A stretch of DNA of 64,000 nucleotides from the NCBI GenBank assembly GCA_963697335.1, contig CAVONQ010000007.1:64001-128000 (forward strand). Reading direction: 5' to 3'. Positions 1 to 64,000 of this stretch are shown in pieces (the stretch's first letter is position 1; each line of letters starts with the position of its first letter). The position numbers were made by a program, and so were the translations under genes. The notes beneath the pieces were generated by a model. It was not told the origin of the DNA and did not search any database. It saw only the letters and a program-made list of their open reading frames with translations. This DNA is from an uncultured cyanobacterium. GTDB lineage: Bacteria > Cyanobacteriota > Cyanobacteriia > PCC-6307 > Cyanobiaceae.

Positions 1-2802
<2,802 letters not shown>

Positions 2803-2836
2803 TTGATCCCGCTCCTTCAACCCTGAGGTTTTCTTC

Positions 2837-3244
2837 ATGTCCCTGACTCTCCGAGTTCTGGCACCGGACCAGAGCGTTTTTGATGGCAGCGCCGAAGAGG
2901 TGATCCTGCCCAGCACCACCGGCCAGGTGGGCATCTTGCCCGGCCACGTCACCATGCTGGCGGCCCTGGACACTGGGGTGATGCGTCTACGGGCGGGAGG
3001 ATCCTGGAGCACGATCGCCCTGCTTGGTGGCTTTGCCGAGGTGGAAGCCGATGAGGTCACGGTGTTGGTGAACGGCGCCCAACTGGGCGCCAGCATCGAT
3101 GCGGCTGCGGCCCAGGCTGAGTTCGAAGCAGCCCAGACCATCGCCAGCAGCTTTGAGGGCAAGTCGCCGAGCACGGAAAAGCTCAAGGCACAGCAGGCCC
3201 TTGCCAAGGCCAGGGCCTGGATGCAGGCCACCCGGGGCACCTGA
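2837..3244 (+). CDS. atpC: ATP synthase F1 subunit epsilon
   Basis: MSLTLRVLAPD...GQVGILPGH...GGFAEV; directly follows atpD. Confidence 0.97.
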   Translation: MSLTLRVLAPDQSVFDGSAEEVILPSTTGQVGILPGHVTMLAALDTGVMRLRAGGSWSTIALLGGFAEVEADEVTVLVNGAQLGASIDAAAAQAEFEAAQTIASSFEGKSPSTEKLKAQQALAKARAWMQATRGT

Positions 3245-3333
3245 AGCCAGGCTGCCCAGGTCATGCCCGGCCTGGGCATCGATAGATTCGCGCCGAAGGC
3301 GGCTGCCGCCATGACAGCACTTGCGGGAGGACG

Positions 3334-4470
3334 GTGGGAGGCAAGGGGCGTGAGCTCGGGCTGAAGCTCCGGGCCTGGCAGGAGAGCGGAACGCCGGGGC
3401 TGCTCAACGGCAAGACCATGGCGAACCGACTGGTGGATCTGCTCGGGGCCGATGAGATGTTGAAGGGTCCCGTGAGGGACCTGGCCGTGCAACCGCTTTT
3501 TCTGCGTGCCCTCGGCCCTTCCGGCGCCGCCCGCGACAGCTCCGTGGAGCAGCTGAGCCAGCAGCTCGCCGCCACCTATGCCCCGGCCGTGCTGGCCGAA
3601 CTGCTTGACCTGCTGGAGGCCGCCAGCGGGGTGGCCTTGCCGCGGCCGGAGAGCACGATGACCAGGCGCCACCCGCCGGCCCCAGGCGGTGGCCTGGCCG
3701 TGGACCGCGCCCTGCAAGCTCTGGGCCCCACGCTCCACGCCCTGGGCCCTGGCCTGGCCCTGGCCGCCAGCTTCGCCCTGGTGCTGCGCTGGTTCGGCGG
3801 CGAACTGGAGCGGGAGCTGTTCGAGCCCTGGGGCTGGCCCGCCGGCGTGGTACTGGCGTTGACACTGGGCCTGTTGCAGGCCCTGGCGATCGGCCCCCTG
3901 AAGGCCATCAGGCGCCAATGGCCGCTTGAGCAGGCCGATGCCTCCGATCCCCGCCAGGCCTGGCGCTGGATCACCGCCCCCTGGATCCACCACAGCCAGG
4001 CCGAGGCAGCCGTCAACGTGGTGGTGCTGCTGATCCTGCTGGGGCCCTCGCCCCTACCCCTGCCCGACCTGCTGCTGCGTTATGCCCTCACCAGCCTGGC
4101 CACCACGGCCCTGGCCCTGGTGCTGGCGAGGCGGGTCACCGACCAGCGGCGCTGGGATGGAGCCGCTGGGGCGATCAGCGCCCTGATCGGCCTGGGGGCC
4201 GCCTCCAGCCTGGTGCACTGGCGGGCCCTGGCCTACCCCCTGGGCAACAGCCTGGCCATCCCCTGCTGGGTGCTGCTGCTGATCTACGGCGCCCTGCAGC
4301 TGAGCTGGCAGCTGCCCCGCCAGAGCGACACTGACCTCAGCAGCCCCCTCGATCGCCTGCTGAGCTGCCAGTGGTGGTGGGGTCTGGCACTCGGGGTCGG
4401 CTGGGCCGTGGTCAGCCGGCTGGGGGGGCTGTTGCAACTCGCCCTGCGGGCCCGGGAAGCCGGCGGCTGA
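3334..4470 (+). CDS. Membrane protein: helical N-terminal domain plus rhomboid-like multi-TM domain, probably catalytically inactive
   Basis: WRWITAPWIH resembles the rhomboid WR/loop-1 motif; GAAG sits where GxSG is expected; multiple hydrophobic segments. Confidence 0.6.
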   Translation: MGGKGRELGLKLRAWQESGTPGLLNGKTMANRLVDLLGADEMLKGPVRDLAVQPLFLRALGPSGAARDSSVEQLSQQLAATYAPAVLAELLDLLEAASGVALPRPESTMTRRHPPAPGGGLAVDRALQALGPTLHALGPGLALAASFALVLRWFGGELERELFEPWGWPAGVVLALTLGLLQALAIGPLKAIRRQWPLEQADASDPRQAWRWITAPWIHHSQAEAAVNVVVLLILLGPSPLPLPDLLLRYALTSLATTALALVLARRVTDQRRWDGAAGAISALIGLGAASSLVHWRALAYPLGNSLAIPCWVLLLIYGALQLSWQLPRQSDTDLSSPLDRLLSCQWWWGLALGVGWAVVSRLGGLLQLALRAREAGG

Positions 4471-4476
4471 ACGGCC

Positions 4477-6819
4477 TCAACTGGGCTGGGCCGGGATGGC
4501 GCCCATGTAGCGGCCCCAGAGTTCGGCCACCAGGCCGCCGCTGGCCGCCTCGGCCGGCCGGTTGTCGTCGTTGCCCATCCAGATCGCCGTGAGGATCTGG
4601 CGGGAGGGGGAGTAGCCGATGAACAGCACATCGACGCCGTCGTTGGTGGTGCCGGTCTTGCCGCGGGCATCGGCCACCCCGGCGGCCGCCTTGCCGGTGC
4701 CGTCCCGCACCACCTGGGCCAGCAGGTCGTCCATCACCGCGGCATCAGCAGCCGTGAGCAGCTGGCGGGGCTGCTCACCGATCGGGGTGGTGACCCCCTG
4801 CTCCGGGCAGGTGTCGAGGCTGTAGATCGAGCGGCAGAGGCCCAGGTCGTAGATACGGCTGACTCCGTGCATCGGCACGCTGCTGCCGCCATTGGCCACC
4901 ACCGCGTAGGCGCGGGCCAGCTCGTAGAGCAGGGTTTCACGGCCACCCAGCATGGTGTTGAAGTCGGCGTCGAGGGGAGTGCTCAGGCCCAGCTGGCGGG
5001 CCTTGCGCACCACCTGGTTGAGGCCGGCCTTTTCGGCCAGCCGCAACGCCACCACATTCTCTGACTGGGCGAAGCCGCGGGCCAGCGTGATGCTGCCGCC
5101 CCCCTGGCGGCAGCCGGCCACGTAGCCCAGGGGGGCACAGGAGATCAGCTCGGTGGGGCGGGCGCCCGCCTCCAGTGCCGCCAGGTAGGGGAAGAGCTTG
5201 AAGGTGGAGCCAGGCTGGCGCAGGGCCTGAACCCGGTCGAAGCTGGAGCGGGAATAGTCGCCACCACCCACATAGGCGAGGATCTCACCGCTGCGGTAGT
5301 TGAGCGAGATCAGGGCGCCCTGGGTGAGGCCCACCCGAGCCGCCGGGCCCTCCAGGAAGCGCTGCAGTTGCAGCTGGGCCAGCTGCTGCAGCTTCGGGTC
5401 GATGGTGCTCACGACGTAGTAATTGCCGCCCGCCTCTTTCTCAGAGAGGTTGAGGCCGAAGCGGGTGCCTTCCAGTTCCCCGAGCACGTAGTCGCTGAAG
5501 AAGGGATAGCTGGAGAAGCTCGATTCACGGCAAGCGGAGGGATCGATGTTCAGCGGCCGCCGCTGGGCATCGATCAACTGCTGATCCCCCAGGTAGCCCT
5601 GCTCGTGCATGAGCTTGAGCACCAGGTCGCGGCGTTCCCGGCCAGCTGTGGGATCCTTGACATTGCAGGGGCTGTAGCCATTGGGGCTGGGCAGCAGCCC
5701 CACCAGGAAGGCCGCCTGGCCTACGTCGAGGTCGCTGACCGGCTTGCGGAAGTAGAGCCGGGAAGCCTGCTCGAAGCCGTCGGTGCCCAGGCCCAGGTGA
5801 GCCCGGTCCAGGTACATCTTGAGAATCTGGTTCTTGCTGTAGCCCACCTCCAGCTGCAGAGCCACCCAGAGCTCCCGCAGCTTGCGGCTCAGGCTGTAGT
5901 CAGTGCCCACCTCCGCGTAGTAGATGCGGGCGACCTGCTGGGTGAGGCCGCTGCCGCCGCCGCTGCCCAGCAGGGCCGAGCGCAGGGTGCCGAACAGATC
6001 CACGCCGCTGTTCCAGCCAAAGCGGGCCTCCTCGGAGGCCAGCAGGGCCTGGCGCAGATGGAGGGGGTAGGCCTGCAGGGAAGGCAGGGCCGTGGCCGAC
6101 CCCTCCTTGGCGTCGATCTGCTGGCCCGAGGCCGCCACGATCTTCACCGGGCCAGAGATCAGCCGGATGCGGGAGCCACCTCCGATCGAGGCCGCCGCCA
6201 GCAGCGCCCCCACCAGCAGGCCCGACCCCACCAGGCTGCCGAGGCCGAGCAGGTGCATGGCCTGCTCAAGGGCGCTGCGGGGGTGCAGGTAGCGGAGTCG
6301 GGGTGCCGCGCCCTTGAGCGGCGAGCCGAAGTGCACCCAGTCGCCATGGCGCAGGCGGATGGACCGGATGCGGCGATCGCGATGGAACAGGCCGTTGGCG
6401 GAATTGAAGTCCTCGAGAGCGAAATCACGCTCGCCGGGGCGCTGCTTCTCGAGAATGGCGTGCACCCGGCTGAGGCTATCGGCGGGCAGCGGCAACTCAC
6501 AGGCCGGGTCGCGGCCGATGCGGTAGCGGCCCTCCAGCAGCGCGGTGCGGCTCAGCCGCCGCTCCCCGAGCCACAGCTCCGCCACCGCCCTGTGCTCCCG
6601 CAGCGGCCCCCAGGCCGAGCGCACCGCGGCCGGACGGTCGGCCAGCCTCCCCCGGCCGCAGGCGGCCAGAAAGCGTTGCCAGGCCCGGCGGTGGCCTGGG
6701 CTGGCGGGGTCCGCGGCAGCCTCGGCCCCAGCACCGGCGGCGGACGCCCCGACCGACGGATCCAGCCGCCGGTCAGAGGCCGGATCGGTGGGCCGATCGG
6801 TGGTGGACGGGTCGGCCAT
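4477..6819 (-). CDS. FHA-domain class A penicillin-binding protein (FHA-TM-transglycosylase-transpeptidase)
   Basis: FHA: IGR, SRVHA, NSANG; GT51: EEARF, GSGLTQQ, RKLRE; transpeptidase: STFK, SEN, KTG; start placed at ATG 6819. Confidence 0.9.
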   Translation of the reverse strand: MADPSTTDRPTDPASDRRLDPSVGASAAGAGAEAAADPASPGHRRAWQRFLAACGRGRLADRPAAVRSAWGPLREHRAVAELWLGERRLSRTALLEGRYRIGRDPACELPLPADSLSRVHAILEKQRPGERDFALEDFNSANGLFHRDRRIRSIRLRHGDWVHFGSPLKGAAPRLRYLHPRSALEQAMHLLGLGSLVGSGLLVGALLAAASIGGGSRIRLISGPVKIVAASGQQIDAKEGSATALPSLQAYPLHLRQALLASEEARFGWNSGVDLFGTLRSALLGSGGGSGLTQQVARIYYAEVGTDYSLSRKLRELWVALQLEVGYSKNQILKMYLDRAHLGLGTDGFEQASRLYFRKPVSDLDVGQAAFLVGLLPSPNGYSPCNVKDPTAGRERRDLVLKLMHEQGYLGDQQLIDAQRRPLNIDPSACRESSFSSYPFFSDYVLGELEGTRFGLNLSEKEAGGNYYVVSTIDPKLQQLAQLQLQRFLEGPAARVGLTQGALISLNYRSGEILAYVGGGDYSRSSFDRVQALRQPGSTFKLFPYLAALEAGARPTELISCAPLGYVAGCRQGGGSITLARGFAQSENVVALRLAEKAGLNQVVRKARQLGLSTPLDADFNTMLGGRETLLYELARAYAVVANGGSSVPMHGVSRIYDLGLCRSIYSLDTCPEQGVTTPIGEQPRQLLTAADAAVMDDLLAQVVRDGTGKAAAGVADARGKTGTTNDGVDVLFIGYSPSRQILTAIWMGNDDNRPAEAASGGLVAELWGRYMGAIPAQPS

Positions 6820-6876
6820 GGAGGCGTATCTCTGGCGCAGCCCGAGATACGCTAACCGCTCTGATCTCCCCGTCCC

Positions 6877-7152
6877 GTGCTGCGCCAGCGCGATCCTTGG
6901 GAGCCCTTCAGGCTCTGGCTGGCCCTCACGATCGGCCTCTACGCGATCCGTGCCAGCTTCGCCGCCACCTGGATGGGGGCGATCCCCGGCTGGGTGCTGC
7001 TGGCCATGGTGCTGGTCGCCTTGGCCCTGGCCAGCAAGGCCCTGGTCTTCCCCGGGCGTGTCACCCCCTACCGCGAAGGCGATGACGGCTGGTGGGCCGA
7101 CATTCAGGCCGACTGGCGCCTCTGGTGGCGCCGTCGCCGCGGGGGGGCATGA
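6877..7152 (+). CDS. Small two-TM hypothetical protein
   Basis: 91 aa with two hydrophobic stretches; stop overlaps next ATG (ATGA at 7149-7152). Confidence 0.65.
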   Translation: MLRQRDPWEPFRLWLALTIGLYAIRASFAATWMGAIPGWVLLAMVLVALALASKALVFPGRVTPYREGDDGWWADIQADWRLWWRRRRGGA

Positions 7153-7898
7153 ATCCCCCACTCGCCCAGCTGCGGCTGCGGGATCAGGCCGGCAAGGTCG
7201 CCCGGCTGGATCCCCAGCAGCCACTCACCATCGGCCGGGCCACCAACAACAGGCTCTGCATGCCCGAGCAGTCGGGTCTCTCCCCCCACCACGCCGTGGT
7301 GCGCCACTCCAGCAGCCAGGGCGGCTGGGTGGTGTGCGACTGGCAGAGCACCGATGGCACCTACCTGCGGGGACAGCGCCTGCAGCACTGCCGACCCCTG
7401 GACGATGGCGACGAGATCCGGCTGGGCATCAACGGGCCGGTGTTGATTTTTTCACTGGCTCCGGCAACCCCGGCGACCAGCCCTCCAGCCCCAGAGCCCC
7501 CCCCCGCCCAGGTTCCGAGTGCGCCCCCCGCCGCTCACCGCGCCGCCTCTGCCGCCCCTGCCGCCCCACGCAGCATCGACATCGGCGGCGAGCAGATCGC
7601 CCTCGATCAGATTCGCTCGGCCACGGTGTTCAGCCTGCCGCGCCACCCCCACATCTTCAGCTGGTGGCTGCTGGTCAGCCTCGGCAGCCTGCTGCTGCTG
7701 CCCTTTCCGCTGCTGTTCTGGCCCCTGGAGGTGGCGGCCCTGGCCGGCTGGGTCCTGCTGGGGTCCCGCAAAGACCACAGCCTTGTGGTGGTGCTGCGCG
7801 ACGGTCGCGCCCAGCGGCGCAGCTTCTCCAACCGGCTCACGGCCCTCTCCCACCGCAACGGCATCCGCAAGGCCATCGGCCAGAGTCTGGGGGCCTGA
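7149..7898 (+). CDS. FHA-domain membrane protein
   Basis: IGR, SPHHA, STDGT FHA motifs; Pro/Ala linker; C-terminal TM hairpin. Confidence 0.85.
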   Translation: MNPPLAQLRLRDQAGKVARLDPQQPLTIGRATNNRLCMPEQSGLSPHHAVVRHSSSQGGWVVCDWQSTDGTYLRGQRLQHCRPLDDGDEIRLGINGPVLIFSLAPATPATSPPAPEPPPAQVPSAPPAAHRAASAAPAAPRSIDIGGEQIALDQIRSATVFSLPRHPHIFSWWLLVSLGSLLLLPFPLLFWPLEVAALAGWVLLGSRKDHSLVVVLRDGRAQRRSFSNRLTALSHRNGIRKAIGQSLGA

Positions 7899-7911
7899 CC
7901 AGCCACCCCCT

Positions 7912-9246
7912 GTGACCTGGATCCTGCCGGAAGGCGCCAGCCTCGACCTCGAGGGCATGGCCGGCCCGCTGCGGGTGCTGCGGGGCCTCGGCGGCGGCAC
8001 CCAGGGACAGGTGTACGCGGTGGAGACCGCCGGGGAACAGCTGGCGCTGAAGTGGTACCTGCCAGCCTGCATCGCCCGCGATCCGAATCTGGAGCGGCGG
8101 CTGGGGGAGAGCATCCGGGCCACAGCTCCCAGCGACGCCTTCCTCTGGCCCCTGGCCCTGGTCAAGGCCAGCCCAGGGGCCCTGGGGCTGATACGCACTC
8201 GAGAGCCGGGCTTCGGCTACCTGATGGAGCTGCGCCCTGCCGGCTTCCTCGGGGCCCATGAGCATGTGGGCGGCCACCTGGAGATCAGCCTGCGCAACGT
8301 GGTGCGGGCCTGCTTCTTTCTGGCGGAGGCCTTCCACGCCCTGCACCTCAAGGGCCTCTGTTACAAAGACATCTCCCTGGGCAACCTGTTCCTGGAGCCC
8401 TCCAGCGGCCGCATCCTGATCTGCGACAACGACAACGTCGACGTGGATGGCCGCGACCTGGGCAGCGTGCTGGGCACCCCCGGCTTCATGGCGCCGGAGA
8501 TCCTGATGGGCCGGGCCCGGCCGGGGGCCGCCAGCGATCTGTTCTCCCTGGCGGTGCTGATCTTCCGCCTGCTCACCCGTAGCGATCCGCTGCGGGGGGA
8601 GCGGGAACTGGCGATCCGCTGCCTCGACGAGCCCGCCCGGCGGCGGCTCTACGGCGAGGAGCCCCTGTTCATCTTCGATCCGCGCGATGCCCGCAACCGG
8701 CCCGACCCGATCGAGCACGCCGCCGCCCTGGTCACCTGGCCGATCTACCCCGAGCCGATCAAGCGGCTGTTCGAGCAGACTTTCTGCGACGGCCTGCAGG
8801 CTCCGCGGCGGCGGGCCCTCACCGGCCAGTGGATGGCCGCCCTGGCGGCGGCCCTGGACCAGCGCCAGCCCTGCCCCCACTGCGGCCAGGAGACCTTCCC
8901 GGATCCGGCGGCCCAGGCCCCCCTCTGCTGGAGCTGTGGCAACCCCCTGCCCGCGCCGCTGCGGCTGAGGCTCGCCCATGGCCTGGTGACGGCGGCGGCG
9001 GGCAACGAGCTCCATCCCCACCATGGCGACAGCCGGCTGCCCGTGGCCCTACACCAACCCGTGGCCAGGGTGGAGGCTCACCCCGGTGATCCCACCCTGC
9101 TGGGGCTGCGCAACCTGGGCAACCAGGCCTGGCTGGCCGAACTCACAAACGACAGGCGGGTCACGGTGGAACCGGGCCAAACCTGTAATCTCGCGCCACT
9201 GGTGCGGCTGATCACGCCGACCGGGGCCATTGCGCTGCAGTCCTGA
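7912..9246 (+). CDS. Ser/Thr protein kinase of TerY-associated (YegI-like) type with C-terminal CxxC...CxxC zinc ribbon
   Basis: GGGTQGQV, ALK, YKDISLGN, CDNDN, GTPGFMAPE, SDLFSL; CPHC and CWSC; start uncertain (GTG 7912 chosen). Confidence 0.9.
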   Translation: MTWILPEGASLDLEGMAGPLRVLRGLGGGTQGQVYAVETAGEQLALKWYLPACIARDPNLERRLGESIRATAPSDAFLWPLALVKASPGALGLIRTREPGFGYLMELRPAGFLGAHEHVGGHLEISLRNVVRACFFLAEAFHALHLKGLCYKDISLGNLFLEPSSGRILICDNDNVDVDGRDLGSVLGTPGFMAPEILMGRARPGAASDLFSLAVLIFRLLTRSDPLRGERELAIRCLDEPARRRLYGEEPLFIFDPRDARNRPDPIEHAAALVTWPIYPEPIKRLFEQTFCDGLQAPRRRALTGQWMAALAAALDQRQPCPHCGQETFPDPAAQAPLCWSCGNPLPAPLRLRLAHGLVTAAAGNELHPHHGDSRLPVALHQPVARVEAHPGDPTLLGLRNLGNQAWLAELTNDRRVTVEPGQTCNLAPLVRLITPTGAIALQS

Positions 9247-9269
9247 GCGAGTCGTCGAGCCCGGAACCG

Positions 9270-10052
9270 ATGCCCTTCCCCAACGTCAGGCTCGCCAATC
9301 GCCCACTCCATTTCATCTACATCTGCGACTGCTCCGGTTCGATGGAGGCCCAGGGCAAGATGCGGGCCCTCAACCAGGCGATCCGCCAGTCCTTGCCGGG
9401 CATGGCCGAGGTGGCCCGCCAGAACCCGGAGGCGCGGGTGCTGGTGCGGGCCGTGAGCTTCGCCGACCGGGCCGGCTGGCACATCGCCGCGCCCACGCCG
9501 GTGCAGGAGCTGGAGTGGGTGGATCTGCAGGCCGGTGGCATCACTGCCATGGGGGAGGCCCTGGAGCTGGTGGCTGCGGTGTTGCAGTCGCCGCCGATGG
9601 AGGAGCGGGCCCTGCCGCCGGTGCTGGTGCTGATCTCGGACGGTCAGCCCACCGACGACTTTGACGCTGGCCTGGCCAACCTGATGCGGCGCCCCTGGGC
9701 CCAGAAGGCGGTGCGCCTGGCGATCGCCATGGGCCACGACGCCGACACCGAAGTGCTGCAGCAGTTCATCGGTCCTGACCCTGCCGGCCATCTGCCCGCG
9801 GGAGAAATTCCCGGGGCCAGCGGCCAGAGCCCCCTGCACTGCGTGGGCAGATCCCCCCGCCGGCCGCTCCAGGCCAGCAACGCCACCTCCCTGGCCCAGT
9901 ACATCCAGTGGGCCTCCACCGCCGTGGTGGGCGCGGCCTCCATGCCCACCAGCCGCCTGGCGGGAACGGGCCCTGCCGGCAACATCCCCCTGCCGGATCT
10001 GCCCCCCACCCAGCTGGACCCCACCGACGATGTGGGACCGGTGGTGTGGTGA
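9270..10052 (+). CDS. TerY-like von Willebrand factor A protein
   Basis: MIDAS DCSGS, GGITAMGEAL, LISDGQPTD. Confidence 0.9.
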   Translation: MPFPNVRLANRPLHFIYICDCSGSMEAQGKMRALNQAIRQSLPGMAEVARQNPEARVLVRAVSFADRAGWHIAAPTPVQELEWVDLQAGGITAMGEALELVAAVLQSPPMEERALPPVLVLISDGQPTDDFDAGLANLMRRPWAQKAVRLAIAMGHDADTEVLQQFIGPDPAGHLPAGEIPGASGQSPLHCVGRSPRRPLQASNATSLAQYIQWASTAVVGAASMPTSRLAGTGPAGNIPLPDLPPTQLDPTDDVGPVVW

Positions 10053-11362
10053 ACCGCTGGCACCCACCGCTCCAGGCACGCCGCAGCGGTGCGGCCCATC
10101 GGCGCCAGGGCCGCCCCTGCCAGGACGCGGTGGCCATCGGCGAGCTGCGCAGCCGCGACGGCCAGGCCGTGCAGGTGATGGCCGTGGCCGATGGCCATGG
10201 CGGTGAGCGCTACATCCACAGCGCCGAGGGCAGCCGCCTTGCCTGCAGCGTGGCCCTGGCGGCCGTGGACCAGGGGCTGCGGGCCGGCGACCTGCCTGCT
10301 GGCGAGGGGCCGGAGCTGCAGGCGTGGCTGCACTGGCTGGCGGTCGCCCTGCCCCGCCAGCTCCACAGCGACTGGCTCAACGCCGTGCAGGGACACTGGC
10401 AGGGCCTGACCGCCCTGGAGCAGGCCCAACCCGCCGAAGCCGACGTGCCCCTGCTCTACGGCACCACCCTGGGGCTGGTGCTGATGGCCCCCGGCTGGTG
10501 GGGCTTCACCGGTCTTGGCGACTGGGACCTGGTGCGGATCGACGCGGCGGGCCAGGGGGAGCTGCTGAGCGAGGAGCCGTTCATGGGCGGTGGTGAAGCC
10601 ACCGGCAGCCTCTGTCTGGAGCGGGCGGCCGAGGGATTCCGCAGTGGGCTGACACCGATCCGCGATCCCGATCGCGCCTTCGCCCTGGTGTTAAGCAGTG
10701 ACGGCATCCGCAAGTCGTGCGCTACCGATGCCGACTTTCTCGCCCTGGCCTGCCACCTGGCCAGCACCGCGGCTTTGGCAGCCGGCGACGATCTGGCCGC
10801 CTGCCTCGATCAGATCAGCTGCGAGGGCAGCGGCGACGACGTGACCGTGGCCATCGGCCACTGGGGCGGATCGGGTCCCATGACCGAGCCACAGCCGGCT
10901 GCAGAGCCACCTCCTCCACCGGCTCCACAGCGACGGAGCAGGACCATCGGGCTCGCAGCCCTGGCCCTGGTGGTGGTAGCCGGGATGGTCTGGGGCTGGC
11001 TGGGACAGCGGCAGCGGAACCAGGCCGGCCGCCCGGCCGCGCCCGTGGCGGCCGAGATCACCCGGCTCTGCCGCAGCCCCGCCGCCACCATCGGCGGTAC
11101 CCTGAGCGGCCGGCGCAGTCAGTTCAGCGGGCTCCGCCAGGGCACCCTGACCCCCGCCCAGCTGCTGGCCTCGGCCCAGCTCGACCCCCTTGGTGCCCTG
11201 ATCGCCAGCAGTTTCGATCCGGGCAGGGCTGGCATGGTCCAGGGGTCCGGCCTCCGGGACCTCGCCCTCTGTCCCGATCTGGCAGCCGCCCTGGGCCAGC
11301 AGTGGCAGGCGGGCAGTGCCGCCGCGGCACCCAAGCTCGATTCCCTCCCTTCCCCGCCATGA
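10049..11362 (+). CDS. PP2C-family phosphatase with TM helix and C-terminal extra domain
   Basis: GAAH...CQDA, VADGHG, GTT, GLGD, SSDG, GDDVT; TM IGLAALALVVVAGMVWGWL; GTGA overlap with vWA stop. Confidence 0.88.
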   Translation: MNRWHPPLQARRSGAAHRRQGRPCQDAVAIGELRSRDGQAVQVMAVADGHGGERYIHSAEGSRLACSVALAAVDQGLRAGDLPAGEGPELQAWLHWLAVALPRQLHSDWLNAVQGHWQGLTALEQAQPAEADVPLLYGTTLGLVLMAPGWWGFTGLGDWDLVRIDAAGQGELLSEEPFMGGGEATGSLCLERAAEGFRSGLTPIRDPDRAFALVLSSDGIRKSCATDADFLALACHLASTAALAAGDDLAACLDQISCEGSGDDVTVAIGHWGGSGPMTEPQPAAEPPPPPAPQRRSRTIGLAALALVVVAGMVWGWLGQRQRNQAGRPAAPVAAEITRLCRSPAATIGGTLSGRRSQFSGLRQGTLTPAQLLASAQLDPLGALIASSFDPGRAGMVQGSGLRDLALCPDLAAALGQQWQAGSAAAAPKLDSLPSPP

Positions 11363-12370
11363 CCGACCACCAGCTCGGCGCTGCCCTGAAGGCCCAGGTG
11401 CTCAACGACCGCCAGCGGGGTCTGGCCGCCGATGGCCGACGCCTCCAGGCGGTGGTGGGCGACCTCTGCGGGGGCGATCAGGCCGGGTTGCTGCCCGCCG
11501 TGCGCTACCTGGTGATGTCGGCGGCCTTCGCCAGTGCGGCCGGCCAGGCCGAGCCCCTCGCCGATCCCCGGCTCCGCCCCCGACTGATGCAGGAGTTGCA
11601 GCAGGTGTTCACACCCGCCATCTGCGGGCGCATGGAGGAGGTGCTTCGCGGGCTGCTCAGCCTGCCCTCCCAGGCCGGGGCCATCCCTGTCCCTCCCTAT
11701 CCCTGCACCTGGACCTGCACCTGCACCTGCGGCTACTGCCGTGCCCCTGCCGGCAGTTGCCGCAGCGGCGCCGCCCCCTCCTGAGGCCCCCCCCGGCCGC
11801 AGCGGTTCCAGCAACGGGGGCCTGCTGGCCGTTCTGTCCTTCCTCACGGGCGGCTTACTGATGGCCCTGATCGGCGCCGTGGTGCTGGTGCACCAGTCCC
11901 GCCTGCCGCCAGTCCAGGTCAGTGCCCCACCAACGGCCCTCCCAAGCCCGGAGCCGGAACCGGAACCGCCGCCCTCGGAACTGACTCCCCCCGCCGAACC
12001 GAGCCTGCCGGACGCAGCCCAGAGCGGAGCGGCGTGGGACCAGGCCATGGCGGATCAGGCCTTGGCCAGCCTCCAGGGCCTCTATGCCGCCCTGAGCAGC
12101 AAGAACTTCAGCGAAGCTCGCCAGTACTTCGGCGGAGCCGCCGCCGACCAGTTCGACCCTGCCTTCTTCGAGCAGTTCAAGCGGGTGAGCGTCGCTGACC
12201 TGCGTGAAACCAGCCGGGTGGGCTCCAACCTCAACTTCCAGGGCACCGTGACTTTCGTCTACCCCGACGGCAGCATTCAGATCGAGAACCGCAGTTTCAG
12301 CGTGGACACCAGCAGCAGCCCAGCCCTGATCACCGGCAGCGAGTTCGGTGGGGTGCTGAAATCCCGCTGA
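11359..12370 (+). pseudogene. Membrane-anchored protein (helical N-domain, Pro linker, TM, small alpha/beta C-domain), frameshifted near 11700
   Basis: ATG 11359 overlaps PP2C stop; the first frame degrades to CTWTCTCTC while the +1 frame reads PAPGPAPAPAATAV into ORF 11741-12370. Confidence 0.7.
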
Positions 12371-12451
12371 GGCTGGAGTCCCCCTCGCCGGCCAGCCCCA
12401 GCACCAGGCACAGCCAACCAGGGAGCACCCTCACCAGAGCTGACAAGGCGG

Positions 12452-12974
<523 letters not shown>

Positions 12975-13012
12975 TCAAACAACTAACCTATCAGTCGAGC
13001 TGCATCAGCCCC

Positions 13013-13807
13013 CTGAGTCCCCGCGCTGTCCTGCTGTTCGACATCGACGGCGTGATCCGTGACGTGTCCGGCAGCTACCGCCGGGCCCTGGCCGAAACCG
13101 TGCGGCACTACGCCGGCTGGCGACCGGATGCAGCCACGATCGATGCCCTCAAGGGCGAGGGCCGCTGGAACAACGACTGGGATGCGTCCCTGGAGCTGTT
13201 GCGCCGCCATGGCCACACGCCCCTGCCCCAGCGGCAGGCCCTGGTGGAGGTGTTCAGCCGTCACTATTTCGGCGGCGACCCCAGTGGAGACCCGTCCCAG
13301 TGGCAAGGGTTCATCGGCCAGGAGCCGTTGCTGGTGGACGCCTCCCTGTTCGCCTGCCTCAACCGTGCCCAGGTGGCCTGGGGCTTCGTGAGCGGCGCCG
13401 AACCCGCCTCCGCCCGCTACGTGCTGGAGCAGCGGCTGGGCCTGGAGCACCCACCCCTGCTGGCAATGGGCGACGCTCCGGACAAACCCGATCCCACCGG
13501 CCTGCTGCACCTCGCCTCCCTGCTGGCGGCAACCCCCCTGGGCCTGGCCTCCAGCCCCCCCGTGCTCTACCTCGGCGACACGGTGGCGGACGTGCTCACC
13601 GTGGTGCAAGCCCGGCAGCAGCTGCCCGAGCAGCCCCTTCTCGCCCTGGGGGTGGCGCCTCCCCATCTGCGCAGTGATCCAGCCGCGCAGCGCCGCTACG
13701 AGGCGTCCCTGCTCCAGGCCGGTGCCGACGCCGTGATCCCCAGCACCCAGGCCCTGCTGGAGCACCTGGAGACCCTGCTGGCGTCGCTCAGCGCTCCATC
13801 GCGCTGA
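13013..13807 (+). CDS. HAD-superfamily hydrolase (TIGR01548-like)
   Basis: LLFDIDGVIRDV motif I lies upstream of the ORF-track GTG; WNNDWD, KPDP, YLGDTVAD. Confidence 0.88.
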   Translation: MSPRAVLLFDIDGVIRDVSGSYRRALAETVRHYAGWRPDAATIDALKGEGRWNNDWDASLELLRRHGHTPLPQRQALVEVFSRHYFGGDPSGDPSQWQGFIGQEPLLVDASLFACLNRAQVAWGFVSGAEPASARYVLEQRLGLEHPPLLAMGDAPDKPDPTGLLHLASLLAATPLGLASSPPVLYLGDTVADVLTVVQARQQLPEQPLLALGVAPPHLRSDPAAQRRYEASLLQAGADAVIPSTQALLEHLETLLASLSAPSR

Positions 13808-15119
13808 GGCTCTTGAGGGCGGCAGCCGTGAGCACCTCATGGCCGCGGCCGGTCACGGCCACGTCGTCTTCGATGCGGATGCCGATCCCCTTCCAGCGCT
13901 CCTCGATGGCGGGCTGCCCCTCCGGCACGGCCAGCCGATCGCTCACGTACAGCCCCGGCTCCACCGTGAGCACCATGCCCGGCTCCAGCTGCACCGGGTG
14001 CTCGCCCAGTCGGTAGGCCCCCACGTCATGGACGTCCAGGCCGAGCCAGTGCCCAGTGCGGTGCATGTACAGGTGCCTGAAGGCGCCCTGCTCGATGACG
14101 CCGTCGACGCTGCCGCTGAGCAGGCCGAGCTCGATCAGGCCCTCCACCAGCACGCGCACGGCCGTCATGTGCACGGCCTCGGCGGTGTGACCCGGGGCCA
14201 CCGCCGCCACAGCCGCCTCCTGGGCCGCCAGCACCAGGGCATAGAGCTCGCGCTGTTCGGCACTGAAGCGACCGTTCACCGGGAAGGTGCGGGTGATGTC
14301 GCCGTTGTAGTAGTCGACCAGGCTGCAGCCGGCATCGATCAGCAGCAGGTCGCCGTCCCGCAGGGGGGCGCTGTTGGCGGTGTAATGCAGCACGCAGGCG
14401 TTGTCGCCGCCCGCCACGATCGAGCCGTAGGCCGGCCCCCGGGCCCCCCGCTCCAGGAAATGCTGCTCGATCACCGCCTGCACCTGGCGCTCGTTCAGGC
14501 CGGGGCGGGCCACCTGCCGGGCCAGTTCGTGGGCCTCCGCCGAGATGCGGGCGGCCTCCCGCAGACGCTCCAACTCATCGTCCCCCTTGCGCAGCCGCAG
14601 GGCGTGCAGCAGCGGGCAGGGAGCCACCAGCCCCAGGGCAGCGGCCCCCCGCCGCGGCGCCCGGTCCAGCTGCTGGCCCCACGCCTCCAGCACCAGCGGC
14701 TCCACCGCCGGATGGCGACCCACCCGGAAGGCAATGCCCTCGGCGCCCTCGAGGTAGTCGGCCAGCCGGGTCGGCAGCTCCGCAAGCGGATGGGAAACCG
14801 CCGCTCCGAACTGGTCCACGGCCCCCTGGGTGCCCCAGCGCACGCCGGTCCAGACCTCGGCGCTGGGCTGCTTGGGCTGCACGAACAGCACGAAGGGCGT
14901 GTCCTCGCGGTGGGGCAGGAACAGGGCCACCGCATCGGGTTCGTCGAAGCCGGTGAGGTACCAGAAATCGCTGTTCTGCCGAAAGGGGTACTCGCAGTCA
15001 GCGTGGTGGGTCACCAGGGGGGCAGCCGGGATCACCGCCGCGGCCCCGCCCAGCTGGTGCAGGAAGCGGGCGCGCCGCTCGGCATGAATCGACACATCCG
15101 GGAGAGCCGTTGCGGCCAT
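13788..15119 (-). CDS. pepP: Xaa-Pro aminopeptidase
   Basis: FRQNSDFWYLTG, DITRT, GHWLGLDVHD, TVEPG, GIRIEDD. Confidence 0.95.
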   Translation of the reverse strand: MAATALPDVSIHAERRARFLHQLGGAAAVIPAAPLVTHHADCEYPFRQNSDFWYLTGFDEPDAVALFLPHREDTPFVLFVQPKQPSAEVWTGVRWGTQGAVDQFGAAVSHPLAELPTRLADYLEGAEGIAFRVGRHPAVEPLVLEAWGQQLDRAPRRGAAALGLVAPCPLLHALRLRKGDDELERLREAARISAEAHELARQVARPGLNERQVQAVIEQHFLERGARGPAYGSIVAGGDNACVLHYTANSAPLRDGDLLLIDAGCSLVDYYNGDITRTFPVNGRFSAEQRELYALVLAAQEAAVAAVAPGHTAEAVHMTAVRVLVEGLIELGLLSGSVDGVIEQGAFRHLYMHRTGHWLGLDVHDVGAYRLGEHPVQLEPGMVLTVEPGLYVSDRLAVPEGQPAIEERWKGIGIRIEDDVAVTGRGHEVLTAAALKSLSAMER

Positions 15120-15234
15120 GCTGACGAACCATGGGCAGGGGCCATGCTGACGGTCCGCGGGCGACAGCTGTGGCGCAGGCGGATTTAATGGAGCGATCCA
15201 CACCCTCGATGGCAACGGTCCTGCCCCCACCTGA

Positions 15235-16251
15235 ATGAACGACCTGGTGGCTCTGGCCCTGCTGGTGCTGGTGGTGCTTGCGGGCTCCGCCCTCTGCTCC
15301 GGGGTGGAGGCCGCCCTGCTCACGGTCAATCCCCTGCGGGTGCACGAGCTGCAGGCGCGCAGCCGGCCGGTGCGCGGCGCCCGACGCCTGGCCCAGCTGC
15401 GCCAGCGCCTCGGCCGCACCCTCTCGGTGCTGGTGATCGCCAACAACGGCTTCAACATCTTCGGCAGCCTGATGCTCGGCGGCTATGCCGCCCATGTGTT
15501 CTCCCAGTACGGCGTGGAGGGCGTGGCCCTGCCCCTGTTCTCGGTGGGCCTGACGCTGCTGGTGATGCTGCTGGGGGAGATCCTGCCCAAGGCCCTGGGC
15601 AGCCGTATGGCCCTGCCGGTGGCCCTGGCCAGCGCCCCCTCGCTCTACCTGCTGGGCCGCCTGATGCTCCCCCTGGTGCTGCTGCTCGAGCGGGTGCTGC
15701 CCGCCATCACGGCGGAGAGCGAGATCAGCACCGATGAAGAGGAGATCCGCCTTCTGGCCAGACTCGGATCCCAGAAGGGACAGATCGAGGCCGACGAGGC
15801 CGCGATGATCGCCAAGGTGTTTCAGCTCAACGACCTCACGGCCAGGGATCTGATGACCCCCCGGGTGGCGGCTCCCACCCTGAGCGGGACTGCCACCCTC
15901 ACGGAGGCGCGAGCAGAGCTGCTGGCCACCAACGCGGCCTGGTGGGTGGTGCTCGGCGAGGAGGTGGATGAGATTCTCGGCGTGGCAAGCCGGGAACAGC
16001 TGCTCACGGCCCTGTTGCAGGGCCATGGCGAGCAAACCCCCGCCGACCTCAGCGAGGCGGTGGAGTATGTGCCGGAGATGATTCGCGCCGACCGCCTGCT
16101 CACCGGCTTCCGCCGCAACAGTGGCGGTGTGCGCGTGGTGGTGGATGAGTTCGGTGGCTTCGTGGGGGTGATCGGCGCCGAGGCGGTGCTCGCTGTGCTG
16201 GCCGGCTGGTGGCGTCGCCCCCAGGGGATGGCTGAGGCTTCGGCGCCATGA
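15235..16251 (+). CDS. CNNM/DUF21-CBS domain membrane protein
   Basis: SGVEAAL, GEILPK, MTPR, VVDEFGG. Confidence 0.9.
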   Translation: MNDLVALALLVLVVLAGSALCSGVEAALLTVNPLRVHELQARSRPVRGARRLAQLRQRLGRTLSVLVIANNGFNIFGSLMLGGYAAHVFSQYGVEGVALPLFSVGLTLLVMLLGEILPKALGSRMALPVALASAPSLYLLGRLMLPLVLLLERVLPAITAESEISTDEEEIRLLARLGSQKGQIEADEAAMIAKVFQLNDLTARDLMTPRVAAPTLSGTATLTEARAELLATNAAWWVVLGEEVDEILGVASREQLLTALLQGHGEQTPADLSEAVEYVPEMIRADRLLTGFRRNSGGVRVVVDEFGGFVGVIGAEAVLAVLAGWWRRPQGMAEASAP

Positions 16252-17609
16252 CCCCCACGCTGCCCGCCCAGCTGCAGCGGCCGCCGGCCTCGCCCGAGCG
16301 GGCGAGGCTGCTGCTGGACCAGTGGCGCCGATCGCTCAGCCTCAGTGGACGGGAAGCCAGTGGGCTGCAGGGCCAGCTGGCCGCCCTCGACCGTCAGTTG
16401 CAGCGGCTGCGCCGGCGGCAACCGCGGCTGGCCGTCTATGGCCGCGTCGGCGTTGGGAAGTCGAGCCTGTTGAACGCACTGCTGGGGCGCCAGGCCTTCG
16501 CCACCGACGTGGCCCACGGCTGCACCCGCCACCAGCAGGCGGCACTCTGGTCCCAGCCGCTGGCGGGCCTGACCGCCGCGGAACTGGTGGACACCCCTGG
16601 TCTCGATGAGATCGGAGCGCTGGCACGGGCGCGACTGGCCCGGCGAGTAGCCCTGGGCTGTGATCTGGTGCTGATGGTGCTGGACGCCGATCTCAGCGCC
16701 GTTGAACGCCAGGCCCTGGACGTGCTGCTGGCCGCAGGAAAACCCGTGCTGCTGGTGCTCAACCGCAGCGATTGCTGGCCGCTCGAGCAGCGCCAGAGCC
16801 TGCTGGAGAGCATCCGGCGGCGGCTGCCTCCGCAGGCGCGGCAACTGGAGCTGGTGGCCGTGGCCGCCGCGCCGCGGCGGGCGCAGCTGCTGGCCGATGG
16901 GAGGGTGCGCAGCGAACCCCTGGAGCCCTCCATCGCCCCCCTGGAGCGACTCCTGATCGCCCTGCTGGAGAGCCAGGGCGAGCTGCTGCTGGCCATCAAC
17001 GCTCTACGAGCCGCCGAGCGGTTCCACCAGGCCCTGCAGGCGGCACGGTTGGAGCACAGCCGCCGGGCGGCCCAGGGGCTGATCGGCAGGTTCGCAGCCC
17101 TGAAGGCGGCGGGGGTGGCGGCCAATCCTCTGGTGCTGCTCGATCTGGCCGGTGGCCTGGCCAGCGACACCGCCCTGGTGATGCAGCTCTGCCAGCTGTA
17201 CGGCCTGCCGATGGAAGGGGCCCGCGCCCGTCAGCTGCTGGCGCGGCTCAGTGGCCACAACGCCCTGCTGGGCGGTGCCCAGCTCGGCCTCCAGGCCCTG
17301 TTGGGAGGCCTGAAGCAGCTGTTGCTGGCGGCGGCGCCCCTCAGCGGCGGCCTGAGCCTCGCCCCCGCCGCGCCGGTGGCGGTGGCCCAGGCGGCCCTGG
17401 CCGTGCACACCACCCGCCGCACCGGCAGGCTGGCGGCCCTGGAGCTGGTCCGCGCCGCCAGGGGCGGGGGGCGACCCGGTGCCCTGCTGCGACGCCTGGC
17501 CGCCAGTGACCCGGAGGTGCGGCTGTGGCTGGGCAGCTGGCCGGAGCGGTCCCAGGCCGCCACGCCTGGGGAGTCCGGCCCGGCCCCCTGGCAGGGGCTG
17601 CTGCCATGA
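16248..17609 (+). CDS. Era-like GTPase with DUF697-like C-terminus
   Basis: GRVGVGKS, DTPG, NRSD. Confidence 0.85.
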   Translation: MTPTLPAQLQRPPASPERARLLLDQWRRSLSLSGREASGLQGQLAALDRQLQRLRRRQPRLAVYGRVGVGKSSLLNALLGRQAFATDVAHGCTRHQQAALWSQPLAGLTAAELVDTPGLDEIGALARARLARRVALGCDLVLMVLDADLSAVERQALDVLLAAGKPVLLVLNRSDCWPLEQRQSLLESIRRRLPPQARQLELVAVAAAPRRAQLLADGRVRSEPLEPSIAPLERLLIALLESQGELLLAINALRAAERFHQALQAARLEHSRRAAQGLIGRFAALKAAGVAANPLVLLDLAGGLASDTALVMQLCQLYGLPMEGARARQLLARLSGHNALLGGAQLGLQALLGGLKQLLLAAAPLSGGLSLAPAAPVAVAQAALAVHTTRRTGRLAALELVRAARGGGRPGALLRRLAASDPEVRLWLGSWPERSQAATPGESGPAPWQGLLP

Positions 17610-18202
17610 GCCGGCCTGGCCAGGACGCTGGGGGCAGCGCCATCGCCCTGTTCGGCACCAGTGCCGACCCCCCCACCCGGGGCCACCAGGCCCTGCTGGA
17701 GGGGCTGCTGCAGCACTTCCCGCGGGTGGCCACCTGGGCCAGTGACAATCCCATGAAGCAGCACGGCGCCCCCCTGGCCCAGCGGGCCGCGCTGCTGGGG
17801 GCCCTGGTGCAAGGGCTGCATGAACCGCGGCTGGAGCAGCGCCAGGAGCTGAGCAGTCCCTGGACGATCACCACCCTGGAGCGCGCCGCCGCGACCTGGC
17901 CTGGGGCTCCACTGGTGTTTGTGGTGGGCAGCGATCTGGCCCCCCAGATCCCGCGCTGGAAGCAGGCCGGCGAGCTGCTGCAGCGCTGCCGGCTGGCGAT
18001 CGTGCCGCGGGTGGGCTGGCCCGTGGCCGAGGCCGATCTGCGCCCCCTGCACAGCCTCGGCGCCCAGATCGAGGTGCTGCCCATGGCGATTCCGGCCAGC
18101 GCCAGTTCGGCCCTGCGCCGCCAGCCCGATCGCGGCCAGGTGCCCGACAGCGTCTGGCCGGTGCTGCTGCAGCAGAATCTGTATGGCCTTCCCCAGCCTT
18201 GA
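17606..18202 (+). CDS. nadD: Nicotinate-nucleotide adenylyltransferase
   Basis: FGTSADPPTRGH, VGSDL, SSSALR. Confidence 0.92.
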   Translation: MSRPGQDAGGSAIALFGTSADPPTRGHQALLEGLLQHFPRVATWASDNPMKQHGAPLAQRAALLGALVQGLHEPRLEQRQELSSPWTITTLERAAATWPGAPLVFVVGSDLAPQIPRWKQAGELLQRCRLAIVPRVGWPVAEADLRPLHSLGAQIEVLPMAIPASASSALRRQPDRGQVPDSVWPVLLQQNLYGLPQP

Positions 18203-19893
18203 TGCAGCTCGCCCTCGCCCAGCTCAATCCCCTCGTGGGAGATCTGCTGGGCAATGGCGAGCGCATCCTGCGGGCCTGCCGCGAGGCCGCCAGCGGCGGG
18301 GCCGAGCTGGTGCTCACCCCCGAGCTCTCGCTCTGGGGCTATCCGCCACGGGACCTGCTTCTGCAACCATCGCGCCTGGCCGCCCAGGCCAGCGTGCTGG
18401 AGCAGCTGGCCACTGACCTGGCCGCCCACTGCCCCGGGCTGGCCGTGCTGGTGGGCATCGCCGAGCCGAGCGGCAGCTCCACCCTGCCCAGCCTGTTCAA
18501 TGCCCTGGCCCTGGTGCAGGCGGGGGGCTGGCGGGTGGTGGCGCGCAAACAGCTGCTGCCCACCTACGACGTGTTCGATGAACAGCGCTACTTCCGTCCG
18601 GGCTCGGAGCCGGCTGTGCTGCAGCTGAACGGCCGGGATGGCCCCCTGCGGCTTGGGCTCACCATCTGCGAGGACCTCTGGGTGGAGCAGGAGCTTCAGG
18701 GTCACCGCCTGGCGGGCCCCGATCCGGTGGCGGCCCTGGAGCACCAGGGACTGGACCTGCTGGTCAACCTCTCGGCTTCGCCCTTCACCCCGGGCAAAGC
18801 CGCCCTGCGCCATGCCCTCGGGGCCCGGGCGGCCCGGCGGCTGGGCTGTCCGGTGGTGTACGTGAACCAGGTGGGGGGGAACGACGAGCTGGTCTTCGAT
18901 GGGGCCAGCTTTGTGGTGGACCGCGCCGGGGCCGTGGTGTGTCAGCTGCCGAGCTGCCAGGAGGCCCTGGAGCCCTGGGACCCCCTGCTCAGCCACGGCT
19001 CCAGCGGGGCTCTGCCCGAGCCGATCGAGCAGCTGTTTCGCGCCCTGGTGCTGGGGGTGCACGACTATGCGGGCAAGTGCGGTTTTGGGCGGGTGCTGCT
19101 CGGGCTCAGCGGCGGCATCGATTCCGCCCTGGTGGCGGTCGTGGCGGTGGCGGCCCTGGGAGCCCCCCAGGTGCGGGCCCTGCTGATGCCCTCCCCCTGG
19201 AGCTCCGAGGGTTCGGTGGCCGATGCCCTGGCCCTGGCCAGCCGGCTGGGCCTGGGCACCGACACGGTGCCGATCGCCGAGCTGATGGACGGCTTCGATG
19301 CAGCTCTGGCCCCAGCCCTGGGGCAGGTGCCGGCCGGGCTGACGGCCGAGAACCTGCAGTCGCGCATCCGCGGCACCCTGCTGATGGCGGTGGCCAACCA
19401 GGACGGCCAGCTGCTGCTCTCCACGGGCAACAAATCCGAACTCGCCGTGGGCTACTGCACCCTCTACGGCGACATGAACGGGGGTCTGGCGGTGATCGGC
19501 GATCTCTACAAGAGCACGGTCTTTGCCCTGTGTGCCTGGCTCGACAGCCCGGAATCCTCCGCCTGCCGCGGGGCCCTGGGCTTGCCGGCTGAGGGGGAGC
19601 TGATCGGCGCAGCCATCCGCCAGAAGCCCCCCAGCGCTGAACTGCGCCCCGACCAGCGCGACAGCGACTCCCTCCCCGACTACGGCCAACTCGACCCCCT
19701 GCTCCAGGCCCTGGTGGAGGAGCACCGCAGCCCCGAGGAGCTGGTGGCCCAGGGCAGCGACCCCGCCCTGGCCGCCCGGGTACATGGCCTGCTGCAGCGG
19801 GCGGAGTTCAAGCGCCGCCAGGCGGCACCGGTGCTCAAAGTGAGCGGTCACGCCTTCGGCAGCGGCTGGCGGATGCCGATCGCCGCTGGTTGA
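18202..19893 (+). CDS. nadE: Glutamine-dependent NAD+ synthetase
   Basis: Nitrilase domain (PEL, KQLLP, ICEDLW) plus GLSGGIDS, ENLQSRIRG, NKSE. Confidence 0.97.
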   Translation: MQLALAQLNPLVGDLLGNGERILRACREAASGGAELVLTPELSLWGYPPRDLLLQPSRLAAQASVLEQLATDLAAHCPGLAVLVGIAEPSGSSTLPSLFNALALVQAGGWRVVARKQLLPTYDVFDEQRYFRPGSEPAVLQLNGRDGPLRLGLTICEDLWVEQELQGHRLAGPDPVAALEHQGLDLLVNLSASPFTPGKAALRHALGARAARRLGCPVVYVNQVGGNDELVFDGASFVVDRAGAVVCQLPSCQEALEPWDPLLSHGSSGALPEPIEQLFRALVLGVHDYAGKCGFGRVLLGLSGGIDSALVAVVAVAALGAPQVRALLMPSPWSSEGSVADALALASRLGLGTDTVPIAELMDGFDAALAPALGQVPAGLTAENLQSRIRGTLLMAVANQDGQLLLSTGNKSELAVGYCTLYGDMNGGLAVIGDLYKSTVFALCAWLDSPESSACRGALGLPAEGELIGAAIRQKPPSAELRPDQRDSDSLPDYGQLDPLLQALVEEHRSPEELVAQGSDPALAARVHGLLQRAEFKRRQAAPVLKVSGHAFGSGWRMPIAAG

Positions 19894-19963
19894 GCCAGTC
19901 TGGGGACACGCCTACCGCGTCTGCATGGCTGCCCAGGCTTCGTCCCTTCCCCTCACTGCGCCG

Positions 19964-21076
19964 ATGGCGAGCATCGGTGTACCCACAGAAATCAAGCGCG
20001 ACGAGCGGCGCGTGGCCCTCACCCCCGATGGGGTGCGGGAGCTGGTGGGCCAGGGCATGGAGGTGCGGGTGCAGCAGGGCGCCGGCCTTGGCGCCGGCCT
20101 GGAGGATGCCGACTTCAGCGCCGCCGGTGCCCGACTGGTGAGCTGTGAGGAGGCCTGGGCCGCCCACCTGGTGGTGAAGGTGAAGGAACCCCAGCCCGAG
20201 GAGTTCGTTTACCTGCGCAGCGACCTGGTGCTGTTCACCTACCTGCACCTCGCCGCCTACCCGGCCGTGGGCCGGGCCCTGCTGGAGGCGGGCACCACCT
20301 CCGTGGCCTACGAGACGGTGCAGCTGGAAGACACCAGCCTGCCCCTGTTGGCGCCGATGAGCGAGATCGCCGGCCGGCTGGCGGCCCAGGTGGGCGCCCA
20401 CCTGCTGGAGAAGCCCCACGGCGGTCGCGGCATCCTGATGGGTGGCTGCACCGGCGTGCGGCCGGCCCGGGTGGTGGTGCTGGGGGCCGGCACCGTGGGC
20501 TGGAACGCCGCCCGCATCGCCGCCGCCATGGACGCCGAGGTGTTCCTGCTTGACCGTTCTCCCCAGCGCCTGCGCCAGCTGGAGGCCGACCGCCGCGGCC
20601 GGCTGGTGAATCTGGTCAGCAGCCGCAGCCTGGTGGAGCGCCTGGTACCGGGTGCCGACCTGGTGATCGGGGCCGTGCTCACGCCGGGGGGCCGGGCCCC
20701 CACCCTGGTGGACGAGGAGCTGGTGCAGCGGATGAAGCCGGGCTCGGTGATCGTGGATGTGGCCATCGACCAGGGGGGCTGCATCGCCACCAGTCGGGAG
20801 ACCACCCACACCGAACCCGTCCATACCGTGCACGGCGTGCAGCACTACGCCGTGGGCAACATGCCCGGGGCGGTGCCCTTCACCTCCACCGAGGCCCTGA
20901 TGAGTGTCACCCTCCCCTACATCCTGGTGATGGCGGGCCGCGGGCTGGCGGAGGCCGTCACCGACCGCCCGGAGCTGCTCTCCGGGCTGAACACGGTGGA
21001 TGGGGCGGTCTGCCATCCGGGCGTCGCGAAGGCCCTCGGCGTGTCGCCACGGCACCCGATGGCCTGCCTGCGCTGA
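19964..21076 (+). CDS. ald: Alanine dehydrogenase
   Basis: [36 protein letters not shown]. Confidence 0.96.
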
Positions 21077-21093
21077 GCGCCGAGCCCACAGGC

Positions 21094-21531
21094 ATGCTGA
21101 ATCCGAGCCGGATCCGGATCCTCGCGGTGGGCAAGCTGCGCCGGAGTTGGTTGCGCGAGGGGCTGGCGCTCTACGCCAAGCGGCTGCCCGGGCTCACGAT
21201 CGTGGAACTGAAGGACAGTGATCCCCTGCGCGAGGCCGAGGCGATCCGCGCCCAGCTGCGCCGTGATGAGCAGCTGATCGCCCTCACCGAAGAAGGCCAG
21301 GCCATGCCCTCGCGCCAACTGGCCGATCAGCTGCTGCAGCGGGGCTCCCTCCGGCTGGCCTTCGCGATCGGCGGTGCCGATGGTCTCCATGCCCAGCTCA
21401 AGGCCGAGGCCAGCTGGCAGCTCAGCCTCTCGGCCCTCACCTTCCCCCACGAGCTGGCCCGGCTGCTGCTGGTGGAGCAGCTCTACAGGGCCCAGACCAT
21501 CCTCCAGGGCGGGCCTTACCACCGGGAGTAG
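21094..21531 (+). CDS. rlmH: 23S rRNA pseudouridine-1915 N3-methyltransferase
   Basis: IGGADG, LTFPHEL, EQLYRA, PYHR. Confidence 0.95.
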
Positions 21532-21543
21532 GGCCCCGGTGGC

Positions 21544-22626
21544 TCAGCCCCAGGTGTCGAGGGGAGGCAGGGGCCGGCCCAAGGCGCTGGGGCAGATCCC
21601 CTCCCGCAGGGCCAGCACCAGGCCGGCGGCCTCGCTGTAGCTGCGCGCCGGCAGCACCTCCAGCCCCAGGGCCGCCCCATCCACCTGCAGCACGCAGGGG
21701 TTCTCCACGGCGATCAGGGGCACACCCCGCTCGGCGCAGGCCAGCACCGCCGCCCCCCCCAGAGCAGCCGCAGGGGCCACCACGGCTCCGATCTGCTCTG
21801 GAAGCAGCAGGGCTGGATCGGCCCAGGCCGGGCGGCCGTTGGTGAGCGGCACCAGGTCGGGCGCCCGACTGAGGCCCACCAGCACGCAGGGGAGGAAGGT
21901 GTGGCCGAGTTCTTCAGCGGCAGCCCTGGGGTCGAGGGCCGGATCCAGAGGCAGGGCAGGCAAGGCGGGAGCATGGGCGCAGGGCAAGCCCAGCTGATCG
22001 GTGAGCAAATGGCTGATCACCGCCTCGGCACCCGCCAGGGCGTCGACACCGGAGCCGCCCCGGTAGGCCGCCAGGGCCTCGCTGTCCCCAGCGTCCGGGA
22101 AGCGCACCACCACGGCAATGGCCGTGGCTCCCGCGGCCCGCAGCCGTTCCGCCCCCTGCAGCAGCAGATCCGGCCGAGCCAGTCCGCCCCAGCTGGCCCC
22201 ACTGGGGCCCCGCTCCAGGCGAACCTGCAACGGCCCGTCGGTGCCCAGCACCGGGCCGATCGTGAGGCCCAGGGTGGCCCGGCAAGCCTGCACCACCTGG
22301 AGATGGCGCTGCAGCAGCTGCTCTTCGATCCCCGCATCAAAGAGGACCCCAACCCGCTGGGCACGAACTGGACGCAGGGCCAGCTCGCCACCAGCGAAGC
22401 GGTCGAGGGCCGCCCCCTCCACATACAGGATGCGGGGGTCCCGCCAATAGAGCGCCGCCCCATTCATCACATTGGGATGGGTGATCAGGCAGCCGCTTGC
22501 CGCTGCCAGCAGTCGGGCGGCGGGCAGGGCATCGCCGGCATAGCCCCCCACCGCGCAGCCGATGCCGGTGGGCACCACGAGCAGGGTGGGCAGCGGCGGC
22601 GACAGCACCGCTTCAGGGGCGATCAC
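21544..22626 (-). CDS. DUF3326-family protein
   Basis: VPTGIGCAVGGYAGDA, THPNVMNGA, GAEAVISH, AHAP. Confidence 0.85.
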   Translation of the reverse strand: MIAPEAVLSPPLPTLLVVPTGIGCAVGGYAGDALPAARLLAAASGCLITHPNVMNGAALYWRDPRILYVEGAALDRFAGGELALRPVRAQRVGVLFDAGIEEQLLQRHLQVVQACRATLGLTIGPVLGTDGPLQVRLERGPSGASWGGLARPDLLLQGAERLRAAGATAIAVVVRFPDAGDSEALAAYRGGSGVDALAGAEAVISHLLTDQLGLPCAHAPALPALPLDPALDPRAAAEELGHTFLPCVLVGLSRAPDLVPLTNGRPAWADPALLLPEQIGAVVAPAAALGGAAVLACAERGVPLIAVENPCVLQVDGAALGLEVLPARSYSEAAGLVLALREGICPSALGRPLPPLDTWG

Positions 22627-22838
22627 GGCTGGCGGGGCTGACCGATGACCACAGCTTCAAGGTCCAGGGCATCGCCGCACACCCCGGTGATGGCCCAGCG
22701 GAGCGGACGGCCGTGCATGGCCAGGGCGGCCAAGACCTGGGGGAGCAGGGGCCCGGGGCTGCGCTGCAACTGCAGCTCGACGGATCTGAGCTCAAGCGAG
22801 CTGGGGGAGACGGGCTCGGCGCTGGATGGGGCACTCAC
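22623..22838 (-). CDS. Small hypothetical protein
   Basis: GRPLRWAIT core; overlaps both neighbours as in an operon. Confidence 0.65.
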   Translation of the reverse strand: MSAPSSAEPVSPSSLELRSVELQLQRSPGPLLPQVLAALAMHGRPLRWAITGVCGDALDLEAVVIGQPRQP

Positions 22839-23167
22839 TTCTGATACTGGCCGAACTGGAGGTCGTAGAGCGCGTCCTCCATGCCGGCGGTGAGGGTCAC
22901 GTCGCTGCTGGGAAAGGACACGCACAGCAGCGCATAGCCCTTCTCCTGCAGCTCCGGCTTCACTCCCATGGCGTCGGGCTGGCGCACCTGGCCCGTGGCG
23001 ATCAGGGCCGCGCAGGTGGTGCAGACCCCGGAGCAGCAGGAACTGGGCAGGGGCACGCCGGCCAGTTCGGCCGCCGCCAGCACCGTCTGGTCGGCTCGAC
23101 AGGGGAAGGTGTGGCTGGTGCCGTCGATCTGAGCAGTGATCGTGAAAGTCTGGGGCGCGTCAGTCAC
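22835..23167 (-). CDS. 2Fe-2S ferredoxin
   Basis: PSSCCSGVCTTC...LLC; start placed at GTG 23167. Confidence 0.92.
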   Translation of the reverse strand: MTDAPQTFTITAQIDGTSHTFPCRADQTVLAAAELAGVPLPSSCCSGVCTTCAALIATGQVRQPDAMGVKPELQEKGYALLCVSFPSSDVTLTAGMEDALYDLQFGQYQK

Positions 23168-23927
23168 GGAGGCGTCCGGCGTCGGGCGGGGATGCCCCAT
23201 CCTCCCAGCCGAGCGGTCCTGAACCCAGATCCTGCCAGTGGCTCGGATGGGGAGCCAGATACTCCGGGGGGGCGGTTCCGGCCGGGGCACTCAGCACGAA
23301 GTCCAGGCTGAGGGAGCAGCGGATGGTGTCGGGGTCGCGGTTCGGCAGCACCGCATGGTCGAGGCTGGCGGGGAACAGCACCAGTAGCCCCGCGCGGGGA
23401 GCCACATCGACCCAGGGAAGGGTCCACGCCGAAGCCAGCAGGGGCCCGTCATGGCCCACGGCCATGCCAGGCACCAGCTCATTGCCGCTGGTCGGCGGAA
23501 ACAGGCGCAGGCAGCCCTGCTGGCCACTGCCATCACCGGTGAAGTAATACACCGCACTCAGATGGGCATTGGGATGGTGGTGGCGGCCCACCACCTGACC
23601 GGCCTCGCTGAGCACGGGCCAGCAGCGCTGCACATGCAGGGCCACCCGCTCCAGCGAGAAACCAAGTTGATTGAGAAAAGCGGCGGCATGGCCACAGAGC
23701 TGTTGCACCAAGGGCGCAAACGTGGCGTGGCGATGTAACTGCCACACCCCCTGCAGATCACCTGTCCAGGCGCAACCAGGATCAGGATTGCTGCAGGCGT
23801 CGCCGCGCAGGGCCAGGAGATCCTGAAGCTGGATAGCCAGATCAAGGGGATCTGGCCGTAGCTGCACCTCACCGAGGGCCACAGGGAAGAGCGGCTTGAG
23901 ATGGAGCTCGGCGCCGGAACGATCCAA
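23160..23927 (-). CDS. Putative 2OG-Fe(II) oxygenase (TIGR02466-like)
   Basis: HHHPNAHLSAVYY, LFPASLDHAV, RCSLS. Confidence 0.8.
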   Translation of the reverse strand: MDRSGAELHLKPLFPVALGEVQLRPDPLDLAIQLQDLLALRGDACSNPDPGCAWTGDLQGVWQLHRHATFAPLVQQLCGHAAAFLNQLGFSLERVALHVQRCWPVLSEAGQVVGRHHHPNAHLSAVYYFTGDGSGQQGCLRLFPPTSGNELVPGMAVGHDGPLLASAWTLPWVDVAPRAGLLVLFPASLDHAVLPNRDPDTIRCSLSLDFVLSAPAGTAPPEYLAPHPSHWQDLGSGPLGWEDGASPPDAGRLRD

Positions 23928-23962
23928 GGGAGCCTGCTGAGAGGGAGACGTGGAAGGTCCCC

Positions 23963-24916
23963 TCAGGCCATGGCGGCCGAGCCACCCACCACTTCGAGAA
24001 TCTCCTGGGTGATGGCGGCCTGGCGAGCTTTGTTGTAGTCCAGCGTCAGGGTCTTGGCGAGAGCCTTGGCATTGTCGCTGGCGTTGTTCATGGCCGTCAT
24101 CCGGCTCGCCAGTTCCGAGGCGGCGGCCTCCTGCAGGGAGCGCAGCAACTGATTCTGCATGTACAGCGGCAGCAGAGCGTTCAGCAACTGCTCGGGGCTC
24201 TGGTCAAAGACGATGTCCGAGGGCAGGGAAGGGGCGACGTTGCTGGCGCTACCCGCTTCCACCACCAGGCGACCCTCACGGGTGGTGAGCCTGAACATCT
24301 CATCCTCTGGGGTGGCAATCCCCTGGGAATCGAGGGGCAGCAGCGTCTGAATAACAGGCCTGGAGCTCACCAGGTTGATGAACTTGGTGAAGATAATTTC
24401 CACCCGGTCGGTAGAGGCGGAGAGGAATTCCGCCAGGATTTCGTTTGAAATCGCCATGGCCTCATCGGCACTAGGCACCTGCTCAAGGCCAGTAAACGTG
24501 GCCCGAATGGTGTAGAGGCTGGCGCGATTCTGGAAGTAGGTGATGGCCTTGCGGCCGATCAGAACCAGATCCACCTTGAAGCCCTGGCCCACCAGCTCAG
24601 CGTGGCGCAGTTCCGTGCGCTTGATGATGTTGGCGTTGTAGCCACCGCAGAGCCCACGATCACCTGTGACGGCCAGCAGGGTGATCTGATCCACGGGGCG
24701 GGACTCCAGCAGGGGAGCATCCACATCTTCGAAGCGCATGCGCGACTGGAGATTTTCCAGGACGCGGGCCAGGCGATCGGCAAAGGGGCGACTGCGCAGG
24801 ACCTGGTCCTGGGCGCGACGCACCTTGGCAGCAGCCACGAGACGCATGGCCTCGGTGATCTTGCGGGTGTTCTTGACAGAACTGATGCGGTCGCGGATTT
24901 CCTTGAGGTTGGCCAT
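23963..24916 (-). CDS. atpG: ATP synthase F1 subunit gamma
   Basis: [30 protein letters not shown]. Confidence 0.98.
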
Positions 24917-24934
24917 GGTTTTGTTTCCTCCTGC

Positions 24935-26452
24935 TCAGATCGAGGCCAACATGGTGGATTTCACTTCAGTGATGGCGTCCTTGAGCATGGCTTCCGCCTC
25001 TTCGCTGAGCACCTTCTCGGTTAGCACCTTGGAGATGTAGTCGGGCTTGTTGGACTTGAGGTACTCACGCAGTTCGCGACAGAACTGGACAACCCCATCC
25101 ACTGGAACCTCATCAATCAGGCCCTTCACACCGGCGTAAACGACAGCCACCTGCTCCGCAAGGTTCAGCGGGCTGAACTGCGGCTGCTTGAGGATTTCGC
25201 GCAGCCGCTTGCCCCGGCCCAGCTGCGCCTGGGTAGCAGCATCCAGGTCAGATGCGAACTGAGAAAAAGCTGCCAGTTCATCGAACTGAGCCAACTCGAG
25301 CTTGAGGGTGCCGGCAATTTTCTTGATGGCCTTGGTCTGGGCAGCACCCCCCACTCGACTCACCGAGATGCCCACGTTGATGGCAGGGCGGAGGCCGGAG
25401 TTGAACAAGTCGGAGCTGAGGAACACCTGGCCATCGGTGATCGAGATCACATTGGTGGGGATATACGCCGATACGTCGCCAGCCTGGGTCTCAATGATCG
25501 GCAGCGCAGTCATCGAGCCCTTGCCCATGGCATCAGAGAGCTTGGCGGCGCGCTCAAGCAGGCGGCTGTGGCAGTAGAAAACATCGCCGGGGTAGGCCTC
25601 GCGGCCGGGAGGCCGGCGGAGCAGGAGGGACATCTGGCGATAGGCCTGGGCCTGCTTGGTGAGGTCGTCATAGATCACCAGGGTGGCCTTGCCCTTGTAC
25701 ATGAAGTATTCGGCCAGAGCTGCACCGGTGTAGGGAGCCAGGTATTGCATCGCGGCCGCCTCAGAGGCACTGGCACAAACCACGATCGTGTAGTCGAGGG
25801 CGCCTTTTTCACGAAGGACATCGACCACATTGGCCACAGAGGCATTCTTCTGGCCAATCGCCACATAAACGCAGACCACATCTTGGCCCTTCTGGTTGAT
25901 GATCGTGTCGATCGCGATGGCGGTCTTGCCAGTCTGACGGTCACCGATGATCAGCTCGCGCTGGCCGCGACCAATGGGGATCATCGCGTCAATCGCGGTA
26001 ATGCCGGTCTGCAAGGGCTCATGCACCGACTTGCGCTCGATGATGCCAGGCGCCATCGACTCGATCAGGCGGGATTCGGTGCTAGCAATGTCCCCTTTGC
26101 CATCGATCGGCTGACCAAGGGAGTTGACCACCCGGCCGAGCATGGCGTCACCCACCGGCACGGAGGCGATCTTGCCGGTGGCCTTAACGGTGCTGCCCTC
26201 CTGGATGCCACGGCCCTCGCCCATCAGCACAACGCCGACGTTGTCATCCTCAAGGTTGAGAGCAATCCCCTCGGTGCCATCCTCAAACTCAACCAGTTCG
26301 CCGGCCATGGCCTGCTGCAGGCCGTAGACGCGGGCGATGCCGTCGCCGATCTGCAGCACGGAGCCGACGTTGTTGACGGCCACCGACTTGTCGTAGTCCT
26401 CAATCTGCTGCTTGAGGATGGCGCTGATCTCGTCAGGACGGATGGAAACCAT
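24935..26452 (-). CDS. atpA: ATP synthase F1 subunit alpha
   Basis: [18 protein letters not shown]. Confidence 0.99.
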
Positions 26453-26541
26453 GGGAGAAATCCCCGCAGGGGGAATGGAGGGAACTGGGGGGAGAGTGAT
26501 GGGGAGGGAGCGGCGACTCCCGAGGAAGAGCGGGCTGGGTC

Positions 26542-27090
26542 CTAGCCGACCTTGGCCAGGGCAAGACCGAGGCGCCGGACCTGGCCGGAAAGGCTGGCGT
26601 CGACCACCTGGGAGCCCACACTGACGATGAAACCGCCGATCAGGGCGGGGTCGATCTGCAGATCAACCTCGACGGCCTCGGTGCCAGCCAGGGCCTGCAC
26701 CTTGGCGGTGAGCTGCTGCTGCTGCTCTTCGCTCAGCGGCGTAGCCGAGGTGACGGTGGCCTTGGCGATGTTGCGCAGCTCGCGGTAGAGCTCAAGGAAG
26801 CGCATCAGCACCGCATCGAGCACGGCGATGCGCTGACGATCAGCCAGCACTTTGAGCAGATTCTGGAGCGAGGCCTCGGTCTGGTCCTTGAACAGAGCGT
26901 CCAAGGCCGCCTTCTTGGCCTCAGGCTCAAGCACCGGTGAGGCCATGGCCTCCCGCAGCTGGGAGGAGGCCTTCCAGATGGCCAGGAGGTCACGGGCCTG
27001 TTCAGCCACCTTGTCGGTTTCTTCTCGAGCCTCGGTGACCTGCAGCAGGGCCTCGGCATAGGGGCTGGCCAGAGTATTGAGCAGAGGCAT
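26542..27090 (-). CDS. atpH: ATP synthase F1 subunit delta
   Basis: PYAEAL, LIGG, DASL; operon position. Confidence 0.96.
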
Positions 27091-27611
27091 CAGGCGTTCC
27101 CCAGTTTCTGGATGGACTGATCGATCAGACGGGCCTGGGCAGAGGCATCGAGCTTGCCGGGCAGGCAGGCGAGGGCCCTGTCGATCGCCTGCTGGGCGGC
27201 TTCCCGGCGCAGACCTTCGCTGACCCTGGAGGCCTCGGCATCCAGATCGGCCATGGCGCCCTGCTTGAGCCGGGCCATCTCATCAATGGTGCGGGCCTCA
27301 CTCTCAGCCCGAATGGCGACTGCCCGGGCCTTGCCATCCAAGCGAATCTGCTCGGCCTTCTGCTGAGCTGCGGCGAGGGCGCCTTGGGCCTCAGCCAGAC
27401 TGGCGTTGGCCTGGCTCAGGCGTTGCTCGGCATCGTCGAGGTCACTGAGGATGGCAGCCCTGCGGCGCTCCAGAATCCCGCCCAGGAAACTGGGAAGGAA
27501 CTTCCAGAGGGCGGCGATCACGATCACCAGGTTGATGATGTTGGTCTCGAACAGATCGAGGTTCAGACCAAAGCCGCCGTGGCTGGCGAAAAGAGGGAGC
27601 ATGGAGGTCAT
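27090..27611 (-). CDS. atpF: ATP synthase F0 subunit b
   Basis: [11 protein letters not shown] plus coiled coil. Confidence 0.95.
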
Positions 27612-28081
27612 GGCGCGGGGGCCAGCAGACGGGAGACGATCAGATCGGCCAGGCCGTCGGACTCGCCAGTCAGGCGGGCGAGTGCCTGATCCCGCTGGGC
27701 ATCGATCTCACGACGGGCCTCTTCTCGCTGGGCGTTGGCCTCGGCAGTCGCCGCAGCCAGGGCGGAGCGATAGAGCTGGTCCATCTCCTGCTCGGCTTCG
27801 ACGATCAGCTGCTGGGCCTGTTGACGGGCCTCCTTGAGCTGCTCGCGCAGGTCGCCCTCCAGCCGCTCAACCTGGGCAAGCTTCTGCTTGGCGTCGGCAC
27901 GACTGGTGCTGATGAAGCCTTCGCGCTCCTCAACGGCCCGGCCAACGGGACGGAAGAACAGCGAGTTGAGGATGAAGGTGAGGAGGACCACCTGCACAGC
28001 CATCAGCGGCAAGGTGGCGTCGAGGTCGAAGAGACCTCCCTCGGGTGTGCCTGCTTCGGCGAGCAGAAGCCAGCTGGTCAT
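27608..28081 (-). CDS. atpF2: ATP synthase F0 subunit b'
   Basis: [16 protein letters not shown]. Confidence 0.95.
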
Positions 28082-28134
28082 GGGAATCGATGCGCTGGAG
28101 GGATCGGGATGGGAAAGGGGGCCGAGCTGCCAGG

Positions 28135-28159
28135 CGGTAGGGGAATGAAACCCCTACCG
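28135..28159 (-). terminator. Hairpin immediately downstream of atpE
   Basis: CGGTAGGGG-aatgaaa-CCCCTACCG, 9-bp perfect stem. Confidence 0.6.
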
Positions 28160-28179
28160 ACCGTCCACTCAGAGGCCGA

Positions 28180-28590
<411 letters not shown>

Positions 28591-29319
28591 CTAGTGGTGC
28601 TCCTCGTGGACCGCTTCACCGATGTAGTAAGCGGCAAGGGTGGCAAAGATCAGAGCCTGGATTGCGCTGGTGAACAGGCCCAGGAACATCGCCGGAAGCG
28701 GCACCAGCAGGGGAACCAGGAAAGCCAGCACGGCAACCACGAGTTCGTCGGCCAGGATATTACCGAAAAGTCGGAAAGAGAGCGAAAGTGGCTTAGTGAA
28801 ATCCTCGACAATCTTGAAGGGGAGCATGATCGGCGTGGGCTCCACGTAATACTCGAAGTAACGCAGCCCTTTGCGGCTCAGGCCCGCGTAGAAGTAAGCG
28901 AGCGACACCAGCAGTGCCAGCGCAATGGTGGTGTTGATGTCGGCGGTCGGGGCGCCAAGCTCGCCGCTGGGCAGGTGAATGAGCTTCCAGGGAACCAGCG
29001 CTCCTCCCCAGTTGCTCACGAAGATGAACAGGAACAGCGTGCCGATGAAGGGCATCCAGTCTCGGTAGGCCCGTTCACCGATCTGTTCCCGGGAGAGGTC
29101 GCGGATGTAATCCCACAGAAACTCCAGCAGGTTCTGGGTGCCGCGTGGGTCACGCTCGAGCTTGCGCGTTCCTGCGATCACGAGGGCCAAAAGGGCACCG
29201 ATCACGACCCACGAGCTCAGGAACACCTGACCATGGATCTTGAGGTTGCCCAGCTGCCAGTAGAGGTGTTGACCCACCTCAAGCTCGGCGAAAGGAAGAA
29301 CGGAAGGCAGCGCAAGCAT
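28591..29319 (-). CDS. atpB: ATP synthase F0 subunit a
   Basis: [21 protein letters not shown]. Confidence 0.98.
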
Positions 29320-29344
29320 CGGGGGGATCAGGGGGACGGAGAAT

Positions 29345-29827
29345 TCAGGTGTCGAGCACGGCCTGCAGGATCACTGCGGGCTTGTAGAGCAGAAACCCCA
29401 GGAAAGCAGGCAGCAGATCCAGCTGGGGCAGGCGGCAGGCTGCCAGCACGAGCAGAATGGGCACGAGCAGCTGGGCCTTGCCCATGCCGCGTCGCTCACC
29501 ACCCAGCCGGGTGACGCTGCGCCCGAGCAGGCGCAGATAGAGGAGGGCGGCCGTAGCCCCCACCAGCACAGCGAGGGCTGCGCTCCAGCTCACCAGCAGA
29601 CCGGTGGCCAGGACGGCCACAGCGCTGAGCAACAGGGTGAACTGCTGCAGCTTCACTTGGAGCCGGTAATACTCGGCCATGCCGTTGTCCGGCTCAGCAG
29701 CAAACGGCTGGGGCGATTGCCCGTCAGCAGCAGGGTCCACGTCCCCTGCCGGCTGGACGGGATCAACCGGTCCTGTCACCTGATCAGCCAAGGGCTGCCC
29801 AGGCAGGCAAGGTGGAGAAACCGACAA
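29345..29827 (-). CDS. atpI: ATP synthase protein I (Atp1)
   Basis: First gene of operon, four TM segments, GFLLYKPA; start uncertain. Confidence 0.85.
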
Positions 29828-29860
29828 CCGAGCCGACCCTAAGAAAGCGCGCGGAATCTA

Positions 29861-31111
29861 TCACGCAGCCCCAGAAGCCAGTGGTAGCAATACCCGGGCG
29901 GCCAACAGCTCCCGGGCGGCGCCCAGCCTGCGCTGCTCCAATGAAGCGATTGTGTCGTCCGTCGAACTGGCTGTCGAGCTGTCCACAGGCAAGGCACCGA
30001 TCGCCGTGCCCAGGGGGGCGGCCTCCAGGGCCTGCATCAGGGCCAGGGCCTCGCTGCTGAGGCTCAGGGGCATCAGATCCGGATCGAGCAGCTCCGTGGA
30101 GGGCCAGCCCCAGAGGCAGCGGTTGCGGATGCCGCCAGCCGCCAGCAGAGCTCCATCGTCATCCCAGCAGGGGGTGGGCAGCGCCCCCTGGGAGAGAAAG
30201 AACTCGAAGTGGCTGATCTCAGGGTCCAGATCCTCCACCAGGGCCCAACGCTCCAACTCCGGCAAGGCCTGGGCCCTCTCCAGAAGTTCGCCGCCCAGCA
30301 ACCGGGCCGGGTCCCAGACGGGCGGATTGGAGAAGCCGGCAAACGAGAGCTCCGCGCTCTGCACGAAGGCCATCAACCGCTCCAGGTTGTAGCTGGTCTC
30401 CTGGGGATGCAGGTACATGTCGGCGAAGTTGGCCTCGGCCGCGGTGTCGAGGGCCCAGCGCTGCTCATGGTGCCGCCGCAGCCGGTTGGTCTCGGGCAGG
30501 TCGGCGAAGAGCTGACGACCGAGCCGCAGCCCCGCGCTGCCGCTGCCCACCCCCAGACGGCCGAGGCTGCGCTGGATCCGGTGGATTTCCCAACGCCCGC
30601 CATCGGCATACAGGAACAGATGCAGGAGGCCGCCCGGCCTGAGCAGGCCCGCCAGGGCCTTCAGCCCGGCCTCCGGCTGGCGCAGGTGATGGAGCACACC
30701 CACCGAATTGATGTAGTCGAAGGGCCCCTCGCCGGCCAGGTCGAGCAGGCTGCGCTGCTCGATGCGCAGCTCCCTGACCTGCTGGGCGGCGCCGGAGCGG
30801 CGGGTGCGCTCCCGGGCCACGTCCAGGGCACCGGCACTGATGTCCACCGCCAGCACTGACGAGCCCGGGTTGAGATGGCACAGGTAGTCGGTGCTCACCC
30901 CAGTGCCGCAGCCGGCGTCCAGGATCCGCCAGGCCCGCCGGCCTGAGGGCCCAGGCGGCGGCAGGGCACCGGTGGCGGCCACCCAGGCGCTGTCGACACA
31001 CCAACGCCAGTTGTATCCAGGCGGAGGGCCGTCCTGGAGCGGATCGGCTGGGTAGGGGAAACGGTCGTAGAAGGCGCTCACCACAGGGGTGGCGGCATCA
31101 CTGGCGGACAC
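29861..31111 (-). CDS. Class I SAM-dependent methyltransferase
   Basis: FYDRFPYP, ILDAGCGTG, GVLHHL; start uncertain. Confidence 0.88.
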   Translation of the reverse strand: MSASDAATPVVSAFYDRFPYPADPLQDGPPPGYNWRWCVDSAWVAATGALPPPGPSGRRAWRILDAGCGTGVSTDYLCHLNPGSSVLAVDISAGALDVARERTRRSGAAQQVRELRIEQRSLLDLAGEGPFDYINSVGVLHHLRQPEAGLKALAGLLRPGGLLHLFLYADGGRWEIHRIQRSLGRLGVGSGSAGLRLGRQLFADLPETNRLRRHHEQRWALDTAAEANFADMYLHPQETSYNLERLMAFVQSAELSFAGFSNPPVWDPARLLGGELLERAQALPELERWALVEDLDPEISHFEFFLSQGALPTPCWDDDGALLAAGGIRNRCLWGWPSTELLDPDLMPLSLSSEALALMQALEAAPLGTAIGALPVDSSTASSTDDTIASLEQRRLGAARELLAARVLLPLASGAA

Positions 31112-31261
31112 GGCAGCAGGGCGATCTGGCGGCGAGCATTTCACGGCGGCCGCAGCGTCGGGCTCGTACCGGGGCTGCCGGGGCTGCAAACATTTGTTCA
31201 ACAGGTCCCGGTGCTCCTGGCACCGAGCCGTAGGTTGGCGCGGCCCGGTTCGCTCTCGTCA

Positions 31262-34200
31262 ATGACCGTGACCGCCAGCAGCGGCAGCACCAGGGTTGCT
31301 CCCCAGCGCTACGACACCCTGCCGCTGTCCAGCGTCCGTCAGGCGGAGCAGGAAGACCGCTTCCCGGATGGGGGGGAACTGAACAACCTGGTCACGTTCT
31401 TTCAGAGCGGCCAGAGGCGGGTGGAGGCAGCCCGTCGCATTTCGGACAATGCCGACTTCATCGTGGCCAAGGCGGCCAACAGGATCTTCTCGGGTGGCAC
31501 ACCGCTCTCCTACCTGGATGCGCCCCTCAGTCCTGCGGCCCGGTCGGGCAGCCAGACCGCTGTCCTGGCCAGTGATCAGGCCGCCTTCCGCCGTTCGGTC
31601 GAAACCTACGCAGGGGCCAGCGGCAGCAGCGGCCGCGGCAACCTGATCAGCCGCCTGCTGGAGGGAGCTGGCGGCGACGCCGACGTGCGCGTGGTGCTGC
31701 CGACCGGCTTCTCGCCGATTGCGGTGGGTCTTTACGGCACCGCCAGGATGCGGAAATCGATCCGCGACCTGGCCTGGTTCCTTCGCTACGTGGGCTACGC
31801 CCTGGTGGCCGGCGACCCCAGCATCCTGGCCGTCAACACCCGCGGCCTCCGCGATGTGCTGGAAAAGGCCTGCTCCTTGACAGCCACCAATGTGGCCCTG
31901 CAGGAAATGCGGGCGGCCTCGGCCGGCCTGTTCAAGGGCGAGCCTGACACCCGCCAGCTGGTGATCCAGTATTTCAATGTGCTCATCGCCGAGCTGGCGA
32001 TTCCCACGCCCTCGGCACGCCAGCGACTGGGCAGCCCCGTGAGCCAGGGCCTGCAGCTCCCCGCCACCTACGCCCTCGGCGCCCAGGGCAAGGCCTTGCG
32101 CTTCGTGATGAAGCCGGCCATGACCGGTGCCCAGAAGGCCGAGGTGATCCGGGCGGCCTACCGCCAGGTGTTCGAGCGCGACATCGCCAAGGGCTACGGC
32201 CAGGAGGTGTGCTCCGTAGAGGCCACCCAGACGCGCCAGGGCCAGCTCTCGATGCGCGAGTTCATCCGCGCCCTCGGCCGCAGCCGCGACTACCAGAAGC
32301 AGTTCTACGGCCGCTTTTCCAACAGCCGGGCCGTGGAGCTGGCTTTCCGCCACTTCCTTGGCAGGGGCCTGAGCTCGAGAGAAGAGTTCACCGCCTATTT
32401 CGACATCGTCAGCGCCCAGGGCCTTCCCGGTCTGGTCGACTGCCTGGTGAACTCGATGGAGTACGCCAGGGTCTTTGGTGAGGAGACCGTTCCCTACCTG
32501 CGTGACCTCGGCGAGGAAGCCCAGGAAAGCGCCGGCTGGGGTTCGAACCGCAAGCTCTTCCGCTTCAGCGCGCCCTTTGAGGGAGCGCCCCAGTACGTCA
32601 CCCTCTACGCCTCCTACCGCCAGCCCTATCCCGATCAGCACCCCTACGGTGGCAGCAACGATCCGCTGGGCCTCACCTACGGCGCCATCTTCCCTTCCAG
32701 CACCGCCAAGGTGGCCACCCGTCCCGCCCCGTTTGGCTACGACAGTCGTCGCATCCTGATCGGCAATGGGCTGAACCAGCCCGGCCAGATGGACAGCCGC
32801 CAGTTCCGCAAGGCAGTTCCCCGGCGGGTCGGCCCCAAGGTGGTGCGACTGCAGCAGATCGCCACTGGTGGCAACTCCGTGCCCCGCCGCGGCGGCCAGC
32901 CCAGTATTCGCGGCACCGAAGCCAGCACCCAGGCCGTGATCAATGCGGTGTACGTGCAGGTGCTCGGCAACGCCGGCTATGCCGGCGAGCGCAACAAGGT
33001 GGAAGAGATCAAGCTGGAGAACGGCGACATCAGCCTGAGGGAGTTTGTGCGGCAGGTGGCCCGCTCCAACGCCTTCCGCCGGCGCTACTGGAGCGGCCTC
33101 TACATCACCAAGGCCATTGAGGTGATGCACCGCCGGCTGCTGGGCCGCCCCAGCTTCGGCCGCTGGGAAATCGATGCCTACTTCGACACGGCAGCCCGCC
33201 AGGGTTTCTACGGCGTCGTCGACGCCATGCTGAACAGCCGGGAATACAACGACTGCTTCGGCGAGGACACGGTTCCCTTTGAGCGGTTCGTCACACCGGC
33301 CGATCGCACCGCCCGCAAGGTACCTGGCCTGAACCGGCCCTTCAACGCTGCCGCGTACCCGGACCTCACTCCCACCAAGCGCCCTGAGGTGGCTCCGCCC
33401 CTGGCCGTCCGCACCGTGGGCGACATCACCCCGCGCAACCTGCCGCAGCGCAGCGACGTCATCCGCGGCGGCTGGAGCGCCAAGATTGTCGGCGGCGAGG
33501 TCAACCGTCCAGTCGGCCCCCAGTCGGCCAGCGCCAGTGTCCGCCAGCAGCCTGCGCCGCAACGCACCTGGCGTGCTCCCGGCGTCAATGCCCTCTGGAG
33601 CACCCCCGGTGGCCAGGGATTGGCGAGCCCCTCTGCAGCCCCGGCTCCGGTCGCCGGTGTCTGGAGCAAGGCCGTTGGTGGCAACCTGGCGGCTGCGCCG
33701 GCCCTGCAGCCTGGAGAGGCGATGCAACGGGCCCTGCGTCCCGGCCAGCCCCAGGGGTTTCGCCGACGTCAGGGGCTCGGACGTCCTGTTCGCGTCGGCC
33801 GCACCGCCAGCGAGGCCCAGGTTCAGGAAGCTGTCACCAGCACCTACCGCCAACTGCTCAACCGCATTCCCCTGGCCTTCGAGCGCCTCAAGGATGCCGA
33901 GTCCCAGTTTCGCAACGTCCAGCTGACGACTGCCGAATTCGTGGCTCAGGTGGCCACCGGTGAGTTGTTCCAGCAGCGGCTCAACCGCATGGCACCGCTG
34001 CGGGCTGCTTCAGCGGCCTACCTGGCGCTGCTGGGACGGGCAGCCCAGCCCCAGGAAGTGAGCCGTTATCTCGCCACGAGGGCCGCCTCCGGTCAGGTCG
34101 CGGCAGTCGAGGAGTTGCTGAACAGCCAGGACTACGCCCAGGCCTTCGGCCAGGACACCGTTCCCTATGTGCGAGGCCTGGCCACAGCGGATGGCATTCC

Positions 34201-34279
34201 CCTCAGCACCGTGAACCGGACGGCGGCTCTCTATGGTGGCAATGGAGGACTGAACCCAGGCCCCGGCGGAGCCATTTAG
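31262..34279 (+). CDS. apcE: Phycobilisome core-membrane linker ApcE
   Basis: Phycobiliprotein domain with KSIRDLAWFLRY and chromophore Cys (KACS); three linker repeats ending FGE/QD(E)TVP. Confidence 0.97.
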   Translation: MTVTASSGSTRVAPQRYDTLPLSSVRQAEQEDRFPDGGELNNLVTFFQSGQRRVEAARRISDNADFIVAKAANRIFSGGTPLSYLDAPLSPAARSGSQTAVLASDQAAFRRSVETYAGASGSSGRGNLISRLLEGAGGDADVRVVLPTGFSPIAVGLYGTARMRKSIRDLAWFLRYVGYALVAGDPSILAVNTRGLRDVLEKACSLTATNVALQEMRAASAGLFKGEPDTRQLVIQYFNVLIAELAIPTPSARQRLGSPVSQGLQLPATYALGAQGKALRFVMKPAMTGAQKAEVIRAAYRQVFERDIAKGYGQEVCSVEATQTRQGQLSMREFIRALGRSRDYQKQFYGRFSNSRAVELAFRHFLGRGLSSREEFTAYFDIVSAQGLPGLVDCLVNSMEYARVFGEETVPYLRDLGEEAQESAGWGSNRKLFRFSAPFEGAPQYVTLYASYRQPYPDQHPYGGSNDPLGLTYGAIFPSSTAKVATRPAPFGYDSRRILIGNGLNQPGQMDSRQFRKAVPRRVGPKVVRLQQIATGGNSVPRRGGQPSIRGTEASTQAVINAVYVQVLGNAGYAGERNKVEEIKLENGDISLREFVRQVARSNAFRRRYWSGLYITKAIEVMHRRLLGRPSFGRWEIDAYFDTAARQGFYGVVDAMLNSREYNDCFGEDTVPFERFVTPADRTARKVPGLNRPFNAAAYPDLTPTKRPEVAPPLAVRTVGDITPRNLPQRSDVIRGGWSAKIVGGEVNRPVGPQSASASVRQQPAPQRTWRAPGVNALWSTPGGQGLASPSAAPAPVAGVWSKAVGGNLAAAPALQPGEAMQRALRPGQPQGFRRRQGLGRPVRVGRTASEAQVQEAVTSTYRQLLNRIPLAFERLKDAESQFRNVQLTTAEFVAQVATGELFQQRLNRMAPLRAASAAYLALLGRAAQPQEVSRYLATRAASGQVAAVEELLNSQDYAQAFGQDTVPYVRGLATADGIPLSTVNRTAALYGGNGGLNPGPGGAI

Positions 34280-34614
34280 ATGGGGCCTCAGACGCTTCCT
34301 GTGCTGGGACACTGACTCAAGAGTGGCCAGGGGCCCGTCACCGCTCCTGGGGGAGATGCATCATTCACTCCAAAGCCATCACAGCGTCAGTTGGGAATCC
34401 AACCCTCGGCGACCTGAACACTGCCAATCAGATGGTTGCTGCAAGCCTCGCCGCCACAAAGTTGACCATGCACGCTCGATGAGGAGCTGAGGCATTAACG
34501 CCCAAGCGAGTAACATCTTCTGCTTCGGAGAATCTCAACGAGAGGTGATTGATCGCAGGGAAAATTACCTGTATATCATTCCTTTCCTGGAGCTGATCAA
34601 AGCCACAGTCACCC

Positions 34615-34648
34615 CCCTACGACGCCCCTGGCCAGGGGCGTCGTAGGG
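34615..34648. repeat. Perfect 34-bp palindrome in the apcE-apcA spacer
   Basis: CCCTACGACGCCCCTGG|CCAGGGGCGTCGTAGGG, followed by TTTGTT. Confidence 0.9.
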
Positions 34649-34855
34649 TTTGTTCACTATTGGAAACATCCACCAAACCCCCTGCGCCCCAGTGCTTTTC
34701 CTTCCGAGCCAGGCCATGAAGAACTGTTACCGGAGCAGGAGCCATGGCGAGGCCTTGGCGCAGAATGATTCGGCGATCGGCGCGAGTCGATCACTCCCTT
34801 ACCCACCGGATACCGGTCTCCGTCAAGGCGGCCGCTTGTTTCGAGGCAGAACTGC

Positions 34856-35341
34856 ATGAGCATCGTCTCCAACTCGATCATCAACGCGGACGCCGAAGCC
34901 CGCTATCTCAGCCCTGGCGAACTCGACCAGATCAAATCCTTCGTGACCGCAGGCCAGCGCCGTGTGCGCGTGGCCCAGGTCCTGAGCGAGAGCCGCGAAC
35001 GCATCGTCAAAACCGCCGGAGGTGCGCTGTTCCAGCGGCGTCCCGACGTCATCTCCCCTGGTGGCAACGCCTATGGCGAGGAGATGACCGCGTCTTGCCT
35101 GCGGGACATGGACTACTACCTGCGCCTGGTCACCTACGGCGTTGTGGCCGGTGATGTGACACCCATTGAGGAAATCGGGATCATCGGTGCCAAGGAGATG
35201 TATCGGTCCCTGGGCACGCCTCTCGATGCAATGGCAGAGGCTGTCCGCGAGATGAAGAACGTGGCCACCGGCATGCTCACGGGTGGTGACGCCGAAGAAG
35301 CTGGTTTCTACTTCGACTACGTCATCGGCGCCCTCTCCTGA
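34856..35341 (+). CDS. apcA: Allophycocyanin alpha
   Basis: [32 protein letters not shown]. Confidence 0.99.
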
Positions 35342-35383
35342 GGCTGCTCTTTCCCTTTTTCTCCTACGCCTTCAGCAGGATTC

Positions 35384-35872
35384 ATGCAAGACGCCATCAC
35401 CAACGTCATTAATCAGGCCGACGTTCAAGGCCTGTATCTCGACGGCTCCGCCATGGGACGTCTGGAGCAGTACTTCGCCAGCGGTGAGCTGCGCGTCCGT
35501 GCCGCCGCCACGATCAGTGCCAATGCTTCCGGCATCATCAAAGAGGCTGTAGCCAAGTCACTGTTGTATTCGGACATCACCCGTCCGGGCGGCAACATGT
35601 ACACCTGCCGTCGTTATGCGGCCTGCATTCGCGACCTCGACTACTACCTGCGCTACGCCACCTACGCCATGCTGGCGGGTGACACCTCCATTCTGGATGA
35701 GCGGGTTCTGAACGGCCTCAAGGAAACCTACAACTCCCTTGGGGTGCCCATCGGCGCCACGGTGCAGTCGATTCAGGCCATGAAGGAAGTCACCGCCTCC
35801 CTCGTGGGTCCCGATGCAGGCCGTGAAATGGCCGTTTACTTCGACTACATCTGCTCGGGTCTGGGCAACTGA
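35384..35872 (+). CDS. apcB: Allophycocyanin beta
   Basis: [19 protein letters not shown]. Confidence 0.99.
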
Positions 35873-35906
35873 TCCAGAGTTTCCGTCTATCCCTGCGGAT
35901 CACTCC

Positions 35907-36107
35907 ATGCGCCTGTTCAAAATCACTGCCTGCATCCCTTGTCCTGAGAAGTCGCGCACCCAACGCGAACTTCAAAACACCTACTTCACCAAGTGGGTGC
36001 CCTATGAGAGCTGGTTTGCTGAGCAGCAGCGAATCATGAAGCAAGGAGGCAAGATTCTCAAGGTTGAATTGGCCACCGGCCGCCGCCAAGTGAATGTTGG
36101 CAATTGA
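35907..36107 (+). CDS. apcC: Phycobilisome small core linker
   Basis: MRLFKITAC...RELQNTYFTK...QQRIMKQGGKI. Confidence 0.97.
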   Translation: MRLFKITACIPCPEKSRTQRELQNTYFTKWVPYESWFAEQQRIMKQGGKILKVELATGRRQVNVGN

Positions 36108-36156
36108 GTGAATCTTCGCTCATTCGTTCTGCTCAGCGTGACTGAACTTCTAACCG

Positions 36157-36182
36157 GCCCGGCTCTGTGCTGGGCTTTTTTC
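36157..36182 (+). terminator. Intrinsic terminator after apcC
   Basis: GCCCGGC-loop-GCTGGGC followed by a T run. Confidence 0.8.
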
Positions 36183-36309
36183 ATGGCACATCCCTGCAGC
36201 GAACCATGACAGGACAGCTGCATGGGCGGCCTCAAGACTCGACAAGCAGGGGTGAGACACGTCTCAATAGGAGTCCTTCCTGGCCCTGCCAGGCACCGTT
36301 GTCCACCCC

Positions 36310-37530
36310 GTGACCTCCACTGCTGCGACCACAGCCGCACGGCCACGACGGCCGGGCCGCCGGCCCCACACCGTCAAACCTGACCGGACCCTTCCGCCTT
36401 GGCCATGGGCTGAGTGGCCTGCGGAAGCCCGGCTACTCTTGGCCCTGGCGGCCCTGTGGAGCCTGATGGGCTTGCTGGTGCTCGCCTCCGCAAGCTGGTG
36501 GGTGGCCGAGCGGGAGATGGGCGATGGCGCCTTCTATCTCAAGCGCCAACTGATCTGGATGGTGGCCAGCTGGGGACTGCTCTGGATGGCCGTGCGCACA
36601 AGCCTGCGGCGCTGGCTGCACCTGGCTCCCCTCGCCCTATTGATCGGCACCCTGCTGGTGGCTGCCACCCTGGTGATGGGCAGCACCGTGAATGGCGCCA
36701 GTCGCTGGTTGGTGCTAGGCCCCATCCAGATCCAGCCCTCCGAGCTGGTGAAGCCCTTCGTGGTGCTGCAGGGGGCCGCCCTGTTCGCCCACTGGCGCCG
36801 CATCAGTCTCGATCAGAAGCTCCTGTGGCTGGGCGTGTTCGGCACCCTGATCCTGCTGGTGCTCAAACAACCCAACCTCAGCACCGCCGCCCTCACCGGA
36901 CTCCTGCTCTGGCTGATGGCCCTGGCCGGAGGGGTGGGACTGCCCCTGCTGCTAGGGGCCGCCACCGCGGGGGGGCTGCTGGGCTCGGCCAGCATCCTGA
37001 TCAACGACTACCAACGACTGCGGGTGATCTCGTTCCTGGACCCCTGGCGGGACGCCCAGGGAGACGGCTACCAGCTTGTGCAGAGCCTGCTGGCCATCGG
37101 CTCCGGGGGGCTGCTCGGCGAGGGCTTCGGCCTCTCGACCCAGAAGCTCCAATACCTGCCGATCCAGACCACCGACTTCATCTTTGCCGTCTACGCCGAG
37201 GAGTTCGGCTACGTGGGCTCGGTGGCACTGCTGCTGTTCCTGCTCCTGTTCGGCTTTGTAGGGGTGCGGGTGGCGCTCAGTTGCCGCAGCAACCAACAGC
37301 GACTCGTGGCCATGGGCGCCACCACCCTGCTGGTGGGCCAGTCGATTCTCAACATTGCCGTGGCCAGCGGGGCCATGCCCACCACGGGGCTGCCGCTGCC
37401 CCTGATCAGCTACGGAGGGAATTCCCTACTGGCCAGCCTGCTGATCTGCGGCCTGCTGATTCGCTGTTCGCTGGAATCAGGGGGCCTCACCGCTGAACCG
37501 CGACGGCGTCGCCCCCAGCCGGCCCGATAG
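36310..37530 (+). CDS. ftsW: FtsW/RodA SEDS protein
   Basis: GASRW, IQPSELVK, QPNL, GYQ, TDFIFA, LPLISYGG. Confidence 0.93.
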   Translation: MTSTAATTAARPRRPGRRPHTVKPDRTLPPWPWAEWPAEARLLLALAALWSLMGLLVLASASWWVAEREMGDGAFYLKRQLIWMVASWGLLWMAVRTSLRRWLHLAPLALLIGTLLVAATLVMGSTVNGASRWLVLGPIQIQPSELVKPFVVLQGAALFAHWRRISLDQKLLWLGVFGTLILLVLKQPNLSTAALTGLLLWLMALAGGVGLPLLLGAATAGGLLGSASILINDYQRLRVISFLDPWRDAQGDGYQLVQSLLAIGSGGLLGEGFGLSTQKLQYLPIQTTDFIFAVYAEEFGYVGSVALLLFLLLFGFVGVRVALSCRSNQQRLVAMGATTLLVGQSILNIAVASGAMPTTGLPLPLISYGGNSLLASLLICGLLIRCSLESGGLTAEPRRRRPQPAR

Positions 37531-37539
37531 GCTGGAGGC

Positions 37540-38268
37540 ATGATCGAAGCTGGCTCAGCACTGGCCGATTGGGCACGCAACAGTGAGCTGCTGCTCCAGA
37601 ACTCCCTCCAACATCCCGGGCCCGCCACCTTGCTTGTGGTGTTCGGGGGCGGGGTGTTGACCAGCCTTGGCCCATGCTCCCTCTCCCTGCTGCCCGTGAC
37701 CCTCGCCTACCTGGCCGGGTTCAGCGCCCAGAGTGAAGGCAGCCGACCCTGGTTGCGCAGTGCCAGCTTCGCCGCCGGGATCGTTGCCGCGCTGGTGCTG
37801 CTGGGCCTGGCCAGTGGGCTGCTCGGCAGGATCTATGGCCAGATTCCCGGCCTGATTCCCACCATCGTGGCCCTGATCGCCCTGGCCATGGGCCTCAACC
37901 TGCTGGGTTGGCTGCCGTTGCAGCTTCCTGCAGGCCCGGATCCAGAACGCTGGCGCCAGCATGTTCCCGCCCCTCTGGCTCCCATGGCCGCGGGCCTGGC
38001 CTTTGGCCTGGCGGCCACGCCCTGCACCACGCCCGTGCTGGCGGTGCTGCTGGCCTGGATGGCCCAGGTGGGTAAGCCCCTGGTGGGCATGCTGTTGCTC
38101 ACCAGCTTCGGGGCTGGCCAGGTGGTGCCCCTGCTGCTGGCCGGCACCGTGGCCGCCAGCCTGCAGGGCCTGCTCAGCCTGCGGCGCCTGGGTCAGTGGG
38201 TGCCACCCCTGAGCGGCGCCGTGCTGCTGGCGACCGGACTGGTGATGCTGGTCGCCAACTGGACCTGA
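37540..38268 (+). CDS. ccdA: Cytochrome c biogenesis protein CcdA
   Basis: LGPC and TPCTTP Cys motifs, multi-TM. Confidence 0.92.
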
Positions 38269-38272
38269 CCCC

Positions 38273-39565
38273 ATGAGTGCCCTGCAACGCCTGGCTGGCT
38301 GGATTGCCGATCTGCGTCTGGCCATCGGTCTCCTGATCGTGATCGCCATCGCCAGCGGTGTCGGCACCGCCATTCCCCAGAAAGAGCCGGAAGGCCTCTA
38401 CCACCAGCTCTACGACCCCCAGCCTTGGCTGGGGGTGCTCAATGCCGACAGGGTGCTCGCCCTGGAACTCGACCATGTGTATTCCAGCCACTGGTTCCTG
38501 GCGCTGCTGGCCTGGTTGGCCCTCTCGCTTCTGCTGTGCAGCTGGCGGCGCCAGTGGCCCGCTCTGCGGGCCTCGCTGCGCTGGATCGATTACCGCAGCC
38601 CGCGCCAGCTGAGCAAGCTGAACGTGGCCGAAACGCGGGCGTGCGACGACGCCGGCGCCGATCTGCAACGCCTGGAGGAACGGCTGCGGGCCGAGGGCTG
38701 GCAGGTGCAGCGCAAGCCCGATCGCCTCGCCGCCAGGCGAGGAGTGCTGGGGCGGGTGGGGCCGCTGTTGGTGCATGCCGGCATGGTGGTGCTGATGCTG
38801 GGGGCCGCCTGGGGAGCCCTCGGGGGCCAGCGGGCTGAGCAATTCCTGGCACCTGGGCGAAGCCTGGAGCTGGTCGACAGCCGCGGCCACAGCACCCTCA
38901 CCCTCGCCCTCGACAGCTTTGCCGTGGAGCGCGATCCCGCCGGGCGACCGGAACAGTTCCGCTCCGACCTGCGGCTGCTGGAGGGGGACGGCGAAACCGG
39001 CACGCTGCTGAAGGCCTCCCAGATCAGCGTCAACCACCCCCTCCGCTTCCAGGGAGTCACGCTTTACCAGGCCGACTGGGGCCTGGCCGCCATCACCGTC
39101 CAGCTCGGGCGCAGCCCGCTGCTGCAGCTGCCCCTGCAGAGCTTCCCCGAGCTGGGAGAGCAGATCTGGGGTCTGGTGCTGCCCACCCGGCCCGATGGGT
39201 CGGATCCGGTGCTGCTCAGCCTCAGCAGCGAGCAGGGGCCGGTGGAGGTGTTCGGCGCCGATGGCTCCAGACTCGGCCAACTGGGGATCGGTGCCGCGCC
39301 CCTGGAGATCAATGGGCTGCCTGTACGGGTGGAGTCGGTGCTGCCGGCCAGCGGCATCCTGCTCAAGCGGGACCCAGGCGTCCCCCTGGTGTACTCGGGC
39401 TTTGCCATCGCCCTGGCCGGCGGCGGCCTGAGCCTGCTGGCCACCCGCCAGCTCTGGGCGATCGCCGAGGTCGGGCGATTGCACGTGGCCGGGCTGTGCA
39501 ACCGCAACCTCACCGCCTTTGCACGGGAACTGCCCGACTTGCTCACTCCGCCTCAGCAGGCCTGA
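38273..39565 (+). CDS. ccs1: Cytochrome c biogenesis protein Ccs1/ResB
   Basis: GTAIPQ, GPLLVH, ISVNHPL, YQADW, DPGVP. Confidence 0.92.
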
Positions 39566-39987
39566 CGGCCGCCGTGGCGGACCGTGACCAGCGTGTGGAC
39601 GTTGCCGCGCGGATTGAAATCGGCCTCCAGCTGCATCCATACCGGCTCGCAGGCCGCGACGAAGTCGTCCAGGATCCTGTTGGCCACCTCCTCATGGGAG
39701 ATGCTGCGATCGCGATAGCTGTTCACATACAGCTTGATGGCCTTCAGCTCCATGACCCTGGGACCGGGCTGGTAGAGCAGCCGCAGGGTGGCGAAATCGG
39801 GATAGCCCGAGAAAGGACAGAGGCAGGTGAATTCCGGCAGGGTGATGGCGATGTCGTAAGGGCGCCCCGGCCGCGGGTTGTCAAAGCAGATCAATCGGGA
39901 TTCCGCGATCGCCCGTTCGCCGTAGAGGGGCGTGTGGGTGTGCTCTGGGGCGGAGCTGGCGTTCGCCATGGGGGCGGCGGATGGCAT
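39553..39987 (-). CDS. queF: preQ0 reductase
   Basis: [31 protein letters not shown]. Confidence 0.96.
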
Positions 39988-40095
39988 GGACACGGCAGGG
40001 AACACAGCGGCTAGCGGCCATGATGGCTGAAACCAGCTGGGGGCCTGGGCGCCGCTGCCGCCCAAAAGCGGGGATCCTGTCCAGGCGCTGGCCAA

Positions 40096-40109
40096 GTAGC
40101 ATCGGCTAC
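40096..40109 (+). promoter_or_regulatory. NtcA binding site upstream of glnB
   Basis: GTA-gcatcggc-TAC, with a -10-like CGTAAT 22 nt downstream (40132-40137). Confidence 0.75.
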
Positions 40110-40178
40110 GACAACACCCCCCTGGCTCAGGCGTAATGGACCCCTCTCCGCCAAAAGCGGAGAACCCTGAGACCCTGA

Positions 40179-40538
<360 letters not shown>

Positions 40539-40557
40539 GCCAGCCGGCAGAGACCAC

Positions 40558-40577
40558 AAGGGGGCAGCTGCCCCCTT
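40558..40577. terminator. Palindrome between convergent glnB and tlyA
   Basis: AAGGGGGCAG|CTGCCCCCTT. Confidence 0.7.
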
Positions 40578-40595
40578 TGCACGACAACCACCCCC

Positions 40596-41462
40596 TCAGG
40601 GTGTGGCCAGGGTGAGCGCGACGCACGCTTTGATCGCTCTGATCCTGTCTTTGGGATCCTGTGGCAAGGCCCAGTCCGCCAGGGTCGGAACGCTCTCCAT
40701 TGGCACCGAACGCAGCCAGAGCAGGTATTCGTGGTTGCCGGCCGGGCCTGTGATCGGGGATGCCACCAGGCCTGGGGCCTGAAGACCCTGCTGTTCAGCG
40801 GCCCTCAGCACCGCCGTGATCGCCCCGACATGGGCCTCCGGACTGCGAACCACACCCCCCTTGCCCACCTGGCCCTTACCCACCTCGAACTGGGGTTTGA
40901 CCAGCAGGATCAGATCGCGCGGTGCAGTGGATGGGCCGTCTCCCAGCAGCGCCAGCAGAGCCGGCAGCACAAGGGCCAGGGAGATGAACGACACGTCGGC
41001 CACGGCCAGATCCGGTCTGGGGTCGGTGACGCCGAACAGCGCTTCAGGGGTCAGATGGCGCAGGTTGGTGCGCTCCTTGAGCACCACCCGCGGGTCACAG
41101 CGCAGGCGCCAGGCCGTCTGGCCGTAACCCACATCAATGCCGTACACCCGCGCAGCCCCGTGCTGCAACAAGCAGTCGGTGAAGCCGCCCGTCGAGATGC
41201 CGCCATCCAGACACACCCGACCCGTCACCGGGAGCGGGAAAGTCGCCAGGGCCAGCTCCAGCTTCTCGCCGCCGCGGGACACGTAGCGGGGCAGCTGCAG
41301 CACCTTCAACGGCAGCGCAGGTGCCACCTCAGTGCCGGGTTTATCGAGGATGCGCTCACCGCTGCGCACGCGGCCGGCGCGGATCAGCACCTGGGCCTGC
41401 TGGCGTGTCTCCACCAAGCCGCGGGCTACCAGTTCCAGATCCAGGCGCTGTTTCGAAGCCAC
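40596..41462 (-). CDS. tlyA: TlyA-family rRNA methyltransferase
   Basis: YVSRGGEKL, STGGFTD, DVGYGQ, DVSFISL, KPQFE. Confidence 0.94.
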   Translation of the reverse strand: MASKQRLDLELVARGLVETRQQAQVLIRAGRVRSGERILDKPGTEVAPALPLKVLQLPRYVSRGGEKLELALATFPLPVTGRVCLDGGISTGGFTDCLLQHGAARVYGIDVGYGQTAWRLRCDPRVVLKERTNLRHLTPEALFGVTDPRPDLAVADVSFISLALVLPALLALLGDGPSTAPRDLILLVKPQFEVGKGQVGKGGVVRSPEAHVGAITAVLRAAEQQGLQAPGLVASPITGPAGNHEYLLWLRSVPMESVPTLADWALPQDPKDRIRAIKACVALTLATP

Positions 41463-41588
41463 GACTCCTGAGGCAGACAAGTGTTGCCGTTCCCTGATCA
41501 AACCACAAGGTCAACGGAACAGATTGCGTGAATGTCCACGGCGGCACCCGCAGCCGCCTGAAGATGGCTTCAGCCCCGAAGCGGCAGT

Positions 41589-41837
41589 ATGAAGTCCAGC
41601 GCAGCCAGCATTCCACCCACAGGCCATGTGGCCGACCTGGAGCGCCACCGTCAGTTGGCTGTGGGCAAAGAGGCCCTGACACCCGGCAGCTTTGTCACGC
41701 TCAGGAACCAGCCCCCCGACCTCCCCCCCTTCCAGCTGATCCACTGCCGTGATGGACGCTGCTGGGTGCGCCAACAGAGCTGGGGGGCGATGGTGCAGTG
41801 GGAGGTAGCCCACCGCCAGCTGAGGGCCCTGGCCTGA
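41589..41837 (+). CDS. Small hypothetical protein
   Basis: QPPDLPPFQ...GRCWVRQQSW, recalled as conserved in picocyanobacteria. Confidence 0.6.
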   Translation: MKSSAASIPPTGHVADLERHRQLAVGKEALTPGSFVTLRNQPPDLPPFQLIHCRDGRCWVRQQSWGAMVQWEVAHRQLRALA

Positions 41838-41937
41838 TCCCCGTCGGCCCCGTGGTCGCCGGTGAAGCCACCACCCCTTCCAGAACCGCGTCCTTCCAGA
41901 CCCATACATTGGGTAGGCCGTTGCCACTCGCTGGGCC

Positions 41938-43233
41938 TTGATCGAGCGTTACACCCTGCCTGAGATGGCCACAATCTGGAGCGAGCAGGCCAAGTTCCAG
42001 AGCTGGCTTGACGTCGAGATCGCTGCCACCGCCGCCAACTGCGAGCTGGGTCGGGTGCCCGGCCAGGCCTTGGCCCAGATCAGGGAGAAGGCCAGCTTCA
42101 GCGTGGAGCGGATCCTGAGCATCGAGGCCGAGGTGCGCCATGACGTGATCGCCTTCCTCACCAATGTGAATGAACACGTGGGAGACGCGGGGCGCTACAT
42201 CCACGTGGGGATGACCAGCTCCGATGTGCTGGACACCGGGCTGGCGCTGCAGATGAAGGCCTCCGTGCAGGTGCTGCGCCAGGAACTGGATCAGCTGGTG
42301 GAGGCGCTGCGGAGCCTGGCCCGGCAGCACAAGGACACGGTGATGATCGGCCGCTCCCATGCGATTCACGGCGAACCGATCACCTTCGGGTTCAAGGTGG
42401 CCGGCTGGCTGGCCGAGACCCTGCGCAACCAGGAGCGGCTCGAGCGGCTCGAGCAGGTGGTGAGCGTGGGTCAGATCAGCGGCGCCATGGGCACCTATGC
42501 CAACACCGACCCCGAAGTGGAGGTCATCGCCTGCAGGCAGCTGGGTCTGGTGCCGGACACAGCCAGCACCCAGGTGATCGCCCGCGATCGCCATGCGGAA
42601 TACATTCAGACCCTGGCCCTGGTGGGAACCTCGCTAGAGCGCTTCTCCACCGAGATCCGCAATCTGCAGCGCACCGACGTGCTGGAGCTGGAAGAGAACT
42701 TCGCCAAGGGACAGAAGGGCAGCTCGGCCATGCCCCACAAGCGCAATCCGATCCGCAGCGAACGGATCAGCGGCCTGGCCAGGGTGCTGCGCAGCTACAC
42801 CGTGGCGGCCCTGGAAAACTGCGCCCTCTGGCATGAGCGCGACATCAGCCACAGCTCGGTGGAGCGCATGATGCTGCCGGATTGTTCCGCCACCCTGCAG
42901 TTCATGCTCAGGGAGATGACTGAGGTGGTGCAGGGTCTGGGGATCTACCCCGAGAACATGACTCGAAACATGAATATCTACGGGGGCGTCGTGTTCAGCC
43001 AGCGCGTCTTGCTTGCCTTGGTGGAATCGGGTCTCAACCGCGAAGAGGCCTACCGCCTTGTGCAGACCCACGCCCATGCGGCTTGGAACAGCGAAGCCGG
43101 TCATTTCCGTGACAATCTCGAGGGCGACCCAGCGGTGACAGGGCGTCTGACCACAGAGGCTCTAGCGGAATGTTTCTCCACGGAACTGCACCGAGAGAAT
43201 TTGACTGTGATCTGGCAGCGGCTCGGGATCTGA
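41938..43233 (+). CDS. purB: Adenylosuccinate lyase
   Basis: RHDV, GSSAMPHKRNP, HERDISHS. Confidence 0.98.
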   Translation: MIERYTLPEMATIWSEQAKFQSWLDVEIAATAANCELGRVPGQALAQIREKASFSVERILSIEAEVRHDVIAFLTNVNEHVGDAGRYIHVGMTSSDVLDTGLALQMKASVQVLRQELDQLVEALRSLARQHKDTVMIGRSHAIHGEPITFGFKVAGWLAETLRNQERLERLEQVVSVGQISGAMGTYANTDPEVEVIACRQLGLVPDTASTQVIARDRHAEYIQTLALVGTSLERFSTEIRNLQRTDVLELEENFAKGQKGSSAMPHKRNPIRSERISGLARVLRSYTVAALENCALWHERDISHSSVERMMLPDCSATLQFMLREMTEVVQGLGIYPENMTRNMNIYGGVVFSQRVLLALVESGLNREEAYRLVQTHAHAAWNSEAGHFRDNLEGDPAVTGRLTTEALAECFSTELHRENLTVIWQRLGI

Positions 43234-43261
43234 ATCGATCCCGGCGTCCTACAATAGGGGC

Positions 43262-44582
43262 TCAGCGAGTAAGGATATTGTAAAGAGAGGCAGCATTCAA
43301 CAAGGGGCCGAGGGGTGCCACTGCCTGCGTCAGAGTGTCATTAAAGCGGGTCCAGTTGTTACGGGCCACCACGATCACGTCACCATTCCGCAGGGGAGGA
43401 TTGGCCTCCGAACCCAGGGCTGCAGAGGGGTTAAAGGCAACTTCCTTGGACAGTGATTGTACCATCAGCCTCCAACCGCAGCAGTCGGACGTTGGATGCT
43501 TTGGCGCGCTGGGGATCAAGGCCACCGGCGGCCATCACCGCATTGGTCAGAGGGCTATTTGATTTCACCTGCTTGACGCCGGGAAACTCTACTTCACCAA
43601 CGACATTGACCGAGATGGCGTCAGGAGCAAAGTTGGATGCCCCAGTGGCAATGAGGGCTTCATTGGAGCGAACCCCTTCCAGCTTGCCGACCCTAATCAT
43701 GTCACCGTCATTAATCAGCGGATTGACGACCTGCTGATTATTCATCAAGACGCTCAGGTAGTCGAAGTGATATTCGCGGGGTGACTCTCCAGGACCATTG
43801 CCTCGACGTACCAGCACCAGATTGGACAGATCCCCCAGGGCAGTGAGGCCCCCGGCCCGCTGAATCGCATCCACCATGGTGGGCCAGCCATAGGTGGCTA
43901 CGACAGTGCCCTCTACACCGGGGCCCGCCGCTCGCAGTGTTGAGGTCGATGGATCGCGGCTGAGGGTATAAAAGCCAGGACGCTCCAGCTGACCCACCAA
44001 CGAGACCCGCACCGGCCTCGGCGCGATCAGGTCGATGTAGACTAGGGGTCGACGCAGGATCGTGGAGTAAAGGCTTGTGATGCGCTGATTGGATTCATCT
44101 AGGGTCAAGCCCCACACATTCACCGACCCGATCCGAGGCAGGTTCACCGTGCCATCACTGAGAACCTCAGTTTCGGCGCCGTAACCATCAACCTTGAACA
44201 CAGAAATCCGCACCCGATCCCCAGGGGCCAGGCGATAGCGGAAATTGCTTGTCTCAGGGCTGAAGATGGCCCGGGTGGCCTGCTGGGTGGCGCGCGGTGG
44301 CTGCGCCACGGGTTCGGCCAGGATGCGGCTGGGAACGGGAGTGTCTGCTTGGGGGGCGGGTGCATCCCCGGACATCGGGTAAGCCTGGCGCTCGGCCAAC
44401 CAAGGGCCTGAAGTCTGCTTGATGGTTGTGGGGCGCTGCCGGCCTGCAGGCTGCTCCTGGCCTGCCTGAGCGGGGTTGCCCGGAACCATCAGGCCTGGAC
44501 TGGCGAGCAGAAGGCCTGCAGCCCCGATCCGCAGCGGAGCCTGCGCGGCAGCCGTCAAATGGACACGGATAGAGGGCAGCAT
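43262..44582 (-). pseudogene. Polysaccharide export protein (Wza/KpsD-like, SLBB repeats), frameshifted near 43450
   Basis: YRLAPGD, DGTVNLPRIG, GEVEFPG; the C-terminus (NPPLRNGDVIVV) continues in the +1 frame. Confidence 0.85.
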
Positions 44583-44789
44583 CGAAACCTCGACGAACAC
44601 GCTGATCCCCAGCCACTACAGGCGGTTCAGCATTGGGCGTTCAGTGTAAGGGCAGAGTCTGATCTGATCCAGGTGACAGCCTCACAACCGGCAGGCCCCT
44701 GGTGCCCCCAGCCCTGGGCCTTGGTTCGGGGCCACCCCAGGTGGTTTCATGGGCAGCACGACGTCCACCTCGCTCAGCCCCAGCGACCA

Positions 44790-45764
44790 ATGATTCCCCT
44801 GAGCCGAGCACTGATTGATGACATCAAGCCATTCTATTTTTTTTCCAACTACGGACTAACCCTCTTTCTGATTCCGGGAAACACTTTTGAAAACTTTTCG
44901 GACGAAGTTGGCCTGCTCCGAGAGTTAACCTACAGGCAGAAGCTGTCTGGGTCTGGGAACAACAAGGACCTGGATGGCAGAGATCCCTTTTACGATCATT
45001 TCATCCTGGTTGATGATGCCACATTTGCACTAGCCGGGACAGCCCGTCTACAGTTTGTGCCAGCCCAGAATCCCTCATCAGCCCCCAGCACCGGCAGCCT
45101 TACCCACAGCTCAGCAACGTCATATCTTGAGCACGTCTACCCAGGGATCAAGAACTTTCTGATTACCCGCGGCAGCCACCTCGAAATCGGCAGAGTTGCC
45201 ATCTCACCAGCATTCCAGAGGCAACCGGCCTCGCTGATGACCCTGTTCCGGGGAGGCCTTCAAGCAGCTACCGCTTCAGGCTACACAGCAGTTTATGGAT
45301 TAGTGTCTTATAATCACTTTCAATACCCAGGGAGTGTGAACGATTTTTTTCTTCGCTCCCTGATGCTCTCTCCTTTCAGGGACGACAACACCGACATCCC
45401 TCCAGCCCGCTACCCGAGGGGATTCCGCGGCGATGAGCGTCACGCCGATGGTAGCTGCCAATCCATTCAGAAGCTGGAAGGCGAAACCCAGAAGCAGCTG
45501 GCCAGCTTCAAGCTGCCGGTGTTGTTACGCCAATACATCAACCTCATGGGAGCCAAAACCCATGATATTTCCGTCGCCAAAGACTTTAATCAGATCACGG
45601 AGATTCTGATGACAGCCGACCTCACCAAGGTCCCCCGGCGCCGGCTGCAGCATTTCGTCGGCTTTGGCCACGCGCCGGTCTACCGCCAGTTTCCCTGGTT
45701 CCGTGGGCCTTCTGGATCAGACCCAAGCGATGCAAGGCCTGCTGGCAAACCCTTGAGTCAATGA
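44790..45764 (+). CDS. GNAT-fold acyltransferase, OlsB/hemolysin-like (putatively acyl-ACP dependent)
   Basis: LRELTYR, DLDGRD..YDH, LEIGR, LPVLLRQY, DFN. Confidence 0.75.
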   Translation: MIPLSRALIDDIKPFYFFSNYGLTLFLIPGNTFENFSDEVGLLRELTYRQKLSGSGNNKDLDGRDPFYDHFILVDDATFALAGTARLQFVPAQNPSSAPSTGSLTHSSATSYLEHVYPGIKNFLITRGSHLEIGRVAISPAFQRQPASLMTLFRGGLQAATASGYTAVYGLVSYNHFQYPGSVNDFFLRSLMLSPFRDDNTDIPPARYPRGFRGDERHADGSCQSIQKLEGETQKQLASFKLPVLLRQYINLMGAKTHDISVAKDFNQITEILMTADLTKVPRRRLQHFVGFGHAPVYRQFPWFRGPSGSDPSDARPAGKPLSQ

Positions 45765-45824
45765 TAAAATACTGTATGCAGCACACTTGATCGCCCAGCT
45801 CCAGCTCGTCATAGTAGCAAACTC

Positions 45825-46172
45825 TTGACAGATTCAGCCACCCCAAAATCCAACGAAGGACTGCCATCCTCCGAAGGCCACCTGCAATCCAACATCAGCC
45901 TTCCTCTCACCGAGGCTGAGATACTGGCTGGCTTGAAAGATATTTTGGCGCGCATCGCCGGGGCCGATCCTGAGGGAATTGAGCTCGACGCCCTGATCAT
46001 TGATGACGTCGGTGTTGATTCCCTTGGTTTCTACGAGATTTTGATCGAAGCTGATGAAACCATGGGCATCAAGATCGAAGAGAAGGATCTTCTTACTTTC
46101 AAAACCGTACGCGATATCGTTGACTACGTCACGTCCCGATCCGGCACCCTGACCCAGCCAGCTCCGCGCTGA
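45825..46172 (+). CDS. Acyl carrier protein
   Basis: GVDSL phosphopantetheine site, FKTVRDIVDY; acidic. Confidence 0.9.
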   Translation: MTDSATPKSNEGLPSSEGHLQSNISLPLTEAEILAGLKDILARIAGADPEGIELDALIIDDVGVDSLGFYEILIEADETMGIKIEEKDLLTFKTVRDIVDYVTSRSGTLTQPAPR

Positions 46173-46273
46173 GAGTCCCAGGGTCAACCAACCGGGTCGG
46201 AACAGCGGCTTCAAAGCCGTAAGCCCAGCCGCGTAGGTTTGGCCATGTTTCGCGTCGAGCGCTGAACCCAGCC

Positions 46274-47524
46274 GTGGCCAAGGAGAGGATCGCCATCACG
46301 GGCATGGGAGCTCTCTCTCCCCTGGGTGTCGGGGTGGAGAGCAGTTGGCAGGCCTATCTCGGGGGCCGCTCCGGGATCAGCCCCCTGGTGGAGGACTGGG
46401 CCCAGGACCTCCCATCCCGCGTGGCTGGGGTCATCCCAGGAGATCCCACGGCCCAGCTGGAACCCCTGCTCAGGCGCCGGCTCGATCGCTGCTCCCAGCT
46501 CGCCCTGCTCGCAGCCCGTGAAGCCTGGCAGCAGTCAGGCCTGGGCGCAACGGACCCGTCGCCTGAACGCCGGGTTGCGGTGGTGGTGGGCTGCGGCATC
46601 GGCGGTCTGGAGACCATGGGGCAGCAGTACCGGATCCTGCTGGAGCGGGGCCCCTCGCGGGTGAATCCGGTAACGGTGCCGATGCTGATTCCCAATGCGG
46701 GGGCAGGGCAGATCAGCATTGCCCTCGGTGCCCACGGCGGCGCTCACACGCCGGTTTCGGCCTGTGCTTCCTCCGCCGAAGCCCTGCTCTGGGCCCTGAT
46801 GCTGCTGCGCGATGACCGGGCCGATGTGGTGGTGGCGGGGGGGTCGGAGGCCCCCGTGAACCAACTGGGCCTGGCGGGCTTCAGTGCCATGCGCGCCCTC
46901 TCCACCCGTAACAGCACACCGGGGCTGGCCTCCAGCCCCTATGGCCTGGATCGGGATGGCTTCGTGATCGCTGAGGGGGCCGGCATTCTGGTTCTGGAGC
47001 GCGAGGCCGATGCCCACGCCCGCGGCGCCCGCTGTGAGGCATTCCTGCTCGATGCGGGCAGCACCGCCGATGCCCATCACATGGTGTCCCCCGAACCCCA
47101 TGGCACCCAGGCCCGGGCCGCCATGCAGCAGGCCCTGCGGCGCAGCGATCTGGCCGTGGCGGATCTGAGTTTCATCCAGGCCCATGCCACGGGCACGGCC
47201 ATGGGCGATCTGGCGGAAGCCCAGGCGATCGGTGGACTTCTGAAAAAAGCCAACGCGCCCCTACCGGTGACGGCACCGAAAGGACAATTCGGCCACATGC
47301 TTGGCGGGGCCGGCGCGGTGGAAACCATCATGGCCATCAGGTCCCTGGCCAGCGGGCAGGTTCCTGTGAGCGCCAACAGTCAGCCCCAGGATCCCGCCGT
47401 AGAGCTCCACCTAGTCCAGGGGGAACCCACCCGGCTTACGGTGCCGGTTGAGCAACGCTGTGTGCTCAAAAATGCGTTTGGCTTTGGTGGGCACAACATT
47501 GCCCTGGTGTTGCAGGGGGCCTGA
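46274..47524 (+). CDS. fabF: Beta-ketoacyl-ACP synthase II
   Basis: SACASS, AHATGT, GHMLG, FGFGGHN. Confidence 0.93.
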   Translation: MAKERIAITGMGALSPLGVGVESSWQAYLGGRSGISPLVEDWAQDLPSRVAGVIPGDPTAQLEPLLRRRLDRCSQLALLAAREAWQQSGLGATDPSPERRVAVVVGCGIGGLETMGQQYRILLERGPSRVNPVTVPMLIPNAGAGQISIALGAHGGAHTPVSACASSAEALLWALMLLRDDRADVVVAGGSEAPVNQLGLAGFSAMRALSTRNSTPGLASSPYGLDRDGFVIAEGAGILVLEREADAHARGARCEAFLLDAGSTADAHHMVSPEPHGTQARAAMQQALRRSDLAVADLSFIQAHATGTAMGDLAEAQAIGGLLKKANAPLPVTAPKGQFGHMLGGAGAVETIMAIRSLASGQVPVSANSQPQDPAVELHLVQGEPTRLTVPVEQRCVLKNAFGFGGHNIALVLQGA

Positions 47525-49576
47525 TCAGCTGGCCACATGGTGATGACGCTCGGCCCAGCCGGCCGCATCCTGGGAGTAGTAGTCCATCACGCGGCGGGAG
47601 AAACCCTCCCGATGGTTCTCCTCGGCTGGCAACCTGAGATCCTCGGGACGCCCCTGGCGGCAGTGGAGCACGACCCGTGGGGCCGTGAGTCGCTGGGCCA
47701 GCAGGCGCAGTGGTTTGTAGAGCGCCCCAGCCTCGATGCCCTCCAGCCCCCTGTACTCAAACCACCACGGCACCACCGTGGCCCGATGGCGACGGGCCAG
47801 CAGATAGGCACTGGCGGAAGCGCGCTGCAGGATCGACGTCCTCAGGGAACCGTTGGGCGCGATCATCAACTGGCCGTGGCGCTCCAGCACCTGCGACGAC
47901 CTCCAAAGTGTGCTGCGCCGTTGATCGGGATGGCGATGATCCAGGAGCACATGGCCGGCATTGGTGGCGGAACGGTCAAAGAACGGCAGCAACCGGTTCA
48001 GGTGCAACCCTGAGGTGGTGACCGCGGGAATCTGCAGATAGCCCTGGATGGCGAACACGTCAAAGGGGCTGTTGTGATTCCAGATATGGATGCGTCGGCA
48101 CTGATCATCCTGGAGCAACAGGCTGTCGTCCACAATCACGTCAATGCCCACAGCGCGCAGGCCGAAGCGGGCCACCACGGTGAGCAAGCTTCGGGCCAGC
48201 CGCCTCAGCCTCAGAGTGAGAGCGATCAGCTCCAAGGCATAGGCCGCATACATGGCCCCGAAGCAGAACAGGCGATAGATCACCCGCAGGGGCACCACCC
48301 AGCCCAGCCTGGTGGCCTTGGGCCGGCCCAGCTGGGCTGGGCTGGACCGCGCCGAAAGAGCCACCGGCAACGTCTCGCGAAAAGGGAATTCACCGTCAAA
48401 GTTGCCGTTGATCTGGGTGGTGGTGACCAGGTGGTTGTAGAAGCGATAGAACAACGGTCGACTGCTGGTCTGGGGCGAGGCCCAGAAACCATCGAGTGGC
48501 TGTTGATCAGTAAGGCCGGGCAGGTTGTAGAACGTCTGCCCCATCACTTTGGTGGCTGCCGCGTGGAAGAGGGCCTGCAGTCCCACTGTGCTATTCACGG
48601 TGACCACGCCGCGACAGGTGCGGATGAAGGCACTGAGGGGACCATCATGGAAGTAATGAACCCGACCAGCGACACCTTCACGCTCGGCCAGAAGGTGAAT
48701 CAATGATTTGTAATTGTTGTAACCGCGATCGCGGGGATGGTGCTTGAAGGCAAGATGGTCGGATGGGTGAGCATGGGCAGCAAAGGACACGACCACTGTT
48801 TCAATGAAATCGTGCATGCCACGAAAGCCTGACCCTGTGGTGATCTGGGAGTCACTTGAAACCTGAAGAACGGCCAGAAAGAACGACAGGTTTTCGACCA
48901 ACAATTGCTTGAGCTTGCGTTCCTGCAGCCGATACATCCAGTAGCGCACCGAGCCCCGCAGTTGGCACCAGAGAAAGGCTGGCGAGGGCTGCAGCTTATG
49001 CTCCCCTTCAATGATCCTGTAGCGCGTGAAGGCGTGCTGGATGAAGGTGGGTGCTTTCCAGATCTTGCGCCAGCGCCATCCAGGATCAAGGCGTGCCTGG
49101 GGCAGATGGGCCACCGCTGGCAGAGCCTCGTAGAAACTCACCGGCTGGTTGAGATTGGAACGGCAGTTGACGCGATCACGCTCCAGAGTGACATAGTTCG
49201 GCCTGACGTAACCCAGCTCAAAAACATAAGCATCAACGTTCAGGCTGTGGGCCACCTCAATGGCCAGGCGATGGGGATCAATAAAGTCGCCATACATAAA
49301 CAGGTGGCGGATTCCCTTTTCCTGAATCACCTCTCGCAGAAAAGAGGGCCATTCCTCCATGGAACCTGAAAACGGAATCCTGGCCTGCCGAGGAAATCCG
49401 AATTCGTGCAGCGGATAGGAAATCTTGTAAACCGGCACACCGCAATCGTGCAGATATCGCCAAAGGCGCGAGAAGAACAGACCGATCGGGCCCATCAGGA
49501 GCAGCACCGGGCCTTCGATCTGAATCTGAACGCTGGCCAATGCCACACCTGCGGCCGGATGAACGCATTCTCCCAT
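47525..49576 (-). CDS. kpsS: KpsS/LipB capsule protein fused to a PlsC-like acyltransferase domain
   Basis: ELGYVRP, LQVSSDSQ, KHHP.DRG, TVNSTVGLQAL; C-terminal NHNSPFD and APNGS; start uncertain. Confidence 0.88.
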   Translation of the reverse strand: MGECVHPAAGVALASVQIQIEGPVLLLMGPIGLFFSRLWRYLHDCGVPVYKISYPLHEFGFPRQARIPFSGSMEEWPSFLREVIQEKGIRHLFMYGDFIDPHRLAIEVAHSLNVDAYVFELGYVRPNYVTLERDRVNCRSNLNQPVSFYEALPAVAHLPQARLDPGWRWRKIWKAPTFIQHAFTRYRIIEGEHKLQPSPAFLWCQLRGSVRYWMYRLQERKLKQLLVENLSFFLAVLQVSSDSQITTGSGFRGMHDFIETVVVSFAAHAHPSDHLAFKHHPRDRGYNNYKSLIHLLAEREGVAGRVHYFHDGPLSAFIRTCRGVVTVNSTVGLQALFHAAATKVMGQTFYNLPGLTDQQPLDGFWASPQTSSRPLFYRFYNHLVTTTQINGNFDGEFPFRETLPVALSARSSPAQLGRPKATRLGWVVPLRVIYRLFCFGAMYAAYALELIALTLRLRRLARSLLTVVARFGLRAVGIDVIVDDSLLLQDDQCRRIHIWNHNSPFDVFAIQGYLQIPAVTTSGLHLNRLLPFFDRSATNAGHVLLDHRHPDQRRSTLWRSSQVLERHGQLMIAPNGSLRTSILQRASASAYLLARRHRATVVPWWFEYRGLEGIEAGALYKPLRLLAQRLTAPRVVLHCRQGRPEDLRLPAEENHREGFSRRVMDYYSQDAAGWAERHHHVAS

Positions 49577-49685
49577 GCTGCACCGGCCGGGCCGGGCTGA
49601 AACCCAGTGCTGACAGGCACTGAGGCAGGTGATGGGTCCTCGGGACAAGGCGTAGGATCTGTCAAAACAATCTTCGGGACAAAGG

Positions 49686-51887
49686 ATGGGGTCCAGCCCT
49701 CAGTCGGCCGCTTCCCCGCTCCTGCCCAGCCCCAGTCCCGACCCTGCGGCCGCCGCCGCAACCAGTGCTGCCTACGGCGGCCCGGGACCGTTGATCGGCC
49801 TTCCCGACCCCCTCGTGCTGGCCCACACCACCCTGGAGGCGTTGCTGGCTCCGGCCAGGGTCGTGGTGGGGCGCCGTGCCTGCAGGCGCAGCGACCTGGA
49901 GGCGTTGCTGGTGTGGGGACGGCGCCGCAGCGGGCTCTGGGGCGAACGAGAGGCCGTGCGCCGTGACCTGCCCCTGTGGCGCGTCGAGGACGCCTTCCTG
50001 CGCTCGGTGGATCCAGGGCCCAAGGCACCACCGCTTGGCATCCTGCTGGACGATCGGGGGATCCACTACGACGCCTCCGGGCCCAGCAGGCTGGAGACCC
50101 TGATCGCCTCGGGCCTGGGGCCTGCCCAGCAGCAGCGTGCCCGGCAGCTGGCGGCAGCCTGGCGGGAGCACCGGGTCAGCAAGCTGAACGGGTCCCGGGA
50201 GTCGCCGCCCCCCGATGGCCCCTTCGTGCTGGTGGTGGATCAGGTGGCGGGCGATGCCGCCATCCGCCACGGCGCCGCCTCCGCAGCCAGCTTCCTGGCG
50301 ATGCTCGAGGCAGCACTGCAGGACTTTCCCACTCACCAGGTCGTGCTGAAGACCCACCCCGACGTGGTGAGCGGGCGGCGCCGGGGGCATTTCCCGGCGG
50401 AGGTCTTCCAGCACCCCAGGGTGCTGGCCTGTGCCGATGGGGGCCATCCGGCGGCCCTGCTGGAAGCCGCCAGCGCCGTGTATGTGGTCACCTCTCAGAT
50501 GGGTTTCGAGGCCATGATCTGGGGGCGGCCCGTGCACTGCTTCGGCATGCCCTTCTACGCCGGCTGGGGGCTCAGCCACGACCGCCTGCCCGCGCCAGAC
50601 CAGGCGGCCCGGGCAAAAGGCGCCCGCGCAGGAGGTGCCCAGCTGGAGAATCTGGTGCATGCCTGCCTGGTGGGGTACGCCCGCTACCTCAACCCCGAAA
50701 CCCGCCAGCCCACCAGTCCGGAGGCTCTGATCGCCCATATCGGCCTGCAGCGGCGCCAGCGGGCCGCGGTGCCCCCGGCCCTGGAGGTGTTCGGGGTCGC
50801 CGGCTGGAAACGCCAGGCCGTGCGCCGCTTTCAGCGCACCCTCAGTCCAGGCCGACTTCGCTTTCGCCCCTTCCATGCCAGGCCGACCCGGGAGGCCGGT
50901 TGGCGCTGCCTGGTGTGGGGCAACCGGGTGGGGCTGGGACTGCGCAAGGCTGGCAGCCCCCTGATCCACGCCGAAGACGGCTTTCTGCGCTCAGTGGGGC
51001 AGGGATGGTGGCTGCGCTGGGTGCCGCCGGTGTCCTGGGTGGTGGACCACTCCGGCATCTACTACGACGCCTCCTGCGCCTGCGACCTGGAGACCTTCCT
51101 GGCCGAACACCACTTCACGGCCGCCGAGCGACAGCGGGCAGCGGCCCTGCGGCAGCGGATCGTGGCGGCGGGGGTGACGAAATACAACCTTCGCGCACCC
51201 CTGTGGAGCCGTCCCTCAGACCTGGGCCGCAGACAGGTGCGCCTGGTGCCCGGCCAGGTGGAGGTGGACCTCTCGATCCGTTACGGCGTGCCGAAGCAGG
51301 CCAGTGTGCGCAGCAATCTGCAGCTGCTGCAAGCGGTGCGGGCGGCCTATCCGGACGATTTCCTGATCTACAAGCCCCATCCGGATGTGGTCTCCGGGCG
51401 TCAGAAACCCGGCCCAGGGGAACCGGAGGCTCACCGCCACTGCGATCTGGTGCTGGTCGAGGCGCCGATGGACCATCTGCTCCAGGAGGTGGACAGCGTG
51501 CACGTGCGCACCTCGATCACCGGCTTCGAAGCCCTGCTGCGGGGCATCCCTGTGGAGACCTGGGGCATGCCCTTCTATGCCGGCTGGGGGCTCAGCCGCG
51601 ACCAGCTGCAGTGCGAGCGGCGGGGCCGGGCCCTGGTGCTCGATGACCTGGTCTATGGCGCCCTGATCCACTATCCGATCTATCTGAGCCAGGGCTCGGG
51701 GGACTTCACCACGCCGGAGCGGGCCGTGGAGGAGCTGGGGCTGCTGCGCCGCGATCCCGGCGCCTTCCCCACCGCCCTGCCCCGCTGGCTGGAGCTGCTG
51801 GGGCTGGATCCGCCGCCGGAGCTGCGCTTCCGGCTGGCCCAGATCCGAGCGCGGCTGCGTGCCTGGAGCCCCGATGGGCGCTGCTAG
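49686..51887 (+). CDS. kpsC: KpsC/LipA capsule beta-Kdo-transferase-family protein (two GT modules)
   Basis: Duplicated EDxFLRS, GIxYD, QxxxD, KxHPD, GFEA, GMPFYAGWGL. Confidence 0.93.
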   Translation: MGSSPQSAASPLLPSPSPDPAAAAATSAAYGGPGPLIGLPDPLVLAHTTLEALLAPARVVVGRRACRRSDLEALLVWGRRRSGLWGEREAVRRDLPLWRVEDAFLRSVDPGPKAPPLGILLDDRGIHYDASGPSRLETLIASGLGPAQQQRARQLAAAWREHRVSKLNGSRESPPPDGPFVLVVDQVAGDAAIRHGAASAASFLAMLEAALQDFPTHQVVLKTHPDVVSGRRRGHFPAEVFQHPRVLACADGGHPAALLEAASAVYVVTSQMGFEAMIWGRPVHCFGMPFYAGWGLSHDRLPAPDQAARAKGARAGGAQLENLVHACLVGYARYLNPETRQPTSPEALIAHIGLQRRQRAAVPPALEVFGVAGWKRQAVRRFQRTLSPGRLRFRPFHARPTREAGWRCLVWGNRVGLGLRKAGSPLIHAEDGFLRSVGQGWWLRWVPPVSWVVDHSGIYYDASCACDLETFLAEHHFTAAERQRAAALRQRIVAAGVTKYNLRAPLWSRPSDLGRRQVRLVPGQVEVDLSIRYGVPKQASVRSNLQLLQAVRAAYPDDFLIYKPHPDVVSGRQKPGPGEPEAHRHCDLVLVEAPMDHLLQEVDSVHVRTSITGFEALLRGIPVETWGMPFYAGWGLSRDQLQCERRGRALVLDDLVYGALIHYPIYLSQGSGDFTTPERAVEELGLLRRDPGAFPTALPRWLELLGLDPPPELRFRLAQIRARLRAWSPDGRC

Positions 51888-51921
51888 GTTCGGGCTCAGT
51901 GCGGACCCCGGAGTCCTGGGG

Positions 51922-52680
51922 ATGGAACTGCCGATCCCGCGCCACGACTGGCCCGAACCGCTGATCGACCCCTCCCTGCCGCCCCTCGCCCTGATTCCGG
52001 CCCGGGGAGGGTCCAAGGGCATTCCCCACAAGAATCTCCAGCTCCTGGGCGGCCTCCCCCTGGTGGGACGCACGGTCCAGAGCGCCCTCGCCGCCCATTG
52101 CATCGGCCGAGTGGTGGTCAGCACCGACGATGGGGCGATCGCGGCGGCGGCCGCCGCCGCAGGCGCCGAGGTGGTGACCCGGCCTGCGGCACTGGCCGGG
52201 GACGGGGCATCGTCGGAGTCGGCCCTGGTGCACGCTCTGCGCGATCTGGGTCAGCAGGGCGCCCTACCCCGCATGTTCGTCTTTTTGCAGTGCACCTCAC
52301 CCTTCACCACCGGCGAGCAGATTGACCGGGTGGTGCAGGGGCTGCAGGGATCAGAGGCCAACCTGGCCTTTGCGGTAACGCCGTGGCACGGCTTCCTGTG
52401 GGGCCGCGATCCTGACGGCTGGGGCGTGGGCCTCAATCACGACGCCGGCCGCCCCCGCCAGAGGCGCCAGGACCTGGAGCCCTGCTTCCTCGAGACAGGC
52501 TCCATCTATGCCCTGCGCACCCAAGCGTTCCTGAGTGCCGGCAGCCGCTTCGTGCCTCCCCTGCTGCCGGTGGAGATCGAGGCGCTCTCCCCGGAGATTG
52601 ACACCCCGGCAGATCTTGCCCTCTGCCGTCAGCTGGCCCCCCTGCTTGATGGCGCCACTCCCGGAGGGCTGGGCGGATGA
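51922..52680 (+). CDS. neuA: Acylneuraminate (nonulosonate) cytidylyltransferase
   Basis: IPARGGSKGIPHKN, VVVSTD, LQCTSP, EIDTPAD. Confidence 0.9.
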   Translation: MELPIPRHDWPEPLIDPSLPPLALIPARGGSKGIPHKNLQLLGGLPLVGRTVQSALAAHCIGRVVVSTDDGAIAAAAAAAGAEVVTRPAALAGDGASSESALVHALRDLGQQGALPRMFVFLQCTSPFTTGEQIDRVVQGLQGSEANLAFAVTPWHGFLWGRDPDGWGVGLNHDAGRPRQRRQDLEPCFLETGSIYALRTQAFLSAGSRFVPPLLPVEIEALSPEIDTPADLALCRQLAPLLDGATPGGLGG

Positions 52681-53978
52681 GCCGCCTGCAGGACCGGCAG
52701 ATCGCCGCCATCGCGAGCTTCGACTCCTTTGGCAAGACCGCCATGGCGATGTTGTCGGTGTGCCGCAAGCAAGGGGCAATGACCACCCTGTTCCTGCTGG
52801 AAATTCAGGGCCGCCGTCTGTCGCGGCGGCAGCTGATCGAAATCCAGCGGATCGACGCCAAAGTGACGATCGTGCGCCAGGACTGGCAGACGCTCCGCCA
52901 GATCCGCGCCACCCTCGCCGGGCTCGATGCCCTCGTGCTGGGCCTGGACGGCCAGCGCACCCGCGAGCTGCAGATGCTGCTGCGTTCGGAGATGCCTGGC
53001 GGACGCTGGCCCCTGACGGTGAGCGCCTACCCCGGCATCCTCTTCCGCCACCAGATCGAGGGCATGATGGATCGCTCCGGGGCCGATCTGCTCTGCCTCA
53101 ACTCCCCGGTGGACCTGGCGCTCTACAGCCACGCCTGCGAAGCCCTGGGGATCTCGGCCAGCAACGCCGTGGTGACGGGTCTGCCGATCCTCTGGAACCT
53201 TCACCCAGGCCGCCGCGGCCCCGTGGAGAAGCCGAGCATCGTCTTCTTTGAACAGCCCTCGGTGCCAGGCAATCCTCTGCAGCGCCACTACGTCTGCAAC
53301 CGGCTCAACGACCTCGCCAAGCGCTGGCCAGACCACACGGTGATCTTCAAGCCGCGCACCTCCGGGGTGGAGCGCACCCTGCACAGGCGCCATGGCGAGA
53401 TGGCCAGCCGCATCGAGAAGCTGATGCGAAAATCGCCGAATCTGCAGATCAACTACAAGCCGAGCCTCGCCCTGCTACGCCAGTGTGGCTGCGCCATCAC
53501 CGTGTCCTCGACGGCGGCCATGGAGGCGATGGCCCTGGGCATCAGCACCCGCATCGTGGCCGACCTGGGGGTGAACGAAACCCTCGGCAACCACTACTTC
53601 GTGGCCTCAAACACGGTGCGCAGCTTCGAGGCGATCATTGCCGATCCGTTCACGCCGATCCACGACGAGGCCTGGCTGGACAGCCACGGCCGCTGTCAGG
53701 ACGGCCGCGAACGCTTCATCGAGGCCATGGCCGAGCGGCTCGAACGGGGCAGGGAGGCCCCAGCTGGCAGCCCCTCCACCACCTCCCCGGGGCCGCCGGG
53801 CTGGGGGGCCGAGCCCTGGCAGCAGTATGCCCTCCGCCACGGCGGCCGGCGGATGCTGAGCAGCGCCGGCAACCGCTCCCGCCTCAAGACCAGCCACCGA
53901 GGCAAGAACGTGATGCGCTATCTGCGCGACCTGGTGCTCGGCCTGCACTGGGTTGAGGACTTCGTCCGCGGCCGATGA
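52677..53978 (+). CDS. Putative glycosyltransferase (DUF6716-like), copy 1
   Basis: FDSF, D...LN, FFEQP, FKPR, VSSTAAMEA. Confidence 0.7.
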   Translation: MSRLQDRQIAAIASFDSFGKTAMAMLSVCRKQGAMTTLFLLEIQGRRLSRRQLIEIQRIDAKVTIVRQDWQTLRQIRATLAGLDALVLGLDGQRTRELQMLLRSEMPGGRWPLTVSAYPGILFRHQIEGMMDRSGADLLCLNSPVDLALYSHACEALGISASNAVVTGLPILWNLHPGRRGPVEKPSIVFFEQPSVPGNPLQRHYVCNRLNDLAKRWPDHTVIFKPRTSGVERTLHRRHGEMASRIEKLMRKSPNLQINYKPSLALLRQCGCAITVSSTAAMEAMALGISTRIVADLGVNETLGNHYFVASNTVRSFEAIIADPFTPIHDEAWLDSHGRCQDGRERFIEAMAERLERGREAPAGSPSTTSPGPPGWGAEPWQQYALRHGGRRMLSSAGNRSRLKTSHRGKNVMRYLRDLVLGLHWVEDFVRGR

Positions 53979-55024
53979 GGGTGCTGCTGGTGAGTGACAG
54001 CCCGGCGAGCCGCTTCGCCTGCGGGGCCCTCGCCTCGGCCCTGGAGTCTGCGGGAGCGGAGGTGTGGGTGGATGCACCCCTGGAGCTGGAGGCCCTCAGC
54101 TGCAGCGATCTGCTGCTCGATCTGGACGGGGTGGGTCTGTTCATCAGCCCCCTGCAGGTGCCCCCCTTCCTGCGACGACTGCGGCAGGCTGCCGCCCTGA
54201 GGGGCCGTACGCCGGTGGCCGTGTTCAGTGGGCCGTCCACGCCCCTGGTGGGCGATGACCTGGCAAAGGATCTGCTGCCACGGCTCGGGGTCGACCTGCT
54301 CTGCCTGCAGGGCCCGCGCCAGCAGGAGGAGCTGGCAGACCTGGGGCGCACGAGCGGGCAATCGCCGCCGCCGACGGCCTTGCTGGGGTGGTGGGGGCTG
54401 ACGCCGAAGCTCCCTGCCGCGGCACCGGGATCCCGGCCACGGCGCCTGGTGTTCCTGGAGCAGGCGATGCTGCCGCCCGCCCCAGGAGCGCGCCTGCGGC
54501 TGCTGGAAGTGCTGGAGCGCCTCTGCGCCAGCTCTCCGGCCTGGGAGGTGATCCTTCAGAGCGATCCATTGCAGGAGGCACTGGCCCACGCAGGTGATTA
54601 CCCTGATTCGGCGGGTGGCGAAGCCAGCGAACCCAGCCTGGCCGCGTTGCTGGAGCAGCGCCCGCCCCTGGCCAATCTGCGCCTGGCCCCGCCCTCGGCC
54701 TGGGCCCGCAGCCTCGATCGAGCCGGCGTCTGCGCCACGATCAGCAGCCCCCTGCTGTGGGAGGCCCTGGGCCGTCAGCTGCCGCTGCTGTTGCTGGGCG
54801 ACTATGGCATCCGCTCCGATATGGAGGGGCCCCTACTGTTTGGCTCAGGGCTGATGGGCCGGATCACCGGCTGCGAAAACCTCGAGGAGCTGCTGCATCT
54901 GCCCTGCCCCAATCCCGGCTGGCTGCGGGAGCTGGGCTGGGAGATCGGCCCCGGTGCCGGTGCCCTGATCCAGTGGCTGGCGGACAGGCCGGCGCAGGCC
55001 ATTGGCCTGGAGGAGTGGCGATGA
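53975..55024 (+). CDS. Putative glycosyltransferase (DUF6716-like), divergent copy 2
   Basis: LVSDS, DLLCLQG, VFLEQ, TISSPLLWEA, GDYG. Confidence 0.6.
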   Translation: MRVLLVSDSPASRFACGALASALESAGAEVWVDAPLELEALSCSDLLLDLDGVGLFISPLQVPPFLRRLRQAAALRGRTPVAVFSGPSTPLVGDDLAKDLLPRLGVDLLCLQGPRQQEELADLGRTSGQSPPPTALLGWWGLTPKLPAAAPGSRPRRLVFLEQAMLPPAPGARLRLLEVLERLCASSPAWEVILQSDPLQEALAHAGDYPDSAGGEASEPSLAALLEQRPPLANLRLAPPSAWARSLDRAGVCATISSPLLWEALGRQLPLLLLGDYGIRSDMEGPLLFGSGLMGRITGCENLEELLHLPCPNPGWLRELGWEIGPGAGALIQWLADRPAQAIGLEEWR

Positions 55025-56343
55025 GCGCCGTTCTGCTGGTTGCCGACTCAGACAGCCAGATGCTGTACTGCGAGGCCCTGGCCCGGGGGCACCGCGCCGC
55101 CGGCCTTGAGCTCACCATCCACCTAATCCCCCGGGACGGCACCCCAGAGGCGGTGAAGGGGCGCATGGAACAGCTGGGAACGGTGCAACAGGGAAGCCTG
55201 GGCACGCTGCTGCAGGACCCAGGCCTCAGCCGCTTCGCGGCGATCGGCGTGTTCCTCACCGGCAGCAAGATCGCCGGCTTCCGCAGCGCCTACCTCCGCT
55301 CTCGTCAGCACGATCCCCAGCGCAGGGCCCTGCTCTTCTGCGGGTTCAACGGCGTGGTGCTGGAACGCTTCGAGGAGGCCCTCACCTGGCGCCTGGGCTA
55401 CGACCTGATCTGTCTCAACGGCCCGCGCGACCAGGCGCGCTTCGAGCGCTTCCTGCGACACACGCCCTTTCGGGCCCAGCGCGCGGTGCTCACCGGATTG
55501 CGGCGCACCAGGGTGGCGGAGGTCAGGCCCCTGGCCGAACGGCCCCGGCAGCTGGTGTTCGCGGAACAGGTGGCCATGCCCGCGAGCCTGGAGGAGCGGC
55601 GCCAGCTGGCCAGGCTGGTGGTGGACCTGGCCCATCGGTTCAGCGACTGGCAGGTGGTGCTGAAGCCTCGGGTGGCCCCCCATGAGGCCACGTTCCATGA
55701 GTTCTGCGAGCACATCACCACCACCCTCGAACAGGTGTGCCGTCGCCGTCCGGCCAACCTGGCGATCTCCTACGCCCCGCTGGCCGCGCTGCTGGCCGAC
55801 AGCCGCCTGTTCGCCACGCTGTCATCCACGGCGTTGTTCGATGCCCTCGACCATGGCTGCTCAGCGCTGGTGATGGGCGACTTCGGCCTGCGCCCCGACC
55901 TGGGCAGCGACTTCTTCGGGGGCTCAGGACTGGTTCGCAATCTGGCAGGCATCGACGACCTCGACGCCCTGGTGGGACTGCAGGGAAATCCGGCCTGGCT
56001 CCATTGGGTGGGGTACGACGGGGCCTGCAACCCCAGCCAGCTGTTCGACGCCATCAAGCGGCATGGGCTGCAGCAGGACGGTGCCCCAGCTCAAGACCCA
56101 CTGGAGCTGGAGCATCGGGGCTACGTGGTGAATTCCGCCGACCTCTCCAGCAACCAGCTGCGGCTCGCTGCGGAAGCGGCCATCGCGGCTCACGACTACG
56201 CCGAGGCGGGGCAACTGCTGGAGATGGCGGCCCTGCAGCGGCCTCACAATGGCAACATCCAGCGCAGACTGAAGGCGGTGCGTTGCCCCAGTCATCTCGG
56301 GCGGCGCCTGCTGCTGCTGGCCAGCCCCAGGTTCAACCTGTAA
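55021..56343 (+). CDS. Putative glycosyltransferase (DUF6716-like), copy 3, with TPR-like tail
   Basis: VADSDSQ, DLICLNG, VFAEQ, LKPR, LSSTALFDA, FGGSGL. Confidence 0.7.
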   Translation: MSAVLLVADSDSQMLYCEALARGHRAAGLELTIHLIPRDGTPEAVKGRMEQLGTVQQGSLGTLLQDPGLSRFAAIGVFLTGSKIAGFRSAYLRSRQHDPQRRALLFCGFNGVVLERFEEALTWRLGYDLICLNGPRDQARFERFLRHTPFRAQRAVLTGLRRTRVAEVRPLAERPRQLVFAEQVAMPASLEERRQLARLVVDLAHRFSDWQVVLKPRVAPHEATFHEFCEHITTTLEQVCRRRPANLAISYAPLAALLADSRLFATLSSTALFDALDHGCSALVMGDFGLRPDLGSDFFGGSGLVRNLAGIDDLDALVGLQGNPAWLHWVGYDGACNPSQLFDAIKRHGLQQDGAPAQDPLELEHRGYVVNSADLSSNQLRLAAEAAIAAHDYAEAGQLLEMAALQRPHNGNIQRRLKAVRCPSHLGRRLLLLASPRFNL

Positions 56344-56522
56344 GCTGGCCGCGGCGATGGAGATTACACACTGTTCACCTACAAAGCGGACTAAGGCCCT
56401 CCAGCTGAGTTAGCCCACAGGGATGACAACCTGCGTTGACCAATGGGGCAAACAAAATGGCTTTGCTAACTGGGATTCCAAAACGCTTCAATCGTCGATG
56501 CTGTTGTTAGAGGGGCAAGGCC

Positions 56523-58847
56523 ATGCAGATCGAGCGCAATTTCACTCAGTTTGTGGTCTTCGCCGAAGACACTGTCCTGGCGGCCTTATCCAAAATCACA
56601 GCCAATAAGTCACGGCTGATTTTTGTCGTCTCGGAAAGTGGCATTCTTCAGGGCGTGCTCAGCGACGGTGACTTTCGACGCTGGGTGGCGAACTGCAGCC
56701 CGATCGATCTGAACGCCCCGGTGACGCGGGCCATGAATCCCCAGTGCCGCACCGGAAGGGTCGGCATGAGCCCAGCCGATCTGGCGCCCCTGTTCAGCCC
56801 CCAGATCCAGCTGGTGCCGCTGCTCGATAGCCACGGACGCATCGCCGCCGTGGCCATTGAAGGAGCCCGGGAACTGCGGATTGCAGGGCGTTTGATCGGT
56901 GATGGCCGTGCAAGCTTCTTGATTGCGGAAATTGGCAATAACCACAACGGCTGCTTCGATCTGGCCCTGAAGCTGATCGATGCAGCGGCAGCAGCAGGCG
57001 TGGACTGCGCCAAGTTCCAGATGCGAGAGATGAAGAATCTCTATGTCAATGCCGGAGACAGCAATGACATGGCCTCTGATCTGGGCACTCAGTACACCCT
57101 CGATCTGCTGGAGCGGTTCCAGTTGACGGACGACGAGCTCTACCGCTGCTTTGACTACACCGCCCGCAAGGGCATGATCCCCCTGTGTACACCGTGGGAT
57201 GTCAGCAGCCTCGAAAAGTTGCAGCGCTGGGGTATGGAGGCCTTCAAGGTGGCCTCGGCAGACTTCACCAATCACGCCCTGCTCACGGCCATCGCCGCCA
57301 CGGGCAAGCCGCTGGTCTGCTCCACCGGCATGGCCACGGAGCTGGAGATCAAGAGCGGCATTCGACACCTGCGCCAACAAGGGGCTCCGTTTGTCCTGCT
57401 GCACTGCAATTCCACCTATCCCACTCCCTACAAGGATGTGAATCTGCGCTACCTCGCCCGCCTGCGAGAACTGTCCGGCGGCCCGGTGGGCTATTCGGGC
57501 CACGAGCGCGGCATTGAGGTGCCCATCGCCGCTGTGGCCCTAGGGGCCACGGTGGTCGAAAAACACATCACCCTTGATCCTGGCATGGAGGGAAACGACC
57601 ACAAGGTGAGCCTGCTGCCGGAGGAGTTTCGAAGGATGGTCGAGGCTATTCGAGCCGTGGAAGACTCCATGGGCAGCGATGCTGAGCGCGCCATCAGCCA
57701 GGGAGAGCTGATGAACCGCGAAGTGTTGGCGAAAAGTCTCGTGGCAGCCTGCCCGATCCCGCGTGGCACTGTGATCGAGAACTCCATGGTGCGGGTTCAG
57801 AGCCCCGGCCAAGGGCTGCAGCCGTACCGTCTCAATGATCTGCTGGGGCACACGCTGAGCAGCGACAAGAATCCCGGCGACTTCTTCTTTGAATCTGATC
57901 TCGGGGAGGATGGAGTCCAGGCACGTCATTATCACTTCAGCAATCCATTTGGAGTGCCAGTTCGCTATCATGATCTTGAATTATTCAGCAAGGCCAGCAA
58001 TCTCGATCTGGTGGAGATTCACCTGAGCTACAAAGACTTAGAAATCCCCACTGCCAAAGCCATTCCGAACCGCATTCCCTTGGGACTCGTGGTTCATGCC
58101 CCTGAATTGTTCGCCGGAGATCACACCCTGGATCTCTGCAGCATTGACAGCGACTACAGACAGCATTCGATCCAGCAACTACAAAGGGTGCTGGACCTAG
58201 CGAAGGTCTTACGCGAGCACTTCAAGTGTCCCGAAGACGTGTTGCTGGTGACCAACATGGGTGGGTTTTCAGCCCATCAACACTTGTTGCCAGAAGCGAA
58301 GCAGCCGATGATGGATGCACTTGAAGCCAGTCTGTCAGCCCTGCGCTGTGATGGTGTGGAAATCATCCCGCAGACCATGCCACCTTTCCCATGGCATTTC
58401 GGGGGGCAACGGTTCCACAACTTGTTTGTTGATCCCGACTTTATCGAGTCGTTCTGCAAGGAGCATCACTATCGTGTCTGCCTGGATGTCTCCCACTCGA
58501 AACTGGCCTGCAACCACCTTGGCCAATCGTTTCATGGTTTCCTCGAAAGGATTCTCCCCTTCACTGCCCACCTGCATCTGGCCGATGCCAGTGGCGTGGA
58601 TGGGGAAGGCCTGCAAATCGACGAAGGTGAAATCGACTGGCCTTTACTGTTTCGGATGCTGCGGCACCACGCCCCCACGGCCTCGTTCATCCCCGAGATC
58701 TGGCAAGGCCACAAGAACCAGGGGGAGGGAGCCTGGCGTGCACTTGAGCGACTTGAACGCCATGACCAGCCCAAGAGCTCCATGGCGGTCTCCAGTCCGT
58801 CCGCAGTGGAGAGCGCGCGTGGTTTCCGGGCTTCCCTGATCAACTGA
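56523..58847 (+). CDS. neuB: Nonulosonate synthase with CBS, NeuB, SAF and xylose-isomerase-like TIM-barrel domains
   Basis: SDGDFRRW; IAEIGNNHNG, KVASAD, HCNSTYP, GYSGHERG, EKHITLD; PPFPWHFGG, CLDVSH, HLHLADA, PEIWQGH. Confidence 0.92.
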   Translation: MQIERNFTQFVVFAEDTVLAALSKITANKSRLIFVVSESGILQGVLSDGDFRRWVANCSPIDLNAPVTRAMNPQCRTGRVGMSPADLAPLFSPQIQLVPLLDSHGRIAAVAIEGARELRIAGRLIGDGRASFLIAEIGNNHNGCFDLALKLIDAAAAAGVDCAKFQMREMKNLYVNAGDSNDMASDLGTQYTLDLLERFQLTDDELYRCFDYTARKGMIPLCTPWDVSSLEKLQRWGMEAFKVASADFTNHALLTAIAATGKPLVCSTGMATELEIKSGIRHLRQQGAPFVLLHCNSTYPTPYKDVNLRYLARLRELSGGPVGYSGHERGIEVPIAAVALGATVVEKHITLDPGMEGNDHKVSLLPEEFRRMVEAIRAVEDSMGSDAERAISQGELMNREVLAKSLVAACPIPRGTVIENSMVRVQSPGQGLQPYRLNDLLGHTLSSDKNPGDFFFESDLGEDGVQARHYHFSNPFGVPVRYHDLELFSKASNLDLVEIHLSYKDLEIPTAKAIPNRIPLGLVVHAPELFAGDHTLDLCSIDSDYRQHSIQQLQRVLDLAKVLREHFKCPEDVLLVTNMGGFSAHQHLLPEAKQPMMDALEASLSALRCDGVEIIPQTMPPFPWHFGGQRFHNLFVDPDFIESFCKEHHYRVCLDVSHSKLACNHLGQSFHGFLERILPFTAHLHLADASGVDGEGLQIDEGEIDWPLLFRMLRHHAPTASFIPEIWQGHKNQGEGAWRALERLERHDQPKSSMAVSSPSAVESARGFRASLIN

Positions 58848-59719
58848 TGCCGCATCACTCCGTACTGCGGGCTGGATCCAGCGCGGCCGCCGAACCTGAC
58901 ATGGAGGCGGTGCTCGCAGCAATCACCAGGGGGCTGGATGGCGCCGACCACGACGCTGTGGCCAGGATTCCAGCCAACACACTTCCCAACTTCATCGTGA
59001 TTGGGGCAGCCAAGTCAGCCACCACCACGCTGACCCGGGTGTTGGGCAGACATCCAGACATCTTCATGGCCAAGCCCAAGGAACCGAAGTTTTTCGGCAG
59101 ACGTTACGACAAGGGCTGGAACTGGTACGCCAAGCTCTTCCAGGACGGTGCCCAGGCCAGGTTACGCGGAGAAGGCAGCACGATGTACAGCAGCACCCTG
59201 CCCAGTTTTGAACACACAGCCGCCTTGATGCATAGGTATCTGCCAGAAACCAAGATCATCTATATGACCAGGCATCCCCTAGACCGGCTGGTGTCACAGT
59301 GGCGTCACATCAAAGGAAAGCATCCCGGCACAAGTGACTTTTCCGAGTTACTGAAGACATCAAGACTGCAGCATTTACTACTGGGTTGTTCCATGTATTA
59401 TGAGCGCATCAGCAGTTTCAGAAGCGTCTTCCATGATCAACAGATTCTGTGCCTGACTTTTGAAGATCTCCTGGCTTCACCCCAGCAGACACTACAAGTC
59501 GTGCTTGACTTTTTAGGACTTTCAACCGAGCCACGACAACTCCTCAACGAAGGAACCCACTTGCCGTTGGTCAACGAAGCAGGGCAGCAGGGCCGCCGCT
59601 ACGTTGAAAAGCCTGAGTGGCCTTGGCTGATGAAGTGGCGTGTGACCCAGCGCCTGAAGGCGGACACAAGGCAATTCCTGAGCTACATCGGCAAGCCAGC
59701 CGACTTCTGGAAACTATGA
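58847..59719 (+). CDS. PAPS-dependent sulfotransferase
   Basis: IGAAKSATTTL, KEPKFF, RHPLDRLVS. Confidence 0.88.
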   Translation: MPHHSVLRAGSSAAAEPDMEAVLAAITRGLDGADHDAVARIPANTLPNFIVIGAAKSATTTLTRVLGRHPDIFMAKPKEPKFFGRRYDKGWNWYAKLFQDGAQARLRGEGSTMYSSTLPSFEHTAALMHRYLPETKIIYMTRHPLDRLVSQWRHIKGKHPGTSDFSELLKTSRLQHLLLGCSMYYERISSFRSVFHDQQILCLTFEDLLASPQQTLQVVLDFLGLSTEPRQLLNEGTHLPLVNEAGQQGRRYVEKPEWPWLMKWRVTQRLKADTRQFLSYIGKPADFWKL

Positions 59720-59763
59720 TCACGTGCTGCCTGCCCGGCCGGCTGGCTCTCCAGATCTGAATC

Positions 59764-60876
59764 ATGCCACCAACCCTGAACCTGATTCGCACCGCCACCA
59801 AACGCCATCCCTCATGGTGGGGGAAGGCTTCGGTCGGGCAGCCGAGTCAAATCATCGTTGAGAGCGATGCTTTGGTGCTGGACATCAGTCGTCACCAGCA
59901 TAATTTCAAACGTTGGTGGCTGAATATGAGTCATGGCGCCGTGAACGAACATGGCGAGCTGATCCATGCATTAAACGACAAACGCGGTGAACGGCACTTC
60001 TACTATCCACAGGAAGATCGCCTTCAGGAGGTCAGGCAAGGTCGCGGTGTGGGAGCCGAGGTCATGGATAAAGAGCTGGTGCTCTATGGCGGCACCCTGT
60101 TTGACCATTTCGGGCATTTGTTACTTGATCTGACCCGTACCTATCAGTTATTGCGCTTATTTCGAGATCTCGATGCCCCCATCTGGTTTCACTACCACCG
60201 GCTGCGGAAGGGAGGCACCCTGGCAGATCGCCCCTTGATCACCAACTGGCTCGACTGCCTCGGCATTCGCGAGCGGGCCCGGTTGGTGCGCCGACCGATC
60301 AGAGCCAAAACACTGGTATCGAGCAGTGTGCTCTACAGGGACCGTTGCTTTGTCAGCAGCGACTTTCACCACGCTTGCCTTGCTGCCCTGAGCCCCCAGT
60401 TGCGCGACAAGCTGGCCCAAACACCTCGCAAGCAGAAGATCGCCTACCTATCAAGGCACCGACTGAGTACAGGTACAACCAAGTTCATGGGGGAAGCTGA
60501 TGTTGTTGAACGCATCGGCAGACTACGTGAAGTCGATATCATCTGCCCTGAAGAGCTGAGCTTTGAACAAAAACTGACCCTCTACCGTGAGTACGAGTGG
60601 GTGATCGGATTTCCCCAGGCCTGCATGAATCTGAAAGTGTTTGTGCCCGACACGCAAGGCCATCCCCCTGCCCGACAGATCATGTTCCTGGCAGGGCCAA
60701 AAACACTGAGCACAAACTGGGTGAACATTGATGCTGCATGTAAGTTCGAAGACTTTTACGTAGACTGCCATCCCGACACATCCACGCGTCTTCAGGCCGA
60801 CGATGGCTTTCAGCGAAGCAATAGCTTCAACGTGGACACAGTTGTGCAGGCCATCGAACAGCTAGTCGCCGGCTAG
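59764..60876 (+). CDS. Glycosyltransferase family 61-like protein
   Basis: HFGHLLLD, AYLSR, PEELSFEQK. Confidence 0.7.
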   Translation: MPPTLNLIRTATKRHPSWWGKASVGQPSQIIVESDALVLDISRHQHNFKRWWLNMSHGAVNEHGELIHALNDKRGERHFYYPQEDRLQEVRQGRGVGAEVMDKELVLYGGTLFDHFGHLLLDLTRTYQLLRLFRDLDAPIWFHYHRLRKGGTLADRPLITNWLDCLGIRERARLVRRPIRAKTLVSSSVLYRDRCFVSSDFHHACLAALSPQLRDKLAQTPRKQKIAYLSRHRLSTGTTKFMGEADVVERIGRLREVDIICPEELSFEQKLTLYREYEWVIGFPQACMNLKVFVPDTQGHPPARQIMFLAGPKTLSTNWVNIDAACKFEDFYVDCHPDTSTRLQADDGFQRSNSFNVDTVVQAIEQLVAG

Positions 60877-60892
60877 CCGCCTATGCAAACCC

Positions 60893-61526
60893 ATGATCTC
60901 TCACCAACATCGTTGTATTTTTATTCATATTCCTCGCACCGCTGGAACAAGCATTGAATCATGGCTGGAGCCCACCCCACAGTGGCTAAAGAGCCCCAAA
61001 GAGAAACATCTAACGGCTATTCAAGCGAAAACACTATATTCCGAGTTTTGGAACGACTACTTCAAGTTCACCATTGTTCGACATCCATACTCCAGGTCTC
61101 TCTCACTTCTTTCTCGATTTAGTCACGTTTTATGGAGTGCGTGTGAAGAATCAGTCTCTTCACTTTGGCCGCTACAAGCAAAAGTTTGGATCTCCGATTA
61201 CGATTGAGCATGACTCTCGCTTCTATGCACATTCAGACCTGCTCGCGCTGGAGCCCAGTTGCGCACATCCCTATCATCCCCACTGCGTGTATGGCAATAT
61301 GCTCACAGAAGAACTTGATGCCATCTATAGGTTTGAGGATCTGCCTAACGCTGTCAGCGATCTCGCCGCCAAGCTTTCTCTGCCATGCCCAACTCTGGAG
61401 CAGAAAGTGGCCGCCAAGCGCGGAGTTGATCCAGGCCTCAAGGATGATAAGCGGTCATTAGAGCGGATCAACAAACTCTACTGGCTTGATTTTCAAAACT
61501 ACGATTATGCGATGATCACTCCATGA
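60893..61526 (+). pseudogene. Sulfotransferase family 2 protein, frameshifted near 61100
   Basis: FIHIPRTAGTSI, VRHPYSR..S; continues in the +1 frame with RFEDL...YWLDFQNYDY. Confidence 0.8.
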
Positions 61527-61668
61527 CAAGGCCAGCACGACATGGACGTCGGCGCGAGAGTTGAGTCCACCATTATATTCTGAGCGCAGCCTCGCCGTCA
61601 GGCCGATGTAGTCTTGGGGTTTGGTGACCCTGCATTCTAGAGTCTCTCAACAGTCTGGGATACGCGTG

Positions 61669-62410
61669 ATGCTGGTGGTGGTTTGTGGGATGCACCGATC
61701 AGGTTCAACCTTGGTGGCTCAGTTGGCCAAAGGCCTGCTAAGCAGCATCGGTGAGATCACGGTCAGCAGCAATGGTCTCGGCAGTTCGGTGGAGGAGATG
61801 CATGCCCGGGCCAGCGATCCAAACCACACCTGGCTTGCCAAGGTTCATATCCCACGACGGGTACTGCGGCGTGCCTTGCCCGACGAAGGTGCTCGCTACC
61901 TCTACACCTACCGCGATGTCCGGGATGCCTTGGCTTCGGCCTGGCGCAAGAATCGCTTCCTGTTTGGCAGCGAGGAGCGAGGCCCAACGATTGCAGCACA
62001 GTTCGTACGCGAGGAGATCGAAATCGGGGCCGTGTTCGAAGATCGCCGTCATTGCTGGATCGGGCGCTACGAAGTCATCGTCAATGACATCCCAAGCCTC
62101 GTGAATGATCTGGAACGCTTTCTGAACGTTTCGGCCTCCAACGCACTCAAACAGGAGTTGGTGGAAGAGGCTTCCCCAGAGAAGCAGACGGCAGCGCTCC
62201 AGGCTTGTGAGCACGGGCGATCGTTCGGTGCGGCTGGACACGTTCATCACCACCAATCACATCACCGATGGGCGTTTTGGTGCCTGGAAAGAAACCCTCT
62301 CCGTGGAGGAAGCCATCGCCTCCGAACAGGCTGCCCGCGACTGGTTGCGCCACAAGGACTATCCCCTGTGCTTTCGCAAGGCCATGTACATCGATCAACC
62401 CCAGGGCTAA
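61669..62410 (+). pseudogene. Sulfotransferase, frameshifted near 62188
   Basis: CGMHRSGSTL, YRDVRDALAS, RYE; C-terminal NHITDGRFGAWKETL lies in the +1 frame. Confidence 0.8.
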
Positions 62411-62464
62411 ACACTTTCATGGGACAACCGGCTCACTTGAGAGCTGGCTTGAAGCCCCGCACCC

Positions 62465-63704
62465 TCAGAGGCGCTCAAGGGTAGGGATCGCCCGATAAAA
62501 CAGCATCTCCGGGTGGGCCTGAAAACTGGCCTTCACCTCAGCCGCCAGGTTCCAGGGCAACACCAGCACCTGCCTCGGCTCCAGTGCCAGCCACTGCTCC
62601 GGTGAGACCACAGGGATGTGGCTGCCAGGCAGAAAGCGACCGATCTTGCTGGCAGCCTTGTCCGCCACCACAGGCAGGAGGTCAGCCCGCACGCCGGCGT
62701 AGTTCAGCAGGGTGTTGCCCTTGGCCGCCGCTCCGTAGCCCAGCACCGACGCGCCCTGTTGCCGGGCCTCCAGCAGAAACCTCAGCAGGGCATGCTTGGC
62801 CACCTCGGCCCGCTGCTGGAAGCCCCGAAACGCCTCCATAGACCAGAGCCCTGCCTCAGCCTCAGCGGCGAGCACAGCGGCAAGCCTGGCCTGGGCTGAA
62901 GCAGGCGGCTGCAAGATCCGCTTCGCGGCGGGCCAGCCAGACCCTGAGGCTGCCGCCGTGGGTTGGGAGCCTCTCCACGTCCATCAGCTGGAGGCCCGCA
63001 TGCTCGGCCATTCGCTGCAGGGTGGCCAGGCCGATGTAGCTGTAGTGCTCGTGATAGATGGTGTCGAACTGGTTGCCCCGCAGCAGCTCCAGCAGATGCG
63101 GGAACTCGATCGACACCTGGCCACTGGGCTTCAGCAGGATGGACATGCCGGCCAGAAAGTCATTGATGTCAGGCACGTGGGCCAACACGTTGTTGGCCAC
63201 GATCAGATCGGCCCGACGCCCCTCGGATCCCAGTTCCTCGGCCAGGCTGACGCCGAAAAACCGCTCGATCGTGGCGATTCCCTTCTGCCGCGCCGCCTCT
63301 GCGGTGGCCGCCGTGGGCTCAATCCCCAGGCAGGGAATGCCTCGCTCCTGCACGTACTGGAGGAGGTAACCGTCGTTGCTGGCCAGCTCCACCACCAGGC
63401 TCTCAACCCCGAGGCCAAGGCGCTCGCAGGCAGTCGCCACAAAGTGCTCGGCATGCTCGCACCAACTTGTTGAGGTGCTGGAGAAATAGGCGTAGTCAGC
63501 GGTGAACAGCTGAGCGGCCGCCGCGTGGGCCGGCACCTGCACCAGCCAGCAACTGGTGCACACCGACACCTTCAGCGGATAGGTGATCTCTGGCTGCAGC
63601 AGTTGCTCGGCCGTGAGGTAGGCGTTGCTGGGGGGCTGATGGCCCAGGTCGATCACCTCCTGCTCCAGCGGCGCTTGGCAGTGACGGCAGCGGTGCTGGA
63701 TCAC
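62465..63704 (-). pseudogene. NDP-sugar C-methyltransferase-family protein, frameshifted near 62915
   Basis: CRHC/CTSC zinc site, ASNDG, NVLAH, IYHEH, THGGSLR; C-terminus GYGAAAKGNT, PWN in the +1 frame. Confidence 0.88.
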
Positions 63705-63722
63705 GGGACGGGAACAAACGAT

Positions 63723-64000
63723 TCAGAGGTCGGCAAGGCGCGGAAGCTGCTGGTCGCGGCGGCTGAGATCCACCACTGGCAGAGGCCAGGCGATGCCAAG
63801 GTCTGGATCATTCCACACCACTCCCACCTGGTCGGCGGGCCGATAGGGAGCGGAATGCACGTAGAGGAGCTCGCTGCCAGCCTCCAGCACCTGAAAGCCG
63901 TGCAGACAGCCCTCGGGGATCAACCAGGCATTGCCCACCTCGGCGCTCAGTTCCAGGGCCAGCCACTGGCCCTGGGTGGGGGAACCCTGGCGCCCATCGA
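63723..64000 (-). CDS. rfbC: dTDP-4-dehydrorhamnose 3,5-epimerase family, C-terminal part
   Basis: IPEGCLHGFQVL, WNDPDLGIAWP, LSRRD; runs off window end. Confidence 0.9.
   Translation of the reverse strand, partial: DGRQGSPTQGQWLALELSAEVGNAWLIPEGCLHGFQVLEAGSELLYVHSAPYRPADQVGVVWNDPDLGIAWPLPVVDLSRRDQQLPRLADL

Follow-up and report, generated by a model that had tools for sequence, protein, structure and literature searches.

The group-2 capsule systems of Escherichia coli and Neisseria use a phosphatidylglycerol (PG)-(beta-Kdo)n anchor, and share KpsS, a dual-module KpsC, KpsD, KpsM, KpsT and KpsE with the locus described here. By its length, E. coli KpsS lacks an LPLAT domain. Sinorhizobium rkpA is a large PKS-like gene with several domains, and PKS-like genes are also found in the Burkholderia wcb locus. 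A dedicated capsule lipid has precedents in the Sinorhizobium rkp-1 region (rkpA, rkpG-J; PMC3557214) and in the Vi antigen, the diacyl-HexNAc anchor of which is made with the acyltransferase VexE (PMC12220298), in support of a proposal made in an initial annotation of this DNA. Aminolipid synthesis offers a further comparison. Acyloxyacyl aminolipids are made by an established route in two steps, in which an OlsB-type N-acyltransferase acts first and a PlsC-family O-acyltransferase second, and OlsB is described as using a 3-hydroxyacyl chain on AcpP (PMC12971839, PMC11631085).

The window analysed here is a 64,000-nt stretch of DNA from a high-GC picocyanobacterium (Cyanobium-like). Its five-gene segment 44790-51887 is enclosed by a roughly 43-kb ABC-transporter capsule island. 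The segment encodes an OlsB-family GNAT, an acyl carrier protein (ACP), a FabF-like ketosynthase (KS), a convergent fusion of KpsS with a PlsC-type acyltransferase, and KpsC; these identities had been assigned in the initial annotation, and the Pfam and NCBIfam matches and the open reading frames agree with them. On one side, a KpsD/Wza-like outer-membrane polysaccharide export protein (43431..44600, minus strand; PF02563 at 1.3e-17 plus SLBB domains) points away from the GNAT operon, and kpsD adjoins the GNAT in related loci too. On the other side lies the sugar part of the island (51859..62484, plus strand), which is made up of a CMP-sugar synthetase (51859-52680), three DUF6716 paralogues (52677-56343), a CBS-NeuB-SAF-AP_endonuc_2 fusion (56523-58847), and sulfotransferases with a GT61-like gene (58847-62484). 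The genes kpsT, kpsM and kpsE are located 21 kb past the end of the window (G000:C7:147535-150795). KpsC (49686..51887, plus strand; PF05159 at 9.5e-77 in four stretches) belongs to the dual-module beta-Kdo transferase family, and two modules were found in the genome search. As previously noted, kpsC is divergent from kpsS (47525-49648, minus strand); in most relatives it lies upstream of kpsS and is co-directional with it.

The cluster itself is already known. It has been catalogued as Syn-eCAG 8, on island Syn_GI125, in marine Synechococcus/Cyanobium (Doré et al. 2023, PMC10119275), with the same genes in the same order: kpsD, acyl-CoA N-acyltransferase, PP-binding ACP, fabF2, kpsS, kpsC, neuA, a GT-like gene, two hypotheticals, neuB and a sulfotransferase (supplementary file 5, rows 99-112). 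The available parts of that study handle Syn-eCAG 8 as a capsule cluster and discuss its ocean distribution; they mention neither the KpsS-acyltransferase fusion nor a lipid-anchor role, and the lipid-anchor interpretation is absent from them.

The five genes are best explained as a module for the lipid end of the capsule in an ABC-transporter (group-2-like) system of picocyanobacteria, and sequence comparison indicates that this module probably makes or tailors the lipid terminus of the capsule. The Vi antigen is similar in that an ABC-transporter capsule receives its lipid end from a locus-encoded acyltransferase rather than from bulk phospholipid; unlike the present locus, Vi systems are described as lacking KpsS and KpsC (PMC12220298). 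The reading that uses all of the parts is an aminolipid anchor made by a two-step mechanism analogous to that of OlsB and OlsA, and it is put forward tentatively. Both the present locus and the OlsB/OlsA and fused OlsF systems (ornithine, glutamine and glycine lipids) combine a PF13444 N-acyltransferase with a PlsC-family O-acyltransferase, and the Ols systems draw on acyl-ACP donors (PMC12971839, PMC11631085). In contrast to these systems, neither enzyme here comes near its equivalog cut-off, the fusion partner of the O-acyltransferase is not the GNAT but the glycosyltransferase KpsS, the locus adds a private ACP and KS, and the host belongs to the cyanobacteria, for which no aminolipid is reported (PMC12971839).

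The GNAT (44790..45764, plus strand; 324 aa) is a putative acyl-ACP-dependent N-acyltransferase of the OlsB family (Acetyltransf_5). Its open reading frame spans 44559-45764 (plus strand), with a conserved Met at 44790 in the alignment, and it matches PF13444 (E 4.6e-10, 40.5 bits against a Pfam cut-off of 22.4), as does no other gene in the genome. The protein aligns to the whole C-terminal N-acyltransferase half of the NCBIfam OlsF model (profile positions 322-569 of 570, E 6.3e-15), and the closest named atlas cluster beyond its own is the 'L-ornithine N(alpha)-acyltransferase family' (score 0.96). LasI (Z 13.0), FeeM and TofI (both Z 12.1), which use acyl-ACP, are among the top structural matches of the predicted structure (pLDDT 84); ordinary GNATs tie with these in fold scores, so that structure does not set this GNAT apart. 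Two observations count against an aminolipid anchor: the structural matches shared with ordinary GNATs, and scores far under the NCBIfam OlsB and OlsF equivalog cut-offs (54.7 vs 620 bits; 19.6 vs 350).

Foldseek ranks the CurA GNAT-L loading domain first for the GNAT model (E 5.8e-6), and the decarboxylase GNATs GphF and SxtA also appear. These matches fit an alternative, sugar decoration, in which the nonulosonic acid of the repeat unit would carry a short N-linked acyl group (3-oxo- or 3-hydroxyacyl, for instance 3-hydroxybutyryl) produced by the GNAT, ACP and KS, or in which the GNAT would serve the KS as a CurA-type loading decarboxylase; the PlsC-like domain would play no part in it. The GNAT-ACP-KS order does resemble a loading module, and N-acylated nonulosonic acids are common in capsules. 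However, the GNAT sequence falls in PF13444/OlsF-C and not in a decarboxylase family, and the fold scores are tied over many GNATs. This alternative is considered improbable.

The KpsS-PlsC fusion (47525-49648, minus strand) is a single open frame that matches both PF05159 and PF01553. Its start is likely at 49576, as the closest homologue (96% identical) is 683 aa long. The KpsS domain (48332..49576, minus strand; beta-Kdo transferase family) matches PF05159 at 7.6e-54 over residues 118-417, and the NCBIfam KpsS equivalog model gives E 8.1e-81 and 272 bits, under its 600-bit cut-off. This score and a C-terminal LPLAT domain of roughly 270 aa distinguish the protein from KpsS of the E. coli/Neisseria systems. 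The PlsC/LPLAT-type acyltransferase domain (47525..48331, minus strand, stop codon included; residues about 440-707) matches PF01553 at 3.4e-6 (27.3 bits against a Pfam cut-off of 23, residues 520-630), has two membrane-associating helices at its N-terminal end, and contains the motifs NHNSPFD (HX4D) and APNGS (FPEGT-like). The residues N85, H86, D91, G126, P159 and G161 are conserved at 90% or more across 37 sequences, and the NHx4D and PxG motifs are kept in 24/24 loci. The best fold match of the predicted structure (pLDDT 89) is T. maritima PlsC (5kym; E 3.8e-5, TM 0.54-0.62), followed by GPAT, PatA and LpxM. The pairing of an OlsB-type GNAT with a PlsC-type enzyme, as annotated initially, is upheld.

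The fusion is genuine. PF05159 and PF01553 occur together in 101 of the 120 homologues listed, the named homologues among those listed are all Cyanobium, Synechococcus or cyanobacterial MAGs, and all 29 fused matches of the family search sit in frames of 665-1230 aa. For the PlsC-type domain itself, a search of 1.84 billion representatives gave only 58 relatives at E<=1e-3. Within the 37 members, the generic AGPAT model matches 36, PlsC 11 and OlsA 7, and by sequence the domain is not distinguishable as PlsC or OlsA; that the models allow either is a further point against an aminolipid anchor.

These properties of the fused domain bear on a serious rival to the aminolipid anchor, in which KpsS would start on ordinary PG, as in E. 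coli, and the PlsC-type domain would (re)acylate lyso-PG or lyso-PG-Kdo as a lysophospholipid acyltransferase. A special chain on the private ACP, made with the KS, may be used, and the GNAT would have a side role, such as loading the private ACP with acyl groups or unloading it. The best fold match is a lysophosphatidate acyltransferase, the PlsC model matches more of the family than OlsA does (11/37 vs 7/37), and an enzyme that acts on the substrate or product of KpsS fits a fusion to KpsS. A Kdo pathway is available, as kdsA was found in G000 and KdsB-like genes in complete relatives. Cyanobacteria make PG. The KpsS enzymes studied so far also use PG, which would make a new acceptor unnecessary and counts against an aminolipid anchor, and a PG-Kdo anchor is presented as a conserved rule in KpsS/KpsC systems (PMC12220298). 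Ornithine lipids, moreover, are given as not found in cyanobacteria (PMC12971839), which likewise counts against an aminolipid anchor. Nevertheless, PG remodelling leaves no clear job for the GNAT, the most faithfully linked partner (28/28 genomes, the split form and the minimal loci described below), and the characterised members of the GNAT family named in the available accounts are all aminolipid N-acyltransferases (PMC12971839, PMC11631085). PG remodelling is regarded as unlikely, but worth serious consideration.

With the KS stop codon ending at 47524 and that of the fusion starting at 47525, the two convergent genes abut directly, as had been observed. The divergent ACP (45825..46172, plus strand; PF00550 at 1.1e-11) has an uncertain start codon, and its conserved part begins at about residue 25-37. 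It carries the phosphopantetheine site DSL, a DS[LMI] pattern is found in 21/21 locus homologues, and NCBIfam ACP models match it below their cut-offs. The KS (46274..47524, plus strand; PF00109 at 6.6e-52, PF02801 at 8.9e-26), 'fabF2' in the published catalogue, is a FabF-like beta-ketoacyl-ACP synthase II paralogue that scores above the cut-off of the KAS II subfamily model PRK07314 (414.5 against 387 bits) and below that of TIGR03150 (425 against 493.75). It carries Cys/His/His, with loose Cys/His/His patterns in 23/23 homologues, and shares about 40% identity with the housekeeping FabF of relatives. The ACP and KS of the locus are additional copies: housekeeping FabF is present in 18/18 same-genus relatives and the capsule-type KS as well in 15/18. 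Among 250 genomes drawn from the family, the PlsC-like domain is found in 28; the ACP and capsule-type KS are present in 25 of these 28 and absent from three, as well as from loci L018 and L044, which makes them accessory. The claim that the locus makes its own acyl chain was overstated: it has only a KS and an ACP, and the ORFs scanned at 41.9-62.5 kb include neither an acyltransferase nor a ketoreductase, dehydratase or enoyl reductase, so that the KS and ACP would add at most one C2 unit, or the chain would be handed to the private carrier. Compared with the rkp-1 region and its PKS-like rkpA, the present locus has only a discrete KS and ACP, along with a GNAT and the LPLAT fusion.

The arrangement recurs in 18/20 related genome loci; of the two exceptions, one runs into a contig end and in the other only the ACP and KS are missing. 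In all 28 genomes with the PlsC-like domain, the GNAT is on the opposite strand, convergent and 95-1910 bp away, and the co-occurrence analysis suggested initially thus finds the GNAT coupled to the fusion throughout. This recurrence indicates that the arrangement is not a chance juxtaposition, with the qualification that the 28 genomes are related to each other and do not represent 28 independent events. In the minimal loci without ACP and KS (L018, G127, G148, G152), the GNAT still lies directly against the 3' end of the fusion. On a distant AT-rich metagenome contig (L044), a separate PlsC-like gene of 252 aa begins one base past the end of kpsS and faces a GNAT 29% identical to that of this locus (E 4e-27); this split form keeps the GNAT, kpsS and the PlsC-like gene together at 25-29% identity. 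Stand-alone PlsC-like forms were seen in other clusters too. The retention of the GNAT without ACP and KS in these five loci argues against sugar decoration. Furthermore, L006, L018, L032, L033 and L034 keep the GNAT with kpsS, kpsC and kpsD and have no CMP-synthetase, DUF6716 or NeuB genes in the fetched flanks, which argues for a lipid-end role and not for one in decorating sugars; L006 and L032 retain GNAT, ACP and KS with no NulO genes in those flanks, another point against sugar decoration.

The genus g20 keeps the GNAT and KS in 4/4 genomes, with the PlsC-like domain undetected in all four, which counts against an aminolipid anchor. The initial reading is upheld in part: it stands for the gene identities, and it is supported by the GNAT-fusion coupling and by the travel of the GNAT with the kpsS, kpsC and kpsD core; it does not stand for the self-made acyl chain, it must accommodate the accessory status of the ACP and KS, and it does not extend cleanly to g20, where the KpsS tail of L032 lacks NHx4D.

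A pathway for a phosphorus-sparing bulk membrane aminolipid might also merely ride in the capsule island, its product not being the capsule anchor. The OlsB/OlsA logic would fit (PMC12971839), and a relative enrichment of the cluster is described for waters replete in Fe, low-P and low-N waters among them (PMC10119275). However, nearly all carriers have the O-acyltransferase on one polypeptide with KpsS, and in the split form it follows kpsS by 1 nt. Within the 250-genome draw, the GNAT accompanies the fusion in 28 genomes and kpsS/kpsC in L032, the one g20 genome inspected for kpsS; further GNAT matches are those of the three other g20 genomes, of G271 and, marginally, of G075. A bulk membrane role is accordingly held to be very improbable.

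In the tentatively preferred aminolipid-anchor mechanism, the GNAT would acylate the amino group of a small acceptor, assumed to be an amino acid or amino alcohol that has a free hydroxyl, with a (3-hydroxy)acyl chain supplied on an acyl carrier protein. The conserved core has no gene that hints at which amine is acylated, an observation that counts against such an anchor. The PlsC-type domain fused to KpsS would add a second acyl chain, like OlsA after OlsB, and the KpsS domain of the same polypeptide would place the first beta-Kdo onto the diacylated lipid. KpsC would then lengthen the Kdo linker, on which the sulfated, nonulosonic-acid-containing polymer would be built. The private ACP and KS would be an accessory supply line, in which the KS would join an acyl chain from the fatty acid synthase with malonyl-ACP' to give 3-oxoacyl-ACP', and housekeeping FabG would yield 3-hydroxyacyl-ACP'; lineages without the ACP and KS would rely on AcpP as the source. 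The data establish the gene identities, the fusion, the conservation of the catalytic motifs and the strict co-occurrence and adjacency of the genes; we infer each chemical step, the acceptor, the step order and the use of the product as the KpsS acceptor, and the product might be an aminolipid, might lack phosphorus and might be primed directly by KpsS. The conserved core also differs from the E. coli/Neisseria systems in that it includes an OlsB-like GNAT, whether or not ACP and KS accompany it. As the KpsS-acyltransferase fusion and the GNAT always adjoin, it is probable that the capsule anchor is built or tailored by the cells themselves.

ORF calls, Pfam and NCBIfam scans and translated motifs agree on the gene identities and arrangement at the locus. 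The layout, drawn from the ORF calls together with both scans, consists of a KpsD/Wza-like exporter gene on the minus strand (43431–44600; ORF call, Pfam), followed on the plus strand by genes for a GNAT (44790–45764), an ACP (45825–46172) and a FabF-like KS (46274–47524). The KS gene is convergent with, and adjoins without a spacer, a minus-strand gene (47525–49648) that encodes KpsS and a PlsC-type domain in one frame, and kpsC lies beyond it on the plus strand (49686–51887). The GC contents of the GNAT (0.54) and ACP (0.53) genes are markedly below those of the flanking core genes. The window, C7:64001–128000 in an assembly (G000) of 18 contigs and 2.58 Mb in total, is high in GC and encodes apcE, apcA and apcB, and the nearest homologues of the locus genes, among the matches listed, belong to Cyanobium, Aphanothece and Synechococcus, which identifies the host as a picocyanobacterium. 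The orientation of kpsC varies between loci: in the window, in L002 and in the closest relative it diverges from kpsS, and in the other loci compared (L001–L020) it is upstream and co-directional, which points to a local inversion inside a conserved core.

The island continues 3' of kpsC with a CMP-sugar synthetase, three DUF6716 paralogues, a CBS-NeuB-SAF-AP_endonuc_2 fusion, sulfotransferases and a GT61-like gene. Outside the window it contains glycosyltransferases, a GDP-mannose dehydratase and one more sulfotransferase, and it ends with kpsT-, kpsM- and kpsE-like genes (G000:C7:147535–150795; KpsE match E = 4.9e-53, KpsM match E = 5.5e-27, plus a divergent ABC ATPase). KpsM, KpsT, KpsE and KpsD are all present, as in ABC-transporter (group 2-like) capsule systems, and the island is a complete system of this kind spanning ~43 kb.

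Several other features of the island were recorded. Two fetched regions (L036 and L037; G000:C7:126001–162000) place its end ~22 kb beyond the end of the window and contain GT2 genes, a GDP-mannose 4,6-dehydratase, an epimerase, a sulfotransferase and several family-less ORFs, with the kpsT/M/E-like genes at L037:1535–4795. The three tandem DUF6716 "putative glycosyltransferase" paralogues (52677–56343, plus strand), the second and third of which overlap in the ORF calls, are candidates for the capsule-polymerising transferases. The NeuB-type nonulosonic acid synthase (56523–58847, plus strand) is a 774-aa fusion of CBS, NeuB and SAF domains with a xylose-isomerase-like TIM barrel (AP_endonuc_2), and is kept at 67–94% identity in most related loci. 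Between intact sulfotransferase genes at 58847–59719 and 61621–62484 there may be a broken one (60893–61526, plus strand), where one ORF (104 aa) aligns with just the N-terminal part of Sulfotransfer_2 and overlaps another (150 aa) that matches no family. Finally, a C-methyltransferase gene (62465–63704, minus strand) appears to be spread across two overlapping ORFs (Methyltransf_13 and Methyltransf_23 at 62862–63704; the Methyltransf_14 C-terminal domain at 62465–62914), owing to a frameshift or else to a sequencing error.

The KpsS domain of the fusion protein matches Capsule_synth (PF05159) at residues 118–417 with 183.7 bits vs a Pfam cut-off of 20 (E = 7.6e-54). Its score against the KpsS equivalog NF050054 (272.3 bits, E = 8.1e-81) is under the cut-off of 600, and from sequence it is a diverged relative of that family. 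KpsC possesses two tandem Capsule_synth (GT107-type) modules, which are covered by four PF05159 stretches. Among the matches listed, PF05159 and PF01553 occur together in 101 of 120 homologues of the 707-aa KpsS frame, and the other 19 match PF05159 only, several of them being short and others measuring 630–650 aa with an undetected tail. The KpsS-PlsC fusion is real and conserved.

The C-terminal PlsC-like domain (268 residues) scores 27.3 bits against PF01553, over the cut-off of 23, and 21–24 bits against TIGR00530, under the cut-off of 103. The HX4D motif reads NHNSPFD in the window translation and NH.{4}D is found in 24/24 loci, while residues N85, H86, D91, G126, P159 and G161 each reach at least 90% conservation across 37 aligned sequences. 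A second motif, APNGS in the window and FPSGS in distant members, is FPEGT-like, and we take it to be motif III of LPLAT acyltransferases. The structural model (pLDDT 89.2) contains an N-terminal two-helix membrane motif (helices 7–39 and 43–60), and its best fold match is Thermotoga PlsC (5kym; E = 3.8e-5, TM 0.54–0.62), followed by GPAT, PatA and LpxM. Comparison of the fusion with PDB sequences returned only marginal WbbB-type matches (E = 0.13). An exhaustive search of 1.84 billion representatives recovered only 58 relatives of the C-terminal 268 residues at E ≤ 1e-3, so the domain forms a small and divergent group within the LPLAT superfamily; on sequence, the family cannot be narrowed to either PlsC or OlsA. 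Some of those recovered are stand-alone proteins of 240–266 aa, which originate from MAGs resembling Prochlorococcus and from Tara contigs, whereas a word-index search for such short proteins returned none.

The linkage of these genes was examined in 20 loci taken from species-representative genomes. The GNAT-ACP-KS run converges on the fusion gene in 18 of them; one exception (L019) has a contig edge after the KS gene, and in the other (L018) the GNAT gene lies directly against the fusion without ACP or KS. When 250 genomes of the family were drawn, the PlsC-like domain was found in 28 and the GNAT in 34 (one marginal), and in 28/28 carriers of the domain the GNAT gene is on the opposite strand, 95–1910 bp off, though the genomes are mutually related and such counts overstate independence. 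A capsule-type KS accompanies the pair in 25 of the 28 carriers and is absent from the remaining genomes (G127, G148 and G152). In an AT-rich metagenome contig (L044), the 3' end of kpsS is one base ahead of a separate PlsC-like gene (252 aa), and opposite the latter lies a GNAT that shares 29% identity with that of the window. The GNAT/PlsC-like pairing persists to 25–35% identity, across one fission and where ACP and KS have been lost.

Genome G123 carries a stand-alone PlsC-like copy next to a fused one. This copy (L035; G123:C1:2176770–2178326) is a 270-aa frame between the KS gene and the fused copy, and may have been recently acquired, with a GC3 of 0.34 vs a genome-region GC of 0.56. 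Use of a stand-alone protein (P0263) as query against the 250 family genomes recovered the identical set of 28, and no further split form appeared. In all four genomes of one genus (g20), the GNAT is kept together with a KS of ~50% identity, and the PlsC-like domain was not detected; in a locus from this genus (L032; G037:C16:24000–42000), kpsC, kpsS, the GNAT and the capsule-type KS (9600–10838, plus strand) are kept and the C-terminal tail of KpsS is without NHx4D. A search of 300 genomes drawn across the cyanobacterial phylum with the KpsS domain (E ≤ 1e-10) gave G000 as the sole match, and the draw's 13 genomes of the window's own family were without a carrier; the result is limited to an absence of the system among the genomes from other families in this draw. 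L003 and L013, two loci with typical picocyanobacterial content, are from MAGs whose record titles (Bradyrhizobium and Mesorhizobium) look mislabelled.

The GNAT matches PF13444 (Acetyltransf_5) with 40.5 bits vs a Pfam cut-off of 22.4, and this family is found in all 120 homologues among the matches listed. Its alignment to the OlsF model takes in the entire N-acyltransferase half (E = 6.3e-15), and its scores remain far under the equivalog cut-offs for both OlsF (54.7 vs 620) and OlsB (19.6 vs 350). In a protein atlas look-up, an ornithine N-acyltransferase cluster ranks next behind the GNAT's own clusters. As for OlsB-type enzymes, a PlsC-family acyltransferase is the GNAT's neighbour in all 28 genomes with the PlsC-like domain and in the split form. 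Neither the GNAT alone nor its profile had a match among PDB sequences at E ≤ 10. Fold comparisons used a model with one extra N-terminal residue. The VIA list is headed by the acyl-ACP users LasI, FeeM and TofI (Z 13.0–12.1), and the Foldseek list by the CurA loading GNAT (2ree; E = 5.8e-6, TM 0.40/0.60), with ordinary GNATs tied in both. On the Foldseek result, the protein may instead be a CurA-type GNAT-L loading decarboxylase that acts together with the neighbouring ACP and KS; the same 2ree is only rank 32 by VIA (Z 11.0), and the GNAT persists where ACP and KS are absent. Prediction of a complex between the GNAT and the PlsC-like domain gave a score of 0.00, which weighs neither for nor against an interaction.

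The ACP (PF00550, 45.3 bits) has the DSL serine, a site present in 21/21 homologues, and falls under the cut-off of ACP equivalog models (63 vs 84 bits). The KS (PRK07314, 414.5 bits vs a cut-off of 387) has the Cys/His/His residues, loose patterns for which match in 23/23 homologues, and scores 425.3 against the TIGR03150 equivalog, under 493.75. No acyltransferase, ketoreductase, dehydratase or enoyl reductase was found among the Pfam-scanned ORFs of the window at 41938–62484, and consequently a fatty acid could not be made by the locus alone. The initial annotation, in stating that the locus makes its own acyl chain, overstated the case, as only a KS and an ACP of the FAS/PKS enzymes are present in this interval.

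PF00550 and PF00109 match nothing in G000 apart from the ACP and KS of the locus. That they are the only (housekeeping) copies was ruled out by a separate FabF, ~40% identical, in 18/18 same-genus relatives, 15 of which also carry the capsule-type KS. The assembly is without the housekeeping acpP/fabF region, the transketolase and the KdsB-like gene that complete relatives have. In relative G012, the housekeeping fabF is a neighbour of transketolase within ~15 kb that have no counterpart in G000; of the G012 region compared (C1:269000–305000, L029), only the last 500 bases match G000, close to one end (the start) of contig C16. The pattern points to an assembly gap and not a loss, and because of it the capsule-locus ACP, KS and cytidylyltransferase appear to be the only copies. 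Similarly, no KdsB/NeuA-type gene other than the CMP-sugar synthetase of the locus occurs in the G000 assembly, but complete relatives have more copies; kdsA is present in G000, and KdsB-like genes in the relatives, which gives a pathway context for the predicted transfer of Kdo from CMP-Kdo to a lipid by KpsS.

In five loci (L006, L018, L032, L033 and L034) the fetched flanks are free of CMP-synthetase, DUF6716 and NeuB genes, and all five keep kpsD, the GNAT, kpsS and kpsC. The GNAT is thus part of the conserved export/anchor core and does not follow the serotype-like sugar genes, which weighs against a role in sugar acylation. Judged from this gene content, the module probably acts at the lipid end of the capsule.

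The best single mechanism, tentatively favoured by analogy and given somewhat less than an even chance, is synthesis of an OlsB/OlsA-like aminolipid anchor. First, the GNAT would N-acylate an amine from a (3-hydroxy)acyl-ACP. Next, the LPLAT domain of the fusion would attach a second acyl chain, and the fused KpsS domain would glycosylate the diacylated product, after which KpsC would extend it. The ACP and KS would serve as an optional private source of a 3-oxo- or 3-hydroxyacyl carrier. That aminolipids are built in two steps and that OlsB depends on AcpP is described in the sections covered of PMC12971839 and PMC11631085, the former of which also states that OlsB homologues occur in cyanobacteria but that no ornithine lipid was found there. 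The main rival is that phosphatidylglycerol (PG) stays the acceptor, with the fused domain functioning as a lyso-PG(-Kdo) acyltransferase. PG is the rule for KpsS systems, according to the portion of PMC12220298 consulted, but a lyso-PG acyltransferase would leave the GNAT without a clear task; the two-step OlsB/OlsA-like synthesis is preferred because it gives every conserved part a job. The more specific proposal, that the picocyanobacterial capsule anchor is not PG and is instead a phosphorus-free, twice-acylated aminolipid made by the GNAT and the acyltransferase domain of KpsS, to which KpsS then adds Kdo, is possible and on balance doubtful. The observation of the initial annotation, comprising a GNAT-ACP-FabF run that abuts a convergent kpsS with a PlsC-type domain, and a divergent kpsC, is confirmed, and its interpretation as a twice-acylated aminolipid primed by the fused KpsS is partly supported.

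Attachment of ABC-transporter capsules has been detailed for two anchors only, PG-Kdo and the diacyl-HexNAc of Vi. Rhizobial capsule loci contain "lipid carrier" genes that are still unexplained, and Burkholderia wcb is a further capsule locus for comparison. Precedents for a locus-encoded capsule lipid are provided by rkp-1 of Sinorhizobium and by VexE of the Vi antigen, as far as covered in PMC3557214 and PMC12220298, respectively. The genes themselves have already been catalogued: in the accessible parts of Doré et al. 2023 (PMC10119275; supplementary file 5, rows 99–112), Syn-eCAG 8 of island Syn_GI125 has exactly the gene order of the window (kpsD, acyl-CoA N-acyltransferase, PP-binding ACP, fabF2, kpsS, kpsC, neuA onward), and a 12-gene Kps cluster is mentioned in Doré et al. 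2020. A phylum-wide EPS survey (PMC4594306) finds that few cyanobacterial groups have KpsS and KpsC, their distribution being confined, and makes no mention of an acyltransferase. No description of a KpsS-acyltransferase fusion, a capsule-linked OlsB homologue or a lipid-anchor role was found in the literature searched, the scope of which was the text and some of the supplements, and neither the fusion nor the lipid-anchor reading has been pointed out there.

The anchor-priming enzyme of this locus carries a lipid acyltransferase as a fused part and is tightly coupled to an N-acyltransferase of the aminolipid type. The module is a compact, genetically tractable system for probing which lipids can be used by KpsS-type enzymes, and its hosts are phototrophs that are both abundant and harmless. 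If the aminolipid mechanism is true, it would represent a third type of anchor for ABC-transporter capsules, beyond PG-Kdo and diacyl-HexNAc, and the first cyanobacterial aminolipid pathway. The cluster is relatively enriched in iron-replete waters, nutrient-poor ones included, according to the portion of PMC10119275 consulted; anchor chemistry could consequently bear on phosphorus economy, and we infer that it could also affect the surface properties that govern grazing and phage attack.
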